Part shown: positions 1-64,000 of the stretch, piece after piece
How positions within the stretch are numbered: the stretch's first letter is position 1
Layout: every line of letters starts with the position of its first letter
NCBI GenBank assembly: GCA_903929485.1
Contig: CAIYUY010000097.1
Location: 3,088 to 67,087, forward strand
Source of the DNA: an uncultured Desulfuromonadales bacterium
GTDB taxonomy: Bacteria > Desulfobacterota > Desulfuromonadia > Geobacterales > CAIOGM01
Length of the DNA: 64,000 nucleotides
Direction: 5' to 3'
Notes under the pieces: generated by a model
Told to the model about the DNA's origin: nothing
Database searches by the model: none
The model's input: the letters and a program-made list of their open reading frames with translations, nothing else
Made by a program: the position numbers and the translations under genes

Positions 1-3000
1 TCAGAAGGAGAAAGGCATCTTCCAAAAACAGTTCGTCAGCGCCTGCGTGGGGGGTGATGATGACGAGACCGGAGATGTTTGCGGCCGCGGCGGACTCTTC
101 GGCTATGGCTGGATCCACCAGGCGGACAGCCTGACCACGAGCCCTGATAAGCTTCACCAGTTCCGTGGCAAAGGGGGAACCGTCGTCGGTCACCCAGAAT
201 TCACCGCTCCCCGCCGTTGCCAGCGCCAGGAGCGAAGGATCAAGGGGTAGGGGGATGACGGCGCTCCTGTCGACGGTTCCGGTGGGATCGGGTTGAATCT
301 CCACCGGAGGTATTTCCGGAATATTTTGTCGGGGCGACGAATGCGTTGCTCCGATGCATGCGACGCCGTTACCGAGAAAAGCAACAATGTCACCCAGGGT
401 TCGCAGGTTTCCCATCTGCTCAGGTCCGATGACCGGTGCGCCGGGAAGCCGCTCCTGAAGGGCCGAAAGGATCTCCACTCGCTTGATGGAATCGATCCCC
501 AGGTCCGAATCCAGCCCCATCTCCAGTTCCAGCATCTCCACCGGGTAACCGGTCTTTTCGCTCACCACCGTCAGGAGGGTGTTGGTAATCCTGACAGGCG
601 AATCGGACGGATCGGACGAATTCGACCGATGTTCCCTTGAGGTTGCTTCACTACCGAGAAAAACGACAATATCCCCCAGGGTCCGGAGATTCCCCATCTG
701 CCCGGGTCCGATGACCGGCGCGCCGGGAAGCCGTTCCTGAAGGGCTGACAGGATCTCCACCCTCTTGATGGAATCGATCCCCAGGTCCGAATCCAGCCCC
801 ATCTCCAGCTCCAGCATCTCCACCGGGTAACCGGTCTTCTCACTCACCACCGTCAGGAGGGTGTTGGTAATCCCGACAGGCGAATCGGACGGATCGGACG
901 AATTCGACCGATGTTCCCTTGAGGTTGCTTCACTACCGAGAAAAACGACAATATCCCCCAGGGTCCGGAGATTCCCCATCTGCTCAGGTCCGATGATCGG
1001 AGCGCCGGGAAGCCGCTCCTGAAGGGCCGAAAGGATCTCCACCCGCTTGATGGAATCGATCCCCAGATCCGAATCCAGCCCCATCTCCAGCTCCAGCATC
1101 TCCACAGGGTAACCGGTCTTCTCGCTCACTACCGTCAGGAGGGTGTTGGTAATCCTGACAGGCGAATCGGACCGATCTGACCGATGTTTAGACGCTGCTT
1201 CTCCCGCGCCGAGAAACGCGACAATATCCTCCAGTGTCCGAAGGTTCCCCATCTGCTCAGGGCCGATGATCGGAGCGCCGGGAAGCCGCTCCTGAAGTGC
1301 CGAGAGGATCTCCACCCGCTTGATTGAGTCGATCCCCAGATCCGAATCCAGCCCCATCTCCAGCTCCAGCATCTCCGCCGGATAGCCGGTTTTCTCGCTC
1401 ACCAGGGCCAGGAGAACGCCTGCTACGTCGGAGATGGCAACAGGGGTAGAGACGGATGATGATTCGCCCATGCCGGGAGCCGCCATAGTTGGAGTGATCG
1501 TCTCCGCGGAACTTTTTGCCGACCTTACTGACGCAGCCGGTGAAACCGGGACAAAAGGAAGGGGGACGGGTGCGGCGTCTCCACCCTGGAGAAGCCGGCT
1601 CTGCTGGTCGAGAAAGCTCTGAATGGTACGGCCGGCGGCTTCCTGTCCTTCAAGGAACTGACGGTGGAGCTGGGCGGTATCTTCCTGCATCTTCTGCAGC
1701 AGCGCCATGCTCTCGCGGGTGACCCGCAGGGATTCCATGAGCAAGGCAGGTTCAAGGTTCAAGGTTCCAGGGTTCGAAGTTCCCAGTCCCCGGTCCCCGG
1801 TTCCCATTCCCTGTTTTCCCAGTCCCCGGTCCCCGGTCCCCAGTCCCTGTTTTACCAGTCCCCGGTCCTCGGTCCCGGATCCCTGTTTTACCGGTCTCCG
1901 CTTTTTCGGTTTTACATAGTTGGCGCCACAGATGGGGACCGTCATGGCCGGCTTTTTCCCGGTTAGGGGGGGCGCCGGCTGGTAGCCGGCATCCCAGAGA
2001 TCAAAACGGACAGGATGACCAAGAACCGCCAGCTGGGCAAGGAGGCGGGCCAGGTCGGTGATCCCCGAACGTTTCCCCCCCGAGGAGTCCAGGGCAAGCG
2101 CCAGGTGACTTCGCTCTCCCAGAATAGCCTTGACCAGACCGGTCAGACGGGCGCCGGGGCCAACCTCCACAAAGGTATGGATTCCGGCGGCATGGAGCGC
2201 CTCGATCTCAGCCATGAACTCCACCGGCTGGGCCAGTTGTCCGGCGAGAAGTGACTTGGCCTCTTCATCATCATCCGGATAGGGTGCGGCGGTGGAGTTG
2301 GCATAAACCGGTAGTCGCGCCGCCCCGAAAACGATATCGGCCAGAGCCGCGCGAAACGGCTCGGCGGCATCGGCCACCAGCGGACTGTGAAAAGCCGCGG
2401 CCACGGGTAAACGTTTACAAGCGAGCCTGCGGGCGGCGAAGAGAAGGACGGCGCGCTCAATTTCGGCGCTGCTCCCCGAAAGAACCGCCTGAGACGGGGC
2501 GTTCCTGTTGGCGACCACCAGATCGAGCCCCTCTTCCGCAAGCGCTTGCTCCACCAGGGTCAGCGGGGCGGGCACCGCCACCATCCCCCCCCGATCGCCG
2601 CTCCCTGCCGCCATGAGAGCGCCACGGAGGCGGGAGAGGTGATGGAATGCTCCCTCCTCAACCCTCCCGGCGGCACAGAGTGCGGTCAGTTCGCCATAAC
2701 TGTGCCCGGCCGCCACGTCCGGGGCAAGACCGAAGGCGTTGAGCAACCGGAGAGCACCCAGACTTACCGCGCCGATGGCGGGCTGGGCCACATGAGTGGC
2801 GCGGAGCTCTTCCTCCAGCCGCTCTTTCCCCTGGGGAGAAAACGCCGTGGGAGGGTAAATCCGGTCAGAGAGGCTTAGACCATCGGGCGAGCCGTAACCG
2901 GCATCGGCCGCGGCCAGAACGGTAAAGAGCTCGGGGAAGGAGCAGGCAAGGTCGCGAAGCATCCCCGTGTATTGAGCTCCTTGCCCGGGGAAGAGGAAGG

Positions 3001-4741
3001 CAAGCTTTCCCGGTCTCTCACCCACGGAGTAGTAAGCGCCGTCCGGGGTCTGCCATGCTCCTTCACCGTTGGTCCGAAGCATTTTCAGGGTATTCCCCAC
3101 CAGGGTTCCCAGGTTCGTCCGGAGTCGCTCCACCACCAGGGAAAGGCGGTAAGGGAGGAGGGGGGCAAACCCTTGCCGGGCGGTTACAGCCCGATCACGA
3201 ATCTCGTCCCAGGGGAGATCACCGGAAAGCTCCGTCAGGGCACGCTCCAGTTCTCCGGCAGTGGCTCCGGAGAAGGGGATGATCTGCACATTCCCGTCCC
3301 AGTCGGCGGCCGCCTTGGTGGGGCGATACTCTTCCAGAACCGTGTGGAAGTTTGATCCGCCAAAACCGAAGGCGCTGACGCCGGCGCGGCGCGGCAATCC
3401 CCCGTAAGGGAGCCAGGGGCGTTTTTCCGTTGTCAGGTAGAAAGGAGTAGAGCCGGAGATAATATCTCCCTGGGGGGTGGAGAGTTTGATAGTGGGGGGG
3501 ATGACCTTATGGTGCAGGGCAAGGGCCGCTTTGATGAGCCCCGCCGCACCGGCGGCCGCCTTGGTGTGGCCGATCTGGGCCTTCACCGAACCCAGGGCGC
3601 ACCAGGGGCTATCCGCCTCGCCGTATACCTCGCGCAGGGCTTTTACTTCTACTGCGTCACCCACCTTGGTGCCGGTGCCGTGGGCCTCAATGAGACCGAT
3701 GCTCTCGGGGGTCACGCCGGCCCGCTGGTAAGCGTCGTGGAGCGCCTTTTTCTGTCCGCCGGCGCTGGGAGCATAAATGGCGTCCCCCCTGCCGTCACTG
3801 GAGGAGCCTACCCCACGGATTACGGCATAAATCCGGTCTCCATCCCGCTCCGCGTCGGCCAACCGCTTGACCACCACGATTCCCAGCCCCTCGCCCAGAA
3901 TTGTCCCATCGGCGGCGGCGTCGAATGGTTTCGCGTCGCCGGTGGGGGATAGGGCCGGGGTCTTGCTGAAACACATATACATGAAAATGTCGTTAAAGGT
4001 GTCGATACCTCCGGTGACCACCATGTCGGCCTTCCCCGTGGCCAGTTCCATCCCTGCCAGGTGAAGAGCGCTGAAGGAGCTGGCGCAGGCGGCGTCCACG
4101 ACGCAGTTGGTTCCTCCTAAATCGTACTGTTTGCTGATTCTGCCGGCGACTACATTACCCAGGAGTCCCGGAAAAGAGTTTTCCTGCCAGTCAACATACG
4201 AATCGGCGATCCGCTGCACCACATCATCAGCCACGGAATCGGCCACGCCGGCCTCCTTCAGGGCCGTGCGCCAGCGGGGGTGACCAAGACGAGCGCCCAG
4301 GGGTATCACCAGTTCCATGGCGCCGGTGACACCCAGGATGACGCTGGCCCGACTCCGGTCGTAGTCACGCTCCGGGCCGTACCCTGCATCCCGCAACGCC
4401 TGCCCGGCAGCCACCAAGCCCAGAAGCTGGGAACTGTCGATTGCCTCCAGGATGTTGGGAGGTATGTTGAACTCCAGCGGATTGAAGGGGACCGGTGAGA
4501 TAAACCCGCCGCGCCGACCGTAAGTCCGGTCGGGGGCTTTCCGGTTCTGATCAAAATAATCCTCGACCTTCCAGTGAGTCGCGGGGATATCGGTGATGGC
4601 GTCAATCCCCTCCCGGATGTTGGCCCAGTAGGTTGTGGCGTCAGCTGCTCCCGGAAAGAGGCAGCCGATCCCGATAATTGCAAGAGGTACGCCGGCGGCA
4701 GCCGGTTGGACGGCGTCAGGTTGTGCAGCTTGTCTGGTCAC
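1..4741 (-). CDS. pfaA: PfaA/Pfa2-like PUFA/polyketide-type synthase, N-terminal part (KS-AT-4xACP-start of KR). It runs off the window at position 1.
   Basis: Absent from the ORF track because there is no stop in the window. Manual reverse translation from GTG at 4741 stays open to position 1. KS motifs: PLAIIGIGCLFPGA, DAACASS, GSVKAQIGHTKAAAG, SAFGFGGSNFH (about 4690-3340). AT motifs: FLFPGQGAQYTGM, GHSYGE, AFHSPL (about 3010-2030). Four ACPs each carry LGIDSIKRVEIL. The sequence then continues EFWVTDDGSPF..GLVIITP, a KR-like start. Confidence 0.9.
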   Translation of the reverse strand, partial: MTRQAAQPDAVQPAAAGVPLAIIGIGCLFPGAADATTYWANIREGIDAITDIPATHWKVEDYFDQNRKAPDRTYGRRGGFISPVPFNPLEFNIPPNILEAIDSSQLLGLVAAGQALRDAGYGPERDYDRSRASVILGVTGAMELVIPLGARLGHPRWRTALKEAGVADSVADDVVQRIADSYVDWQENSFPGLLGNVVAGRISKQYDLGGTNCVVDAACASSFSALHLAGMELATGKADMVVTGGIDTFNDIFMYMCFSKTPALSPTGDAKPFDAAADGTILGEGLGIVVVKRLADAERDGDRIYAVIRGVGSSSDGRGDAIYAPSAGGQKKALHDAYQRAGVTPESIGLIEAHGTGTKVGDAVEVKALREVYGEADSPWCALGSVKAQIGHTKAAAGAAGLIKAALALHHKVIPPTIKLSTPQGDIISGSTPFYLTTEKRPWLPYGGLPRRAGVSAFGFGGSNFHTVLEEYRPTKAAADWDGNVQIIPFSGATAGELERALTELSGDLPWDEIRDRAVTARQGFAPLLPYRLSLVVERLRTNLGTLVGNTLKMLRTNGEGAWQTPDGAYYSVGERPGKLAFLFPGQGAQYTGMLRDLACSFPELFTVLAAADAGYGSPDGLSLSDRIYPPTAFSPQGKERLEEELRATHVAQPAIGAVSLGALRLLNAFGLAPDVAAGHSYGELTALCAAGRVEEGAFHHLSRLRGALMAAGSGDRGGMVAVPAPLTLVEQALAEEGLDLVVANRNAPSQAVLSGSSAEIERAVLLFAARRLACKRLPVAAAFHSPLVADAAEPFRAALADIVFGAARLPVYANSTAAPYPDDDEEAKSLLAGQLAQPVEFMAEIEALHAAGIHTFVEVGPGARLTGLVKAILGERSHLALALDSSGGKRSGITDLARLLAQLAVLGHPVRFDLWDAGYQPAPPLTGKKPAMTVPICGANYVKPKKRRPVKQGSGTEDRGLVKQGLGTGDRGLGKQGMGTGDRGLGTSNPGTLNLEPALLMESLRVTRESMALLQKMQEDTAQLHRQFLEGQEAAGRTIQSFLDQQSRLLQGGDAAPVPLPFVPVSPAASVRSAKSSAETITPTMAAPGMGESSSVSTPVAISDVAGVLLALVSEKTGYPAEMLELEMGLDSDLGIDSIKRVEILSALQERLPGAPIIGPEQMGNLRTLEDIVAFLGAGEAASKHRSDRSDSPVRITNTLLTVVSEKTGYPVEMLELEMGLDSDLGIDSIKRVEILSALQERLPGAPIIGPEQMGNLRTLGDIVVFLGSEATSREHRSNSSDPSDSPVGITNTLLTVVSEKTGYPVEMLELEMGLDSDLGIDSIKRVEILSALQERLPGAPVIGPGQMGNLRTLGDIVVFLGSEATSREHRSNSSDPSDSPVRITNTLLTVVSEKTGYPVEMLELEMGLDSDLGIDSIKRVEILSALQERLPGAPVIGPEQMGNLRTLGDIVAFLGNGVACIGATHSSPRQNIPEIPPVEIQPDPTGTVDRSAVIPLPLDPSLLALATAGSGEFWVTDDGSPFATELVKLIRARGQAVRLVDPAIAEESAAAANISGLVIITPHAGADELFLEDAFLLL
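330..1430 (-). repeat. Four tandem ACP-domain coding repeats (periods 282, 282 and 273 bp)
   Basis: The string cttgatggaatcgatcccc recurs at 483, 765 and 1046, with variant cttgattgagtcgatcccc at 1319. The two middle copies are near-identical at DNA level. Confidence 0.9.
1783..1890 (-). repeat. 3 x 36-bp tandem repeat encoding a 12-aa unit (KQGxGTxDRGLx) in the AT-ACP linker
   Basis: The unit cccagtccccggtccccggtNcccNNtccctgtttt is seen three times head to tail. Confidence 0.8.
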
Positions 4742-6375
4742 CCAAGATACTCCTTGATCTGTTCAATGGGGAGGGGTTCGGCTCGGAGGAGTTCCGGCGG
4801 AAGGGCAATCCCCTGTCGCCGCAGGGAGGCTGCGCGTGCCAGCAGCGCGGCGCCGAAGAGGAGGTTAAGCGCCACCGTCGTCACCTTACGCTGCTCCGGT
4901 CCCTCCAGGAACGAACCGGCGCTCCACTCGTTAAAGGCGCCCATGGCCGGACCGCACCAGATCTGGTAATCCATCCGTCGGGAAGGTACTCCATCCTTGG
5001 CCCAGTGGGCTCCCTGCCCCAGATACCAGCGAAAGACGAGAGCCATCCGGTGACGGGGATCACGTTCTGCTCGTTCTACCTGACGCGGGTCCCGGCGGAG
5101 GAAATAGGCGCGGCTCTCCTGCCAGATCTGCTCCAAGGGAGCGAGAAAGAGGCTTTTTTCAAGTTTTTCCCGTTCCAGGGGGGGGAGTTCGTCCAAGCCG
5201 GAGCATGTGCGGTAAAGGTCATAAAGCTTGGCGGCGCGCATGGGAAACATGGTTCCCCTTTTCAGTACCTGCACCGTCACCCCCATCTCGAACATGTCGG
5301 CGGCCGGGGCCATGGTCACATCCGCCTGACGAGTAACGGCAAGCATCTCCCGAACCGCGGCGGAGGTTCCCGATTCCACGCAGGCCTGATGCACCGATCC
5401 CGCCATGATGTAGTCTGCTCCCATGGCAAAGGCGGCGGAAGCGGATGCCGGTGTCCCGATGCCGCCGGCCAGACCCACCCGGAGCTTGACCTCGTAGCCA
5501 TGGGCCGCCTGCATTCTGCCGGCAAGGGAGAGAATGGTGGGGAAAAGGGCCAGGGCAGGGCGGTTATCAGTGTGACCGCCGGAATCGGCCTCGGCGGTGA
5601 TCTCCTGGGCCATGGGAATCCGGGCTGCCATTCCTGCCTGCTGGACGGTTATGCTCCCCTCGGCCACCAGCGCCTTGAGAAATTTTTCCGGTGGGGGGGA
5701 GAAGAAGCGTTCGGCCAACTCCTCTCGGGAAACCTTGGCGATGATCCGGTTTGGGGTGACAATGACCCCATCTCCGTTTTCATGGATGCCGTGGAGCCGG
5801 TAGCGAACAAGAGACAGGGTCAGGGCGAGAAAGGCCGACGCCTCCACCAGACGGACCCCTTTCCGGATATAGAGCTCCACCAACGCCGTCTCCAACTCCG
5901 GCTCATGGGGGGAGTGGATAAGATTGACGCCGTAGGGGACTCCCGAGGTTGCGAGTATATCCAGCGCCGTCTCCACGCTTTCCAGGGGGAGACCTGCCGC
6001 GCCGAAGAAGCCGAGCATCCCCGCTGCTCCCAACTCCACCGCCATGGCGACGGAACTGATCCCCTTGGCCATGGAACCACCGAGGTAGGGATAACGAATC
6101 CCCAGTTCGGCGCAGAAACCGGGATCCCCCAGCTGTTCCGGGGTACAGGAGGAGGCATAACCCAGAAGAGGGTGAGAGTCACTGGGGGCGGCATCTCCGC
6201 ACAGGGACGCGTAGCCACCTGACACGGTGGTAGCTGTCCCGTTCTTTTCCACCACAAAAAGCGGCTCGCGGAGTCGGCGCAAAGAATCCACCATCCCCCG
6301 GTTCCGAAATGAATCTTCTGGAGAGGCGGGCCGCCACCAGCCATGGGCGCCCCCCTGCGGTTCAAACGGTGTCAA
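4738..6375 (-). CDS. pfaD: PfaD-family enoyl reductase (2-nitropropane dioxygenase-like) of a PUFA/polyketide synthase
   Basis: ORF 4738..6552. Typical PfaD features: GWW..SF N-terminus, LGIRYPYLGGSMAKGISS, GGIGTP, ADSGGHTD. I prefer TTG at 6375, preceded by GGAGGA 5 nt upstream, giving 545 aa; the frame stays open to 6552. Its stop overlaps the pfaA start (GTGA). Confidence 0.85.
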   Translation of the reverse strand: MTPFEPQGGAHGWWRPASPEDSFRNRGMVDSLRRLREPLFVVEKNGTATTVSGGYASLCGDAAPSDSHPLLGYASSCTPEQLGDPGFCAELGIRYPYLGGSMAKGISSVAMAVELGAAGMLGFFGAAGLPLESVETALDILATSGVPYGVNLIHSPHEPELETALVELYIRKGVRLVEASAFLALTLSLVRYRLHGIHENGDGVIVTPNRIIAKVSREELAERFFSPPPEKFLKALVAEGSITVQQAGMAARIPMAQEITAEADSGGHTDNRPALALFPTILSLAGRMQAAHGYEVKLRVGLAGGIGTPASASAAFAMGADYIMAGSVHQACVESGTSAAVREMLAVTRQADVTMAPAADMFEMGVTVQVLKRGTMFPMRAAKLYDLYRTCSGLDELPPLEREKLEKSLFLAPLEQIWQESRAYFLRRDPRQVERAERDPRHRMALVFRWYLGQGAHWAKDGVPSRRMDYQIWCGPAMGAFNEWSAGSFLEGPEQRKVTTVALNLLFGAALLARAASLRRQGIALPPELLRAEPLPIEQIKEYLG

Positions 6376-6593
6376 GCGGTCCTCCGGATAATCGTAAATA
6401 AAGTTGGAACAACCCCCTGGCTTGGTCGACGAAGGAGGAGCGGGCGGGATCAAGCGTGGCCACGGCAACCTGTTCCGATGAAATCGTAACTTCGAAAACT
6501 GTCCGGATAAAGGGTAGCCTGTATCTTTAACCGAAATCGAAGAATAACGCAACCGGCTTATGCCATGCCGCCATACTGATAGCTTGACACCGG

Positions 6594-7733
6594 ATGATTT
6601 TCAGCATACATGATCGGAAAGATCAAAATATCCGGCATCACCAGGGCATCAGGCGTTCGACGCCGTCACTTTTAGTCTCACTGCCGGAAGAAGCATTCGG
6701 CACGGAGAGAACGCTGATTCTTCCTTGCCGGCCGATAACGGCGCACTACGCAGGAAATGGTTGCAACTACACGATTTTTTTGCCAGGAGCTCTTCCCGTG
6801 ACCTTTAAACGTATCCTGCTGATCATTCTCACCCTCCTGGCTGTCGCCGGAGGCATCGTCGGCTTCGCCTTCGTTTCCCTCCCCCCGGTGGAGCCTTTGA
6901 AAAAACGCTCCTGCAACATGACCATCCCGGTGAAAGACTGGCAGGGGAATTATCACCCCTTTGTCGTGGGGCCCAAAAATCCTTACTGGACCGGGTCAAG
7001 GAGCATCCCGGCGGAGATGAAGTGGTCGGTGATCCTGGCGGAGGATGCAAGTTTCTACAAACATGACGGGATCGACGTCAAGGCGATCAAAAAAGCGATC
7101 CAGTATGATCTGGAGAAGCAGTCCCTGGCCCGTGGGGCCTCCACCATCACTCAGCAGACCGCAAAAAATCTTTTCCTTTCCCGGGAAAAGAGCATCAGCC
7201 GGAAAATCCGGGAGGTCATCCTGGCCAAGCGGATGGAGCAGGAACTGACCAAGGGGAGGATCCTGGAGCTCTACCTGAACGTGGTGGAGCTGGGACCCAT
7301 GGTCTACGGCATCGGTCACGGCGCCCGCTTCTACTTCGGCAAGTCCGCCGCGCTCCTTACCCCCCGGGAGAGCACCTTTCTGGCCGCCATGCTCCCCGGC
7401 CCGCGGGTGGCCTTCAACCCGTACCGGGATGTGGACAAGGTCATGAAGCGATCGGACCTGATCCTGAAGCTCCTGCGAAAACGGGGAGTTTTAACGGAGG
7501 AGGAGTACCAGCGGGCGTTGGCGGAAACACCGAACATCGCCGGGCTCCAGCGGAAAGTAGATGCAAGTATCAAGAAGGAAGAGGCGTTCCCCAACCGGAG
7601 CAGCGTCATGGGGCCGGCGCTCCCGGCCGTGGGGAGCGGCGAAGAACTTCCGGCCCGAGAGGAATCCGGCGAGGCGGTGAGAGAAGCGGAACCGAAGGAG
7701 GGAGAGGCGCGACCGGAAGCGGAGCGGAAATAA
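6594..7733 (+). CDS. mtgA: Monofunctional peptidoglycan glycosyltransferase (GT51) with a Glu/Pro/Ala-rich C-terminal tail
   Basis: Motifs EDASFYKHDGID, RGASTITQQTAKN, RKIREVILA..E and a TM helix ILLIILTLLAVAGGIVGFAF. The true start may be GTG at 6798 (ggagc lies upstream). Confidence 0.85.
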   Translation: MIFSIHDRKDQNIRHHQGIRRSTPSLLVSLPEEAFGTERTLILPCRPITAHYAGNGCNYTIFLPGALPVTFKRILLIILTLLAVAGGIVGFAFVSLPPVEPLKKRSCNMTIPVKDWQGNYHPFVVGPKNPYWTGSRSIPAEMKWSVILAEDASFYKHDGIDVKAIKKAIQYDLEKQSLARGASTITQQTAKNLFLSREKSISRKIREVILAKRMEQELTKGRILELYLNVVELGPMVYGIGHGARFYFGKSAALLTPRESTFLAAMLPGPRVAFNPYRDVDKVMKRSDLILKLLRKRGVLTEEEYQRALAETPNIAGLQRKVDASIKKEEAFPNRSSVMGPALPAVGSGEELPAREESGEAVREAEPKEGEARPEAERK

Positions 7734-7763
7734 CCGGACGTCTCCGGTAACAACCTCTGTTTG

Positions 7764-7803
7764 CTCAGTAAAACGGAGCATCGGACTACTCCGTTTTACT
7801 GAG
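7764..7803 (+). terminator. Perfect 15-bp stem-loop 30 nt after the mtgA stop
   Basis: ctcagtaaaacggag / ctccgttttactgag with a 10-nt loop. The downstream tract is only weakly U-rich. Confidence 0.5.
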
Positions 7804-7885
7804 TCTGCGTTATTCAGCCATGCTACCTGATGTAACATTGGCGGGAGAGAGTAGCACCTCATGCGCGAAGAGTGAGCCCCGGTAG

Positions 7886-8256
7886 TTACACAGCTTCAAT
7901 CTCGAACCCCACGATGTTCCGACTACCGCGGCTGAACTTGACGCCGATGAGAGTGATCGGTTCGCCGTACCGCCGGTATTTCTCGGCATACCCCTTGCTC
8001 TTCAACTGCTCCAGAGCCTTGCCCAGGGGAACCATCTCCACCACCTTGAATTCAAACAGGTAGATCCGGCGGTTAAACCGCACCGCCATGTCGATCCGCC
8101 CTCTGTTGGTGGCGTCTGCCACGGTTATCTCCAGCCCCAGGGCGGCGAAGTAACTGTAGAAGATACTGGCGTAGTACCCCTCGTAGCCGGCAAGCTGGTT
8201 CTTTCGGTACCAGTCGTGGGGGATGGAAGCAAAGAAGGTTGGAATAGCAGTTATCT
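7886..8256 (-). pseudogene. C-terminal fragment of a PD-(D/E)XK nuclease (PDDEXK_9 domain of AAA-ATPase-like proteins)
   Basis: The frame reads ..IPTFFASIPHDWYRKNQLAGYEGYYASIFYSYFAALGLEITVADATNRGRIDMAVRFNRRIYLFEFKVV..KGYAEKYR..ITLIGVKFS. Only about 120 aa remain, with no plausible start, and the fragment abuts the stop of the upstream gene. Confidence 0.6.
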
Positions 8257-9306
8257 CTACATAATGAGCATCGCCGCCACCTGTTCCTCGCCGTAATCAT
8301 TGCCCACGACGATCTCCCCCTCCACACCGTCGCTGACCACCAGAATCCGGCACTGAATCCCCGCTTCCGCCCGGGTGTAGCGAAGGAGAATCCTGGCGGC
8401 GCTCCCCAACTGCTCGTCATCCGCTCCCCCCACCACGACCCCCATGGGGCTCCCCCCGTCCAGCCAGCGAAGATACGCCATTCCCGGCCGGGCGGCCTCC
8501 TCAAGAAGTCGGTTGTTCTCCTCGTTGCGCCCCACGATGAGCTTGACGTCGGGACTCAGCCGGAAGTGCCGCCCCAGCCGGAGAAGCCGGAAATCCAAGG
8601 GGTCCATGATCTGATTGTGGGTGAAGAGGTCGCGAATCTTCCCCTGAAAGGAGAGTTCAGTGAGGAGACATCCCCCAGCCGGGGAGGGATAATCTTCCAT
8701 TCCCAGCTCATGCGCCAGACGCATCTGCACTTTGCGGGAACGGCCGGTGATGCCGAAGAGTTTTTCCCGGTCCACCCATCCTTCCTGTTCCGGAATCGTG
8801 GGGGGAAGAAAGCGGGCCGACAGGGGGCGGAGGAGAAGTCCCATGAGGCCGCTCTCCCGCTCCACCACCCGGAGGGTATCCTTGCGCTGGCTCATGGGGC
8901 GCTGCCCCAGAACCTCGCCGCTGACCACGAAATCGGCGCCGTATTCCGGCATCAGCCCCCTGGCTACCCGAAACATCCAGGCATGACAATCCACGCAGGG
9001 GTTCACCGCCTTGCCGTAGCCGTGATTGGGGTTGCGCAGCATCTCCAGATAGTCGCCACCCAGATCATGAACGACCAGCGGGACCCCCAGGATGTCGGCG
9101 GAACGTCGGGCATTGTACTTCCCCGTGGCTTCATCCCCGGCGCCAAAGAAAGGAGAGGTGAAATGAAGGGCGGTAACGCCGATCCCCTGGTTCTGCATCA
9201 GCCGTACCGACAGTTGTGAATCGAGTCCCCCGGAAAAGAGGGCGATAGCTGCGTGTGCGTGTGCGATGGGTTCCTCCCGCGCCGGAGCGCTTTTTTTCTT
9301 CGGCAT
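8257..9306 (-). CDS. PP-loop ATPase, ThiI/tRNA-sulfurtransferase-like, without a THUMP domain
   Basis: SGGLDS PP-loop, NPCVDCH, and VVSGEVLGQRPMSQ, which resembles the ThiI C-terminal domain. Confidence 0.7.
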   Translation of the reverse strand: MPKKKSAPAREEPIAHAHAAIALFSGGLDSQLSVRLMQNQGIGVTALHFTSPFFGAGDEATGKYNARRSADILGVPLVVHDLGGDYLEMLRNPNHGYGKAVNPCVDCHAWMFRVARGLMPEYGADFVVSGEVLGQRPMSQRKDTLRVVERESGLMGLLLRPLSARFLPPTIPEQEGWVDREKLFGITGRSRKVQMRLAHELGMEDYPSPAGGCLLTELSFQGKIRDLFTHNQIMDPLDFRLLRLGRHFRLSPDVKLIVGRNEENNRLLEEAARPGMAYLRWLDGGSPMGVVVGGADDEQLGSAARILLRYTRAEAGIQCRILVVSDGVEGEIVVGNDYGEEQVAAMLIM

Positions 9307-9446
9307 GCTATCACAAAAGGTCGGCAGCTGTAAAGGAGGGGGGGGCGGGTTTCACTGGGGGTAAGTTTCATTTGACGGATCACACCACACGTGATTTACT
9401 GTTTCCCAGGGGGATTTGAAAAAACCCGGAGCAGGAGGAGAGAAGA

Positions 9447-11075
9447 ATGAGCCAATGGGTCACCGAGGGATCGCTGGGAGCCATACTCTACAACTCCCGG
9501 ATTGTTACCGATGAGGATATCCGAAAAGCAGTGACCGAACAGGAGCGGCTGAGCTGCCGGTTCGGAGAGGCGCTGGTTCATCTGGGTATCGTCACGGCGG
9601 AGGATATCAACTGGGCGCTGTCTCATCATCTGAACATTCCCTATATCCGGCTGAACCGGGAGGTGATGGGAGCCGATGCCGCGACCCTTCTCCCTGAGCG
9701 GATCGCCCGTCGCTACCATGCCGTTCCGGTGATCCGAACCGGCGATGAACTGCGGGTCGCCCTCGTGGACCCGCTGGACAAGGAGGCTCTCAAGGAGATC
9801 GCCGCCGTCAGCGCCGGCGCGCTGACGATCTGTATCGCCGATGAGAAAGAAGTCCGGGAGATGCTGGATTATCTGTATGGACCGGAACCGCAGGGAACCT
9901 TTGGTATCCTTTCCTCCGCGGCGTCTCCCCAGGAGACGGCGGCCATGGTTGCGGATACTTCGGGTGGGCGTTTTCTCAAATGGCTCCTCTTCCTCCTCAC
10001 CCGAAAGGGGTATGTCTCGGTGACCGTGGCCCCCTTGGCGGAAGGGGGAGTGGTTACCGGGTGTCAGGGGATCATTACTGAAGAGCTGGGACGACTCACG
10101 CTGGGGGGGTGCGCCCGGATCACAGCCCGACTCCGCGCCAGGGCGGTTCTGCGCAAGAGCTCGCCGGCCACGGAGAGCGGCAGTATGGAATATGTCAATG
10201 ACGGTGAGACGCTGACGATTCAGGTGGAGCTGCTCAAGGGAAGCGCCGGCAAGGTGATTACGCTCAAACAGGCCAAATCGCCCCGTGATGTCCCGTTCCC
10301 GCCGGAACTGTTCCCTTTGGTTCATGAAATGACGGAGCGCCCGGGGCTGGTGGTGGTGTCGCTCCCCATGAAAGAGACTCTCAACATGATGGAGCTGCTG
10401 GTGAACCGGCACTCTTTCGGCCAGGAGCGGCTTCTTCTCCTGGGTGAAGGAAACGAGACGATCCGAAAGCAGGCTCCCTGCATTCCCCTGGAGAATATCT
10501 CACCGGAAGAGCATGCAGCCATTATCACTGCGGTGCTGGAGCATGCCCCGGACCTCCTGCTGTTGGAAGGGATGGATGACAGCCGCTCCCTCCACGCCGC
10601 GGCCCAGGCGGCTCTGCGCGGGGTCCGGGTCGTGGCCGGAACCGGGGTGGGATGCGCCGAAACCTATGCCCTCCTCTTCTCGGCATGGCGGCAGGATCAT
10701 CTCATCCCTTCGGCCCTCCGGGGGATCGTCATGGGTGAGATCTTCTTCACCCTCTGCCACGCCTGCCGGAAACCGCTTCCCATGGAGCCCCGGGAGGGAG
10801 CCCGGCTGCGGCTCCCCCCGGCGGCAACGGGGTATCATCATGCAACGGGGTGCGCAGCCTGCGGGTTTACCGGCCGGGGGGAGGCGCGGCTCCTGGCGGA
10901 GGTGATCGTCTGCGACCGGCTGCTGGTCACTCTGCTTGAGAGTTGCGGTACCGGCGGTGAGTTTGCCCAGCGAGTGGCGCAACGAGAGGGGGAGACGGTA
11001 AGGGCTCAGGCAATCCGGCTTCTCCTGGGGGGGGAGATCTCCCCGGAAACCTATCTGAGAGTGGTCACGGCGTAG
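9447..11075 (+). CDS. GspE/PilB/MshE-family protein with an intact N-terminal T2SSE_N (MshEN-like) domain and a degenerate ATPase core
   Basis: The N-terminus has two 24-aa MshEN-like motifs (SLGAILYNSRIVTDEDIRKAVTEQ and RFGEALVHLGIVTAEDINWALSHH) 5 aa apart. The Walker A position reads SLPMKETL rather than GPTGSGKT, and the His box is lost. The C-terminal CxxC...CxxC (CHAC..CAACGFTGRGE) is retained. Confidence 0.75.
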   Translation: MSQWVTEGSLGAILYNSRIVTDEDIRKAVTEQERLSCRFGEALVHLGIVTAEDINWALSHHLNIPYIRLNREVMGADAATLLPERIARRYHAVPVIRTGDELRVALVDPLDKEALKEIAAVSAGALTICIADEKEVREMLDYLYGPEPQGTFGILSSAASPQETAAMVADTSGGRFLKWLLFLLTRKGYVSVTVAPLAEGGVVTGCQGIITEELGRLTLGGCARITARLRARAVLRKSSPATESGSMEYVNDGETLTIQVELLKGSAGKVITLKQAKSPRDVPFPPELFPLVHEMTERPGLVVVSLPMKETLNMMELLVNRHSFGQERLLLLGEGNETIRKQAPCIPLENISPEEHAAIITAVLEHAPDLLLLEGMDDSRSLHAAAQAALRGVRVVAGTGVGCAETYALLFSAWRQDHLIPSALRGIVMGEIFFTLCHACRKPLPMEPREGARLRLPPAATGYHHATGCAACGFTGRGEARLLAEVIVCDRLLVTLLESCGTGGEFAQRVAQREGETVRAQAIRLLLGGEISPETYLRVVTA

Positions 11076-11132
11076 CAGAAAAAGCATCAGCACCCGGTGA
11101 ATCGAAAAACCCGCGGTTTCAGGAGTTGTCAT

Positions 11133-12212
11133 ATGGCAAGCATCGACGCACTGTTCAAGATGATGAAAGAACAAGGGGCTTCCGACCTTCACCTCTCCAC
11201 CAGCGCTCCCCCCATCTTCCGTCTCCACGGTGACCTGGAGCCGCTGGATTTTAAGGCGCTCTCTCATGAAGAGCTCAAGGGAATCATCTATGAAATCCTG
11301 AGCGAAAAGCAGATCAAAGAGTTCGAGGAGCGCCACGACCTGGACTTCGCCTATTCGGTGCCCGGTCTTGCCAGATTCCGGGGAAACATCCTTTTGCAGC
11401 ATAAGGGGATCGCCGCGGTCTTTCGGATCATCCCCAGCAAGATTCTCTCCGTGGAAGAGCTGGGGCTGCCGGAAGGGGTGACGAAATTCACTCAGCTCAA
11501 GAAGGGTCTGGTTCTCGTAACCGGACCCACCGGGTCGGGCAAATCCACCACCCTGGCCGCCATGATCGATCACATCAACAACACCCGGAAGGATCATATC
11601 CTTACCCTGGAAGATCCTCTGGAGTTCATTCATGAGAACAAGCAATCCCTTTTTAATCAGCGGCAGATCGGCGAACATACGGACAGCTTCACCGCAGCCC
11701 TCCGCGCCGCCCTTCGCGAGGATCCTGATGTTATTCTCGTGGGGGAGATGCGTGACCTGGAGACCATCAGTTTGGCCATGACCGCCGCCGAAACCGGCCA
11801 TCTGGTCTTCGGCACCCTCCATACCAACTCCGCCGCCAAGACCATCGATCGAATTATTGACGCCTTCCCCCGGGACGGCCAGGCGCAGATACGAACCATG
11901 CTGGCCGAATCCCTGAAGGGGGTCATCTGTCAGCAGCTCCTCAAGACCACCGACGGCAAAGGGCGGGTGGCGGCCCTGGAAATCCTGGTGGGAACACCAG
12001 CCATCTCCAACCTGATCCGGGAAGGAAAAACCTTCCAGATTCCATCCATCATCCAGACCGCCCGCAGGGACGGGATGCAGCTCATGGACCAGCACCTACT
12101 GGATCTCCTCAAGACCAAACAGGTCACCGCCGAGGAAGCCCATCGCTGCGCCGGCGACAAAAAACAGTTTGAGCAGTTTCTCCCCCCGGCTGCTCGCCCG
12201 ACCGCGCCATGA
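11133..12212 (+). CDS. pilT: Type IV pilus retraction ATPase PilT
   Basis: GPTGSGKSTTLAAMID, DPDVILVGEMRD, TGHLVFGTLHTNSA and AALEILV; aggag RBS 8 nt before the ATG at 11133. Confidence 0.92.
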   Translation: MASIDALFKMMKEQGASDLHLSTSAPPIFRLHGDLEPLDFKALSHEELKGIIYEILSEKQIKEFEERHDLDFAYSVPGLARFRGNILLQHKGIAAVFRIIPSKILSVEELGLPEGVTKFTQLKKGLVLVTGPTGSGKSTTLAAMIDHINNTRKDHILTLEDPLEFIHENKQSLFNQRQIGEHTDSFTAALRAALREDPDVILVGEMRDLETISLAMTAAETGHLVFGTLHTNSAAKTIDRIIDAFPRDGQAQIRTMLAESLKGVICQQLLKTTDGKGRVAALEILVGTPAISNLIREGKTFQIPSIIQTARRDGMQLMDQHLLDLLKTKQVTAEEAHRCAGDKKQFEQFLPPAARPTAP

Positions 12213-12241
12213 TAAAATCCACGTTTTTCACCCGGCGCTGA

Positions 12242-14071
12242 ATGCATCACGGCGGACTTCACGAAGATGACATTGCCGGCAAGGCTTATGACCGGCGGCT
12301 CATGGGCCGGTTCGCAGGCTACCTGCGCCCGCACCTGAGAATCATCCTCTTCGTCCTCCTTCTCCTCCCTCCCATCGCCGGAGCCAAGCTCGTCCAGCCG
12401 TATCTCGTCAAGATCGCCATCGATAACCATATCGTCACCGGGAACCTCACCGGGCTCCCCGGTCTGGCGTTCCTCTTTCTTACCCTCATCCTGAGCGAAT
12501 CCCTCCTCACCTACGGAGAGACCTATCTCCTCCAGCAGGTCGGCCAGCAACTGATGTTCCGTATCCGGGAGGAGCTGTTCAACCATCTCCAGAGACTCTC
12601 TCTCTCTTTCTTCGACCGGACCCCCACGGGGGGGATCGTGACCCGTCTTACCAGCGACGTGGAGGTTCTGGGGGAGATGTTCGCCGCCGGGATCGTCACG
12701 GTCGTGGGGGATCTCCTCCTCCTGGCCGGTATTGTCGGCATCATGCTTTGGATGAACCCAACACTCTCCCTGGTGACCTTCTCGGTTCTCCCCCTCCTCT
12801 TTTTCATTGTCTTCCGTTTCCGCCGACTCATGCGGGATGCTTTTCGACAGGTCCGCTCGCGGCTGGCGCTTCTTAACTCGTTTTTGGCCGAGAGCATCGG
12901 CGGCATGGCCATCATCCAGCTCTTCAACCGCCAGGCTGGTGAACAAAAACGGTTCACCCAGCTCAATGCCGCGTATCGGGACGCCAACCGGCCGGTTATC
13001 ATCTGGGACGCCTCCCTTTACGCCCTGGTGGAGACCCTCTCCTCGGTGGCCGTGGGGCTCATCATCTGGTACGGAGGGGGCGAGATCGTCCGGGGGCATC
13101 TCTCCTTCGGCGCCTTGGTGGCTTTCATCCAGTACAGCGAAAAGTTCTTCGGCCCCATCCGCGATCTCTCTTCCAAGTATTCCACCATGCAGGGGGCCAT
13201 GGCCGCCCTGGAACGGATCTTCACCCTGCTGGATTCCAAGGAGTATCCGGCGGATGGTTCGGCTTCGCTCACCAACCGATCACCGGCTTCGCTCACCAAC
13301 CGGTCCCTGAGCGTGGTCCCTGAGCGAAGCCGAAAGGGAGTCCAAGGGGCTCTGGTGGAGTTCAAGGATGTCTGGTTTGCCTATCGGGACGAAGAGTATG
13401 TGCTGAAGGGGGTGTCGTTGACACTGCGTCGCGGGGAGAAGCTGGCCATTGTGGGGGAGACCGGTGGTGGCAAGAGCACCATAACCCGGCTCCTCTCCCG
13501 GCTCTACGACATCCAACGGGGGAGCATCACCATCGACGGCGTGGATGTCCGGGATCTGCCGCTGGGGCTCCTTCGCTCCCGCATCGGTGTCGTCCTTCAG
13601 GAACCGTTTCTCTTCACCGGAACCATCGCCTTCAACATCACCCTTGGCGACCGCCGTGCCGCAGCCAGGATGGAGGAGGCCACCCGGATCGTGGGAGCTG
13701 ACCGGTTCATCAATCGCCTCCCCAAGGGTTTTGATGAAGAGGTCCGGGAGCGGGGAAACAACTTCTCCGCCGGGGAGCGGCAGCTCATCTCCTTTGCCCG
13801 CGCCGTGGCCTTTAATCCGGAGATCCTCGTCCTGGATGAGGCAACCTCCAGCGTGGATTCGGCCAGCGAGCGACTCATTCAGGAAGGACTCCGGGGACTT
13901 CTGGCGGGACGAACCTCCATCGTGGTCGCTCATCGTCTCTCCACGGTTCGCGACGCCGATCGAATCATCGTCATCCGCCGAGGTGAGAAACGGGAAGAGG
14001 GGAGTCATGAGGAGCTCATGGCGGCGCAAGGGCTTTATTACCGGCTCCACCAGTTGCAGTTCAAGGGGTAA
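12242..14071 (+). CDS. ABC exporter, fused TMD-NBD (MsbA/ABCB-like)
   Basis: Six-TM exporter-type N-terminal half. NBD motifs: GETGGGKST, LSAGERQLISFARA, ILVLDEATSSVD. Confidence 0.9.
   Translation: MHHGGLHEDDIAGKAYDRRLMGRFAGYLRPHLRIILFVLLLLPPIAGAKLVQPYLVKIAIDNHIVTGNLTGLPGLAFLFLTLILSESLLTYGETYLLQQVGQQLMFRIREELFNHLQRLSLSFFDRTPTGGIVTRLTSDVEVLGEMFAAGIVTVVGDLLLLAGIVGIMLWMNPTLSLVTFSVLPLLFFIVFRFRRLMRDAFRQVRSRLALLNSFLAESIGGMAIIQLFNRQAGEQKRFTQLNAAYRDANRPVIIWDASLYALVETLSSVAVGLIIWYGGGEIVRGHLSFGALVAFIQYSEKFFGPIRDLSSKYSTMQGAMAALERIFTLLDSKEYPADGSASLTNRSPASLTNRSLSVVPERSRKGVQGALVEFKDVWFAYRDEEYVLKGVSLTLRRGEKLAIVGETGGGKSTITRLLSRLYDIQRGSITIDGVDVRDLPLGLLRSRIGVVLQEPFLFTGTIAFNITLGDRRAAARMEEATRIVGADRFINRLPKGFDEEVRERGNNFSAGERQLISFARAVAFNPEILVLDEATSSVDSASERLIQEGLRGLLAGRTSIVVAHRLSTVRDADRIIVIRRGEKREEGSHEELMAAQGLYYRLHQLQFKG
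13259..13345 (+). repeat. In-frame insertion in the TMD-NBD linker: a 24-bp tandem duplication plus a copy of a dispersed repeat
   Basis: gcttcgctcaccaaccg occurs at 13262 and 13286. gtggtccctgagcgaagccgaaaggg (13313-13338) matches intergenic copies at 48153, 52921 and, inverted, 53068. Confidence 0.7.
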
Positions 14072-14105
14072 GGCGAATGGCTAAAACAGTGGGGAGGAGA
14101 ATAAA

Positions 14106-14231
14106 ATGAACAGTAGCATATTCCCGTCGGCGCTGATAACAGTTATTACTCTCATATTGGCGGCAATGCCAAGGATCAATAAGCTGCTGGGTGATAACGC
14201 CCGGCAGACCAACCAAGGAGGCGACAGATGA
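14106..14231 (+). CDS. Putative 41-aa single-TM peptide, translationally coupled to the nitroreductase gene
   Basis: ggggaggag RBS 7-8 nt upstream of the ATG. The product is [41 protein letters not shown], and its TGA overlaps the next ATG (ATGA). It is too short for the ORF track. Confidence 0.35.
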
Positions 14232-14788
14232 ATACCCTGGAAGCAATCAAAACCAGAAGAAGTGTGCGAAAATTTTCCGGCAAGCCGGTGGAGCCGGAAA
14301 AACTCCAGGCAGTGCTGGAGGCGGCGGCCCAAGCCCCCTCATGGGCAAACATGCAGTGTTGGCGGTTCATTGTGGTGACGGACCAGGCGGTGAAGGAGCG
14401 GATCAGCGACCTCTCCTACGTGGAGGCTTTTTTCGCCACCCGCGGCTACAGTAGCAATCCCGCCCAGAAGGCCCTGGCCGAGGCGCCGGTGGTGGTTGTC
14501 GCTTGCGCCGACCCCACCGAGTCGGGGACCTTGCGGGGGCAGCAGTACTATCTGACTGACATGGGAATCGCCGCGGAAAACCTGATGCTGGCGGCCCACG
14601 CCCAGGGCTTGGGGAGTGTCTTCGTGGGGGTCTTCCAGGAAGAGGAGCTGGGAGAGTTGCTGGAAATACCGCCGGATATCCGGATCGTGGGACTCTTCCC
14701 CCTGGGTTACCCCCTGGGAGAGGTGAAAGGTGGAGGGGCACGCAAGCCGCTGAAGCAGATCGTGCATTACGAGAAATGGAAGGGGTGA
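14228..14788 (+). CDS. Nitroreductase family protein
   Basis: The opening [11 protein letters not shown], then [11 protein letters not shown] and a typical fold length of 186 aa. Confidence 0.85.
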
Positions 14789-16731
14789 CAATAATTGGTG
14801 ATTCACAATTCGTAATTCGTAAGCGCTTTATAATTGCCGGGACGGCCGGGCATATTGATCATGGCAAGACCAGCTTGGTGAAAGCCCTCACCGGCATGGA
14901 TACGGATCGGCTCAAGGAAGAGAAGGAGCGGGGAATCACCATCGAACTGGGTTTTGCTCACCTGGAGCTCACCGACGGCGTCAGGGTGGGGATCGTGGAT
15001 GTGCCGGGTCACGAGCGGTTCGTCCGGACCATGGTGGCAGGGGTCGCGGGGATCGATCTGGTCATGTTCGTCATCGCCGCCGATGAAGGAATCATGCCTC
15101 AGACCCGGGAACATCTGGAAATCTGCCGGCTCCTGGGGGTCAAGCAAGGGATCGTGCTTCTGACCAAGCAGGACCTGGTGGATCGGGAGTGGCTGAAGCT
15201 GGTGACCGAAGAGGTTCGGGAATACCTTTCGGGGAGTTTTCTCCATGGGGCGCCCATCATCCCCTTCTCCAGTCGCACCGGAGAAGGGCTCCCGGCGCTG
15301 CGCCGGGAACTGGGGCGCCTCGCGGGGGAAACGCCTCCCCGGGAGCCGAGCGGTCCTTTCCGTCTCCCGGTGGATCGCAGCTTCACCCTGCCGGGGTTCG
15401 GCGCCGTTGTCACCGGCACCCTCCGGTCAGGAGTCATCCGGGTGGGAGATTCGGTGGAACTCCTCCCCTCGGGAAAAACCGGACGAGTTCGCGGCATCCA
15501 GCTCCATGGCAAACGAAAAGAGGAAGGAGTCGCCGGCCAGCGCGTGGCGGTGAACCTGCAGGGGATCGATCACCACGAGATTCGGAGAGGAGAGACCGTG
15601 ACCTCCCCCGGGACTTTCAGGACTACCCGCACTGTCGACATCCGTCTGGAGCTTCTCCCCTCTGCCCGGAGCCTCAGACATCGCGGCATGGTGCAGTTTC
15701 TCAGCGGCACGGCCGAGAGTTCGGCCCAGGTGATCTTTCCCCACCGGGATTCGCTCCGTCCGGGCGAGTCAGCCCCTGCTCAACTCAGGTTGCGAACTCC
15801 TCTCTGTCTTCTCCCCGGTGATCCCTTTGTGCTCCGCAGCCACTCCCCTGCCGCAACCATGGGGGGGGGGCGACTTCTGGACCCCGCGCCGGCCAGGGGA
15901 CGCCGCGTAAGCGAGGAGGCGCTGGAACTCCTGGCGGCCCTGGACGGCGGTGACGCCGATACGAAAATCAGGTTATTGGTTCGGGAAAGCCGATTAAGCG
16001 GCATCTCCGCTGAAAAAATAACCCTGCGAAGCGGCTGCGGCAACACGGTGATGGAGGCGGCTCTCGGCCGTCTTCTCTCACGGGGGGAGGTGGTGCGGGG
16101 GGTGAAAGATCCCGGCATATTCTTGACCCGGGAGGCATTCCGCAGCCTGGAGGATGAATTGATGGCGGCTCTCACCTCTTTCCTGACGGATAATCCGCTT
16201 CGGGACGGGATGGGGAAAGAAGAGCTGAAGGGAAAAATTCCCAAGCGGAGTGATCCCCGGTTTTTCGGAGCGCTCTTGGCCTCGCTGGTGAGGGAGGGGA
16301 GACTCCTTCTCCAGCGGGAGCTGGTGAAACCGGGAACAGCCGTCCCTCCCCATCTATCGGGGGTGGGGAGCGGGGGGGGGGACGCAGTGGAAGCTGAGCT
16401 GCGCCAGGGTGGGGTGGAACCTCCCACGCTCAAAGAGTTGAGCCAACGGCTAATGACTCCGGAAAAACAGCTGCGGGAGCAGCTTGCCCGCCTTACCCGG
16501 GAGGGGCAGGCCATCAGAGTCACCGGCGACCTCTACTACGCCCCGGAACCGCTGCTCAGACTCCGGGGGCAGCTCCAACTCTACCTGGAAGAGCGGGGAG
16601 AGATCACCCCGGCTGAGTTCCGTGATCTGAGCGGTCTTTCCCGCAAGTTCATGATTCCGCTGCTGGAATACTTCGACAGCATCAAACTCACCATCAGAAT
16701 CGGAGATATTCGGAGATTAAGAAAAGGATAA
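14776..16731 (+). CDS. selB: Selenocysteine-specific translation elongation factor SelB
   Basis: [19 protein letters not shown] and TKQD G-motifs, followed by a long winged-helix C-terminal extension. The gene overlaps the nitroreductase end by 13 nt. Confidence 0.9.
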
Positions 16732-16740
16732 TGGTGAATC

Positions 16741-17889
16741 ATGTCAACCCTTCACTCCATACTCATCATCGATAATGACGTTACCACCCGATCGGCAATG
16801 GATCATCTCATCGCGCGATGCCGCCGTCCCATAGAGTTAAGCGCCGCCGCCGTTACCCGTCGCGAAGGACTGAAACAGCTGGAGTCGGACACGCCGCCTC
16901 AGGTGGTTATCCTGGAGGTACAGTCAATAGCCCAAGGGGTCAGGGATGTTTCCGCCATTCTCACCGCCAATTCCCAGACGATGATCATGGCTACGTCAGG
17001 GGAAAAGCGTCCCGACTGGATACGTACCCTCATTCGGGCCGGTGCAAGCGAATATCTCACCACGCCGATCTCCGCCGATGGACTGGAAGAGACCTTGGAG
17101 CGGGCGGCTCTGATGCTCGAACAAAAAAATGGGGCGGAGGATGCAGGGGGGAAGGTGATTACCGTCTACAACCCGGCGGGTGGGATGGGAACTACAACCA
17201 TCGCCGTGAACCTGGCCGCGGCCCTGGCCATGGAGGGGAGGATGACGGCGCTGGTCGACCTCAACCCGTTCAGCAGCGATGTCTCTGCATTTCTGAACCT
17301 CAATCCGGCGGAAACTCTGAACGCTCTCCGGGAGACGGGACGAAGATTGAGCGCCGGTCGTCTCCTGGACCTCATGACCCGTCACGGTTCCGGAGTGCAG
17401 GTACTCTGCGGGCCGGAAGAACCAGGTGTCATCGTGGAGTTCGCCCCGGATCAGATCCTGAGCCTTATCACCCTCATGCGAGGTCAGTTCGGCGTAACGG
17501 TCATCGACGCCGGCGGTGAGCTGTCGGAGCGTAACCTGGAGATCTTCGACGGATCAGACGTCATTTTGTACCCGCTACTCCTCACCCTGCCGGCCCTCAA
17601 CAACGCCAAGCGATACATGAAAGCTCTGAATCAACAAGGCTTCGATCCTGGCCGGATCAAGGTGGTGGTCAACAGGTATTTATCCCTGGATAGTATTAAT
17701 GTCTCCCATGCGGAGGAGTTCCTGGATAAAGAGATCTTCCATTTAATTCCCAATTCCTATCTGGAACTTAAAAAATCCATCTATAAAGGCGCACCCTTGG
17801 TGACCGACTACCCCCGCTCGCCCGTTACCAAGGCGCTGATCGAGTTGGCTGAGCGGCTCTTGAAGGAGATGTCCGTAGGATCACACTAA
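16741..17889 (+). CDS. TadZ/CpaE-like protein: pseudo-receiver domain plus a deviant MinD/ParA ATPase domain
   Basis: REC-like N-terminus whose acceptor position reads VVILEV (Glu rather than Asp). The P-loop reads NPAGGMGTTTIAVNLA, so the KGGxGK[ST] lysines are absent. Confidence 0.7.
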   Translation: MSTLHSILIIDNDVTTRSAMDHLIARCRRPIELSAAAVTRREGLKQLESDTPPQVVILEVQSIAQGVRDVSAILTANSQTMIMATSGEKRPDWIRTLIRAGASEYLTTPISADGLEETLERAALMLEQKNGAEDAGGKVITVYNPAGGMGTTTIAVNLAAALAMEGRMTALVDLNPFSSDVSAFLNLNPAETLNALRETGRRLSAGRLLDLMTRHGSGVQVLCGPEEPGVIVEFAPDQILSLITLMRGQFGVTVIDAGGELSERNLEIFDGSDVILYPLLLTLPALNNAKRYMKALNQQGFDPGRIKVVVNRYLSLDSINVSHAEEFLDKEIFHLIPNSYLELKKSIYKGAPLVTDYPRSPVTKALIELAERLLKEMSVGSH

Positions 17890-17901
17890 GGGGAACTCAG
17901 G

Positions 17902-18942
17902 CTATGGGTAGAGCGCCAAACCATCCAGCCCCATCTTCTCGGGGAAACCGTTCATGATATTCATATTCTGCACTGCCTGCCCCGCCGCCCCTTTCACCAG
18001 ATTGTCAATGGCGGAGACGACCACGACCCGGCCGGCGCGCCTGTCCACGGCGAGACCGATATCGCAGCAGTTGGAGCCCTTGACAAAGGCCGTGGAGGGG
18101 AATGCCCCTTCGGGAAGTATCCGGACGAACTCTTCTCCGGCGTAGAACTCCCGGTAGAGCGACAGGAGTTCCCCTGTGGAGTAACTCCCCTTGAGATCGG
18201 CGTAGGCCGTGACGAGAATACCCCGGTCCATGGGAACCAGGTGCGGTGTGAAGGAGATGGTGAGTGGGCGCCCTGCCAGAAGTGACAGCTCCTGCTCGAT
18301 CTCCGGGAGGTGCCGGTGAACGCCCCCCACCGCATAGGCCTTGAAACCGTCATTCACCTCGCAGTACAGATTGTCCACCTTGGCGCCCCGCCCAGCCCCG
18401 CTAGCCCCCGACTTGGCGTCGATGATAAGCCGTTCCGGGTCGATGATCCCCTGTCTCAGCAGCGGCGCGAGTCCCAAAATCGTACAAGTAGGATAACAGC
18501 CGGGGTTCCCCACCAGATCCGCCGGGACGATCTTCTCTCGCCGGATCTCCGGCAGGCCGTAAACGGATTTCGCCAGCAACTCAGGGTTCAGGTGCGGCTC
18601 GTACCATGTCTCGTAGAGGGCGGGATCATGAAACCGGTAATCGGCGGAGAGGTCAACTACCTTTTTTCCCAGCCGGATAAAGGTTGGCACCACCTCCATG
18701 GCTGCCTTGTGAGGGAGGGCCGTGAAGATGAAATCCGCTCGGTCGGCAATCCCCACCGGTTCCAGGTTTTCCAGGATCTGATGGTAACGATGGCGCAGTG
18801 ACGGGAAAACCTCGGCAATCGGCTTTCCGGCGCTCTGTTCCGACGTGACGCAGGTGACCTCCACCTGGGGATGAGCATAAAGCAACCGGAGGAGTTCCAC
18901 CCCGGTGTAACCACTGGCTCCGACTACGGCAACTTTCAGCAT
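17902..18942 (-). CDS. argC: N-acetyl-gamma-glutamyl-phosphate reductase
   Basis: [29 protein letters not shown], and 346 aa when started from the ATG at 18942. Confidence 0.92.
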
Positions 18943-19035
18943 GACGTCTCCCGCAGAATCAGGTAAAGGTTGAGACGACGAAAAGAGGGAAAATCCCTTC
19001 GGATTTTCCCTCTTTTCACTTTTATGGGACAACGG

Positions 19036-19428
19036 CTAGCGCTTGGAGAACTGGAAGCTTCTCCGGGCCGCTGCCTTGCCGTATTTCTTCCGTTCCTTCA
19101 CGCGGGAATCACGGGTGATGAATCCGGCTTTCTTGAGGGTGCCGCGCAAAGACTCTTCGCAATCAAGGAGCGCCTTGGTGATGCCGTGCTTGATTGCGCC
19201 GGCCTGACCCATGTCGCCGCCACCCGCAACGGTTACCATGACATCGAACTTGTCAAGATTCTCGGTGAGTTCCAGCGGCTGCTTGACAACCATCTTGGAG
19301 GTTTCCCTGCCGAAATACTCGTCCAGGCTCTTCTTGTTGACGGTGATGGTGCCGGTGCCGGGAGTGATCCAGACGCGGGCGATGGAGGACTTTCGTTTGC
19401 CGGTTCCATAGTACTGAACTGCTGCCAT
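19036..19428 (-). CDS. rpsI: 30S ribosomal protein S9
   Basis: [14 protein letters not shown]...[17 protein letters not shown]. Confidence 0.97.
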
Positions 19429-19458
19429 AATTTCTATCTCCTAAAACGGATATGTGTA

Positions 19459-19887
19459 TTAGACGTTAAGCGGTTTCGGCTGTTGAGCCTGATGGGGATG
19501 AGTCGGTCCCGCGTAGACCTTGAGTTTGTTGATCATGTGGCGGGAAAGCTTATTCTTGGGGAGCATCCCCTTGACGGCTTTCCGAATCACCTGCTCCACA
19601 TCTTTTTCGATGAGTTTGCCGGCGCTGATGGACTTGAGTCCCCCCGGGAATTCGGAGTGCCGATAGTACATTTTGTCGGTGAGCTTCTTGCCGGTGAGGG
19701 CAATCTTATCCGCGTTAAGCACGATCACAAAATCCCCGGTATCAACGCTTGGGGTAAAGATCGGTTTGTTTTTGCCGCGCAGGACGTTGGCAATCTGGGT
19801 GGCAATACGACCGAGAACCCTGTTTTCGGCATCCACCACGTACCAGTCACGGGAAACTTCATTCTTTTTGGCAACTTGCGTTTTCAT
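19459..19887 (-). CDS. rplM: 50S ribosomal protein L13
   Basis: [35 protein letters not shown]. Confidence 0.97.
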
Positions 19888-19996
19888 TACACCCTCACAA
19901 CCGTCTTTATATTTTTAGCAACGTGCGTTTTCACTCCGCCTTCATAACCGTCTTTATATTTTTAGCAACGTGCGTTTTCACTCTACCTTCGTAACC
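19863..19996 (-). repeat. 3 x 47-bp tandem repeat of the rplM RBS and first codons, creating two uORFs (19981..19931 and 19934..19887)
   Basis: On the minus strand: ggttacgaaggtagaGTGaaaacgcacgttgctaaaaatataaagac / ggttatgaaggcggaGTGaaaacgcacgttgctaaaaatataaagac / ggttgtgagggtgtaATGaaaacgcaagttgccaaaaag. Confidence 0.85.
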
Positions 19997-20022
19997 ATGG
20001 TTATAAATGGATACCGGTTTCC

Positions 20023-20051
20023 GAAAGTGCTAAAAGTAGGAGAAAACTGCA
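20023..20051 (-). promoter_or_regulatory. Candidate sigma70-type promoter for the rplM-rpsI leader
   Basis: On the minus strand: TTGACT, 17 nt, TACTTT. Confidence 0.4.
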
Positions 20052-20092
20052 CGGAAGTCAAGTTAAAAAATCCGGCGCCCTCCGCAAGAGAT

Positions 20093-20121
20093 TTGACACG
20101 AGGGGAAATTATGGTTACTAT
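20093..20121 (+). promoter_or_regulatory. Candidate sigma70-type promoter for nadA
   Basis: TTGACA (20093-20098), 17 nt, TACTAT (20116-20121), about 45 nt upstream of the ATG. Confidence 0.5.
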
Positions 20122-20166
20122 TGCCTGCCGCGCACATCAAAGACATATTCCATTCAAGGACAGGCC

Positions 20167-21081
20167 ATGTACCAGGAAGAGCTCAAACGGGAAGTTCGGG
20201 AACTGCTCCGCTCGCGCAATGCGGTGCTGCTGGCCCACAACTACATGCGGGACGAAGTTCAGGAGATCGCCGACATTACCGGAGATTCCCTGGCCCTCTC
20301 CCAGGAGGCAGCCGCCACCGATGCGGAAGTAATCGTCTTCTGCGGGGTCCATTTCATGGCGGAATCCGCCTCTATCCTCGCCCCGGAGAAGATCGTGCTC
20401 CTCCCCCGCCTGGACGCCGGCTGTCCCATGGCGGACATGGTCACCGTGGAAGGGTTGCGCGAACTGAAGAGGCGCCATCCGGGAGTTCCGGTGGTCACCT
20501 ACGTCAACTCCTCGGCCGCAGTGAAGGCGGAGAGCGACATCTGCTGCACCTCGGCCAATGCCGTCAGGGTGGTGGAATCTCTCCCCGACGATGAGATCAT
20601 CTTCGTTCCCGACCGGAACCTGGGAAGATATGTGGCCGGTTTCTCCTCCAAGACCTTCCACTTCTGGGAGGGGTTCTGCCCCACTCATGAGCGGATGACG
20701 GCGGCGGGAGTCCTGCATCTGAAGGAGGAACACCCCGATGCCCTCTTCGTCTGTCACCCCGAATGCGCCCCCCAGCTGTTGGCCCTGGCGGATCATATCT
20801 GTTCCACCTCCGGCATGTACGACTGGTGCCGCACGAGCTCCTCCCGCCGGTTCATCATCGGCACCGAGGCGGGGATTCTCTACCGCCTCCGCCTGGAGAA
20901 CCCGGAAAAAGAGTTCATCCTCGCATCACCGGCCCTGGTCTGCCCCAACATGAAACTGACCTCCCTGGAGGATATCGTTCTTGCCCTGCGGAGCATGTCA
21001 CCGGTGGTTAAGGTTCCCGAGGAGATCCGGATTCCCGCCCGCCGGGCGCTGGAGCGGATGCTGGCGGTTCCCAGAGACTAA
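20167..21081 (+). CDS. nadA: Quinolinate synthase
   Basis: [32 protein letters not shown], 304 aa. Confidence 0.93.
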
Positions 21082-21083
21082 CG

Positions 21084-21166
21084 GCGTGAATGGTGAAGAG
21101 TGAATGGTGAATAGATCAAAGTCCTTTCGCTTTTCACCATTCACCATTCACCATTCACGTTTTTTT
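21084..21166 (+). terminator. Rho-independent terminator built from gtgaatggtgaa repeat units
   Basis: The arms cgtgaatggtgaagagtgaatggtgaa and ttcaccattcaccattcaccattcacg pair with 2 mismatches. A T7 run follows. Confidence 0.75.
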
Positions 21167-21201
21167 GCACTTTTCACCATTCACTTTTCACAGAGGTTGA
21201 C

Positions 21202-21735
21202 ATGATTCGTTCTTTTCACGGAGTTCACCCGAATATCGACCCCACGGCCTTCGTGGCGGAGACCGCCGTGGTGGTCGGCGATGTCTCCATGGGGCCCCAG
21301 AGCAGTATCTGGTATAACTGCGTGGCTCGGGGTGACGTGAACTTCATCACCATCGGCGCCCGGAGCAATATCCAGGACCTCACCATGCTCCACGTCACTC
21401 ACAAAAAAGGTGCCGACGACCCCGGCGCGCCGCTGATCATCGGCGACGACGTCACGGTGGGACACAGCGTCACCCTTCACGGTTGCACCATCGGGAACGG
21501 GGTCTTTGTGGGGATGCAGGCGATGATCATGGACAAGGCTGTCATCGGTGAAGGAGCGCTCATCGGGGCTCGGGCCTTGGTCACCGAAGGGACGATTGTT
21601 CCTCCCCACACCCTCTGGATCGGCGCCCCGGCCAAGTACAAGCGGGATCTCACCCCGGACGAGCGTGCCTGGCTCCAACGCTCCGCCGGCAATTACGTCC
21701 GGTACGCGGAAGAGTACCGCAACGACCGCTCGTAA
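21202..21735 (+). CDS. Gamma-carbonic-anhydrase-like LbH protein (YrdA/PaaY family)
   Basis: Hexapeptide repeats, SIWYN.V.RGD, H-containing IGD.VTVGH motifs, 177 aa. Confidence 0.88.
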   Translation: MIRSFHGVHPNIDPTAFVAETAVVVGDVSMGPQSSIWYNCVARGDVNFITIGARSNIQDLTMLHVTHKKGADDPGAPLIIGDDVTVGHSVTLHGCTIGNGVFVGMQAMIMDKAVIGEGALIGARALVTEGTIVPPHTLWIGAPAKYKRDLTPDERAWLQRSAGNYVRYAEEYRNDRS

Positions 21736-21791
21736 TTCGCCAACGTTGCATCCCCTACGGAACGAGGATATAATCGTCCGGCCCAAAAGAG

Positions 21792-22709
21792 TCAGCGGTT
21801 ATTCCGCAGCAGTTCGACGCTGATTCCGGCGACCTCCGCCGCCTCCTCCGGACTCATTCCCTTCTCAATCAGGCAGCGGGCAACCTCCACCTTCCCCTCC
21901 TGTTTGCCGGCCTGCATGCCGGCCTCCATCCCCGCCTGCATCCCTTCTTCCCTACCCTCCAAACGGCCAAGCCCATAGTTGGATTCGATAAGGCTGGCTT
22001 GATAGCTCAGCTCATACTGATAGCGTTCATATGCCAAGCGCTCTTTCTCCGGCAGGCTTAACAGGGAAAAGGCTTTTTTCGCCTGTTGTATCCCCTTGGC
22101 TTTGAATTCAACCTTGATCTCTTCGTTTTTCAGAAAATAGATCCACTCGTCCAGGGACGTTGTCGCCACGTCGTTAAAGTTATTGATCCGGAGCAGATAA
22201 TACTCGGGGAAGAGGTGGTGAATCTGCTCCTTGCCGTACAGTTTTTGCTGCCTGCTGCTGAGTTCCAACTGGTCGTGATCGTGAATACCGGTAAAACTAG
22301 TGACGCCGCGATAGATATAGTCGCTACCATGCCCCAGATCGAAATAGAGAATGTTGACGGAGATGACTTTCACCAAGTGGGAAAACGGTTCTCCTTCCCG
22401 TTGATGCTCGGTTATGGCGCGGGATGTCCCGTACAGCATCCGTTGCAGGTAGTCATGCTCCCGTTCGTACTGGAGTTCGATGAGGATGATCTCGCCGGCG
22501 CTGTTTTTCACCTTCAGATCGACCCGGTTGAACTTGTCGCCAACACTCTCCTTGTTGCTTTCGCTCTCCAGAATTTCCAGGATCACGATATCTTCACAAA
22601 GCAGTTCACTCAAGAATCCTTCCAGGATCTCGAAGTTGGCCTTGCTTCGCAGTAGTCGTTTCATGGCCCAATCAAAGGTGATCAGCTTGCGTTTGAGTTC
22701 CGTTTTCAT
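21792..22709 (-). CDS. Rpn/YhgA-like recombination-promoting nuclease (PDDEXK_2, transposase_31 family)
   Basis: The core reads DKFNRVDLKV...GEIILIELQYE (PD-(D/E)XK). The C-terminus has a repeated EGxxxGxxxG region and a helix-turn-helix-like tail. Confidence 0.75.
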   Translation of the reverse strand: MKTELKRKLITFDWAMKRLLRSKANFEILEGFLSELLCEDIVILEILESESNKESVGDKFNRVDLKVKNSAGEIILIELQYEREHDYLQRMLYGTSRAITEHQREGEPFSHLVKVISVNILYFDLGHGSDYIYRGVTSFTGIHDHDQLELSSRQQKLYGKEQIHHLFPEYYLLRINNFNDVATTSLDEWIYFLKNEEIKVEFKAKGIQQAKKAFSLLSLPEKERLAYERYQYELSYQASLIESNYGLGRLEGREEGMQAGMEAGMQAGKQEGKVEVARCLIEKGMSPEEAAEVAGISVELLRNNR

Positions 22710-22820
22710 GGCGTCTCCTCCAATCGGGGCATGGCCGTCCGGAGAGTTTGATTAACTGTTCATAAGCTACTTCGATTCACCGTATCGTGTCAAGAGATTC
22801 GTCCCCATCCCTATCCTATA

Positions 22821-22925
22821 CCCTCCGGATCGGCGCCCCGGCCAAGTACAAGCGGGACCTCACCCGGGATGAACGTGCCTGGCTTCAGCGCTACGCCGCG
22901 AAGTACTGCAACGACCGCTCGTAAT
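22821..22925 (+). pseudogene. Orphan second copy of the last about 33 codons of the gamma-CA-like gene
   Basis: 22821-22925 aligns to 21611-21735 at roughly 85-90% identity with a 15-nt deletion, including the stop and the trailing cgctcgtaat.cgcc. Confidence 0.8.
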
Positions 22926-23348
22926 CCGCCGATTTAGCTTGTCATCACCGGAGGCCGTGAGATTTCTTCCGACCTTTGGTGCGTGCAAAAATGTTCCTGA
23001 AACATTTCTTCCGGCACTCTAACCGTAAAAACATCATACCATCACGTCAGGAATTCAGGACACGTATCGGTGTGCAGGCGACACAAACCAATATTGACCG
23101 CAAGGAAGCAACCACGACGATTGCCGAACGACTGGCAGGCCAGATTGCGGCATACTTCAGGTAAGAGGCATCCCATTCAGATTCTTCCGCCATGGGGCCG
23201 GGGAAACTTTCTCCGGCCCGATCCGCGACCGGAGGTCACCGTCCCAAAACAGTGATAAATTTTGCCTTTATTTACTAAGGAGTTTGCGCTATCGTCAGCC
23301 ACCTTCTCGCATTCCGATCACAACTCTCTTCATTTTTGGGGCCGCTCC

Positions 23349-23918
23349 ATGCTCGATTCACCGAATGGCGACCTGCTGGAAAACTACCGGCGCCTCATCT
23401 CCCGCGTGGATGAGCTCTGCCGGAGGATTGAGGCGCAGTTTCGCTCCGTCATTGCCTGCACCGACGGCTGCGACGGCTGCTGCCGCCATCTGTCGCTCTT
23501 CCCCGTGGAGGCGGTCGCCCTGGCTCTCTCCCTTCAGGAACTGCCGCTACCCGACCGCCTCCGTATTGCGCAACGCGCCGCTGACTCCCTCCCCACCGAC
23601 CCCTGTCCCCTGCTGGATCAGCACCGCTGCACCCTCTACCAGGCCCGCCCCTTGATCTGCCGGACCCACGGCCTGCCGCTCCTGATACGGCGTGACGACA
23701 AACGACAGGTCGATTACTGTCCCCTCAACTTCCGCGGACTCTCCTCCCTGCCGGGGGGGGCGATCATTGATCTGGACAAGCTGAACCAAACCCTCGTCGC
23801 GGTGAATTTACGCTTCACGACGATGGCGGCGCTCACGTCACCCTGGGCGGAACGTCTCACCATTGGCCAAGCGCTCCTCCTGGAGTTTCCTCATTCCTGC
23901 TTTTTATCGGGAAAATAA
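23349..23918 (+). CDS. YkgJ-family cysteine-cluster protein (UPF0153)
   Basis: CTDGCDGCC...CPLL....C.LY..RP..CR..G; ATG at 23349. Confidence 0.75.
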   Translation: MLDSPNGDLLENYRRLISRVDELCRRIEAQFRSVIACTDGCDGCCRHLSLFPVEAVALALSLQELPLPDRLRIAQRAADSLPTDPCPLLDQHRCTLYQARPLICRTHGLPLLIRRDDKRQVDYCPLNFRGLSSLPGGAIIDLDKLNQTLVAVNLRFTTMAALTSPWAERLTIGQALLLEFPHSCFLSGK

Positions 23919-23938
23919 TATCCCCCGCGCCGAATCCA

Positions 23939-23968
23939 TTGACTCAACGGCCCGACTCCGGCTATAAT
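23939..23968 (+). promoter_or_regulatory. Candidate sigma70-type promoter for the cytochrome gene
   Basis: TTGACT (23939-23944), 18 nt, TATAAT (23963-23968). Confidence 0.5.
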
Positions 23969-24019
23969 CTTGCCTGCCCGTTTTTTACCGACGGCGCCAT
24001 CCATCGCGAAGGAGGATTC

Positions 24020-24925
24020 ATGAAAAAAATGCCACATCCAAGAGGGCTGCTGCTCCTCGTCTCCGGGTTGCTGCTTGCCGCAACCACGGCTTTCGCCGCG
24101 ACCCCTACCTCGTCCGTGACGAAAGTCACACTGGGGAGCGGTGACTGCGCCAAGTGCCACACTGCCCAACCGGCGGACATAGCCGCCGCTGGGGGGAAAC
24201 ACAAGAGCGAAATCGAGTGCATCGATTGCCACACCGGCCATCGTCCGTCGTCACCGAAGAACATCCCTGAGTGTAGTAATTGCCACTCGGGCAAACCCCA
24301 TTTTCAGACACCGGGTTGCCTGAACTGTCACAAGAATCCCCATACCCCTTTGAATATAACCTTTACCGGCAACCTCACCGAACCGTGCATGGCCTGCCAC
24401 ACTCCGCAGATCACCCAACTTAGAGAGAACAAAAGTAAACATACGCTTCTGGCCTGCACCATCTGTCACCGCGTTCATCGGCAGATTCCCCAGTGCGTTC
24501 AGTGCCACAAACCGCATTCGGCCGAGATGACCGCCGCCGACTGCAAACAGTGTCACAAGCCTCACATGCCCAAAGTCGTCACCTACGCCGCCACCATTCC
24601 CAACAAGACCTGCGGCGCCTGTCACCCGAAGGCGTTCACCCTGCTCACCGCCAGCAAGGCCAAGCATGGCAAACTTGCCTGCGCCTTCTGTCACAAGGAA
24701 AAACACAAGACCGTGCCCAAGTGTCAGGATTGTCACGGGACGCCTCACCCCGCCGGCATGATGGCCAAATTCGCCAAGTGCGGCGATTGCCACGGCATTG
24801 CCCACGACATCAACAACTGGGTTGATAAAGGCCCGGCGGCCGCCAAAGAGGAGCCCGTGAAGAAGGACGCTCCCAAGAAGGAAACTCCGAGGAAAGAGTC
24901 CACCAAGAAGAGCAAGAAACAGTAA
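24020..24925 (+). CDS. Periplasmic dodecahaem c-type cytochrome (three tandem four-haem modules) with a Lys-rich tail
   Basis: Signal peptide MKKMPHPRGLLLLVSGLLLAATTAFA. Twelve CxxCH motifs in a pattern that repeats three times. gaaggagg RBS. The tail reads KEEPVKKDAPKKETPRKESTKKSKKQ. Confidence 0.9.
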   Translation: MKKMPHPRGLLLLVSGLLLAATTAFAATPTSSVTKVTLGSGDCAKCHTAQPADIAAAGGKHKSEIECIDCHTGHRPSSPKNIPECSNCHSGKPHFQTPGCLNCHKNPHTPLNITFTGNLTEPCMACHTPQITQLRENKSKHTLLACTICHRVHRQIPQCVQCHKPHSAEMTAADCKQCHKPHMPKVVTYAATIPNKTCGACHPKAFTLLTASKAKHGKLACAFCHKEKHKTVPKCQDCHGTPHPAGMMAKFAKCGDCHGIAHDINNWVDKGPAAAKEEPVKKDAPKKETPRKESTKKSKKQ

Positions 24926-24961
24926 CCCACCGTATGCAACGGCGGTAATGATCAGAAAAAT

Positions 24962-24992
24962 AAGGGGGGCTGTCCAGTGGACAGCCCCCCTT
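24962..24992 (+). terminator. GC-rich hairpin after the cytochrome gene
   Basis: aaggggggctgtcc / ggacagcccccctt, followed by ttatcatat. Confidence 0.6.
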
Positions 24993-25244
24993 ATCATATC
25001 TAAACCACTGGAAAGGATATGGGGATTCCCATCGTTTTGCGTGACGCCAGTCACATACATCTTTTTCCGCCTGCGATAGAGTGAGCCTGTCGCATTGGAG
25101 CAGTTCCCAGCAAAGCCACCCCCAGCCCCTTGATTCTTCCACCATTTTCATTTATCTGTCGTCAAATTTCCAGCCGAAATTTCCTTGAGGCTCCGTGATC
25201 TCCACGGAGAGTAACAGCCGTTTTTGAGATTAAAGGAGAAAAAA

Positions 25245-26951
25245 ATGTTTCACCCCCCCGCAGGCGCCCCGCTTCATCCTCTGGGAACAAAAGCCCGGGT
25301 TCTTCTTTCCAGTGTCTTCGGCCCGTATGGGCAGGACGACCAGTACGGCAGCCGCAAAGCCAACCCCATGGAGCTGTACCAAAATCAGGTAACCCGCCTT
25401 CAGGGTGGTTTCTCCCTCCGTATGTTCCACCGATCCTTCGGGCTGATGATGATACAGGAAAATCTCGACGCACCCTGCACACTTCTGGATTTCCCTACCC
25501 TGGAGAGTTTCACAAACCGGATCGTTCAACAAAGCTACGACGTTATCGGCATCAGCGGCATTATCGCCAATGTGGGCAAGGTGGCAAAGATGTGCCGGGT
25601 GATCCGCGGCTATCAACCGGGGGCGATAATTGTCATTGGCGGACATATCGCCAACAAGGAGGGACTTGACCATATGATCGATGCCGACCTCATCGTTCGT
25701 GGTGAAGGTATCCGTTGGTTTCAACGTTACCTGGGTCAGGATGACCAAAAGCCCATAAAACACCCCGCGGTCTTTTCCGGGTTCGGCTCGAAAGCCATGG
25801 GGTTACCTCTTGGCGACACCCCGGATCGGACCGCGGCGATCCTGATCCCCTCTGTCGGCTGCCCCATGGGGTGTAACTTCTGCTCCACCTCCGCGCAGTT
25901 CGGCGGGAAAGGGAAATTCATCGATTTTTTTGAGACAGGTGATGAGCTGTTTACCGTCATGGGCGACATTGAGCGGAAGCTGAAGGTCCGCTCCTTCTTT
26001 GTGCTGGATGAGAATTTTCTGCTGCACCGAAAACGGGCTCTGCGGTTGTTGGAGCTGATGGAGGCTAACGGCAAAAACTGGTCACTCTCCGTATTCAGCT
26101 CGGCGCGGGTGCTTAAATCCTATTCCATGGATCAGTTATTGGGATTGGGAATCGGTTTTGTCTGGATGGGTCTGGAAGGAGAGGGGAGCGCCTATGACAA
26201 GCTCAAGGGTGTTGATACCCTCGCCCTGGTGCAACATCTGCAAGGCAACGGCATCCGGGTTCTCGGTTCATCAATTCTCGGCCTGGAGGAACACCGCCCG
26301 GAAGAGCTGGGGGCAATCATAGAGTACGCCGTCCGTCATGACACGGTTTTTCATCAGTTCATGCTCTATACGCCGATTCCAGGGACTCCCCTTCATGAAA
26401 AGCACCGGCAGGAGGGGACTCTCCTTCCTGAATCGGAATTTCCCTTTGCCGATGCCCATGGTCAGTATCGTTTCAACTATCGCCACCCGCATTTTGAAAA
26501 CGGTGAGGAAGAGAAGCATCTGCTGGACGCCTTCCGGATGGATTTTGATGCCAACGGCCCCAGTCTCCTCCGGATTTTCCGGGTACTCCTGAACGGTTGG
26601 CAGAAGCACAAAAGGCATTCCCCCGGCGTTGGGAAACGCCTTGCCTGGGAAGCTGCGCCGCTTCGCTCCACCTACGCCGGGGCTGTCTGGGCGATGAAAC
26701 GGTATTATCATCTGAATGTGCGGATTCGGGAAAAGGCGGAAACTCTTCTTGAGGATATCTATGCTGAATTCGGCTGGAAGACACGCCTGACAGCCCCGCT
26801 TATGGGCCGGTATGTTTTCAGGCGGCTGAAGAAAGAGGAGGAACAACTTGCCGCCGGCCGGAGCTATGAACCCCGGTTCTTTTGCGAGAATAATGCCGCG
26901 GCGACGGCTCTTGAGAAGGGGGGATCAGTTACCCGTACTCATGGCTTTTAA
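25245..26951 (+). CDS. B12-binding-domain radical SAM protein (class B)
   Basis: An N-terminal cobalamin-binding-like region (DVIGISGI...VIGGHIA), then GCPMGCNFC (CX3CX2C); aaaggag RBS. Confidence 0.85.
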   Translation: MFHPPAGAPLHPLGTKARVLLSSVFGPYGQDDQYGSRKANPMELYQNQVTRLQGGFSLRMFHRSFGLMMIQENLDAPCTLLDFPTLESFTNRIVQQSYDVIGISGIIANVGKVAKMCRVIRGYQPGAIIVIGGHIANKEGLDHMIDADLIVRGEGIRWFQRYLGQDDQKPIKHPAVFSGFGSKAMGLPLGDTPDRTAAILIPSVGCPMGCNFCSTSAQFGGKGKFIDFFETGDELFTVMGDIERKLKVRSFFVLDENFLLHRKRALRLLELMEANGKNWSLSVFSSARVLKSYSMDQLLGLGIGFVWMGLEGEGSAYDKLKGVDTLALVQHLQGNGIRVLGSSILGLEEHRPEELGAIIEYAVRHDTVFHQFMLYTPIPGTPLHEKHRQEGTLLPESEFPFADAHGQYRFNYRHPHFENGEEEKHLLDAFRMDFDANGPSLLRIFRVLLNGWQKHKRHSPGVGKRLAWEAAPLRSTYAGAVWAMKRYYHLNVRIREKAETLLEDIYAEFGWKTRLTAPLMGRYVFRRLKKEEEQLAAGRSYEPRFFCENNAAATALEKGGSVTRTHGF

Positions 26952-28069
26952 GGAGTTGACACCGCTGCCGCATCAGGCTTGGCGGCGCCTTCATGGCATG
27001 ACAGGAACAGGGCGGCCATGAATCGGTGGGCTCTTTCCCGATCGCCGGGAGAGAGGGCCGCAAGCGGCGTCGGCCTGCGAAAACGGTTCAGAAAACGCCG
27101 CCCGGACCAGCCGAGGAGCTGATTTTCTCCGCCAAATCGTGTGGTTATCCGTACCCTGCCTGGAAGGAGAGCGCCGGCGACTCCCGTCAGACAGGGGTTC
27201 AGCACCACCATGGCGTCAGGAGTACTGTCTCTTCTTTGGCTGTTCTCCCGCACCGCATAGAGGACGAAATTGTCAGCGGAGCACTGTTCCCGTTCAAGAA
27301 CTCGCAGTCGTTCCTCTTCCTTTTCGATTTCCTGCATGGCTCCGTCGTGGGCATAGCGAAGCACCTTCAGCCCCGCCTCCTTGAGAAGCAGGAGTACCTC
27401 GTCTATTCGGTATGTCCGGGCGCAAGGGTGCAGCAGTGCATCGGCAAGCCCCACGTCATCGTCCATTTCACGGGATGCCTCGAAAAAAGCCCGCAGGCGT
27501 GATCCGGGGGGAGCACGCCGGACCATCTCCCGCGCGGTTTTGACGGAGGTGACTCCCAGCAGACGAAAGGCGAGGCGGAGCGCCTCCTTGTCCCGTCGGG
27601 CGGTTCGGCTGTAAAGCATGAGACGAATAATGCCGCCAGGCGCCGCTCTTTGTACCAACGCCCGCAACCCCTTGAGAGGGTCTTGAAGGTGGTGGAGAAC
27701 CCCATAGGCGTCAATCAGGCCGAACGGTCCCGGCGCCACGGTTTTCTCTTCAAGATCGCCCACCACGAAGCGGACGTTGCGGCGGCCGTGGAGCAGGCAG
27801 TGAAGGCGGGCTCTCTTGAGGCTCTTTTGGGAAAGATCAAGCGCCGTGACAGTGCAGTCCGGGTTGGCCAGTGAGAACGGGTATGGCGCGAAGGTGCCGC
27901 ATCCGGCGATCAGGATGGCCCGCGCCTGGGGAGGGGGCGGTTCGCCGTTGGCGTGCCTCCAGAGGGATTGAAGATTGAGGGCGTAGGTATCCCGGGACCG
28001 GATGGAGGCCAAGAGAGGATAGCGGGGATAGGGGTACTGCTCGTAATGTTGTTGCACAAGTTCAGACAT
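26948..28069 (-). CDS. Class I SAM-dependent methyltransferase
   Basis: ILIAGCGTF...ALDLS...VGDL...LHHL motif series, 373 aa. Confidence 0.8.
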   Translation of the reverse strand: MSELVQQHYEQYPYPRYPLLASIRSRDTYALNLQSLWRHANGEPPPPQARAILIAGCGTFAPYPFSLANPDCTVTALDLSQKSLKRARLHCLLHGRRNVRFVVGDLEEKTVAPGPFGLIDAYGVLHHLQDPLKGLRALVQRAAPGGIIRLMLYSRTARRDKEALRLAFRLLGVTSVKTAREMVRRAPPGSRLRAFFEASREMDDDVGLADALLHPCARTYRIDEVLLLLKEAGLKVLRYAHDGAMQEIEKEEERLRVLEREQCSADNFVLYAVRENSQRRDSTPDAMVVLNPCLTGVAGALLPGRVRITTRFGGENQLLGWSGRRFLNRFRRPTPLAALSPGDRERAHRFMAALFLSCHEGAAKPDAAAVSTP

Positions 28070-28303
28070 GACCCTCCTGGGTGACGGATCCGCATGCCGG
28101 TTTCAGGCTGTTTTCGGGCTGAACGACTCTTGACTTTATCTCGTCAGCATGTATCCTGACCGGGCTGCCGTTACACTTAAAATCCGGCGTTTTCAACGTA
28201 ACCGAGGAAATCCGGCCGGAACCACGAAAATGGGACGCTTGCTCCGATTATCATCGGACTAAACGTCCCTGTCAGGCACAAAAAGAGGAGCGAAAGGCCC
28301 GCC

Positions 28304-28507
28304 ATGAAACTTACCTGCCATAAGGGAACTCCCGAATTGTATCCGGAAAACTGCGCTACCGATTGTCCCGAACCTGATGACTGCACCCTCAACGACATGG
28401 CCAAGGAGGGGGTGGTGTTCAGCTGGCTGCCCGGTGGGAAAAGCTGTGACTGTTCGACCTGTGTCGATGTTGATCCTGTCTGTGGGAAGGAGAAGCCCGG
28501 TCAGTAG
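28304..28507 (+). CDS. Small cysteine-rich acidic protein (67 aa, 8 Cys), function unknown
   Basis: ORF with a purine-rich stretch (aagaggagcgaaagg) upstream. It diverges from the methyltransferase. I recognise no homologue. Confidence 0.4.
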   Translation: MKLTCHKGTPELYPENCATDCPEPDDCTLNDMAKEGVVFSWLPGGKSCDCSTCVDVDPVCGKEKPGQ

Positions 28508-28688
28508 AACTCCTGATTAATGCCGTGACAACGACTGTCTCGACGTTGAAGTTGTTATCATCATCGTCAAACTCCTCTTCCTCTGCCGCCATATCCCCAA
28601 CCGGCTCCTCCGTATATGGTAGGGAACAGGTGAGAAGTTACGTAGCAGATTCCCCTTCAAAAAACAACCCGAGAGTAGGAGCGCATGG

Positions 28689-30467
28689 TCATACGCCCGT
28701 GGTGACGGCTTCGGCGCCGGCTATTTCCAACCGGTTCCGGCCGCTCTTCTTGGCCCGATAGAGCGCCTCGTCGGCGCTCTTTATCAGCTCCATGGCCGTG
28801 GCGCCATGCAGGGGGAAGAGTGAGACCCCCATGGAAACGGTGATTTGCGGCAAGCCCTGGCAACCGACGGTGAGGTTCAGCTTGCTGATGGCTTCCCTCA
28901 GGCTCTCCAGCCGGGTCGTGGCCTGCTCCAGCGTAATGTCCGTCAAAATGAGAACGAACTCCTCCCCGCCGAATCGGCATACCACATCTATTCCCGTGCG
29001 AAATCCCTTCATGATGGCGCCCACCTGTTTAAGCACCAGATCCCCTGCATTGTGACCGTAGGTGTCATTGAAATTTTTGAAATGGTCGATGTCCAGCATG
29101 GCGATGATCAGCGATTGATCCAGGCGCGTGGCCCGAACGATTTCCCTGTCCATGGTCTCCTCCATGAAGCGCCGATTGAACAGCCCGGTGAGAGGGTCGT
29201 GCAGGGAGAGTGTCTTCAGGGATTCGCGCAGTTTCAAGTTGGTAAGGGCCAGACTGATGTTGTCCGCGGCGGAAACCGCCAGTTGTCGCCGATGATCCAG
29301 GGTGCTCTTACACTCCAGGGGTGTCTTGGGGGCCAGATGAATTGTTCCCAACGTTCGGCAATGGCCATGGGCCAGCAGCGGCACACAAATATATGACGTA
29401 TTTTGATTCAGTACATGTTTGCAGCGAACATTGATGGACTGTTGGGCGTCAAAGGAGTGGAGGTGCCCACGTCGCAGAGCCCAGCAATCTTCCATGAGGA
29501 AAAGAGGTTCGCTGGGGGAGGAGTCACCCCACCTGGCCACCTCTTCCAGGAAGTTGCTGGCGTCATTGAGAATGAAGCAACTGCCGGAACTGTCCGGAAA
29601 CAGTTGGGCCATTGTGGCTTGGATAATGGGGTAGGTCTCCTCCGCCGACTGGCAGCTTTGCAGGAATTCCGTCATCTGTCCCATGATCAGGATCTCACGA
29701 TTGCTTTTTTCCAGCTCCTGCTGGGAGCGTCTCAGCTTGCTGATATCCCGGGCAGCCGCAAAGATCCCCGCCACCTTGTCGTTTTCGTCCAGATAGACGC
29801 TGGCGTTGTAGAGAACTTCCGTGACTGTTCCCGAGACATGGCGGATGGCCAGGGGGTAGTTGGTCACATACCCCTGTGAAAAGACCAGTTCGTAACCGGC
29901 GCGGGCCTTCTCCGGTTCGGTGAAGTAGTCGCAAAAGTCGCTGCCGATAATCGAGTCGCGGGAGACGCCGGTTACCTTTTCCGCCGCCTTGTTGGTGTCC
30001 ATGATCTTCCCGGCGGCGCTGATGGTTACCAGCGGATCCTGGCTTGCTTCAATGAGGCTCCGGGCATAGTGGGAAGCCGTTCGAAGCTGTTCTTCCGTCC
30101 GCTTGATGGAGGTTATGTCGTGGGCCGAGGCGAATACTCCGGCGATTTCTCCCGATTCATTGCAGTAGACCGAAGCGTTGCAGAGCACTTCGGTTATGGC
30201 GCCGGATGTATGACGGATGGCGAGAGTGCAGTTGGAGATATGTCCCTCGGCAAAGGTTCGCTGGTAGCCGCAACGGGTCTTTGCCGGATCGGTGAAGTAG
30301 GAGGAAAAATCGCTGCCGATCAGTTGGGCGCGCGGCACTCCCGTCATGGTTTCCGTCGCGGAATTCACATCGCTGAATTTGCCGTCGCTATCGATGGTCA
30401 CCAGCGGGTCAACGCTGGCTTCGATGAGGCTGCGGGTGTAATTCAAAAAAGATAAATGAGTAGACAT
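28689..30467 (-). CDS. PAS-PAS-GAF-GGDEF diguanylate cyclase
   Basis: Two PAS repeats (SLIEAS.DPLVTI...), a GAF-like middle, then DIDHFKNFNDTYGHNAGD and RFGGEEF. Start taken at the ATG at 30467 (ggag RBS); the ORF is open to 30479. Confidence 0.9.
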   Translation of the reverse strand: MSTHLSFLNYTRSLIEASVDPLVTIDSDGKFSDVNSATETMTGVPRAQLIGSDFSSYFTDPAKTRCGYQRTFAEGHISNCTLAIRHTSGAITEVLCNASVYCNESGEIAGVFASAHDITSIKRTEEQLRTASHYARSLIEASQDPLVTISAAGKIMDTNKAAEKVTGVSRDSIIGSDFCDYFTEPEKARAGYELVFSQGYVTNYPLAIRHVSGTVTEVLYNASVYLDENDKVAGIFAAARDISKLRRSQQELEKSNREILIMGQMTEFLQSCQSAEETYPIIQATMAQLFPDSSGSCFILNDASNFLEEVARWGDSSPSEPLFLMEDCWALRRGHLHSFDAQQSINVRCKHVLNQNTSYICVPLLAHGHCRTLGTIHLAPKTPLECKSTLDHRRQLAVSAADNISLALTNLKLRESLKTLSLHDPLTGLFNRRFMEETMDREIVRATRLDQSLIIAMLDIDHFKNFNDTYGHNAGDLVLKQVGAIMKGFRTGIDVVCRFGGEEFVLILTDITLEQATTRLESLREAISKLNLTVGCQGLPQITVSMGVSLFPLHGATAMELIKSADEALYRAKKSGRNRLEIAGAEAVTTGV

Positions 30468-30617
30468 GATGTACTCCATCCTGCTTTTTCGATCTAAACT
30501 TCGGGGAGTGGGGAGTGGGGAGGCGCCAGACAGCGGACAGGAATTCTATTCCTTGAGAGTAAGGCTATAAATTAATAATACATAAGTTAGTATTTGTCAA
30601 CAGTAGTTGTATAATAG

Positions 30618-30827
30618 TCAGATATTCGCGCCAGTGGTCGGCCTGTCCGTCTGCACGGGGTTACCGGCCGGATCGAGGATGTTAATCCGCGGCTGACCCG
30701 GATGCTGGGGTATTCCCATGGGGAATTTCTTGGCATGAAGCCGTGGGGGCTGGGAGCCTTTGCCGATGTGGCGGAAAGCAAGCGGATGTTTGCCGAACTG
30801 CCGGATAAGGGGCTTGACCACCCCTGA
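30618..30827 (+). pseudogene. Isolated PAS-domain fragment without a credible start
   Basis: The frame reads ..GRIEDVNPRLTRMLGYSHGEFLGMKPWGLGAFADVAESKRMFAELPDKG between a TAG at 30615 and a TGA at 30825. Confidence 0.4.
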
Positions 30828-30887
30828 ACGGGGCGAAATTCCGGCGTCATCATGGGGCGAAGACCGGGTAGATTTGGAGAGACGATC

Positions 30888-32648
<1,761 letters not shown>

Positions 32649-32710
32649 GCCGGCCGCCTCCGCGGCTGGAGAGGGCAATGGTTGAATCCGGGAAGAACGT
32701 TTAAGACGCA

Positions 32711-32737
32711 CGAAAGCCCGCTCATGGCGGGCTTTCG
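32711..32737. terminator. Bidirectional hairpin between convergent genes
   Basis: cgaaagcccgc tcatg gcgggctttcg. Confidence 0.6.
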
Positions 32738-32813
32738 AAATTGCTTGAATCTTTTAGTCCGCTCCCCTGCAACCCCCTTTCTTTTTGCCATGGCCGGGGA
32801 AAGGAGGCGGCTG

Positions 32814-33260
32814 CTATTTGTAGTAACCTACCGCGCAGACCTGATCGCCGACCTTTGTTACATAGGAAATTTTCTGCACCGGTTCGCTGCCGGCGGTACG
32901 GGGCCACATGTACGAGACTTCCGAAATTGCGTCGGCTGTCGCCGTGGCGTAAATCTCCTGTCCCAGGGCTTTGCCGGCTTTGTCCTTGAGTTCTTTCAGG
33001 CTTTTTCCTACCAGTTTCGGATGGGCGGTGAAGTTGCCGTCCGGTCCGCCGCAAAACGGATAGAGATCACGATCCTTGAACCCTCCCTCTCCCTTGGTGA
33101 AATTGGCCAGGGCTTCGGCCTGGTTGGCCTTGAGCGCCGCCACGGCGCGCTCCAGCATGGCCTTGGCCTCGGCGGCAGTGCCGAAATCAGCCGCCAGCGC
33201 CGGGATCGCCAGCGCCAAGAGCAGGGACAGAACCATGGTTAACATTGTTATACGCTTCAT
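32814..33260 (-). CDS. Periplasmic single-Cache-like (sCache_2-type) domain protein
   Basis: Signal peptide MKRITMLTMVLSLLLALAIPALA. The body reads A..ML..AV..LK....AL..F......F.DRDLYPFC......AHP. ATG at 33260 with an aaggagag RBS. Confidence 0.6.
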   Translation of the reverse strand: MKRITMLTMVLSLLLALAIPALAADFGTAAEAKAMLERAVAALKANQAEALANFTKGEGGFKDRDLYPFCGGPDGNFTAHPKLVGKSLKELKDKAGKALGQEIYATATADAISEVSYMWPRTAGSEPVQKISYVTKVGDQVCAVGYYK

Positions 33261-33427
33261 AAACTCTCCTTTTCTGGTGGGGGTTATTCGCCGCCGGTGC
33301 GGCGCCATGAGTAACTATTCTGAACTATTGTGCCGACATTACTGTTACGCCCGAAACATAACATAGTTATTTTAGTTGCGCAATCCAAAATAGTATCGGT
33401 CCGATTTTTAGGAAGCCAGGCCTGCGA

Positions 33428-33477
33428 CGTCAAAAGCCGCCCCGGCAGCGTGTTGCTGAGTGGGGCGGCTTTTGACG
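33428..33477 (-). terminator. 16-bp stem hairpin downstream of the 33504..33983 gene
   Basis: cgtcaaaagccgcccc / ggggcggcttttgacg with an 18-nt loop. Confidence 0.4.
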
Positions 33478-33503
33478 CGGGTAAAACGTGCAGCTCTCTT
33501 TTG

Positions 33504-33983
33504 TTATTCCGACATCTCCTCGGGTTTTTCTAAACCCTTGCCCCTGTGATGGTCGCCGTTTTTCGCCGTGGTTCCCGTTTTGGCGCCGGGGTGCGTGGGG
33601 CTCTCCTGGGGAGAACCGCTGCTCAAAAGAGATTCCAACGACTCCTCCTCTTCAAGGTCGTCGTCATCATCAAGATCGAGGAACTCATCGTCATCATCGT
33701 CGGGGAGGTACTGTTCAACGATGCGGGGCGGAACCGGACGAATGTAGGAAAGGTCACTCTCCTGCGCCACCAGGACAAAGTTGTCCAAGGGGAAGAGGAA
33801 ATAACCGGATTCCTTCAGCTCAAGGTCGATTTCCCAGAGGAGTTCGTCGGTGAGTTTGGGCACGCCTGCAAGGGAGCGGAGCTCGGGCCAACCCATGCGA
33901 AAGGGTTTGAAGCTGTCGCCGGCGAAGCTTTCGTCGTACAGGCTGATGAGGATGCTTGCGGTTTCTTCAACGGTGCGCTCCAT
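33504..33983 (-). CDS. Hypothetical protein with a strongly acidic C-terminal half
   Basis: ATG at 33983 with an aaggagg RBS. Contains the run DDDDDEFLDLDDDDDLEEEE. I recognise no family. Confidence 0.5.
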   Translation of the reverse strand: MERTVEETASILISLYDESFAGDSFKPFRMGWPELRSLAGVPKLTDELLWEIDLELKESGYFLFPLDNFVLVAQESDLSYIRPVPPRIVEQYLPDDDDDEFLDLDDDDDLEEEESLESLLSSGSPQESPTHPGAKTGTTAKNGDHHRGKGLEKPEEMSE

Positions 33984-34147
33984 GATAGACCTCCTTGAAT
34001 TGTTATGGGCTAATTGTACCACAAGGTCACGGAGATGGCGTAGGAAAAAGCTGAAAATCGTATGCTTTTTGCGGCTGACAATATTCTGCGGCGCGTGTAT
34101 AGTCCGGACGTCTAAAAGTAATTTTAAAAAAGCCGGGAGCAAGGATC

Positions 34148-35467
34148 ATGAAACAGGTATTCTTCACCCTCCTGATGTTGGCGGCGCTCTTTTTTGTACC
34201 TACCTCCGGTTGGTCTGACGAGAGCGCCGTCTCCGACCCCCCTTACCTTCTCAAGGCCGGAGTCAGCGGGTTCCTCCGTGGTGAAGGGAGCGGCGACTTC
34301 GGCTATTCACTTGCCGGTTCGAGCTACACCCCCGGTTCCGGTGTCGGTCGGCTGACCTACCGGATCCTCCCTTACCTGGAATGGAACCCCACCGATTATC
34401 TGGAGATGGAGGTTCAGGGCCAGGGGTATGGCTTTACCCTGGGGAGCCCCCGGGACAGTCACTATTCCCTGTATCAAGGTTATCTGGAAATCTCCACCCC
34501 TGAAACGAAGCGGATCAAACTTAAACTGGGACGACAGGAGTTCATTTACGGAAGCGCCTTCATCTTCGGTGGGAACAGCTTTTACAACGGCCTGACCTTC
34601 GATGGCGCCAAACTGAGGATGAAGCCCTTGGAGGAGCTTACCCTGGATCTCCTGGGGGGGTATTATGCCGCTCCGCAAAATCATTATGCGAAGGATTCCC
34701 TGGAGGGGGGGTACCTGACCTATGCCCTGGGAGAGGGGTCCGGTCTGGAGGCATACTACGTTCGCGATGAGGGTCCGGAGTTCATCCATGCGGGTGAATA
34801 TCGGGAGAGCTTGGGAGCAAGGGGGACTGTCCGCCTTGGTTCGGTCGCCCTGGAGTTGGAGCCGGTGTATCAGACCGGCCGGCTTGCCGATACTACCGGC
34901 CGGCTGGAGAGAATGGACGCCTGGGGGGGGCATGTTGACCTGACCTGGGAGACGGAAATCCGAGGAGTCAAGAACAACTTTGTCGGCGGCTACGCCTGCG
35001 GTTCCGGGAGCCAGGACGCCGCCGATGGTCGGTCAACGCGCCGGGAGTTCAGTAATCCCACCAATAACACCTCCCTCATCGGAGACATTGGGCTCTTTCA
35101 TGATCTTTCCGGCGTCACCACCAGCGACGCTGCGTATCACGCCAGCGGCCTGCGGATCGTAACGGCGGGATGGGGGATCTACCTCGGGAAAGAGCTGAAT
35201 TTTACCGCCACCGGCCGCTACTACCGGGCCGCCAGCGCTCCTTCGGGGATGAGCCGTGATCTTGGGGTTGAGAGCGACTTCATCCTGACCTGGAATATTG
35301 ATGACAATACGGCGCTGCTCTTCGCGTATGACCGCTTTTTTACCGGCAGGTTTTTCCGGGATGCCACCGGATCCACCGGAGATATCGATTACGGTTATGT
35401 CATGCTCCAGTTCAATCTTTTTTCCGGGATGAAGAAGCCGGCGCGGAGCGCAAAGAGCACCCTCTAG
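34148..35467 (+). CDS. Outer-membrane beta-barrel, alginate-export (AlgE-like) family candidate
   Basis: Signal peptide, alternating beta-strand pattern, a KLGRQEF.YGS.F..G motif, and an aromatic-rich C-terminal strand. Confidence 0.55.
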   Translation: MKQVFFTLLMLAALFFVPTSGWSDESAVSDPPYLLKAGVSGFLRGEGSGDFGYSLAGSSYTPGSGVGRLTYRILPYLEWNPTDYLEMEVQGQGYGFTLGSPRDSHYSLYQGYLEISTPETKRIKLKLGRQEFIYGSAFIFGGNSFYNGLTFDGAKLRMKPLEELTLDLLGGYYAAPQNHYAKDSLEGGYLTYALGEGSGLEAYYVRDEGPEFIHAGEYRESLGARGTVRLGSVALELEPVYQTGRLADTTGRLERMDAWGGHVDLTWETEIRGVKNNFVGGYACGSGSQDAADGRSTRREFSNPTNNTSLIGDIGLFHDLSGVTTSDAAYHASGLRIVTAGWGIYLGKELNFTATGRYYRAASAPSGMSRDLGVESDFILTWNIDDNTALLFAYDRFFTGRFFRDATGSTGDIDYGYVMLQFNLFSGMKKPARSAKSTL

Positions 35468-35676
35468 ACAGTACCCCCGTCCTGCTTAACGTTGCGCAGT
35501 TCGTTGTTTTTCTCTATTATCTTCGCGTACTCTACCGTCTTTGCGGTTCAAAGTATCACGAAACTTCAAGCCGGACAGGGTGTTCGTGCTCCCGGGAAGG
35601 CTCAATGGCTTTGACCGTTGACGGTATGCTCTTTAGCGTGAATTACCTGAAGAAAAGTAACCGGATACTCTTCACT

Positions 35677-35758
35677 ACTGAACTGTCCACTTACTTGCTT
35701 GTTTGTCTGTTTGGGCGGTATGGCCCTGCTCCGGCGGCGCAGGAGCGGTGAAAAGTGA
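35677..35758 (+). pseudogene. Frameshifted remnant of a PEP-CTERM sorting tail
   Basis: About 75% nt identity to 56651-56728. It reads TELSTYLLVCL, then after a frameshift LGGMALLRRRRSGEK*. No upstream mature domain is present. Confidence 0.5.
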
Positions 35759-35810
35759 AAAGTGCTACCCTGTCCGGCTTAAAACTTCGGCGTCAACAGA
35801 GCGACTTACC

Positions 35811-35878
35811 GTAGGGGCGAACCTTGTGTTCGCCCGGGTTCCAACGGCGAAATGGGCGAATACAAGATTCGCCCCTAC
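35811..35878. repeat. REP-like compound palindrome (gtaggggc...gcccctac family)
   Basis: The outer arms gtaggggcgaa / ttcgcccctac enclose two inner hairpins. The same architecture occurs at 48491-48568, and simpler copies at 51211 and 56022. Confidence 0.7.
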
Positions 35879-36027
35879 AAAATAATGCCATACGGGTGGC
35901 TGGGGTCAGGTGGCTCCAAGATGCCAAGATAATAAGCAAACCGGTTGGGGGGAGTCCCGTGCTTGATTGCGCGGATGGAGGTTGGATAAAGATAGTTGCA
36001 ATAAGCGAAAAATAGGAATATAGCTCC

Positions 36028-37503
36028 ATGTCCACCATCACTTCCGCCGGCGGCGACGAATCCGACACAATCTCTTCCCCTCCGGCGCCGGTAACTCCAT
36101 CCCCTCTCTTAAACCGCTCTTCAGCCTGGATTGTCCTGGCGGCGGGACTGGTTCTCACCGCCCTGGCGACTATTTTCATGAGTTCGGGCGTGGAGACCAA
36201 CGCCGGGCCGGGATTCACCCATCATTACAATTCACTCCATCATGAAAAATGGGAGCGGCTCATCATGGCGGGTGGCGCGGCGGTCACCCTCCTGCTGGTC
36301 TCCTTTATTTTGAAAGCCCGTGGGGCGTACCGGAATGCGGCGGAGTTGACTTGTGACTTAAGGAAAAGAGAACAGTTCTTCACCGATGTCATCGATTCTC
36401 TCCCCTCAACCATCGCCGTGCTGGATGCCCAAGGGGTCATCGTCGCGGTGAATGAATCGTGGCGCAATTTCGCGGTTGATAACAGCGATGGCGGCTCCGG
36501 CGGGAGCCATGTGGGGACTCGGTACCTGGATGCCATCAGCGGCGGTACTGCAGGGGAGTACGATGATGGGGCACAGGCGGCTCTGCAAGGTTTTCGTGAA
36601 GTGATAACGGGGGACCGGGAGAAATTCATTCTGGAGTATCCCTGTCACTCCCCTAAGAAACAACGCTGGTTCAGTATGAACGTCGTGAGATTAAAGGGAT
36701 CCCGAGCCGGTGTTGTTGTTTCCCACACGGAGATCACTCAGCGCAAGCAGTTGGATGACGAACTGCATCATGCCATGGATATCGCCAAAGTCGCCAATAT
36801 CACCATGAGCCGGTTGCTGCGCACCATCGCCCACGAGTTTCGTACCCCGCTGGGGCTCCTTACCGGTAGCACCGACATCGTTGATCGCTACTGGGAGCGT
36901 TTGACCCCGGAAAAACGGCTGGAGCAGACAGGGAGGATCAGGAACGCCGCGCATCAATTGACCAATCTGGTGAATTCCGTAATTTCCCACAATCACCTGG
37001 CAATGGTCAATTCCGAAATCAGTCCCACATGGCTGGATGTGACGGTTATCTGTCGTGGCATTGTCGCGGATGTGGAGAGTGTCTGGGGCGGGGGACGCCA
37101 TTGCGGGATCAGTATCGCCGCGGAGTGCGGCAGATTTTTGCTGGACGAGCTTCTTTTTCGGCGGGTACTGGAGAACCTGCTGACCAACGCCTTTCGTTAT
37201 ACCCCTGTGGCGGGAACGGTGGCGCTGCGGGTCCGGCGTGAAAAGGAGCGGCTGCTGTTGGATGTAATCGACACCGGCATCGGCATCCCGGAAAAGGAGC
37301 AGGCGTTGGTATTTGAAGCCTTCTACCGTGGCCGGAACGTGGAGGAGCGGCGGGGATTGGGGCTGGGTCTCTCCATTGTCAGCGAATCATTGTCCCTGAT
37401 GGGGGGAACCATAACTGTTTCCAGCGGAAGCGGCGCCGGGACAACCATGAGTGTAACACTACCCGTGGCTGATCCTGCAATAGTAACGGGTGACATGGTT
37501 TGA
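36028..37503 (+). CDS. Membrane-anchored PAS sensor histidine kinase
   Basis: TM segments, a PAS domain (FTDVIDSLPSTIAVLD...), HisKA TIAHEFRTPL, and HATPase DTGIGIP...GLGLGLSIV. Confidence 0.88.
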   Translation: MSTITSAGGDESDTISSPPAPVTPSPLLNRSSAWIVLAAGLVLTALATIFMSSGVETNAGPGFTHHYNSLHHEKWERLIMAGGAAVTLLLVSFILKARGAYRNAAELTCDLRKREQFFTDVIDSLPSTIAVLDAQGVIVAVNESWRNFAVDNSDGGSGGSHVGTRYLDAISGGTAGEYDDGAQAALQGFREVITGDREKFILEYPCHSPKKQRWFSMNVVRLKGSRAGVVVSHTEITQRKQLDDELHHAMDIAKVANITMSRLLRTIAHEFRTPLGLLTGSTDIVDRYWERLTPEKRLEQTGRIRNAAHQLTNLVNSVISHNHLAMVNSEISPTWLDVTVICRGIVADVESVWGGGRHCGISIAAECGRFLLDELLFRRVLENLLTNAFRYTPVAGTVALRVRREKERLLLDVIDTGIGIPEKEQALVFEAFYRGRNVEERRGLGLGLSIVSESLSLMGGTITVSSGSGAGTTMSVTLPVADPAIVTGDMV

Positions 37504-38141
37504 GCGAGAAGATCAAACACTCAATTCTTATCATCGAGGACGACCCTTCCTACCGGAGCATGATGGAGCTGATCCTCCGGATGGAAGGATTTGCGGTCCG
37601 CGCCGCAGACGATGGAGAATCCGGCCTGGAGTTGCTTCGTGAACAGCGGTCCGACCTAATCCTGTGCGACATCATGATGCCTGATATGGATGGGTACTCG
37701 GTATTGGAAACGTTGAGGGGTGAGAGTCGCCTGGCGGATATCCCCTTTATATTTGTCACCGCCATGGGGGAGCGCTTGGATGTCCGTCGGGGGATGTCCG
37801 CGGGGGCTGATGACTATCTCTCCAAGCCGTTTGTGGCCGATGAACTTCTTGCCGCCGTGACCGGTCGGCTCCGCCGTCACGGGATGATTGCCGTCAGTCA
37901 GGCAACATCGGTTTTCAGGAAGGAGCGTGACATCCTGAACTCGAAGACCACCAGGCGGGAGCGGGAGGTTCTGTTGCTGGTGGGACAGGGAATCACCTCC
38001 CGGGAGATCGCCCGGCGCCTGGGGGTCGGCGAAAAAACCATAGAGGTGCATCGGGCGAATCTGATGCATAAGCTTGACGCCCCCAATGCCGCCTCCCTGG
38101 CCCGCTGGGCGGTCATAGCGGAGCAGATGGAACGTGATTAA
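37500..38141 (+). CDS. Response regulator, REC plus LuxR/FixJ-type HTH
   Basis: ILIIEDD...LILCDIMMPDMDG...SKPF, then TRREREVL.LV..G.TS.EIA..L....KT.EVHR.N.M.KL. The TTG start overlaps the kinase stop. Confidence 0.88.
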   Translation: MSEKIKHSILIIEDDPSYRSMMELILRMEGFAVRAADDGESGLELLREQRSDLILCDIMMPDMDGYSVLETLRGESRLADIPFIFVTAMGERLDVRRGMSAGADDYLSKPFVADELLAAVTGRLRRHGMIAVSQATSVFRKERDILNSKTTRREREVLLLVGQGITSREIARRLGVGEKTIEVHRANLMHKLDAPNAASLARWAVIAEQMERD

Positions 38142-38514
38142 TACCATGCGACCGGCTTCTCTTCAAGAAAATGAAAATAGAATAGGCTGGTTAACTTATT
38201 CTTACTGTTTTTTCAGTATTTGAATGTAGCTTAACTGAGCTCTATTGTAATATTAAATAGTATCTTCCCATCCTGATTTCCTGCTTTATTTCATTCATCA
38301 TCCAATCATGTAAGGTTTAATTTTTATTTCTAGTGGTTTCCCCCAATATACGGCAGTTAAAAAATATACTATAGTAATTATAGATGATAGTTCGTAGCCA
38401 ATGCACGAGTTGTGATTATTAGCGATACTATTTTTCAGGTTGTTATTCATGGTTTTTCATGTCTGATTTGTCAGACAGTAATTTATTTCATGCAAATAAA
38501 AAAAGGATATTGAA

Positions 38515-38898
38515 ATGCCTCTGGTCCAGTGGAACGAATCGTATTCCTTGAAAAATGCCGTGCTTGATACTCAACATAAGAAATTGTTCGGGATATTAAA
38601 CAGGTTGTATGACGATGCCATGGACAATGTTAACGAATCGGCTTATGAAACCGCCGTTGGCAGGCTTTTGTTTTATACTAATTATCATTTTGACACTGAA
38701 GAACAGATAATGGGTAAATGCAATCACCCGTTTTTGTATGATCATGCCCAAGAACATCAAAGCTTCACGGAAAAAATAGGTGAACTTAAAAATAATATCG
38801 GACATGATAGTAAGGAAAAAACAAAAGTGTTAATAGAATTTCTGGTGAACTGGATAGTTCATCATGTTGTTGTTGAAGACCATAAAATCGCTTATTGA
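38515..38898 (+). CDS. Bacteriohaemerythrin-like protein in an AT-rich islet
   Basis: W...YS......D.QHK.LF, H....E, H.Q.H and HH....D iron-ligand pattern, 127 aa. The gene is visibly AT-rich. Confidence 0.85.
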   Translation: MPLVQWNESYSLKNAVLDTQHKKLFGILNRLYDDAMDNVNESAYETAVGRLLFYTNYHFDTEEQIMGKCNHPFLYDHAQEHQSFTEKIGELKNNIGHDSKEKTKVLIEFLVNWIVHHVVVEDHKIAY

Positions 38899-38931
38899 TA
38901 TGAAAACTGAATGACGCCCGTATCCCGCAGT

Positions 38932-39024
38932 TATTTGGGCGACACCGGCAGCGGGATTCCGGAGGAAATCAGGATGCGGATTTTCGATCCATGGAAACGT
39001 TCGCCGCCGGTGATCCGCCGGTGA
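38932..39024 (+). pseudogene. About 30-codon fragment of a histidine-kinase ATP-binding domain (G1 box)
   Basis: Reads YLGDTGSGIPEEIRMRIFDPWKRSPPVIRR*. No upstream HisKA or start is present. Confidence 0.4.
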
Positions 39025-39052
39025 AGTCACCCTTTGAGATTAAGGAGCCGGC

Positions 39053-40489
39053 ATGAAAATTTTACTAACAGGTGCAACAGGTTACATCGGTAAACGACTT
39101 CTGCCGCGGTTAATCGCCCAGGGACACGAACTGTTCTGCTGCGTCAGGGACCGCAGCCGGTTTACCGCCCCGCCGGGGATGCAGGGAGCCGTACAGGTCC
39201 TGGAAGTGGATTTTCTCCACCGCCCGTCCCTGGACGCCATTCCCCAGGGGATCGAGTGCGCCTATTATCTGGTCCATTCCATGTCGTCTTCCGGGGAATT
39301 TGACGAGATGGAGTCAACCTCCGCGATCAACTTTCGCGACCGGATGGATGCCCTGAACGTGAAGCAGGTTGTTTATCTCAGCGGCATCGTTAATAAGGAG
39401 ACTCTGTCCCGGCATCTGGCCTCAAGGAAGCACGTTGAAGATCTCCTGGCCTCCGGTCGCTTTTCCCTGACAACCCTGCGGGCCGGAATTATCGTCGGAT
39501 CGGGGAGCGCCTCCTTTGAAATCATCAGGGATCTGGTGGAAAAGCTCCCTTTCATGATCGCCCCCGCTTGGCTTTCCACCCGTTGCCAGCCCATCGGGAT
39601 CAGCGACGTTATTGAACTCCTCCTCCGTTGTCTCAAGAATGAGGCGACCTACGACCGGAGTTTTGACATCGGCGGGCCGGATATCATGACCTACAAGGAG
39701 ATGCTCCTTGGCTATGCGGATGCTCGCGGGTTGAAAAGAGCGATAGTGACGGTTCCGGTCATGACGCCGCGACTCTCTTCCTACTGGCTCTATTTTGTGA
39801 CGTCGACCTCCTTTACCCTGGCTCGGAATCTGGTGAACAGCATGAAGGTCGAGGTCGTCTGCCGGAATAATGAAATCATGCAGCTTCTTAAGTTGCAACC
39901 GCGAAATTTTAACGCCACCATCCTGGCGGCCTTTGAGGCTCTGGAGCAGAACAGCCTCCTTTCCAGCTGGAAGGACAGCATGGTCAGCGGCCGGTTGAAC
40001 ATTCACCTCGCCGATTATGTTCAGGTTCCCGAATTCGGCTGTCTGTGCGACCAACGATCGTTGACGGTTGCCGATCCCGAAGCCGTTCTGGAACGGATAT
40101 GGCGCATAGGAGGCGACAGGGGGTGGTACTACCTGAACTGGCTCTGGCGTCTCCGGGGGGTTTTCGACAAGGCTTTCGGCGGCGTCGGCCTCAGGCGGGG
40201 GAGAACCAGCGCCGTCTCCCTGCATACCGGGGAGTGCCTCGATTTCTGGCGCGTGCTTCTGGCGGACAGGGGAGGGCGAAGGCTGTTGCTGTTTGCCGAG
40301 ATGAAATTGCCAGGCGAGGCCTGGCTGGAGTTCAGGATCGATGACAAAAATATCCTGCATCAGACCGCAACCTTTCGCCCCCGGGGGCTCTGGGGGAGAA
40401 TCTACTGGTATACCCTGGTGCCCCTGCACCAGATCATTTTTGGCGGGATGATTCGGCGTATCGCCGGTAACCCTACGCAAGAGGTCTGA
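39053..40489 (+). CDS. NAD(P)-binding SDR/NmrA-like protein with a DUF2867-like C-terminal domain
   Basis: MKILLTGATGYIGKRL Rossmann start, 478 aa. Confidence 0.75.
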   Translation: MKILLTGATGYIGKRLLPRLIAQGHELFCCVRDRSRFTAPPGMQGAVQVLEVDFLHRPSLDAIPQGIECAYYLVHSMSSSGEFDEMESTSAINFRDRMDALNVKQVVYLSGIVNKETLSRHLASRKHVEDLLASGRFSLTTLRAGIIVGSGSASFEIIRDLVEKLPFMIAPAWLSTRCQPIGISDVIELLLRCLKNEATYDRSFDIGGPDIMTYKEMLLGYADARGLKRAIVTVPVMTPRLSSYWLYFVTSTSFTLARNLVNSMKVEVVCRNNEIMQLLKLQPRNFNATILAAFEALEQNSLLSSWKDSMVSGRLNIHLADYVQVPEFGCLCDQRSLTVADPEAVLERIWRIGGDRGWYYLNWLWRLRGVFDKAFGGVGLRRGRTSAVSLHTGECLDFWRVLLADRGGRRLLLFAEMKLPGEAWLEFRIDDKNILHQTATFRPRGLWGRIYWYTLVPLHQIIFGGMIRRIAGNPTQEV

Positions 40490-40573
40490 ATCAATGCTTT
40501 GAACCCTTTTTCACCACCAGGGATGTGGGGAAGGGGATAGGGAGCACCTTTACGGTAAAGGTGCCTTACGACA

Positions 40574-43273
40574 ATGAACAGTGAATCGGGAGTTTTTATG
40601 AGCCGGCGGAATACCATGACGTTTGATCAGGCCGATCTCCCGACCTGCCTGGAGAGCATGCGTGAATCCGAGATCGACGGCTTGAATTTCGCGGTCAGCG
40701 GCTTGATCTGCGATGCATGGCATATTCCCGTGAGTGGCGGCAACCAGATCCTTTCGGAGCAAATCGTCAAGACAAACATCAACAGGTTCATGGTGCTGCC
40801 GGATGATGCCACCGAGGAAGTTCAACGGGCGACGCTGGCGCAACAGCAGATAGATCGACTGCTGGCGGAAATGTCATCGGAGCGGGATAACGCCCTCACC
40901 GTCATGGAGGTATCGGTCCTCTGCGAGAATCTTGTTACCGGTCGGATTACCATCACGTCGAAACAGAGAAAATGGCAACTCCTACAGGGTTCCTCTCCCT
41001 TTATCTTGAGCTCCCTCCTTCTTACCTTTGTTCACGAAGAGGATCGCGCCTTCTTCAGTGAAGATTACCGTCAGGCCTGTGTGGGCGCAGCCACGAGTTT
41101 TCGCGATTTTCGCCTCCGTCTTGCCAACGGGCGTTTCGCCTGGATAACCGGTCGTCGCTATCTCGTCTATGCCCCGGACGGGGCGCCGGCCAAACTGACG
41201 ACGCTCTGCATTGACGTCACCGAACAGCGCGAGGGAGAACAGGAACGGATCACCCTGGCCAAGCGACTCAATCTCGCCACAAACGCCGCCGGTGTGGGGA
41301 TCTTCGAGGTTCCCGGCGATGGCGGACCCTTGTGGTGGAGTTCCCAAACCTATGCGCTGCATGGCTGCCCCATGGCTGTGGGGCAATCTCCCCAAGCAAT
41401 CTTTGAAAGGGTCGTGACGCCCCATGACCGTTACCGGGTGGAGGATTGGTTGTGGAACGGATTAACGGACGCGGATCTGGACAATATTGAATATTCGGTG
41501 GAATTTCCCTCCGGTGAGCTGCATTGGCTGGCATGCAAGGGGCACGTGCAGTACAGCGCCGAGGGGAAGGTTCTCTCACTCATGGGTGTGGTCTGGGATA
41601 TCACCGACCACCGGAAGATACAGGCCGCCCTGGAGGCGCGGCGGAACGCCGAGGCGGCCAACAAGGGCAAAAGCAACTTTCTGGCTACCATGAGCCACGA
41701 AATACGGACTCCCATGAATGCCGTCATCGGTTTGGGGCATCTGGTGCTCAAGACGGAGCTCTCCCCGAAACAGCATGACTACCTGACGAAGATGATGACC
41801 GCAGCAGACGGCCTGTTGCAGTTACTTAACGATATTCTCGATCTGTCCAAAATAGAGGCCGGGAAACTTTCTCTTGCCGCAACGACGTTTGCTCTGAGAA
41901 AATCCTTGCATGATTCCCTCAGTCTGATGAAGTGCCAGGCGGGAGCAAAGGGGGTGAAGCTTGTTACCGCCATCGATCCGCTGACCCCGGAGCATCTGAC
42001 GGGTGATTTTATGAGGCTCCGGCAGATACTCTTCAATCTGCTGGGGAACGCCATCAAGTTCACCCAAAAGGGAGAGATTTACCTGGCGGTTCGTCCGCTG
42101 CTTTCCGGGGACGAGGGGGTATTGCTGGAATTCACCATCCGGGACACCGGTATCGGGATGACCGGGGAGCAGTTGGGATTTATCTTCGAACCGTTCACCC
42201 AGGCGGAGAGCTCCACGGCCCGCAGTTATGGCGGCACCGGTCTGGGGCTCAGTATCTGCCGACAGCTGGTCAACCTCATGGGGGGGACCATCAGGGGGGC
42301 AAGTATTCCGGGAGAGGGAAGCACCTTTACCTTCACCGTCCGCCTGCCCCAGGGAAAGTGTGCGGAACTCCCGCAACAACGGGAACCGGGTGGGAATCCC
42401 CTGCTATCACTCCAGGGGCGCCGTATCCTGGTGGCGGAGGATCAGGAGCTCAATCAGCTGCTGATACGGGAAGTTCTGGAGCAGTTGGGGATGATCGTCA
42501 CGCTGGCCGGCAACGGAGAGGAGGCGGTTCTAGCCGCCACGGGTAGTGGCGTCCGCTATGACGCCGTTCTCATGGATCTCCGGATGCCGGTCATGGACGG
42601 TTACGAGGCTACCCGTAGAATAAAGGACCTCCCCGGATATGAAGAGTTGCCGATCATAGCCCTCACCGCCGATGTCATGTCCGAGGAACGTTCTCGCTGT
42701 CTCGAAGCGGGGATGGTGGATCATCTTGCCAAGCCCATCGATCTTAATAAGTTGGGGCAGACTCTGGTCCGCTGGCTTCTTCCTCCCTCTGAAGGAGAAA
42801 TAGCGCCGCATGTCCTGGAAAAGATACCGGAGGCGGCAGCTACCATCCCCCATCTGCCCGGTTTTAACCTGCTCACCGCGCTGCATCGTCTCGGGGGGAA
42901 CGGTTCGCTGTTACTATCGCTGCTTCGGAGTTTTGTTGAGAGTCAACGGGGGGTGGTTGCCGAGATCAGAGCGGCCCTCGCCGCGGGGGATTCGGCGGCA
43001 GCCCTGCATCTGGCGCACCGCCTTCGTGGAATTTCAGGGAACCTGGCCGCCGGTGACGTGGCGGCGGCAGCCGGCGCCCTGGAAGAACGGTTAAAAAACG
43101 GCGGAACCGCGGGGCTGGAGGAGCTGTTGGCGGAGTTGGAACGGCGGCTGACGGAGGCGTGCCTGGTGGTAGCGTCGCTCCTCGGATTTTCCGATACCGT
43201 TGTCCGGGAAGTGAGCGTTGGCAGCTGCCCCGGCAAAGTTCAATTACCGTACGGCCAGGAGCATCGTGGCTGA
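40574..43273 (+). CDS. Hybrid sensor kinase: PAS x2-HisKA-HATPase-REC-Hpt
   Basis: [31 protein letters not shown]...AVLMDLRMPVMDG...ALTA, and Hpt LAHRLRGISGNL. An alternative start is the ATG at 40598. Confidence 0.9.
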   Translation: MNSESGVFMSRRNTMTFDQADLPTCLESMRESEIDGLNFAVSGLICDAWHIPVSGGNQILSEQIVKTNINRFMVLPDDATEEVQRATLAQQQIDRLLAEMSSERDNALTVMEVSVLCENLVTGRITITSKQRKWQLLQGSSPFILSSLLLTFVHEEDRAFFSEDYRQACVGAATSFRDFRLRLANGRFAWITGRRYLVYAPDGAPAKLTTLCIDVTEQREGEQERITLAKRLNLATNAAGVGIFEVPGDGGPLWWSSQTYALHGCPMAVGQSPQAIFERVVTPHDRYRVEDWLWNGLTDADLDNIEYSVEFPSGELHWLACKGHVQYSAEGKVLSLMGVVWDITDHRKIQAALEARRNAEAANKGKSNFLATMSHEIRTPMNAVIGLGHLVLKTELSPKQHDYLTKMMTAADGLLQLLNDILDLSKIEAGKLSLAATTFALRKSLHDSLSLMKCQAGAKGVKLVTAIDPLTPEHLTGDFMRLRQILFNLLGNAIKFTQKGEIYLAVRPLLSGDEGVLLEFTIRDTGIGMTGEQLGFIFEPFTQAESSTARSYGGTGLGLSICRQLVNLMGGTIRGASIPGEGSTFTFTVRLPQGKCAELPQQREPGGNPLLSLQGRRILVAEDQELNQLLIREVLEQLGMIVTLAGNGEEAVLAATGSGVRYDAVLMDLRMPVMDGYEATRRIKDLPGYEELPIIALTADVMSEERSRCLEAGMVDHLAKPIDLNKLGQTLVRWLLPPSEGEIAPHVLEKIPEAAATIPHLPGFNLLTALHRLGGNGSLLLSLLRSFVESQRGVVAEIRAALAAGDSAAALHLAHRLRGISGNLAAGDVAAAAGALEERLKNGGTAGLEELLAELERRLTEACLVVASLLGFSDTVVREVSVGSCPGKVQLPYGQEHRG

Positions 43274-43912
43274 ACTTGCCGTTTCGTTGGAGATTGTTTT
43301 GCCGTAACACCCATAAAGAGTAACGGAGCAGACGGATGACTACGAAGGATTACCGGCAACGACCGGAATTTTGCAGTTTTCATGAAATGCGTAAGGAGCA
43401 GGAAAATCGCCACCGGAGTCATCCGGCTTCCGTCGCGGTGGAGTCGGATGAAGGGCTTTCCGACCGGGTTACCGTTTTTACGGCCGTTTCCGGGGGTGTC
43501 TCATCGGCGGAGAGCATCATGGAGACGCCGGGGGACCGGTTGCGGGTCCGCCCCCGGGTGGTCATCGCTGACGCCGCCGAGCTCAGGAGTAATCTCTCCA
43601 TGGGGAATAGTCGCAAGGTGAATCGCTTTCTTGATTTGCGGGAAAAGAGCTTAATTTGACCCGGAAAACGGCATTTTCACCACAGAGTCACAGAGAACAG
43701 AGAGAAATCGCTGGGGGAAAGTTTCTGGTCAAACCGGGCCTCGGAACTATCGGCGGCGTCCCAGGGGAAAAAATCCTGGGGGTTGTTGCGCAACCGCGAT
43801 GGGTATGAAGCGACCCGGCTCATTCGTACCCGTTTTCCACCCCTCGCTTCGTCTGCATCCGCTCTCAGGCCGTCTTTCCGGCATGCATTCGGTTTCCATT
43901 GATTTGTCTTAG

Positions 43913-44068
43913 GTGACGACGCTGCTTTTCGACGAAATCCAGAATGTCCCGTCCTGGGAACTGATTGTCAACCGACTGCAGCGGCAAGGTTACCGTCCGG
44001 TTATAACCGGCTCCAACGCCCTCAAGGGAGCGCTCGGTTTCCGCAGCGTCCACACGGTGGAAAATTAG
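43913..44068 (+). pseudogene. 51-codon fragment of an AAA_14/DUF4143-type ATPase
   Basis: Reads TTLLFDEIQNVPSWELIVNRLQRQGYRPVITGSNALKGAL. It is flanked by stops. Confidence 0.45.
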
Positions 44069-44274
44069 AGGCTCCGGGACGTTGTTTATTTGTCCATTGA
44101 CTGTCGCCTTTTGCAGAGTCAGTGGACAATTGCTCAACCCTGAAAGAGGGGGGAGATGGTGTGCGCCTTTGAGCGGACATCGCTCGTAGTAAACATCGGA
44201 TTGCTCATGCAAGGTTTTTTCTGCGAGCATCCTCTTGACGCATCTGAATTCCGCCGCCATCCGCGTAAGCCCAA

Positions 44275-44997
44275 TTACCTCCTCAGACTCCCCGGCGCAC
44301 AGCCGAACTTTCTTCGAAATGCATGGATGAAATGATTGACGTGGGAATAGCCCAGCTGCTGGGCCAGGAGTTTCAAGGGGATGGTCGTCTGCGAAATTGT
44401 GTCATGGGCCAGCTTGAAGCGATATTCCGTGATAAAATTCACCACCGTTTGGCCATATTCGGCGCAGAATTCAGCATTGAGGGTACGGACGGAGCAGCCG
44501 TACTGCGCCGCCAGTTCCTCCATGGTCGGCAATTTTCCCCTGGTATTGACCAGTAGTTCATAGATGGCGCGGGCGCGCTCCGTTGCCTTCAGCTGCCCCG
44601 GATCAAGGGGAAGCTGGGGGGAGTCCCCCGCCCAGGTGATGATCCGTCGGGATAGAGCGCTCACGGCCGCGGCCAGCTCTTCCAGAGAGGTGGGCTTGGT
44701 CAGATAGATATCCGCCCCGTTGTCATATCCTGATATTTTGTCCGTCAGCCCGTTGCGTGCGGTGACCATGATGATGCCGATTGCGGGGTGCATGCGGCGT
44801 AAGCGTCGGGCAAGGCTGATACCGTCTTCACCGGGGAGATTGAGATCGAGAATCAGCATATGGGGGATGGAGAGTTCAAGCTCGGCATTGAGAGCTTCCG
44901 CGCTGCCTATACCTCGAACCTTATGCCCCATCTCCGTCAGGGCGGACAGGGTTACTTCGCGTAGCGCCTCGTGGTCTTCAATTACCAGGATATTCAT
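44275..44997 (-). CDS. Response regulator, REC plus AraC-type HTH
   Basis: MNILVIEDH...LILDLNLPGEDG...TKP, then an AraC signature (GYS.VNHF..AFRRKFG..PG). ATGA overlap with the kinase stop. Confidence 0.88.
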   Translation of the reverse strand: MNILVIEDHEALREVTLSALTEMGHKVRGIGSAEALNAELELSIPHMLILDLNLPGEDGISLARRLRRMHPAIGIIMVTARNGLTDKISGYDNGADIYLTKPTSLEELAAAVSALSRRIITWAGDSPQLPLDPGQLKATERARAIYELLVNTRGKLPTMEELAAQYGCSVRTLNAEFCAEYGQTVVNFITEYRFKLAHDTISQTTIPLKLLAQQLGYSHVNHFIHAFRRKFGCAPGSLRR

Positions 44998-47243
44998 GAT
45001 GGCGTCCATAGTTCGAAAGTTATAGTTGTCTCGGTGGGTAGATAGCGTAGCTCCGCCTCCATGAGACGGGCGAGGTTGGCTGCAAGGTAAAGGCCAAGGC
45101 CCGAACCGGTGCTGCTGTGCGCTCCGGCGGACCGGTAGAATTTTTTGAAAATTCTTTTATCATCAGGTGATCCAGCCGAACCTATGCCATTGGTTACACC
45201 CACGGCAATGCCGGGCCGGCCGTGCCGCTGGCCAACCGAACTCTCGATGAGGATGTTTTCTTCAACAGAGCCGTATTTCAGGGCATTGTCGATCAGATTC
45301 GCCAGTATGATGCGCAGTATCTGCGGGTCGCCGTTGAGGACGGGAAGTTCGGCGCACCGGATGGTCAATCGTTGGGGCGCCGCACAGGCCGAGTGGAGAT
45401 CGGTAAGTAGTTCCTCCAACCGGACAGGTTCGTTGCTGCACGAAAAACGACCATGTTTGAGGAGGTCGACTTGAAGACAGCGGAGGATGATGGCATGCAT
45501 ATCCTCCACCGCGCGCCGGGCATGTTTCCTGACAGCGGGTTGCATTGCTTCCGAACCGAGGGCAAGGCGGAGGACGGAAAGCGGGGTCTTCAGTTCATGG
45601 CTGAGCATTGCCATAAAGCGGTCCTGCTCATCACGCCGGTAAGCTTCCCGGGTGAAAAGCATTGCCAGGAGAAGTGTCGAAACGATGATGGCGGAAGTGG
45701 TAAGCAACAGCCATCTCATCCGCTCCCCCACATCACGTTGCAGATCGTTATTGGAGAAGCCGACCACCATGACCAGGGGGAATGAACCCACCTTTTTGTA
45801 GACGAAGAGGCGACGGATGTTGTCGAATTGGCTGGTGTTTTCATAATGGCCGGATGAAGTCCTCTTCAACACCTCCCAGAGTGGCGAATCCACCGTTTCC
45901 GACCATTTACCTGCGGGAACCTGTGGCGCACGCGCCCTCAGTTTTCTATCCGTTATTCCCAAAAGCGAAGCAGAACTCTGTGCTCCCCCTGAAAGGTCTC
46001 GATAATAGCGGGCGAACGCTTCCGGGTTCACTGTCGCCAGCGCCAAGCCGCCGAAACTTCCGTCGGGGTTATTCATCCGGCGCGTGATCCGGAAGTGCAG
46101 CTTGCCGGTGACCCGGTCCGGTTCCACCGGAGAGATGAAGATCGTATCGGTGGTCGTGGCGCGATGGAACGTGAAATATTCACGGTCTGCGACGCTTTTG
46201 CCCAGGGTCGCCGGGTCGTGTGAGAGGACGATGTCGCCACCGGGCCCTATGAGATAGATAGTGTCGATAATCCCCCGTTCAATGCCCAGCGAGCGGATGA
46301 AGGATTCAGTCTCGGAAAGCGATCGCGTTCGCAGATAATAGCCACGCACCGAGCGCAAAAAAGCATCGACCTGATTGGTAACCAGGACCGTATGATCCAC
46401 AAACGCGTCATTGACCAGTTCGGCGGAGCGGATCAGCCGGGTTTTCTCCATCTCTCTGATATTCACGTAACCTACCCCCAGCATGCTGACGACGCAGACA
46501 ATGAGCACGGAAACGGCGCTCCAGAGCAGGAGCAGCTTGTTGCGAAACTGCTCGACGAATTCCGTAAGGTTGCGCGTTTTGCCGACGTCCTTGCCGTGAT
46601 CATCCTTGAGGCGGTCCACCTCCATCCACATGACGCAGATCGAGATGAGCGACATCATGACGATATATCCGAACACCGTCATCCAGGTCGTCGGGTTGGC
46701 GCCGCGCAGGGGGGGGGGAGGCGGAGCGCTGACGAGAAGCGCCACAAAGCGGAGCGCCATCCAGATGGTCAGTGTGCCGAACAGGAGCGCCATGGCTCTG
46801 GTAGGGATTCCGCACGTTCGCTTCAGGGCAGCGCGACAAAGTTGTAACGCCGTGCGACCGTGGAGAGCCACCGCGGCCAGAGAGAACAGCATGCTTCGAT
46901 AGATGCCGTTGGGTTCGATGAGGCCCCAGTAGCCGAAGGCAGGCAGGAGCAGCGCCAGTATACCCCATCCCAGCCAATCCGTGGTTGCCGTCCGTTCTTC
47001 GCAGTAGGCTGAAAAGCAGGAATAGAGGATTGGACCGGCCATGAGCAGCAGGTTGTTGGCAACGATGACTGTTTTCCAGGTGGGGAGTGGCGATGCGATT
47101 CCGGAGAGCGAGAAGCCGAGAGAGAGAACGAACACGGCCAGGGATGTGCTACGGACAAGGAGCGTGCCGGGGAGGAACCGAGCAAAGATGAGCAACACCA
47201 GGCAGAGACTCAGGCTCAGGCCGCCGGCGACAGTGTAAAACAT
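44994..47243 (-). CDS. Sensor histidine kinase with a multi-TM N-terminal region and a periplasmic Cache-like domain
   Basis: About 6 N-terminal TM helices, a Cache-like segment (IYLIGPGGDIV...REYF...), HisKA FMAMLSHELKTPL, and HATPase GSGLGLYL. Confidence 0.85.
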   Translation of the reverse strand: MFYTVAGGLSLSLCLVLLIFARFLPGTLLVRSTSLAVFVLSLGFSLSGIASPLPTWKTVIVANNLLLMAGPILYSCFSAYCEERTATTDWLGWGILALLLPAFGYWGLIEPNGIYRSMLFSLAAVALHGRTALQLCRAALKRTCGIPTRAMALLFGTLTIWMALRFVALLVSAPPPPPLRGANPTTWMTVFGYIVMMSLISICVMWMEVDRLKDDHGKDVGKTRNLTEFVEQFRNKLLLLWSAVSVLIVCVVSMLGVGYVNIREMEKTRLIRSAELVNDAFVDHTVLVTNQVDAFLRSVRGYYLRTRSLSETESFIRSLGIERGIIDTIYLIGPGGDIVLSHDPATLGKSVADREYFTFHRATTTDTIFISPVEPDRVTGKLHFRITRRMNNPDGSFGGLALATVNPEAFARYYRDLSGGAQSSASLLGITDRKLRARAPQVPAGKWSETVDSPLWEVLKRTSSGHYENTSQFDNIRRLFVYKKVGSFPLVMVVGFSNNDLQRDVGERMRWLLLTTSAIIVSTLLLAMLFTREAYRRDEQDRFMAMLSHELKTPLSVLRLALGSEAMQPAVRKHARRAVEDMHAIILRCLQVDLLKHGRFSCSNEPVRLEELLTDLHSACAAPQRLTIRCAELPVLNGDPQILRIILANLIDNALKYGSVEENILIESSVGQRHGRPGIAVGVTNGIGSAGSPDDKRIFKKFYRSAGAHSSTGSGLGLYLAANLARLMEAELRYLPTETTITFELWTPS

Positions 47244-47314
47244 CAGAGTGGCAGGGAAATCAAAAATGGCGGGATCTCCAAAAAGTTCTCTTCAGAGCCT
47301 TTGCGAGGAACGAA

Positions 47315-47698
47315 CTATCTCCGATACGGCTGAATAGTTTGTAGTTTGGGATGGGGTAGATAATGTTTCTGATTGAATGTATGAAGAGAAGAATTCGCTT
47401 CCACAGCTGTTTCTGCAATCAGCGCATCGATAATACCGATGCCTTGACTCAGATGGTGGGAAGAAAAAAATTTTAAAGCGTGATCGCATGCCTCATGTGA
47501 CGGCCATAACAGTCTCTATCCCTTGAGGGTCTTATTCAGAAGGTTTTGTTCGGTCTTGTTGCGGCATCCCTGCAACAGCTCCATAACAACCAGTCCCGGA
47601 ATGGCTATAGTTTTAGAAAAATTGGCGTCAAGCCAAGATAGAGCGCCAAGGTGGCCTCGCAGAATATCAACCATTATATCCGTATCGCAGACGATCAT
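47315..47698 (-). pseudogene. vapC: PIN-domain VapC toxin interrupted by one in-frame TAG (codon 61)
   Basis: The N-terminal part MIVCDTDIMVDIL..MELLQG ends at the TAG at 47518-47516. The same frame continues ..GIGIIDALIAETAVEANSSLHTFNQKHY..PYRR* to 47315. Total length is 127 codons. Confidence 0.75.
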
Positions 47699-47964
47699 GA
47701 GAGGTTTCGATTCTGGGCCTTATCACGCAGGGATCGGGCAAAGAGCGAACTATCACCCAAGTTGCGATCTTTCCAGATCCCAACGACAGATGATGCAGCC
47801 AGATCCGCAGCAGACGCCAGGAATGGCTGCACGGGAGTTCCTCGCCGAGAAGTGCGACGCGTCACATACTTGCCGACGAGAAAACGGTAAAAGTCATGGA
47901 GTTCCTGACGTGCAGACTCCGGAAGGATTGATGGATCAATAGTTGTTAGCCGAGCAGTTTTCAT
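47695..47964 (-). CDS. Putative antitoxin partner of vapC (family not confidently recognised)
   Basis: 89 aa, with an ATGA overlap onto the PIN gene start. The assignment rests on position. Confidence 0.55.
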   Translation of the reverse strand: MKTARLTTIDPSILPESARQELHDFYRFLVGKYVTRRTSRRGTPVQPFLASAADLAASSVVGIWKDRNLGDSSLFARSLRDKAQNRNLS

Positions 47965-48138
47965 GGCATGTATCCTATCTTGCTGAAATATCTAAACTAT
48001 GATTAAGCTATCATGATCTAAAAACGGAGTCAAAGAGAATCGTTTTTTAGGTCAGAAAAAAACGGGGCGGTATGTTGTGATGCCTATAAGCTCCTCCACC
48101 CAGCGGGCCTGCGCGCCGCAGGGCGCTTCTGCGCACAG

Positions 48139-48358
48139 GCGGGGGGAGGCCTGTCCTGAGCGAAGTCGAAGGGTTAGGAGGGGGAGGTAGAGGAGGCGCA
48201 AAAAGTCCTCTTCAGCGTCTTTGCGAGTGAAATAAAAATTGAGGACTTCCGTGAGCAGGAATAGTAGCGGAGTCTACCTTACTCCAGGAGACGGCGATTT
48301 AGCAACGGGGCTGCACAAACTCGTAGAAAAAAGGCGTAATTCCGTAGAAAAAACGAGG
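48139..48358 (+). repeat. Upstream block shared with 52910-53264 (cassette A copy)
   Basis: gcggggggaggcctgtc.tgagcgaagtcgaagggtt.ggagg... and ...gaggacttccg.gagca.gaatagtag.ggagtctac.ttactcc.gg.gacggcgattt.gcaacg.ggctgc.caa.ctcgtagaaaaaag.cgtaatt.cgtaga.aaaacg align between the two loci. Confidence 0.85.
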
Positions 48359-48397
48359 CCACAATTTATGCTACCTCTGTAGAATACCGTAAAGACT

Positions 48398-48470
48398 GTG
48401 AATGGTGAATAGTGAATGGTGAAAAGAACCTTGAACATAGAACAGGTTTGGACGTGAATGGTGAAAAGTG
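48398..48470. repeat. gtgaatggtgaa repeat cluster
   Basis: gtgaatggtgaatagtgaatggtgaaaag ... gtgaatggtgaaaagtg. The same word family occurs at 21084-21195 and 35747-35763. Confidence 0.75.
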
Positions 48471-48490
48471 CACGGCAACCGTAGGGGCGC

Positions 48491-48568
48491 GGCTTGCTGC
48501 GCCCGATGCTCTGGTCGTTGCTAATAACAAAACCGGGCGGACCAAGGCCCGCCCCTACGATGAGGGCG
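48491..48568. repeat. REP-like compound palindrome (gtaggggc family)
   Basis: gtaggggcgcggcttgctgcgccc ... gggcggaccaaggcccgcccctac. Confidence 0.7.
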
Positions 48569-48704
48569 CATAAACCGGTAGGTTGGCAGATGTACGAGGG
48601 AACATCGCCGATTCCGCTTCGCTTGAACCGGTCTGCTATGCAGAAAATTGTTCCCAATGAATGACACAACCACATTTACTAACGAGGAAAAGAAGGAGTC
48701 ACCT

Positions 48705-51206
48705 ATGAACAAATTAGTGTCATTGGTAGTTGTCGGACTGTTATTGTGTTGTTCAATGGGGAGCGCAAACGCGAAATCGATTCTCTATACTGATTGGGGC
48801 TCATATTTTAATATAGGTCACGGCGGAACAACAAATTTTGTCAAGGCTTTAAATGCTGCTTCTGAAAACAATCTGGTAAGCACTACAAACTTATCAAACT
48901 ACACTCTGATGAATCAGTACGACGCATTAATGGTTGATGCGAGGAGTCCGGGATTATTATCTTCGACTGAAATAGCAAATATTAAAACGTATAAAGCAAC
49001 AGGAAGAAAAGTCCTCTTAATCGGTGATGCGTTCGGATTTATTGCAAATTTTAATAATCAACTGATGGGTATTGTCGGTGGCACACATGACGGAGATGAT
49101 TATACAGGTGGTGCAACAAAGGTCATCGACAATGTGTTAACCAAAGGTGTGGATACCATTTGGTTGCAGTTTGTTGGTCGTGTGACCGGGGGAACGCCGC
49201 TGTTCAGTGTAAAATTCGCGTCCTTGTGGGGCGCGAATGTCTTGACGTCGTTTGACGTTAACGTATTTGACGATCAATACGGGAATAAACAGTTCCAGAC
49301 AAATGTGGCCCAATGGCTTGCCGACTCCAGGCTTCCGGTATATATGGATACCACGGGGAATAGCCGCCAAACATCTCCCGGCCTCGTAACTCAACAGGTT
49401 GCATTGGTATTCAAAACAGGAGCCAACGGGCCGTTCACCATCGGCGCTCTCAAAGTGGGCTTGTATCTCTCAAATTCAATCGGCAGCGGCTCCTTTACGG
49501 TTAGCCTGCGTGCGGTGGACGGCTCGAACAATCCCAGCGGCGCCGATCTGGCTTCGGTGGTCGTGAATACCGGCGCCTTATCTCAAGGAAGCACCGTGAA
49601 GGAGGTCACGTCTCTTGGGGATTTGGAGAGCTATAGTCTGGAAGCTAACACCAACTACGCCTTGGTCGTAAGTAACGGGACTCCCGGCATAGCTGTTTCT
49701 ATCGGTAGCGGCACACCGTACCTTGATCCAACCTACGGGTTTTCCTTGGTGATTCCCTCCCTGCTGACAACCGACAACGGTGGCTCCTGGGTTCCCGCGT
49801 TTGGACCAAACGCCTTGATGATGTCCATCGGCCCCTCCACTAAACCCACGTCCGCCACAGCGCTCTCCGCCGCCCCCAATCCGGTCACGGTGGGAAGCTC
49901 CGTAACCTTCACCGCCAGGGTCACCCCTGTCGCGGCCACGGGTACGGTCACATTCAAGGAGGGGAGCACGACGCTTGGCGCCGGTGCCCTTTCCGGTGGG
50001 ATCGCCACACACGATACCACCTCGCTGACCGCAGGAGTGCACAGTATTACCGCCGTTTACGGAGGTGACGGCAGCTATCAGGGCTCTACCTCCAGCGTCT
50101 ATACCCAGACTATCAACAAGGCGAACAGTTCCATTACCCTGGTTTCCGGTCTTAATCCGTCTAACTCCGGCCAGAGTGTCACCTTCACCGCGACAGTTTC
50201 CCCGGCTGGGATCACCGGCGGTACGGTTACCTTCTACGACGGCACCACCGCCTTGGGAGTCGGGGCTCTGGTAAGCGGTACGGCCAGCTACAGTATCAGC
50301 TCCCTGAGCGGGGGGAGTCATGGCATCACTGCCGTCTATAGCGGCAACAGCAGTTACAATGGTTCCACCTCGGCGGCCCTTACTCAGACGGTAAACACGG
50401 TTGTCACCGTCGGAACCTCATCCGAGGGGCGGAGCTTCTCCGTTGACGGTACCACGTACACCTCCACCCAGACCTTTGTCATGTCGGCGGGGAGTAGCCA
50501 TACCCTGGCCGTAACTTCACCCCAGACAGGGGCGGCAGGAAGTAGATACTCATTTACCTCCTGGTCCGACAGCGGCGCACAGAGTCATAGTATCACTGTT
50601 CCAAGCTCGAACACCACCTACACCGCCGCCTTCGGCGCTCAGTATCAACTGACCACGGTGGTGAATCCATCGGTGAGCGGTTTTGTCCTGCCTATTACCG
50701 GAAGCTGGTACGGTGCGGGGAGCAGGGTGAACGTCTCCGTCACCCCCAATACGGGGAGCGCCTTTAGTTCATGGACCGGTCCGGTGGCCAATCCTAACAG
50801 CGCCGCCACTACTGTCACGATGACTGGCCCGCTTAGTGTCACCGCCAACCTGTCCGGCATTCCGGCGCTTACCTCCAAAGTAACCGGCAAGAGCGGGACT
50901 ATCGACAACCGTCTCTGGACCGTCACCCTGACCAACAGCGGCGCCGGAGCGGCCACCAACGTCAACATCACCGGCCTGATCATTACTCCGGGAACCGGCG
51001 TTACCTGCACACCCACGGTGAAGAGCAGCTTCCCGGTACCGGTGTCCGATGTGGCGCTTGGTGCGCCCCAAAGCGGAGTCGTCACCCTTGACTTCACCGG
51101 TTGCGCCGCCACCAACAAGTTCAATGTCCGTGTTGACTACGGCTATGGCGATTCCGGCGGCGGCTCTTACAGCAGGAGTGACAGTTTTTATAACATGATG
51201 AGGTAA
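48705..51206 (+). CDS. Large secreted multi-domain protein A: unknown head, 2 Ig-like repeats, and a conserved C-terminal module
   Basis: Signal peptide MNKLVSLVVVGLLLCCSMGSANA with an aagaaggag RBS. Ig-like repeats of the form VTFTA.V.P....G.VTF.DG...LG...L..G.A......L..G.H.ITAVY.G...Y.GS. InlB-B-repeat-like F.SW.GPVAN.NS..TTVTMTGP.SVTANL. The last about 270 aa are paralogous to 55227-56014. Confidence 0.85.
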   Translation: MNKLVSLVVVGLLLCCSMGSANAKSILYTDWGSYFNIGHGGTTNFVKALNAASENNLVSTTNLSNYTLMNQYDALMVDARSPGLLSSTEIANIKTYKATGRKVLLIGDAFGFIANFNNQLMGIVGGTHDGDDYTGGATKVIDNVLTKGVDTIWLQFVGRVTGGTPLFSVKFASLWGANVLTSFDVNVFDDQYGNKQFQTNVAQWLADSRLPVYMDTTGNSRQTSPGLVTQQVALVFKTGANGPFTIGALKVGLYLSNSIGSGSFTVSLRAVDGSNNPSGADLASVVVNTGALSQGSTVKEVTSLGDLESYSLEANTNYALVVSNGTPGIAVSIGSGTPYLDPTYGFSLVIPSLLTTDNGGSWVPAFGPNALMMSIGPSTKPTSATALSAAPNPVTVGSSVTFTARVTPVAATGTVTFKEGSTTLGAGALSGGIATHDTTSLTAGVHSITAVYGGDGSYQGSTSSVYTQTINKANSSITLVSGLNPSNSGQSVTFTATVSPAGITGGTVTFYDGTTALGVGALVSGTASYSISSLSGGSHGITAVYSGNSSYNGSTSAALTQTVNTVVTVGTSSEGRSFSVDGTTYTSTQTFVMSAGSSHTLAVTSPQTGAAGSRYSFTSWSDSGAQSHSITVPSSNTTYTAAFGAQYQLTTVVNPSVSGFVLPITGSWYGAGSRVNVSVTPNTGSAFSSWTGPVANPNSAATTVTMTGPLSVTANLSGIPALTSKVTGKSGTIDNRLWTVTLTNSGAGAATNVNITGLIITPGTGVTCTPTVKSSFPVPVSDVALGAPQSGVVTLDFTGCAATNKFNVRVDYGYGDSGGGSYSRSDSFYNMMR

Positions 51207-51210
51207 TTCC

Positions 51211-51238
51211 GTAGGGGCATGGCGCGCCGTGCCCCTAC
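51211..51238 (+). promoter_or_regulatory. Intercistronic GC-rich palindrome 5 nt after the stop of protein A
   Basis: gtaggggcatggcg / cgccgtgcccctac. Confidence 0.6.
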
Positions 51239-51271
51239 AACATAACCAATATCACACAAGGAGATAGAATC

Positions 51272-51835
51272 ATGTTCAAACGAATCATCACGACCCTGGC
51301 CCTCACCACCCTTCTGGGGGCGACCGGAGTTCAGGCGTCAATTCTGGACGTCACCTCCAAGGATCTGGCCGGGACGCCGGGGAGCCGCGTGGGGTGGAGC
51401 TTTTCTCTCAATAATGACACACCCTTTGACCTTTATGTCCTGCGGGTCTACGCCGACGGCACGCTTTTTGGCGCCGACGGGGACAGCGCCCTGGGAACTT
51501 TCCGGGATGAGATCGCCTACACCACCGGTAATGATGGCATCGTGGTGGCTGCCGGTGATACTTATACCGGCAGCTTCCCCGCCAACGGCCTGGCCAGCTT
51601 CGCCATCAACAGCGGGGCGCCCTATCTGGCGTCGGTGAGCGGGAAGATTTACCTGGATTACGAACTGTATGACGTTAATGTGGACTTTCAGGGGGCGGGG
51701 GTGTTGACGGCCCAGTATCGGGGAGGGGATGCACTGGCCTCGGTGACCGCCGTTCCCGAACCATCCACGTACCTTCTTGTTTGTCTTGGAGTGGGGGGGC
51801 TGGCTCTGCTTCGGCGGCGGCAACGAAACCAATAG
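51272..51835 (+). CDS. Small PEP-CTERM-anchored protein A (187 aa)
   Basis: Signal peptide MFKRIITTLALTTLLGATGVQA. The C-terminus VPEPSTYLLVCLGVGGLALLRRRQRNQ has the PEP, TM helix and Arg cluster of an exosortase sorting signal. aaggag RBS. Confidence 0.88.
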   Translation: MFKRIITTLALTTLLGATGVQASILDVTSKDLAGTPGSRVGWSFSLNNDTPFDLYVLRVYADGTLFGADGDSALGTFRDEIAYTTGNDGIVVAAGDTYTGSFPANGLASFAINSGAPYLASVSGKIYLDYELYDVNVDFQGAGVLTAQYRGGDALASVTAVPEPSTYLLVCLGVGGLALLRRRQRNQ

Positions 51836-51941
51836 TTCGGGAAAAGCAGGGTGATTCTCGATAATAAACATACTACGATTCTGAATCCGGTTTTGTGGGG
51901 GCACCCCCGGCGCCTTCCCGCCGGGAAGGGTATTTTTTATG

Positions 51942-52243
51942 TCACCGTGCCAACCGGAGCGAGATATCCATCTTCTCGTGGAGAACCCGGATTATTTCCG
52001 GGCGCCCATCTTCAAGCCAACGAAAAACAATCAAGTGGCGGCTGATTTTATACGTCAGGCAACCCAGCTCAATACAGGATAAGTCACGGTTGCGGGTTTC
52101 GCGCCGGGTTATTTTTTCAAAGCAGGCAAAGAGACGTTCAGGTAAATAGCTTCCTGCTCTTTACTCCAACTCTTTTTGGTGTAGTGAGCCATCTCACGCA
52201 GGTCATGCAGCGCCGATTTCTTTATCTTGAACGGCAAACTCAC
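51942..52243 (-). pseudogene. parE: ParE-family toxin with a 1-nt frameshift near 52136
   Basis: Frame 1 reads VSLPFKIKKSALHDLREMAHYTKKSWSKEQEAIYLN and stops at 52111-52109. Frame 2 reads RLFACFEKITRRETRNRDLSCIELGCLTYKISRHLIVFRWLEDGRPEIIRVLHEKMD..*. Total length is 302 nt. Confidence 0.75.
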
Positions 52244-52485
52244 GGCAGGGGAGGTTCGTCTTCAATCCCCGCTATGAAATCTTCATAGGAACATTCCACC
52301 GACTCACTCTCCATTCCCAGGGCAATGGCCCGCTTGAGAGCCATTGCTTTCGCCTGATGCTCTTCCAGCAGCGTCAGTCCGGCGCGAATAACTTCGCTGC
52401 GAGAACAGAACCCAAAGTCACTGACTTGTGAGTCGACAAACGCCTCAAAATGAGGTCCCAACGTGACGCTGGCATTTCTGGACAT
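52240..52485 (-). CDS. parD: ParD-type (RHH) antitoxin
   Basis: MSRNASVTLGPHFEAFVDSQV.......SEVIRAGL.LLEE. GTGA overlap with the parE start. Confidence 0.8.
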   Translation of the reverse strand: MSRNASVTLGPHFEAFVDSQVSDFGFCSRSEVIRAGLTLLEEHQAKAMALKRAIALGMESESVECSYEDFIAGIEDEPPLP

Positions 52486-52687
52486 ACCTGCCTCCCCCCC
52501 GATGAGTAATACTTTGTAGTATAGATTGCCCCGATCGGATAGGCAAGCGGGGGTTTTTATCCCCGCCACAATAATTCAGATTGAATCTCAGCATTGTCCG
52601 GTTTGGTTTTTGCAGGTGGATTATAAGTCCCCCCGCCCCTCGCGGGTGACCATCGCACACACTTAACTCCGTGGGTGATATCGGCTA

Positions 52688-52888
52688 CACGGGATTGTCC
52701 TGGCCCCCCAAGACACAACGACTCTCACTTATGGCGCTCATCCGGCGACTCTGGGGCTGGGGCCGATCAACAACATCGCCAACCGCTCCATGGGGCTGAT
52801 GCTCCACGATACCCTGGCGTTTACTCCTGACGGGACCCCTTTGGGGATTCTGGATGCGCAGTGTTGGGCGCGAGACCCACGGCGTTAA
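52688..52888 (+). mobile_element. Internal 66-codon fragment of an IS4-family (Tn5-like DDE) transposase
   Basis: Reads HGIVLAPQDTTTLTYGAHPATLGLGPINNIANRSMGLMLHDTLAFTPDGTPLGILDAQCWARDP. This matches the region around the first catalytic Asp. No ends and no remainder of the gene are present. Confidence 0.65.
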
Positions 52889-52909
52889 GCGTGGGTAAAG
52901 ATCACCCCA

Positions 52910-53264
52910 GCGGGGGGAGGCCTGTCTTGAGCGAAGTCGAAGGGTTGGGAGGGGGGAGGCAGAGGAGGCGCAAATAAGTTCTCTTCAGAGTCTTTGCGAG
53001 GAACGAAGTGACGAAGATCTGCCTTTATTTTGCCAGCTGTCAGTTTTGAGATTGCTTCGCTTGCTTCGGCTACCCTTCGACTTTGCTCAGGGACCACGCG
53101 CAGCACAAGTCGCTCGCAATGACAGCATTTGCGAGTGTCTTTAGAATGGAGGACTTCCGGGAGCAAGAATAGTAGAGGAGTCTACTTTACTCCGGGTGAC
53201 GGCGATTTGGCAACGAGGCTGCGCAACCTCGTAGAAAAAAGTCGTAATTTCGTAGAGAAAACGG
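52910..53264 (+). repeat. Upstream block shared with 48139-48358 (cassette B copy), carrying a 135-bp nested insertion at 53001-53135
   Basis: Collinear with the A copy apart from the segment between two tttgcgag octamers (52993-53000 and 53128-53135). Confidence 0.8.
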
Positions 53265-53404
53265 TTCCAAATGCTGTGGTAACTATGTAAAATATGTTTC
53301 CATTGTTACCATGGAGTCATATTCATCAAAAGTCGTCGGCCATGCACCGGGTTTATGGTGCGTACCAACAACCTCATGCAGATCAACACTCCACGGAGGG
53401 CATC

Positions 53405-56014
53405 ATGAAGGGACTATCAAGGATCATCCCGGTTGGTTTACTGCTGATGGCGTTGTTTTCCGGTTCGGCGGGAGCCGCATCGTATTCGGGAGGCTCCGGA
53501 ACATCCGGCGATCCTTACCTGATCGCCGATCTGGTCGACCTGCAAGCGTTGCAGAGCGATAGCCAAACAACTACCTTCACCGGGAAATATTTCAAGCAGA
53601 CCGCCACTATCAACCTGAGCGCGATAGCGAATTGGGGAGGAATCGGTAATAATACCGGTTCCGAGCCGATGTTTGCGGGAAAGTACGATGGTGGCGGGTT
53701 TTCGGTCTCGAATATGACAATCAGTGAAGCAGGAGCCAGTGACAACCGTAAATGTGCAGGGCTTTTCAACTCCTTGGGGGCAGGCGCCGTGGTGAAGAAT
53801 TTGGCTGTGACGAGCGCTTCGGTAACCGCAAAAGGTGATGCGGCCAATCATGGCGTGCTGGCAGGTTATGCGACTTCGAGCACCATTACCAACAGCTACA
53901 CCACCGGCACCGTAACAACGACAACCGATACGGGCGGTGGCGATGGCGTGGGAGGTTTGGTCGGCTATGCAAATCGTTCAACGATAAGCTTTAGTTATTC
54001 GCTGGTCAGCGTAACCGGCACCCGCGTCGTTGGCGGACTGGTTGGAGTCAATTTTGGGGTGATCACTAACAGTTTCATGGCAGGCGCCGTAAGCGGTGGT
54101 TCGTTCAGGGGGATACTGGTCGGTGATCTGAGCACATATTCGGCAGTCAGTTATGTGCCTTATTCCGGGACAGGCGCAGCAAGGGCCAACGGTGCGGGCT
54201 CAGTCACCCCCGCGAAATTGAACAACAGCCCTTTAGTGGCTGCGGGTCTGTTCAAGGATTCAGCCAATTTTCTGACCACGGCAAGCCCCGCCTATTTTTC
54301 CCTGGATTGGGATTTTGTCAGAGTCTGGCAAATAAATCCGGCGGTCAATAACGGCTATCCGATCCTTCGGGCGCCAATCGGAGCGCCTGTCGCCCCCACC
54401 GCGATCACCACTGCCGCCACCACTATCACGGCTACCGGAGCGACCCTGAACGGCCAGGTCAACGACAACGGCGCCGCCACCACGGTTACCTTTGACTACG
54501 GTCTGACCACCGCCTATGGCGCCACTGTCGCGGCCACCACCAACGGCACGGTCAATGCGGAGTCAGGTTACAGCGCCGTCGCCAGGACCCTTACCGGCTT
54601 GACCTGCAATACCTCCTACCATTTCCGGGTTAACGGGGTTAACAGCGCCGGGACAACCAACGGCAGAGACGCTACCTTCTCCACCTCAGTCTGCCCCGCC
54701 CAGACCATCACCCTGGATCGGGCCGCCCCGGCCGGCGCCGTTTTCAATAGCAACTTCGATGTCAAGGCCCACGCCGGTTCCGGGCTTGACGTGACCGTCA
54801 CCACCGGCGGCGCCTGCTCGGGGAGCGGCCGCAGCAGCGGCAATCCGGGGAGTCCGGTCACCATCACCATGATCAGCGGCGCCGGCGACTGCACGGTCCA
54901 CTTTGATCAGGCCGGTAACAGCAGTTACAGCCCAGCCCCGCAGGTTAACAACACGACTACGGCGAGCAAGGGCTCCCAGAGCATCGTGGTCACCACCTCG
55001 GCTCCGGCTTTCGCGGCCTACGGCGCCACCTTCACCGTGGCGGCCTACGCCACCTCGGCCCTCCCCGTGACCTACAGCAGCGGCAGCCCCACGGTCTGTA
55101 CCAATGCGGGCGCCGACTTCACCATGATCGGCAGTATCGGCCCCTGCAAGGTCCAGTATGACGTTGCCGGCACCGCCAACTTCAACCCGGCCCCGCGGGT
55201 GGTGGAGAACAGTGCGGTCAGCGCCGTCAGTGTCACGATCCGGACAAGTCCGGACGGCCGTGCCTTCACGGTGGACGGCACGTATTACACCACGGCGCAG
55301 ACCTTTACCTGGACGCCGGTGAGCAGCCACACCATTGCGACCACGACGCCCCAGGTCGGGACTGCCGGCGTCCGCAACCCCTTCAGTTCCTGGTCCGACA
55401 GCAGGGCCATGAGCCATCTCATCACCGCCCCGGCCACGGGGAGCGCCACCTACACCGCAACTTTCGGCACTGAATACCAACTGACCACGACGGTAACCCC
55501 GGCGGCCAACGGCTATGTCCTGCCTCTCTCCGGGAACTGGTATGCTGCGGGGAGCATAGTCGTCGTCTCCGTCACCCCCAACACCGGGAACGCCTTCAGT
55601 TCCTGGAGCGGACCGGTGGCCAACGCGAACAGTTCCGCCACTACCGTCACCATGACCGGCCCGATCAGTGTCACCGCTAACCTCTCCGGCATCCCGGCAT
55701 TATCCACCAAGGTCACCGGCAAGAGCGGTGTCATCGACAACCGCCTCTGGACCATTACCCTGACCAACAGCGGCACCGGCACGGCCGGCAACGTGCGGGT
55801 TACCGGTTTCACCGTCACCTCCACAAGTTGCACCCCTGTCGTAAAGGGGAGCTTTCCCGTGCCGGTAGCCGATGTGGCGCCGGGCGCGCCCCAAACCGCG
55901 AACATGACCATTGACTTCACCGGTTGCGCCGCCACTGCCAAGTTCAACGTCCGGTTCGATTACAGTTACGGACCGTACACCGGCAGCGACAGCTTTTACA
56001 ACGTGATGCGGTAA
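53405..56014 (+). CDS. Large secreted multi-domain protein B: GLUG-motif head, FN3-like domain, 2 Cys-pair repeats, and a conserved C-terminal module
   Basis: Signal peptide MKGLSRIIPVGLLLMALFSGSAGA with a ggaggg RBS. GLUG-type repeats (GLF, GVLAGY, GGLVGY, GGLVGV). FN3-like segment ATLNGQVNDNGAATTVTFDYG.T.AYG. The C-terminal about 270 aa are paralogous to protein A. Confidence 0.85.
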   Translation: MKGLSRIIPVGLLLMALFSGSAGAASYSGGSGTSGDPYLIADLVDLQALQSDSQTTTFTGKYFKQTATINLSAIANWGGIGNNTGSEPMFAGKYDGGGFSVSNMTISEAGASDNRKCAGLFNSLGAGAVVKNLAVTSASVTAKGDAANHGVLAGYATSSTITNSYTTGTVTTTTDTGGGDGVGGLVGYANRSTISFSYSLVSVTGTRVVGGLVGVNFGVITNSFMAGAVSGGSFRGILVGDLSTYSAVSYVPYSGTGAARANGAGSVTPAKLNNSPLVAAGLFKDSANFLTTASPAYFSLDWDFVRVWQINPAVNNGYPILRAPIGAPVAPTAITTAATTITATGATLNGQVNDNGAATTVTFDYGLTTAYGATVAATTNGTVNAESGYSAVARTLTGLTCNTSYHFRVNGVNSAGTTNGRDATFSTSVCPAQTITLDRAAPAGAVFNSNFDVKAHAGSGLDVTVTTGGACSGSGRSSGNPGSPVTITMISGAGDCTVHFDQAGNSSYSPAPQVNNTTTASKGSQSIVVTTSAPAFAAYGATFTVAAYATSALPVTYSSGSPTVCTNAGADFTMIGSIGPCKVQYDVAGTANFNPAPRVVENSAVSAVSVTIRTSPDGRAFTVDGTYYTTAQTFTWTPVSSHTIATTTPQVGTAGVRNPFSSWSDSRAMSHLITAPATGSATYTATFGTEYQLTTTVTPAANGYVLPLSGNWYAAGSIVVVSVTPNTGNAFSSWSGPVANANSSATTVTMTGPISVTANLSGIPALSTKVTGKSGVIDNRLWTITLTNSGTGTAGNVRVTGFTVTSTSCTPVVKGSFPVPVADVAPGAPQTANMTIDFTGCAATAKFNVRFDYSYGPYTGSDSFYNVMR

Positions 56015-56021
56015 TACCGCT

Positions 56022-56043
56022 GGGGCACGGCGCGCCGTGCCCC
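56022..56043 (+). promoter_or_regulatory. Intercistronic GC-rich palindrome 8 nt after the stop of protein B
   Basis: ggggcacggcg / cgccgtgcccc, perfect. Confidence 0.6.
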
Positions 56044-56164
56044 TTACTCAATTGGTCGAACCATGGTTATTGCCGGCCGGACAAGCCCGAACCAAACAGG
56101 ACGCGGATAAACGCCGATGAACGCGGATCTGAAACATATAAACCTGACCGAAGGAGTCAAATCT

Positions 56165-56728
56165 ATGTTCAAACGAATCATCACCACCCTGGCCCTCACC
56201 CTCCTCCTGGGTGTAACAGCAGCCCAGGCGATGTCACTGAATGTCATCACCAAGGATCTGGCGGGGACGCCGGGGAGCCGCGTGGGGTGGAGCTTTTCTC
56301 TCAATAATGACACCCCCTTTGACCTTTATGTCCTGCGGGTCTACGCCGACGGCACGCTTTTTGGCGCCGACGGGAAGAGCGCCCTGGGAAACTTCCGGGA
56401 TGAGATCGCCTACACCTCCGGCAATAACGGCATCGTTGTGGAGTCGGGGGAGACCTACAACGGCAGTTTCCCCGTGGACGGCCTGGCCAGCTTCGCCATC
56501 AACAGCGGCGCTCCCTACCTGGCGTCGGTGACCGGGAAGATGTATCTGGATTACGAACTGTATGACGTTAATGTGGACTTTCAGGGGGCGGGGGTGTTGA
56601 CGGCCCAGTATCGGGGAGAGGAAGCTTTGGCTTCGGTGACCGCCGTTCCCGAACCCTCCACCTACGCTCTTGTCGGTCTCGGTCTGGGCGGCATGGCCCT
56701 GCTCCGCCGGCGGCAGCGGGACCAATGA
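56165..56728 (+). CDS. Small PEP-CTERM-anchored protein B (187 aa)
   Basis: Near-identical to 51272..51835. C-terminus VPEPSTYALVGLGLGGMALLRRRQRDQ. gaaggag RBS. Confidence 0.88.
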   Translation: MFKRIITTLALTLLLGVTAAQAMSLNVITKDLAGTPGSRVGWSFSLNNDTPFDLYVLRVYADGTLFGADGKSALGNFRDEIAYTSGNNGIVVESGETYNGSFPVDGLASFAINSGAPYLASVTGKMYLDYELYDVNVDFQGAGVLTAQYRGEEALASVTAVPEPSTYALVGLGLGGMALLRRRQRDQ

Positions 56729-56903
56729 TCCGGAGTTGAGTGTTACGATACAGAAGTGAGGGAAATCGGGTGGGATGAGGTAAAGGGGGGCTCTTAAAAG
56801 AGGCCCCCTTTTTTTGCCTGTTTGTCTCCATGACGAACAGAGCTCTTGCGTTTTAAAAATTAACATGTAAAATTGTATGTAAAATTTAGCATGAGGTGAT
56901 GAT

Positions 56904-57236
56904 ATGTCCAGATACGGAAGAGAAGAAATAATGTCCTCCAGTGAGGTCGTCAGGAACTTCGGGTCTGTCCTGAACAGTGTTTCTCAACATACTCGTGAAA
57001 AAGTCGCCATTGTTCGTAATAACAAACTGGAAGCTGTACTGCTTCCCGTGGATGTTTATGAGCAGATGGAACGTGTTTGCGAAATGGTAAAGAATGGTCA
57101 TGGTCTGTCGGGTGGTGTGGGAAACAGTGGCGCATTGCTGGAATTTCTTCGCACAAATCGACTGTCTGCCGCGGCCCGCATGTCGCCGAAAGAGATTGAG
57201 CAGCAAATTCTTGAAGAGCGGGAGGCATGGGAATGA
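56904..57236 (+). CDS. Phd/YefM-type antitoxin
   Basis: SSSEVVRNFGSVLNSV....EKVAIVRNNKLEAVLLPVDVYEQM. Confidence 0.75.
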   Translation: MSRYGREEIMSSSEVVRNFGSVLNSVSQHTREKVAIVRNNKLEAVLLPVDVYEQMERVCEMVKNGHGLSGGVGNSGALLEFLRTNRLSAAARMSPKEIEQQILEEREAWE

Positions 57237-57634
57237 TTCGCAAGGTTTATCTTGATTCCTGTATCGCGATCTATCTCGTCGAGGAGCATCCTCTGTATTG
57301 TGCGGGCATTGAAGAATCCTTGGCAAAATTGCAAGGTATTGTCTGCTATAGCCCTCTCACCGAACTGGAATGCCTTGTTCTGCCGCTTCGTGATAAGCGT
57401 GATGACCTTCTGGAGAAATTCAGACAGTTCTTCGGGATCAATGTCCCGCTGACCATGCCCGACGTGGTGTATCGGGAAGCGGCGAAATTAAGAGCGGAAT
57501 TCGGATTGAAAACACCGGACGCACTGCATCTGGCTACAGCGCGATTTCATGATTGTTCAGAGTTGTGGACCAACGATGATCGTTTGGCGGGTGTTGCGGA
57601 GGGTAGGGACTTAAACTTGGTTCGGCGGGGGTGA
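57233..57634 (+). CDS. vapC: PIN-domain VapC toxin (apparently intact)
   Basis: YLDSCIAIYL, E.L......, TPDALHLATA and NDDRL acidic or conserved positions. ATGA overlap with the antitoxin stop; an alternative ATG is at 57227. Confidence 0.8.
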   Translation: MIRKVYLDSCIAIYLVEEHPLYCAGIEESLAKLQGIVCYSPLTELECLVLPLRDKRDDLLEKFRQFFGINVPLTMPDVVYREAAKLRAEFGLKTPDALHLATARFHDCSELWTNDDRLAGVAEGRDLNLVRRG

Positions 57635-57698
57635 CGGTCTGGAATTTCACTCATTAATCTGCTTCTGCTTTTAAAAGCAGATCCTCACTCCTTAACCT

Positions 57699-58481
57699 CT
57701 ACCTGCTTCTGAACTCCGCCTTCCGTTTCTCCAGGAAGGCCTCCATCCCCTCTTTCTGATCCTGGGTGGCGAAGAGAACTCCGAAGAGGGCCGCCTCGTA
57801 ACGGAAGCCCTCTTCCCGGCTCATCTCCAGGCCGTTGACGATGGCGTCCTTGGCATAGGCGACCCCCAGGGTCCCCACCCGGGTCATGGCGGCGGCGCTC
57901 TCCAGCGCCTTGGGAAGGAGCTCTTCCGGCGGGAAAACTTCGTTGACGATCCCCCAGGCCAGGGCCTTGGTTGCGTCGATGATCTTGCCGGAGAAGATCA
58001 GCTCGTTGGCCCTGTTCTTGCCGATGAGTCGGGCCAGATTCTGGGTTCCGCCGAAACCGGGCATGATTCCCAGGGTCACCTCGGGGAAGCCTACCTTCGC
58101 TTTTTCCGAGGCGTAGATGAAGTCGCAGGCCAGGGCCAGCTCCAGTCCCCCCCCCAGGGCGAAGCCGTTCACCGCGGCGATGACCGGCTTGGTCATCTTC
58201 TTGATGAGGAGCATGACCCGTTGCCCCTTGAGGCCGAACTGGTGCCCTTCGTGGGCGGTCATGGCGGACATCTCCTTGATATCCGCCCCGGCCACGAAGG
58301 CCTTTTCTCCGGCGCCGGTGAGGACCACCGCTTTCACGGAGTCATCCAGGTTCAATTCATACAGGGCGCACTCCAGTTCACCCAGCAGGGAGCTGTTCAG
58401 GGCGTTGAGTGTCCGGGGGGAGTTGATGGTCAGGGTTGCAACCCCGTCCAAGGCCGCAACAAGCAGGTTCTTGAATTCCAT
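57699..58481 (-). CDS. Enoyl-CoA hydratase/isomerase (crotonase) family
   Basis: LNAL...VVLTGAGEKAFVAGADI and AAVNGFALGGGLELALACD. Confidence 0.9.
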   Translation of the reverse strand: MEFKNLLVAALDGVATLTINSPRTLNALNSSLLGELECALYELNLDDSVKAVVLTGAGEKAFVAGADIKEMSAMTAHEGHQFGLKGQRVMLLIKKMTKPVIAAVNGFALGGGLELALACDFIYASEKAKVGFPEVTLGIMPGFGGTQNLARLIGKNRANELIFSGKIIDATKALAWGIVNEVFPPEELLPKALESAAAMTRVGTLGVAYAKDAIVNGLEMSREEGFRYEAALFGVLFATQDQKEGMEAFLEKRKAEFRSR

Positions 58482-58584
58482 GGGAAACTCCTGAAAACTA
58501 AGATGTACAGGATCAAAAAAACGGCGCATGGAGGGGCTCCGTAACGCCGATCATGATGATTGTGCCTATGTTTGATATGGAAAT

Positions 58585-58803
58585 CTATCTTTTGTTTTTC
58601 ATGGACACTTTACTTTCTTCATCCCATTTATTATCCATCCATTTCTCGGTTTTTGCTTTTTTTATGACTATATTTTTAGTCGCCGACTCCATAACTTTTT
58701 TATGTATGATTTTGCCGCTATGGTTTTTGCTTGTAGTTTGTTTGCTAAAAAAAACAACTAGAAATATTAACGCAATAACCGCGAATAACAGTAACATTAC
58801 CAT
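58585..58803 (-). CDS. Putative small membrane protein in an AT-rich segment (72 aa)
   Basis: An N-terminal TM helix MVMLLLFAVIALIFLVVFF followed by a Lys-rich tail. It has the same orientation as both neighbours, and aagggg lies upstream. The opposite-strand ORF 58553..58816 is the alternative. Confidence 0.35.
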   Translation of the reverse strand: MVMLLLFAVIALIFLVVFFSKQTTSKNHSGKIIHKKVMESATKNIVIKKAKTEKWMDNKWDEESKVSMKNKR

Positions 58804-58899
58804 GCGCGCCCCTTAAGCCCTTCAATGTTGAACAGATACCGCTGATATATTCATGAACCTGATTCTTAGCACGTATCTCGCCGATTACCTACAAAAATT

Positions 58900-60069
58900 C
58901 TACAGATAGATGATGTCGTCGGGGATGTCGGTGAGCTTGATCCCTCCTTCCCGGCTGACGGCGAAGGTGTTCTCGATGCCGATGACGCCGTGACCGGGGA
59001 TGACGAACTTGGGTTCGATGGCGATGGTCTGCCCCGCCCGCAGAGGCGCCTTGAACCCTTGGGCCAGCACCGGATACTCATCCAGTTCCAGGCCGACGCC
59101 GTGCCCCACGAATTTGGCGTTCTCCCCGGGCGCACCCATGTAATTCTTCTCCAGGCCGGCGGCTTTGGCCATCTCCAGGGATTTGAAGAAAAGTTCCTCG
59201 CAGATCGTTCCCGGTTTCAGGTTCTCCACCAGCTGCTGCTGGATGGCAAGGGCGGTATGGAAGGCGTGGAGAAGTTCGTCGCTCAGGCTCCCCATGCAGA
59301 AAATCCTGGTGATATCCACGATGTAGCCGTTGCTGATTCCGGTGTAATCCAAGATGATGGGAGCGTCGGGAGGAATCAGGCAACGGGAGGCGCCGTGGGG
59401 GGAGGCGCTGGAGAGTCCCAGGCCGGTGACCGCGCCGTCGAAGAAGCCGGGCTCGCCGGCGGATGCCGAGGAGACGGCCAACCCCATGAACAGTTCCTGA
59501 TTGAAGGCCCGCATCCGGACCAGCCCTTCATTCCCCGCCTTGCGCAGGCGGCACTCGAATTCGGCGGCAAGATCCAGTTCCCGCATTCCCGGCTTGAGAA
59601 ATTCCGGAACCTGTCGGAAGATGTTCCCGATCATCTCCCCGCTGGCTTTCATCCGGGCCAGTTCCCACGTCGACTTGACCGAACGGATTTCCCGGTTGAT
59701 CCCGGAGATATCGACGAATTCCCGACCGGGAAGCGCCCTGGCGTAGAAGTTGTACTGCGCCACCGGGACCACGTCGAAGGTGACCCCGATCTTTTTGATC
59801 CCGTTGCCGAACAGGAGAGGGAGCTCCTTGCCGGAGGGGAAGGGGCGGGTATCTTGTATCATGCTCTCTTTCAGGGCGCGGCTGAGGCTCTTGCGCACCA
59901 GGAGAAACGGGTCGCCGGTGGCCGGGATCCAGAGGGTGGAATTCTGTCGGGTCCCGGTAAAGTAGTAGATATCAATGGGGAAGATGAGGAGCGCTCCGTC
60001 AATCCCTCCGCTTTGCAGCTGCTGTTGCAGCCTGATGATCCGTTGTTCGCATTCCGTTTTCGTGAGCAT
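58900..60069 (-). CDS. M24-family metallopeptidase (Xaa-Pro aminopeptidase/creatinase fold)
   Basis: D.T, HGVGLE.DE and IEP metal-ligand series, with a creatinase-like N-domain. Confidence 0.85.
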   Translation of the reverse strand: MLTKTECEQRIIRLQQQLQSGGIDGALLIFPIDIYYFTGTRQNSTLWIPATGDPFLLVRKSLSRALKESMIQDTRPFPSGKELPLLFGNGIKKIGVTFDVVPVAQYNFYARALPGREFVDISGINREIRSVKSTWELARMKASGEMIGNIFRQVPEFLKPGMRELDLAAEFECRLRKAGNEGLVRMRAFNQELFMGLAVSSASAGEPGFFDGAVTGLGLSSASPHGASRCLIPPDAPIILDYTGISNGYIVDITRIFCMGSLSDELLHAFHTALAIQQQLVENLKPGTICEELFFKSLEMAKAAGLEKNYMGAPGENAKFVGHGVGLELDEYPVLAQGFKAPLRAGQTIAIEPKFVIPGHGVIGIENTFAVSREGGIKLTDIPDDIIYL

Positions 60070-60090
60070 GATGTACCCCCCGTAAGAGCA

Positions 60091-60203
60091 TTATCCACTG
60101 ATTTCACCGATTAACACTGAAAAACAATAAAATCGATGTCCAAATGAGTTCAAAAATGTAGTTGATTTTAAAATCCGTGTCAATCAGTGAAATCTGTGGA
60201 TAA
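60091..60203. repeat. 27-bp imperfect inverted repeat (24/27) flanking a 59-bp AT-rich spacer
   Basis: ttatccactgatttcaccgattaacac ... gtgtcaatcagtgaaatctgtggataa. Confidence 0.7.
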
Positions 60204-60443
60204 AGCTTTTGGTTACATGTTTCGCCGGTATTTCCCCCTCGCATCGTGGAAGGGATGGGATATCCGCCCCAGGGAGGCAAACTTAACCGTCTCCATCAGA
60301 GCTCCAAAGATGTCCCCACCCGCCACCTCCCGGAGCGCCCTGGAACCCTTTGACAAACAGAACCGGGAAGGATAGTCTGCTGTCACTGAATTTACGTAAA
60401 GGAATTGCGCCTTAAAGAGACGATGGGAGAAGAGGTGATTTCC

Positions 60444-61244
60444 ATGGGCGAGTTGTCCGCGTCACCGGGGTTGACCATGAATATTCACACCTACCATAAG
60501 GGCAAACTCTCCAGGGATGAAGCGGTAGTGGTCAGCGAGTTCCCGCTTCGACTCATCGTGAACGACCGGGAGCTGGCCACCCTCATCGCCTCCCCCCATG
60601 ACCTCCGCTTTCTTGTGGCCGGGTTCCTTTTGGTAAACGGCTTTGTGACAAGCGTCACCGACTTTCTGATGCTCAGCGTTTGTCCGGACATGAGCAGCGC
60701 CAACGTACGGGTGAAGGGGGAGATTCCCGAGAAGCTGAGACCGGTTCTGACCAGCGGTTGCGGCACGGGAATAACCTTTACCCTTCCCGGTAGCCGGATC
60801 CGCCGGGGAGCCGGTTCCGCGGATGCCCCGACCGTCTCCCCGGCGGATCTTTTCGCCATCATGGAAGAGTTGGCCCAACGGGCGGAACAGTACCGGACTC
60901 ATGGCGGGATTCATTCGGCGGCGGTGGGAGAGGGAGGAAAGATCATCCTCTATGCCGAGGATCTGGGGCGGCACAACACGGTGGATCGATTGGCCGGAGA
61001 GGCGCTGCTCAGGGGGGTTGACCTGACGGGGAAGGTTCTGGTGACGTCGGGGCGGATTTCCAGTGAGATGGTGGCCAAGGCGGCGGGGTTGGGGATCGGG
61101 GTGGTCGTTTCCCGGACCTCCCCCACCGACATGGCGGTGCGGTTAGCCCGGGAGCAGGGGATCCTGATGATCGGCTATCTCCGTGGCGGCAGGTTCATCG
61201 TCTACAGCCGTCCGGAGCGCCTGGAGTGCGTCTTTGACGACTGA
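60444..61244 (+). CDS. fdhD: Formate dehydrogenase accessory sulfurtransferase FdhD
   Basis: GCGTG, EDLGRHNTVDRL.G and SGR.SSEMV.KAA..GI..VVSRTSPT. The start is uncertain (60405, 60423 or 60444). Confidence 0.88.
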   Translation: MGELSASPGLTMNIHTYHKGKLSRDEAVVVSEFPLRLIVNDRELATLIASPHDLRFLVAGFLLVNGFVTSVTDFLMLSVCPDMSSANVRVKGEIPEKLRPVLTSGCGTGITFTLPGSRIRRGAGSADAPTVSPADLFAIMEELAQRAEQYRTHGGIHSAAVGEGGKIILYAEDLGRHNTVDRLAGEALLRGVDLTGKVLVTSGRISSEMVAKAAGLGIGVVVSRTSPTDMAVRLAREQGILMIGYLRGGRFIVYSRPERLECVFDD

Positions 61245-61368
61245 ATAAAAAGCTCCGGAAGGGGAAATGTCAAAAAGAGCTTGGCAATAAAACGGCGTTG
61301 TGGTACGTCAATGCACGGTAGCGGGACGTAAAGAGATTATTGGACAAAGATCTCACAGGAGGAAGCTG

Positions 61369-62535
61369 ATGAATATTCACGAGTACCAGGCAAAGGCGAT
61401 TTTGAGAAAATTCGGCGTGCCGGTTCCCAACGGTCATGTCTGTTATAACGGGGCCAGCGCCCGGGAATGGGCCAAGCGTCTGGGGGACGGCCCCTGGGTG
61501 GTCAAGGCTCAGATTCATGCCGGCGGACGAGGCAAGGGGGGTGGGGTCAAGCTGGCCCGCACCGCGGACGAGGTGCGCAATATCGCCCGCGACATGCTGG
61601 GGATGACCTTGCGGACTCATCAGACCGGACCGGAAGGGAAGCTTGTCACACGAGTTCTGGTGGAAAACGGCTGCAACATTGAGCGGGAACTGTATGTCAG
61701 CCTGCTGGTGGACCGGACGACCTCCAAGGTCACCGTCATGGCCTCCACCGAAGGGGGGATGGACATCGAGGAGGTCGCCGCCGCGACCCCGGAGAAGATA
61801 TTTCGGGAAGCAGTGGACCCGGTGGTGGGACTCACCGCCTTTCAATGCCGCAATCTTGCCTTCAGCCTGGGGTTGACCGGCAAACTGACGGTGAGGGCCG
61901 GGGCTCTTTTGCAAGGGCTCTACAACACGTTTATCGCCTGTGACTGTTCCCTGCTGGAGATCAACCCCCTGGTGGTCACCAAGGAGGGGGATCTTCTGGC
62001 CCTGGATGCCAAGTTCGGTTTTGACGACAATGCCATGTTTCGCCACCTTCAGATCGGTGACATGCGCGATTTTGATGAAGAAGATCCCAACGAAGTGGAG
62101 GCGTCCCAGAATGACCTCTCCTATGTCTCCCTGGCCGGCAACATCGGCTGTCTGGTCAACGGCGCCGGGCTGGCCATGGCGACCATGGATATTATCAAGT
62201 TCTCCGGGGGTGAGCCGGCAAACTTTCTGGATGTTGGGGGCGGGGCGACTATTGAGCGGGTTACCGAGGCCTTCAAGATCATTCTCTCCGACAAGAAGGT
62301 CAAGGGTATTTTGGTTAACATCTTCGGCGGCATTATGAAGTGTGATGTCATCGCCACCGGGGTCATCGAGGCTGCCCGGCAGGTTTCCCTCAAGGTGCCG
62401 CTGGTGGTCCGTCTGGAGGGGACCAACGTGGAGGCGGGGAAGGAGTTGCTCGCCGCAAGCGGTCTGAATATCATTGCCGCCGAAGGGATGGCCGACGCGG
62501 CGCAAAAAATCGTCCAGGCCGTGGCAGCCGCCTGA
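61369..62535 (+). CDS. sucC: Succinate--CoA ligase (ADP-forming) beta subunit
   Basis: [33 protein letters not shown]; aggagg RBS. Confidence 0.95.
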
Positions 62536-62548
62536 AGGAGATAAAATA

Positions 62549-63436
62549 ATGAGCATTCTTGTCAGTAAGGAGACGAAGGTGATCACCCAGGGGCTGGGCG
62601 TCACCGGCCTTTTTCACGCCAACGGCGCCCGGGAGTACGGCACCCAAATGGTCGGCGGGGTGACCCCCGGCAAGGGAGGGTGCATCATGGACGGCTTTCC
62701 CGTCTATGATACGGTGCGGGAGGCGGTGAGGATGACCGGCGCATCCGCATCGGTCATTTATGTCCCCCCCCCCTTCGCCGCCGACGCCATCATGGAGGCG
62801 GTGGACGCCGGTATCGGAGTGGTGGTCTGCATCACCGAGGGGATTCCGGTTTTGGATATGGTCAAGGTCAAGCAGTTCATGCGGGGGAAATCAAGCCGCC
62901 TCATCGGGCCCAACTGCCCCGGGATCATAACCCCCGGGGAGTGCAAGATCGGCATCATGCCCGGATACATTCACCGTCCCGGCAAGGTGGGGGTCGTTTC
63001 TCGCAGCGGCACCCTGACCTATGAGGCGGTCTGGCAGCTCACCGGCTATGGTCTGGGGCAGTCCACCTGCGTCGGTATCGGCGGTGACCCGGTGAACGGC
63101 ACCAATCATCTGGATGTTCTCCGGATGTTCGAGGAAGATCCCGATACGGAAGCGGTGATCATGATCGGTGAGATCGGCGGCACCTCGGAAGAGGAGGGGG
63201 CCTATTTTGTCAGGGATCATATGACCAAGCCGGTGGCGGCGTATATCGCCGGCGTTACCGCCCCTCCGGGAAAGAGGATGGGGCACGCCGGGGCGATCAT
63301 CTCCGGGGGGAAGGGGACAGCTGCTGAAAAGGTGGCGGTGCTGGAAGAGTGCGGGATCAGCGTGGCGGCAAGCCCCGCGGAAATGGCCCTGGCTCTGCTG
63401 AAGATCTATCGTCCCTGCCGGAGTCGCGCCCTTTAA
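62549..63436 (+). CDS. sucD: Succinate--CoA ligase alpha subunit
   Basis: [19 protein letters not shown] and MGHAGAI; gaaggag RBS. Confidence 0.95.
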
Positions 63437-63451
63437 AACATGTCTGACTAT

Positions 63452-63475
63452 AAAAGCCTGAATAGTCAGGCTTTT
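63452..63475. terminator. Hairpin plus T-run after sucD, shared with the convergent gene
   Basis: aaaagcctga atag tcaggctttt. Confidence 0.65.
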
Positions 63476-63491
63476 TAGTTCATAGCCGGCG

Positions 63492-64000
63492 TCACTGTTC
63501 CTCCGTTATCAGCCCGATCATGGTTTCGATCTGCCGGCATGCCGCGGCAAAATTAAGCAACTCCACGGTCTCGGTGAGGTGGGAGACAAAAGGGATGTAT
63601 TTTGTCCCGGCGACCAGTTCGGTCAGCCATGGGAGTCGATTGATTATCTTGAGATTGTTTTGGGAAGCGAGTATCCCCAGCTCCCTTAACATGGTCTCCA
63701 GTTCCCGGGGGGCAACGGTTCTTCCCTCCAGGGGGACGTCGGGGGCGGGGAGTGATGATTTAAGTGTCTCCGCTGACGCCACGAGCTCCGCCATTGCTTC
63801 CTCCAGTTCCGGTTGGAGGGTTGTGGCTGTTTCGGCATCTCCTTTCCGGCAGGCCGTTTCCAGGGAAGAAAGGAGTAGATGCAGACGACCGGCGGAGATA
63901 TTCCCCGCCCCCCCCCTGACGGCATGGACCAGGTCCCCGGCCTTTTCCAGGTCGGAGTTTGCCAGGGCGGCGCGGATCTCGCCGCCGGCGTGCCGGTTAT
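63492..64000 (-). CDS. Hpt-domain-containing protein, C-terminal part; the gene continues beyond the window
   Basis: The frame is open upstream of the listed ORF 63492..63794. It reads ..EIRAALANSDLEKAGDLVHAVRGGAGNISAGRLHLLLSSLE, an Hpt HxxKG-like motif. Confidence 0.6.
   Translation of the reverse strand, partial: NRHAGGEIRAALANSDLEKAGDLVHAVRGGAGNISAGRLHLLLSSLETACRKGDAETATTLQPELEEAMAELVASAETLKSSLPAPDVPLEGRTVAPRELETMLRELGILASQNNLKIINRLPWLTELVAGTKYIPFVSHLTETVELLNFAAACRQIETMIGLITEEQ

What the first reader, a model, noticed from the sequence alone, without database searches (positions are those of the whole stretch)
50398..51206. Conserved C-terminal module ending in an identical extreme tail (SDSFYN[MV]MR) in both large proteins
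50398-51206 and 55227-56014 encode collinear modules of about 270 aa:
- ..F.VDGT.YT..QTF......SH......PQ.G.AG.R..F.SWSDS.A.SH.IT.P....TYTA.FG..YQLTT.V.P
- ...SW.GPVAN.NS.ATTVTMTGP.SVTANLSGIPAL..KVTGKSG.IDNRLWT.TLTNSG.G.A.NV..TG
- ...DFTGCAAT.KFNV..DY.YG

Both proteins end at the same tail, DSFYN[MV]MR, immediately before the stop. A conserved very C-terminal peptide on otherwise divergent secreted proteins is the hallmark of a sorting or docking tag, as with T9SS CTDs, PEP-CTERM and GlyGly-CTERM. This tail matches none of those.
Basis: partly seen in the sequence, partly recalled or inferred. Interest (0 to 1): 0.6.

Follow-up and report, generated by a model that had tools for sequence, protein, structure and literature searches.

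The report
Cargo end-domain paired with PEP-CTERM partner
The shared tail is the last strand of a previously unnamed 115-residue end-domain that, across hundreds of soil and freshwater bacteria, sits at the very end of secreted proteins (often xylanases) whose genes are followed at once by a small PEP-CTERM protein gene, which suggests a two-part way of holding enzymes at the cell surface.

Summary
The two large secreted proteins share a 268-aa C-terminal module (66% identity) and both end in SDSFYN[MV]MR.

The module splits in two. The first part is two InlB-B-repeat-like domains. The last ~115 aa are a disulfide-containing beta-sandwich (AF2 pLDDT 95) with no Pfam, NCBIfam or PDB relative. 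The tail is this domain's final strand, not a free peptide tag.

- An exhaustive HMM search finds 528 cluster representatives. In 147 of the best 150 the domain is at the extreme C-terminus, with consensus N-Q-[FY]-[RQ]-stop.
- Cargo is very diverse: GH10 xylanases with CBM4_9, PL4, Kelch, PKD and Ig repeats.
- In 59 of 66 genome loci, one or two such genes are followed immediately by a ~195-aa PEP-CTERM protein of a second unnamed family.
- Starting instead from that partner, 69 of 74 metagenome loci have the domain just upstream.
- Where the domain is internal and has lost its tail, a dockerin or a membrane helix follows and no partner gene is present.

Best reading (inferred, not shown): the domain docks cargo onto an exosortase-sorted anchor protein, much like dockerin and cohesin. 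I found no published description.

The parts
48705..51206 (+). Cargo gene 1 (833 aa from ATG 48705; the ORF is open from 48648)
   Evidence: The gene call of 833 aa on an identical metagenome contig fixes the start.
48705..48773 (+). Signal peptide of cargo 1 (MNKLVSLVVVGLLLCCSMGSANA|K)
   Evidence: Read from the translation; the cleavage site is inferred, not predicted by a tool.
49863..50387 (+). Two Big_3_5 Ig-like domains of cargo 1 (variable part, not shared with cargo 2)
   Evidence: Pfam PF16640, E = 9.6e-39, 2 stretches.
50403..50849 (+). Two InlB-B-repeat-like domains, forming the first two thirds of the shared module. The second is PF18998 at 50652-50849; the first is assigned by sequence pattern only.
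   Evidence: Pfam Flg_new_2, E = 4e-8, residues 669-734; alignment with cargo 2.
50850..51203 (+). Terminal beta-sandwich domain (CTD) of cargo 1: an unnamed family with two invariant Cys
   Evidence: AF2 pLDDT 95.5; 528 family representatives; no Pfam, NCBIfam or PDB match.
51177..51203 (+). Tail SDSFYNMMR: the last beta-strand of the CTD plus two terminal residues
   Evidence: DSSP strand at residues 110-120 of 122; family tail statistics.
51211..51238 (+). Conserved GC-rich hairpin just after the stop codon, with no U-tract
   Evidence: -26.2 kcal/mol, z = -5.4; conserved in copy 2; not listed as a terminator.
51272..51835 (+). Partner gene 1: a 187-aa protein with a signal peptide, a beta-sandwich core and a PEP-CTERM sorting signal (residues 160-184, nt 51749-51823)
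   Evidence: Pfam PF07589, E = 8.6e-7; TIGR02595; AF2 pLDDT 86; homologues lie downstream of CTD genes in 59/66 loci.
51913..51929 (+). Terminator-like stem followed by a T-run after partner gene 1, the likely end of the two-gene operon
53405..56014 (+). Cargo gene 2 (869 aa; GLUG-like/fn3-like N-terminal part unrelated to cargo 1)
   Evidence: exact protein found on 20 contigs.
55232..55681 (+). Two InlB-B-repeat-like domains of cargo 2 (PF18998 at 55484-55681)
   Evidence: Pfam Flg_new_2, E = 5.8e-10.
55682..56011 (+). CTD of cargo 2, ending in SDSFYNVMR (55985-56011)
   Evidence: 73% identical to the CTD of cargo 1.
56022..56043 (+). Second copy of the post-stop hairpin
56165..56728 (+). 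Partner gene 2 (187 aa from ATG 56165), 85% identical to partner 1

Best explanation
The last ~115 residues of both large proteins are a folded beta-sandwich domain that probably carries a disulfide bond. It belongs to a large, so far unnamed family found only at the extreme C-terminus of Sec-exported proteins. The shared tail is the domain's final strand.

The domain marks its carrier (the 'cargo') for pairing with a cognate small protein encoded immediately downstream. That partner has a signal peptide, its own beta-sandwich core and a PEP-CTERM sorting signal.

Proposed mechanism:
1. Both proteins are exported by Sec and fold in the periplasm.
2. The cargo's terminal domain binds the partner's core one-to-one.
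3. The partner is processed by exosortase and attached to the cell envelope or exopolysaccharide like other PEP-CTERM proteins.
4. The cargo (xylanases, lyases, adhesin-like repeat proteins) is thereby held at the cell surface.

Functionally this resembles dockerin-cohesin docking onto an anchored scaffoldin.

Shown here: the domain family, its terminal position, the conserved tail, and the reciprocal gene linkage and co-divergence with the partner.

Inferred: physical binding, the anchoring role, and the involvement of exosortase.
For: Family and position
- Exhaustive HMM search: 528 representatives at E <= 1e-3 and 253 at E <= 1e-10.
- The domain is terminal in 147 of the best 150.
- The tail is N-Q-[FYL]-[RQ]-stop.

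Fold
- AF2 pLDDT is 95.5, and the tail forms the last strand.
- C57 and C89 are invariant.

Cargo
- Cargo types are diverse and extracellular: GH10 with CBM_4_9, PL4, PKD, Kelch, Big_3_5.

Forward linkage
- 52/66 GTDB loci have the partner gene starting 10-40 nt after the stop codon.
- 7 more have two tandem cargo genes followed by one partner.

Reverse linkage
- Starting from the partner, 69/74 metagenome loci have the domain just upstream.

Partner
- 111/116 full-length partners carry a PEP-CTERM-like tail.

Co-divergence
- Mantel r = 0.705 over 101 pairs, against a permutation maximum of 0.15.
- Cassettes are inherited as units: L012 and L037 share 81% (domain) and 68% (partner) identity, while two cassettes in one MAG share only 47% and 27%.

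No third gene
- No other gene is conserved near the pair.

Exceptions
- The tail-less internal copy in P0095 is followed by a Dockerin_1 domain.
- In L058 a tail-less copy is followed by a TIG domain and a membrane helix with RRR, and no partner gene is present.
- L057 has a degenerate tail and no partner.
Against: - No direct evidence of binding was obtained. A complex prediction could not be run.
- Gene adjacency and co-divergence also fit other kinds of functional coupling, and the Mantel correlation is confounded by shared phylogeny.
- Fold matches of both proteins are generic beta-sandwiches (TM 0.3-0.55). Neither resembles dockerin or cohesin in sequence.
- Many large proteins carry their own PEP-CTERM signal, so it is unclear why an adaptor would be needed.
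- No exosortase gene was seen in the window among the ORFs scanned. Its presence in the carrier genomes was not tested.
- The informative exceptions are single cases.
Confidence: 0.55

Rival explanations
1. Export signal. The terminal domain is recognised by an outer-membrane translocation route, as the T9SS CTD is. The PEP-CTERM partner is a co-exported escort or a component of that route rather than an anchor.
For: - The domain is an always-terminal folded beta-sandwich on very diverse secreted cargo, which is the T9SS CTD pattern.
- The fixed free C-terminus could be a recognition feature.
Against: - No conserved translocon or protease gene accompanies the cassette.
- No T9SS CTD model matches.
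- One partner per one or two cargo genes, with old diverged paralogous cassettes in a single genome, fits a stoichiometric pair better than a shared machine.
- The exceptions replace the tail and partner with anchoring or docking devices, not with export signals.
Confidence: 0.2
2. Glycan binding. The terminal domain is a lectin- or CBM-like module that binds the cell's own exopolysaccharide, or glycans on the partner. The partner is simply a matrix protein expressed alongside.
For: - Many carriers are CAZymes with C-terminal accessory modules.
- The fold is an Ig-like or CBM-like sandwich.
- PEP-CTERM proteins are associated with exopolysaccharide and are proposed to be glycosylated (PMC1569441).
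Against: - There is no sequence match to any CBM family in Pfam.
- The domain also occurs on non-CAZyme cargo.
- A glycan-binding module has no need to be strictly terminal with a fixed end, nor to co-diverge with one particular neighbouring gene.
Confidence: 0.12
3. Covalent coupling. Exosortase cleaves the partner's PEP-CTERM signal and transfers the partner onto a nucleophile of the cargo's terminal domain, as pilin-specific sortases join subunits. The result would be a covalent heterodimer.
For: - Exosortase is proposed to act as a transpeptidase with an unknown acceptor (PMC1569441).
- Lys18 of the domain is highly conserved, at 86%.
- Genetic coupling between cargo and partner is tight.
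Against: - Lys18 is replaced by Arg in 7% of members, which argues against a role as nucleophile.
- The product would still lack an anchor.
- Nothing here tests the chemistry.
Confidence: 0.06
4. Null. The identical tail reflects only the recent duplication of a cassette in this genome and has no function of its own.
For: - The two copies belong to a duplicated segment that also includes the intergenic hairpin and the next gene.
- Between the paralogues the tail is no better conserved than other stretches.
Against: - The tail motif and the exact protein end are conserved in representatives that are less than 50% identical to each other, from several phyla.
- Copies that have lost the tail have also lost the partner.
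Confidence: 0.03

Closest known systems
Dockerin-cohesin docking onto anchored scaffoldins (cellulosomes of Clostridia)
   Same: - A C-terminal module on diverse secreted enzymes, including GH10 xylanases.
- A separate protein carries the cell-surface sorting signal.
- The arrangement is modular and cargo is interchangeable.
- One family member (P0095) has a real Dockerin_1 domain in place of the tail.
   Different: - There is no sequence or convincing fold relationship.
- The module here is a 115-aa beta-sandwich, not a Ca-binding F-hand pair.
- The partner is a single small domain encoded next to each cargo gene, not a multi-cohesin scaffold.
- The hosts are diderm bacteria, and the anchor signal is PEP-CTERM rather than SLH or LPXTG.
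T9SS C-terminal domains (Por_Secre_tail TIGR04183/PF18962; type B TIGR04131) of Bacteroidota
   Same: - An always-terminal Ig-like beta-sandwich of about 80-115 aa on very diverse secreted cargo, many of them glycoside hydrolases.
- The last strand is conserved.
   Different: - No HMM match.
- Hosts are mainly Acidobacteriota, plus some Proteobacteria and others.
- The domain is paired with a neighbouring PEP-CTERM gene, which T9SS cargo genes are not.
PEP-CTERM/exosortase sorting (Haft 2006, PMC1569441)
   Same: The partner proteins are ordinary PEP-CTERM substrates, with a signal peptide, a PEP motif, a TM helix and a basic cluster.
   Different: - The cargo proteins lack any PEP-CTERM signal or TM helix.
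- The link to the system is indirect, through a partner gene.
- I found no description of this pairing.
Flocculation PEP-CTERM protein PepA (NF033554) and NF038129 / FxDxF PEP-CTERM families
   Same: These are small PEP-CTERM proteins with a beta-rich core. They give sub-threshold matches to the partner.
   Different: - Scores are far below the curated cut-offs (at best 44 bits against 80).
- Most of each match lies in the sorting signal.

Membership tests
T9SS CTD (type A TIGR04183/PF18962, type B TIGR04131) | Match to the family HMMs | tested here: not met
   No hit at E <= 0.1-1 for the window proteins, for 10 family members or for the 49 aligned domains.
T9SS CTD (type A TIGR04183/PF18962, type B TIGR04131) | C-terminal Ig-like beta-sandwich on secreted cargo | tested here: met
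   AF2 model; terminal position. This is a resemblance in architecture only.
T9SS CTD (type A TIGR04183/PF18962, type B TIGR04131) | Host encodes a T9SS (PorK/L/M/N, SprA, PorU/V) | not tested
   Hosts are mostly Acidobacteriota and Proteobacteria. Whole genomes were not scanned.
PEP-CTERM sorting signal (TIGR02595 / PF07589) | PEP motif, TM helix and basic cluster at the C-terminus of the large proteins | tested here: not met
   No hit on the large proteins. The end of each protein is a beta-strand, not a helix.
PEP-CTERM sorting signal (TIGR02595 / PF07589) | The same signal at the C-terminus of the small downstream proteins | tested here: met
   PF07589 at 29.2 and 29.8 bits against a cut-off of 20.7; TIGR02595 above its cut-off; 111/116 homologues carry such a tail.
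GlyGly-CTERM / MYXO-CTERM / other TM-type CTERM signals | Signature motif followed by a TM helix at the C-terminus of the large proteins | tested here: not met
   No NCBIfam hit on the large proteins and no terminal hydrophobic helix.
Dockerin (PF00404) / cohesin (PF00963) | Duplicated Ca-binding dockerin motif in the cargo; cohesin domain in the partner | tested here: not met
   No Pfam hits. Cohesin structures match the partner model only at TM about 0.27.
Divergent InlB B-repeat (Flg_new_2, PF18998) | HMM match above the gathering score | tested here: met
33.6 and 39.5 bits against a cut-off of 23.6, for the repeat just upstream of the terminal domain.
DUF11 / CARDB-type Ig-like repeats (TIGR01451, PF01345) | HMM match for the terminal domain | tested here: inconclusive
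   7 of 49 members give sub-threshold TIGR01451 hits (best E = 1e-3). They share the T-[LV]-x-N-x-G strand motif only.
floc_PepA (NF033554) / NF038129 PEP-CTERM families (for the partner) | Score above NCBIfam's curated cut-off | tested here: not met
   Best scores are 44.1 against 80 and 38.9 against 65.

The most novel reading that the evidence does not exclude
This may be a widespread, undescribed two-component surface-display system of diderm soil and freshwater bacteria. A new terminal docking domain (ending N-Q-F-R) on otherwise unanchored secreted enzymes and adhesins would bind a cognate small PEP-CTERM protein, and exosortase would then fix that protein to the envelope or matrix. This would give a function to a large class of small 'hypothetical' PEP-CTERM proteins. 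It would also explain how Acidobacteriota keep xylanases and other CAZymes cell-bound. In effect it would be a Gram-negative counterpart of cohesin-dockerin, possibly with orthogonal pairs within one genome.
Probability: 0.45. Interest if true: 0.8.

Novelty: new variant of a known kind. Interest (0 to 1): 0.72.

Why it matters
- What most PEP-CTERM proteins do, and how exosortase substrates relate to other secreted proteins, is still open nearly twenty years after the system was described (PMC1569441; PMC12188702).
- This cassette ties a defined set of non-PEP-CTERM cargo, including bona fide plant-polymer-degrading enzymes of abundant soil Acidobacteriota, to a specific PEP-CTERM partner.
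- That yields a concrete, testable hypothesis: binding, followed by anchoring.
- It yields two new domain families to name.
- It offers culturable test organisms: the Solibacter usitatus protein in UniRef, and Pelomonas parva and P. candidula.
- If the pairs are specific and orthogonal, they could also serve as surface-display parts for Gram-negative bacteria.

Tried and rejected
Searches and predictions that failed or were unavailable
- A word-indexed protein search with the window's last 122 aa alone found nothing. The exhaustive HMM search was needed.
The 66 genome loci are therefore biased towards members with TIDFTGC or GAACTPV.
So was a partner alignment built from loci.

Ideas considered and rejected
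- The partner and the terminal domain share a W-x-[FI]-T-L-T-N strand motif, but profile-profile comparison shows no homology (probability 2%).
- The terminal domain does not belong to the T9SS CTD, PEP-CTERM, GlyGly-CTERM or dockerin families (see membership tests).
- Lys18 as an isopeptide or transpeptidation nucleophile is unlikely, because Arg replaces it in 7% of members.
- A conserved third gene (translocon, protease or exosortase) next to the cassette does not exist.
- The post-stop hairpin is not an intrinsic terminator, because it has no U-tract.

Side checks that led nowhere
- The organism of the window could not be named. It is a freshwater-type metagenome bin, NCBI GCA_903944945.1.
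- The ORF fragment at 52700-52885, which looked like a transposase remnant on reading, has no Pfam hit.
Full report
**1. The observation**

Two long ORFs on the + strand, 48648..51206 and 53294..56014, encode proteins with clear signal peptides. The real starts are probably ATG 48705 and ATG 53405. Those starts give the 833- and 869-aa products called on identical public contigs.

BLASTP aligns the last 268 residues at 66% identity (E = 4e-108), whereas the N-terminal 580-650 residues are unrelated. Both proteins end in SDSFYN[MV]MR followed by the stop codon.

At DNA level the duplicated unit does not stop at the stop codon. It continues through a conserved GC hairpin and a complete downstream gene. 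The two downstream genes (51272..51835 and 56165..56728) encode 187-aa proteins that are 85% identical.

**2. Anatomy of the shared module**

Pfam finds a divergent InlB B-repeat (PF18998) in the middle of the module in both proteins. The stretch before it has the same repeat pattern by eye. The last ~120 residues match nothing:
- nothing in Pfam;
- nothing in NCBIfam;
- no PDB sequence, either alone or as a 49-sequence profile.

AlphaFold2 with a family alignment folds the last 122 residues into a compact beta-sandwich with mean pLDDT 95.5 and pTM 0.87. The last strand spans residues 110-120 of 122. The tail SDSFYNMMR is therefore the final strand plus two terminal residues, not a free peptide.

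Foldseek against the PDB gives only generic Ig-like sandwiches such as the gamma-adaptin ear and TRAP-beta, at TM 0.4-0.55.

**3. The terminal domain is a large, always-terminal family**

A word-indexed search with the window sequence alone found nothing. An exhaustive HMM search over 1.84 billion cluster representatives did better: 528 proteins at E <= 1e-3 and 253 at E <= 1e-10.

I re-aligned the best 150 locally. In 147 of them the domain runs to the protein's C-terminus.

Over those 147, the last four positions are:

| Position | Residue | Count |
|---|---|---|
| -4 | N | 129 |
| -3 | Q | 105 |
| -2 | F/Y/L | 116 |
| -1 | R or Q | 129 |

The consensus is ...ARFT..I.FSANGGA.TGSKTLYNQFR-stop. 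The window's YNMMR is a divergent version of it.

Two cysteines are invariant, and G20, R25, W27, N33, P59, P66 and F86 are nearly so. Per-column information shows that the tail is about as conserved as other core positions, not uniquely so.

The carriers have very different N-terminal architectures:
- Kelch and DUF5122 propellers;
- glucodextranase-B, DUF11, Big_3_5 and PKD domains;
- PL4 domains;
- repeatedly, GH10 xylanase with CBM_4_9 modules.

A pattern scan of one genome per GTDB species returned 66 loci. Most are Acidobacteriota (Bryobacterales, Terriglobia, Acidobacteriaceae, Solibacter). The rest include Methylomonas, two Pelomonas isolates, an alphaproteobacterial bin, Dormiibacterota, Eremiobacterota and Thermoanaerobaculales. 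In about 58 of the 66, the reading frame stops exactly after the tail.

**4. The partner gene**

Each window copy is followed by a small protein with a signal peptide and a PEP-CTERM sorting signal. PF07589 and TIGR02595 both score above their cut-offs.

I built an HMM from the non-signal core of the window protein and iterated it on all ORFs of the 66 loci.
- In 52 loci a homologous ~190-205-aa gene starts 10-40 nt after the stop codon of the domain-bearing gene, on the same strand.
- In 7 more loci (L010, L018, L031, L041, L042, L049, L059) two tandem domain-bearing genes are followed by one partner gene.
- The few loci without a partner are truncated, frameshifted, or the exceptions described in section 5.

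The reverse test started from a partner motif (GSTVGWGF) in metagenome contigs and returned 78 loci. Of the 74 with enough upstream sequence, 69 have the terminal domain ending 85-283 nt before the partner core.

Further properties of the partner family:
- Among 116 full-length partner homologues, 111 have a PEP-CTERM-like end.
- The partner core has no Pfam family.
- Its NCBIfam matches are all sub-threshold, for example floc_PepA at 44 bits against a cut-off of 80.
- Its AF2 model (pLDDT 86) is a signal helix, a beta-sandwich and a terminal TM helix.
- PDB fold matches are weak: PapD-like chaperones, PsaA, MSP domains and cohesin, at TM 0.3-0.45.
- The domain and the partner are not homologous to each other.
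- No third gene is conserved around the pair.

Examples in long contigs confirm the layout:
- a contig encoding the partner that UniRef assigns to Solibacter usitatus (P0227) has GH10 with CBM_4_9 (785 aa) followed by the partner;
- a relative of the window's lineage has Big_3_5 with Flg_new_2 (725 aa) followed by the partner.

**5. Co-divergence and informative exceptions**

Over 101 cargo-partner pairs, pairwise distances of the two families correlate with Mantel r = 0.705, against a maximum of 0.15 in 999 permutations. Their mean divergence is equal, at 0.565 and 0.574. Shared phylogeny contributes to this correlation, so it shows co-inheritance as a unit rather than proving contact.

Two cassettes in one Solibacteraceae bin (L007 and L012) are only 47% (domain) and 27% (partner) identical. 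By contrast, L012 has a close counterpart in another genome, L037, at 81% and 68%. Paralogous cassettes are therefore old and travel as pairs.

The rare non-terminal copies are telling.
- In P0095 the domain has lost the tail and is followed by a Dockerin_1 domain (E = 2.3e-10).
- In L058 a GH10-CBM_4_9 protein has a tail-less copy followed by a TIG domain and a hydrophobic helix with RRR, and no partner gene follows.
- L057 has a degenerate tail and no partner.

Where tail and partner are missing, another docking or anchoring device takes their place. These are single cases, but all three agree.

**6. Interpretation**

Established here:
- a new terminal domain family;
- a fixed C-terminal end;
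- a second new family of small PEP-CTERM proteins;
- a tight reciprocal two-gene linkage, independent of cargo type and of genomic neighbourhood.

The most economical mechanism is that the terminal domain docks the cargo onto its partner, and that the partner, as an exosortase substrate, provides attachment to the envelope or exopolysaccharide. The two invariant cysteines fit folding in the periplasm. The enzyme cargo fits surface display. The one-partner-per-operon arrangement fits a stoichiometric complex.

Binding, anchoring and exosortase dependence are all inferred. I put this reading at about 0.55.

Alternatives:
- an export signal with the partner as escort (0.2);
- a glycan-binding module (0.12);
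- covalent joining by exosortase (0.06), weakened because the conserved Lys18 is Arg in 7% of members;
- mere paralogy (0.03), contradicted by the family-wide data.

**7. Comparison with known systems and novelty**

The terminal domain is not a member of any of these families: T9SS CTD, PEP-CTERM, GlyGly-CTERM, dockerin. The models were tested and not met. It probably works most like a dockerin, and in architecture it looks most like a T9SS CTD.

Annotations from a newer Pfam release, precomputed for the homologues, also show nothing on either domain. The CTD-bearing hits carry no Pfam family apart from PF18998 or PF00331 on a few. Of the 120 partner hits listed, all carry either PF07589 or nothing, except one with PF27847.

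Five full-text searches and two papers on the exosortase system turned up no description of this pairing. That does not exclude a description outside the searchable library.

I rate it a new variant of a known kind: a C-terminal docking or sorting module combined with a sorted anchor protein.

**8. Limits**

- The genome loci were found with two peptide patterns and are biased towards one part of the family.
- Gene calls in the loci are ORF-based.
- Signal peptides were judged by eye or by a crude regular expression.
- No exosortase gene was found among the window ORFs scanned.
- No complex model could be computed.

Noticed in passing
window 51211-51238 and 56022-56043: A strong GC hairpin (GGGGCAYGGCGC/GCGCCGTGCCCC; -26 kcal/mol, z = -5.4) sits 5-10 nt after the stop codon of both large genes and is conserved between the copies. 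It has no U-tract. It may stabilise the upstream transcript or tune the cargo-to-partner ratio. The acidobacterial cassettes have only 10-40 nt between the genes, which leaves no room for it.
   Followed up: partly
window 48001-56000 (composition): The shared module plus partner gene is richer in G+C than the N-terminal parts of the large genes. In one search the values are 0.588 and 0.631 for the former against 0.509 and 0.530 for the latter. This suggests the cassette was recombined onto unrelated N-terminal regions.
   Followed up: no
window 52240-52569 (-), 56904-57236 (+), 57227-57634 (+): A lone ParD-type antitoxin gene lies between the two cassettes. A Phd/YefM antitoxin and PIN toxin pair lies directly after the second partner gene. 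The cassettes thus sit among mobile-type small genes.
   Followed up: partly
window 52700-52888 (+): A short ORF fragment (..MGLMLHDTLAFTPDGTPLGILDAQCWARDP) looked like a transposase N-terminal remnant on reading, but it has no Pfam hit.
   Followed up: partly
P0291 (partner homologue): This partner homologue ends in PVPELDAGDGMGALTLLLGSLGLTFERRRK instead of a PEP motif. It carries a precomputed Pfam label, PF27847.1, which is absent from the local Pfam copy. It may be a variant sorting signal.
   Followed up: partly
L010, L018, L031, L041, L042, L049, L059: These operons have two tandem cargo genes of ~820-870 aa, each ending in the terminal domain, followed by a single partner gene. The two of these cargo proteins scanned have few or no Pfam hits: L010 matches only Flg_new_2, and a similar-sized cargo in L043 matches nothing.
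   Followed up: partly
P0060, P0079, P0098, P0107, P0110, P0120, P0123, P0134: A subgroup of the terminal-domain family ends in ..L[TM]GV.Q rather than NQFR.
   Followed up: no
L002 (Methylomonas sp. TEB, complete genome NZ_CP180476): In this cultured strain both the domain-bearing ORF and the partner ORF appear to be broken by frameshifts. The cassette seems to be decaying.
   Followed up: no
window 9447-17889 and 14776-16731: This region holds MshE-like and T2SS-E-type ATPase genes, an ABC exporter, a SelB selenocysteine elongation factor and a response-regulator/ParA-like gene. Many PAS histidine kinases and a GGDEF protein lie elsewhere in the window. No exosortase was seen.
   Followed up: no
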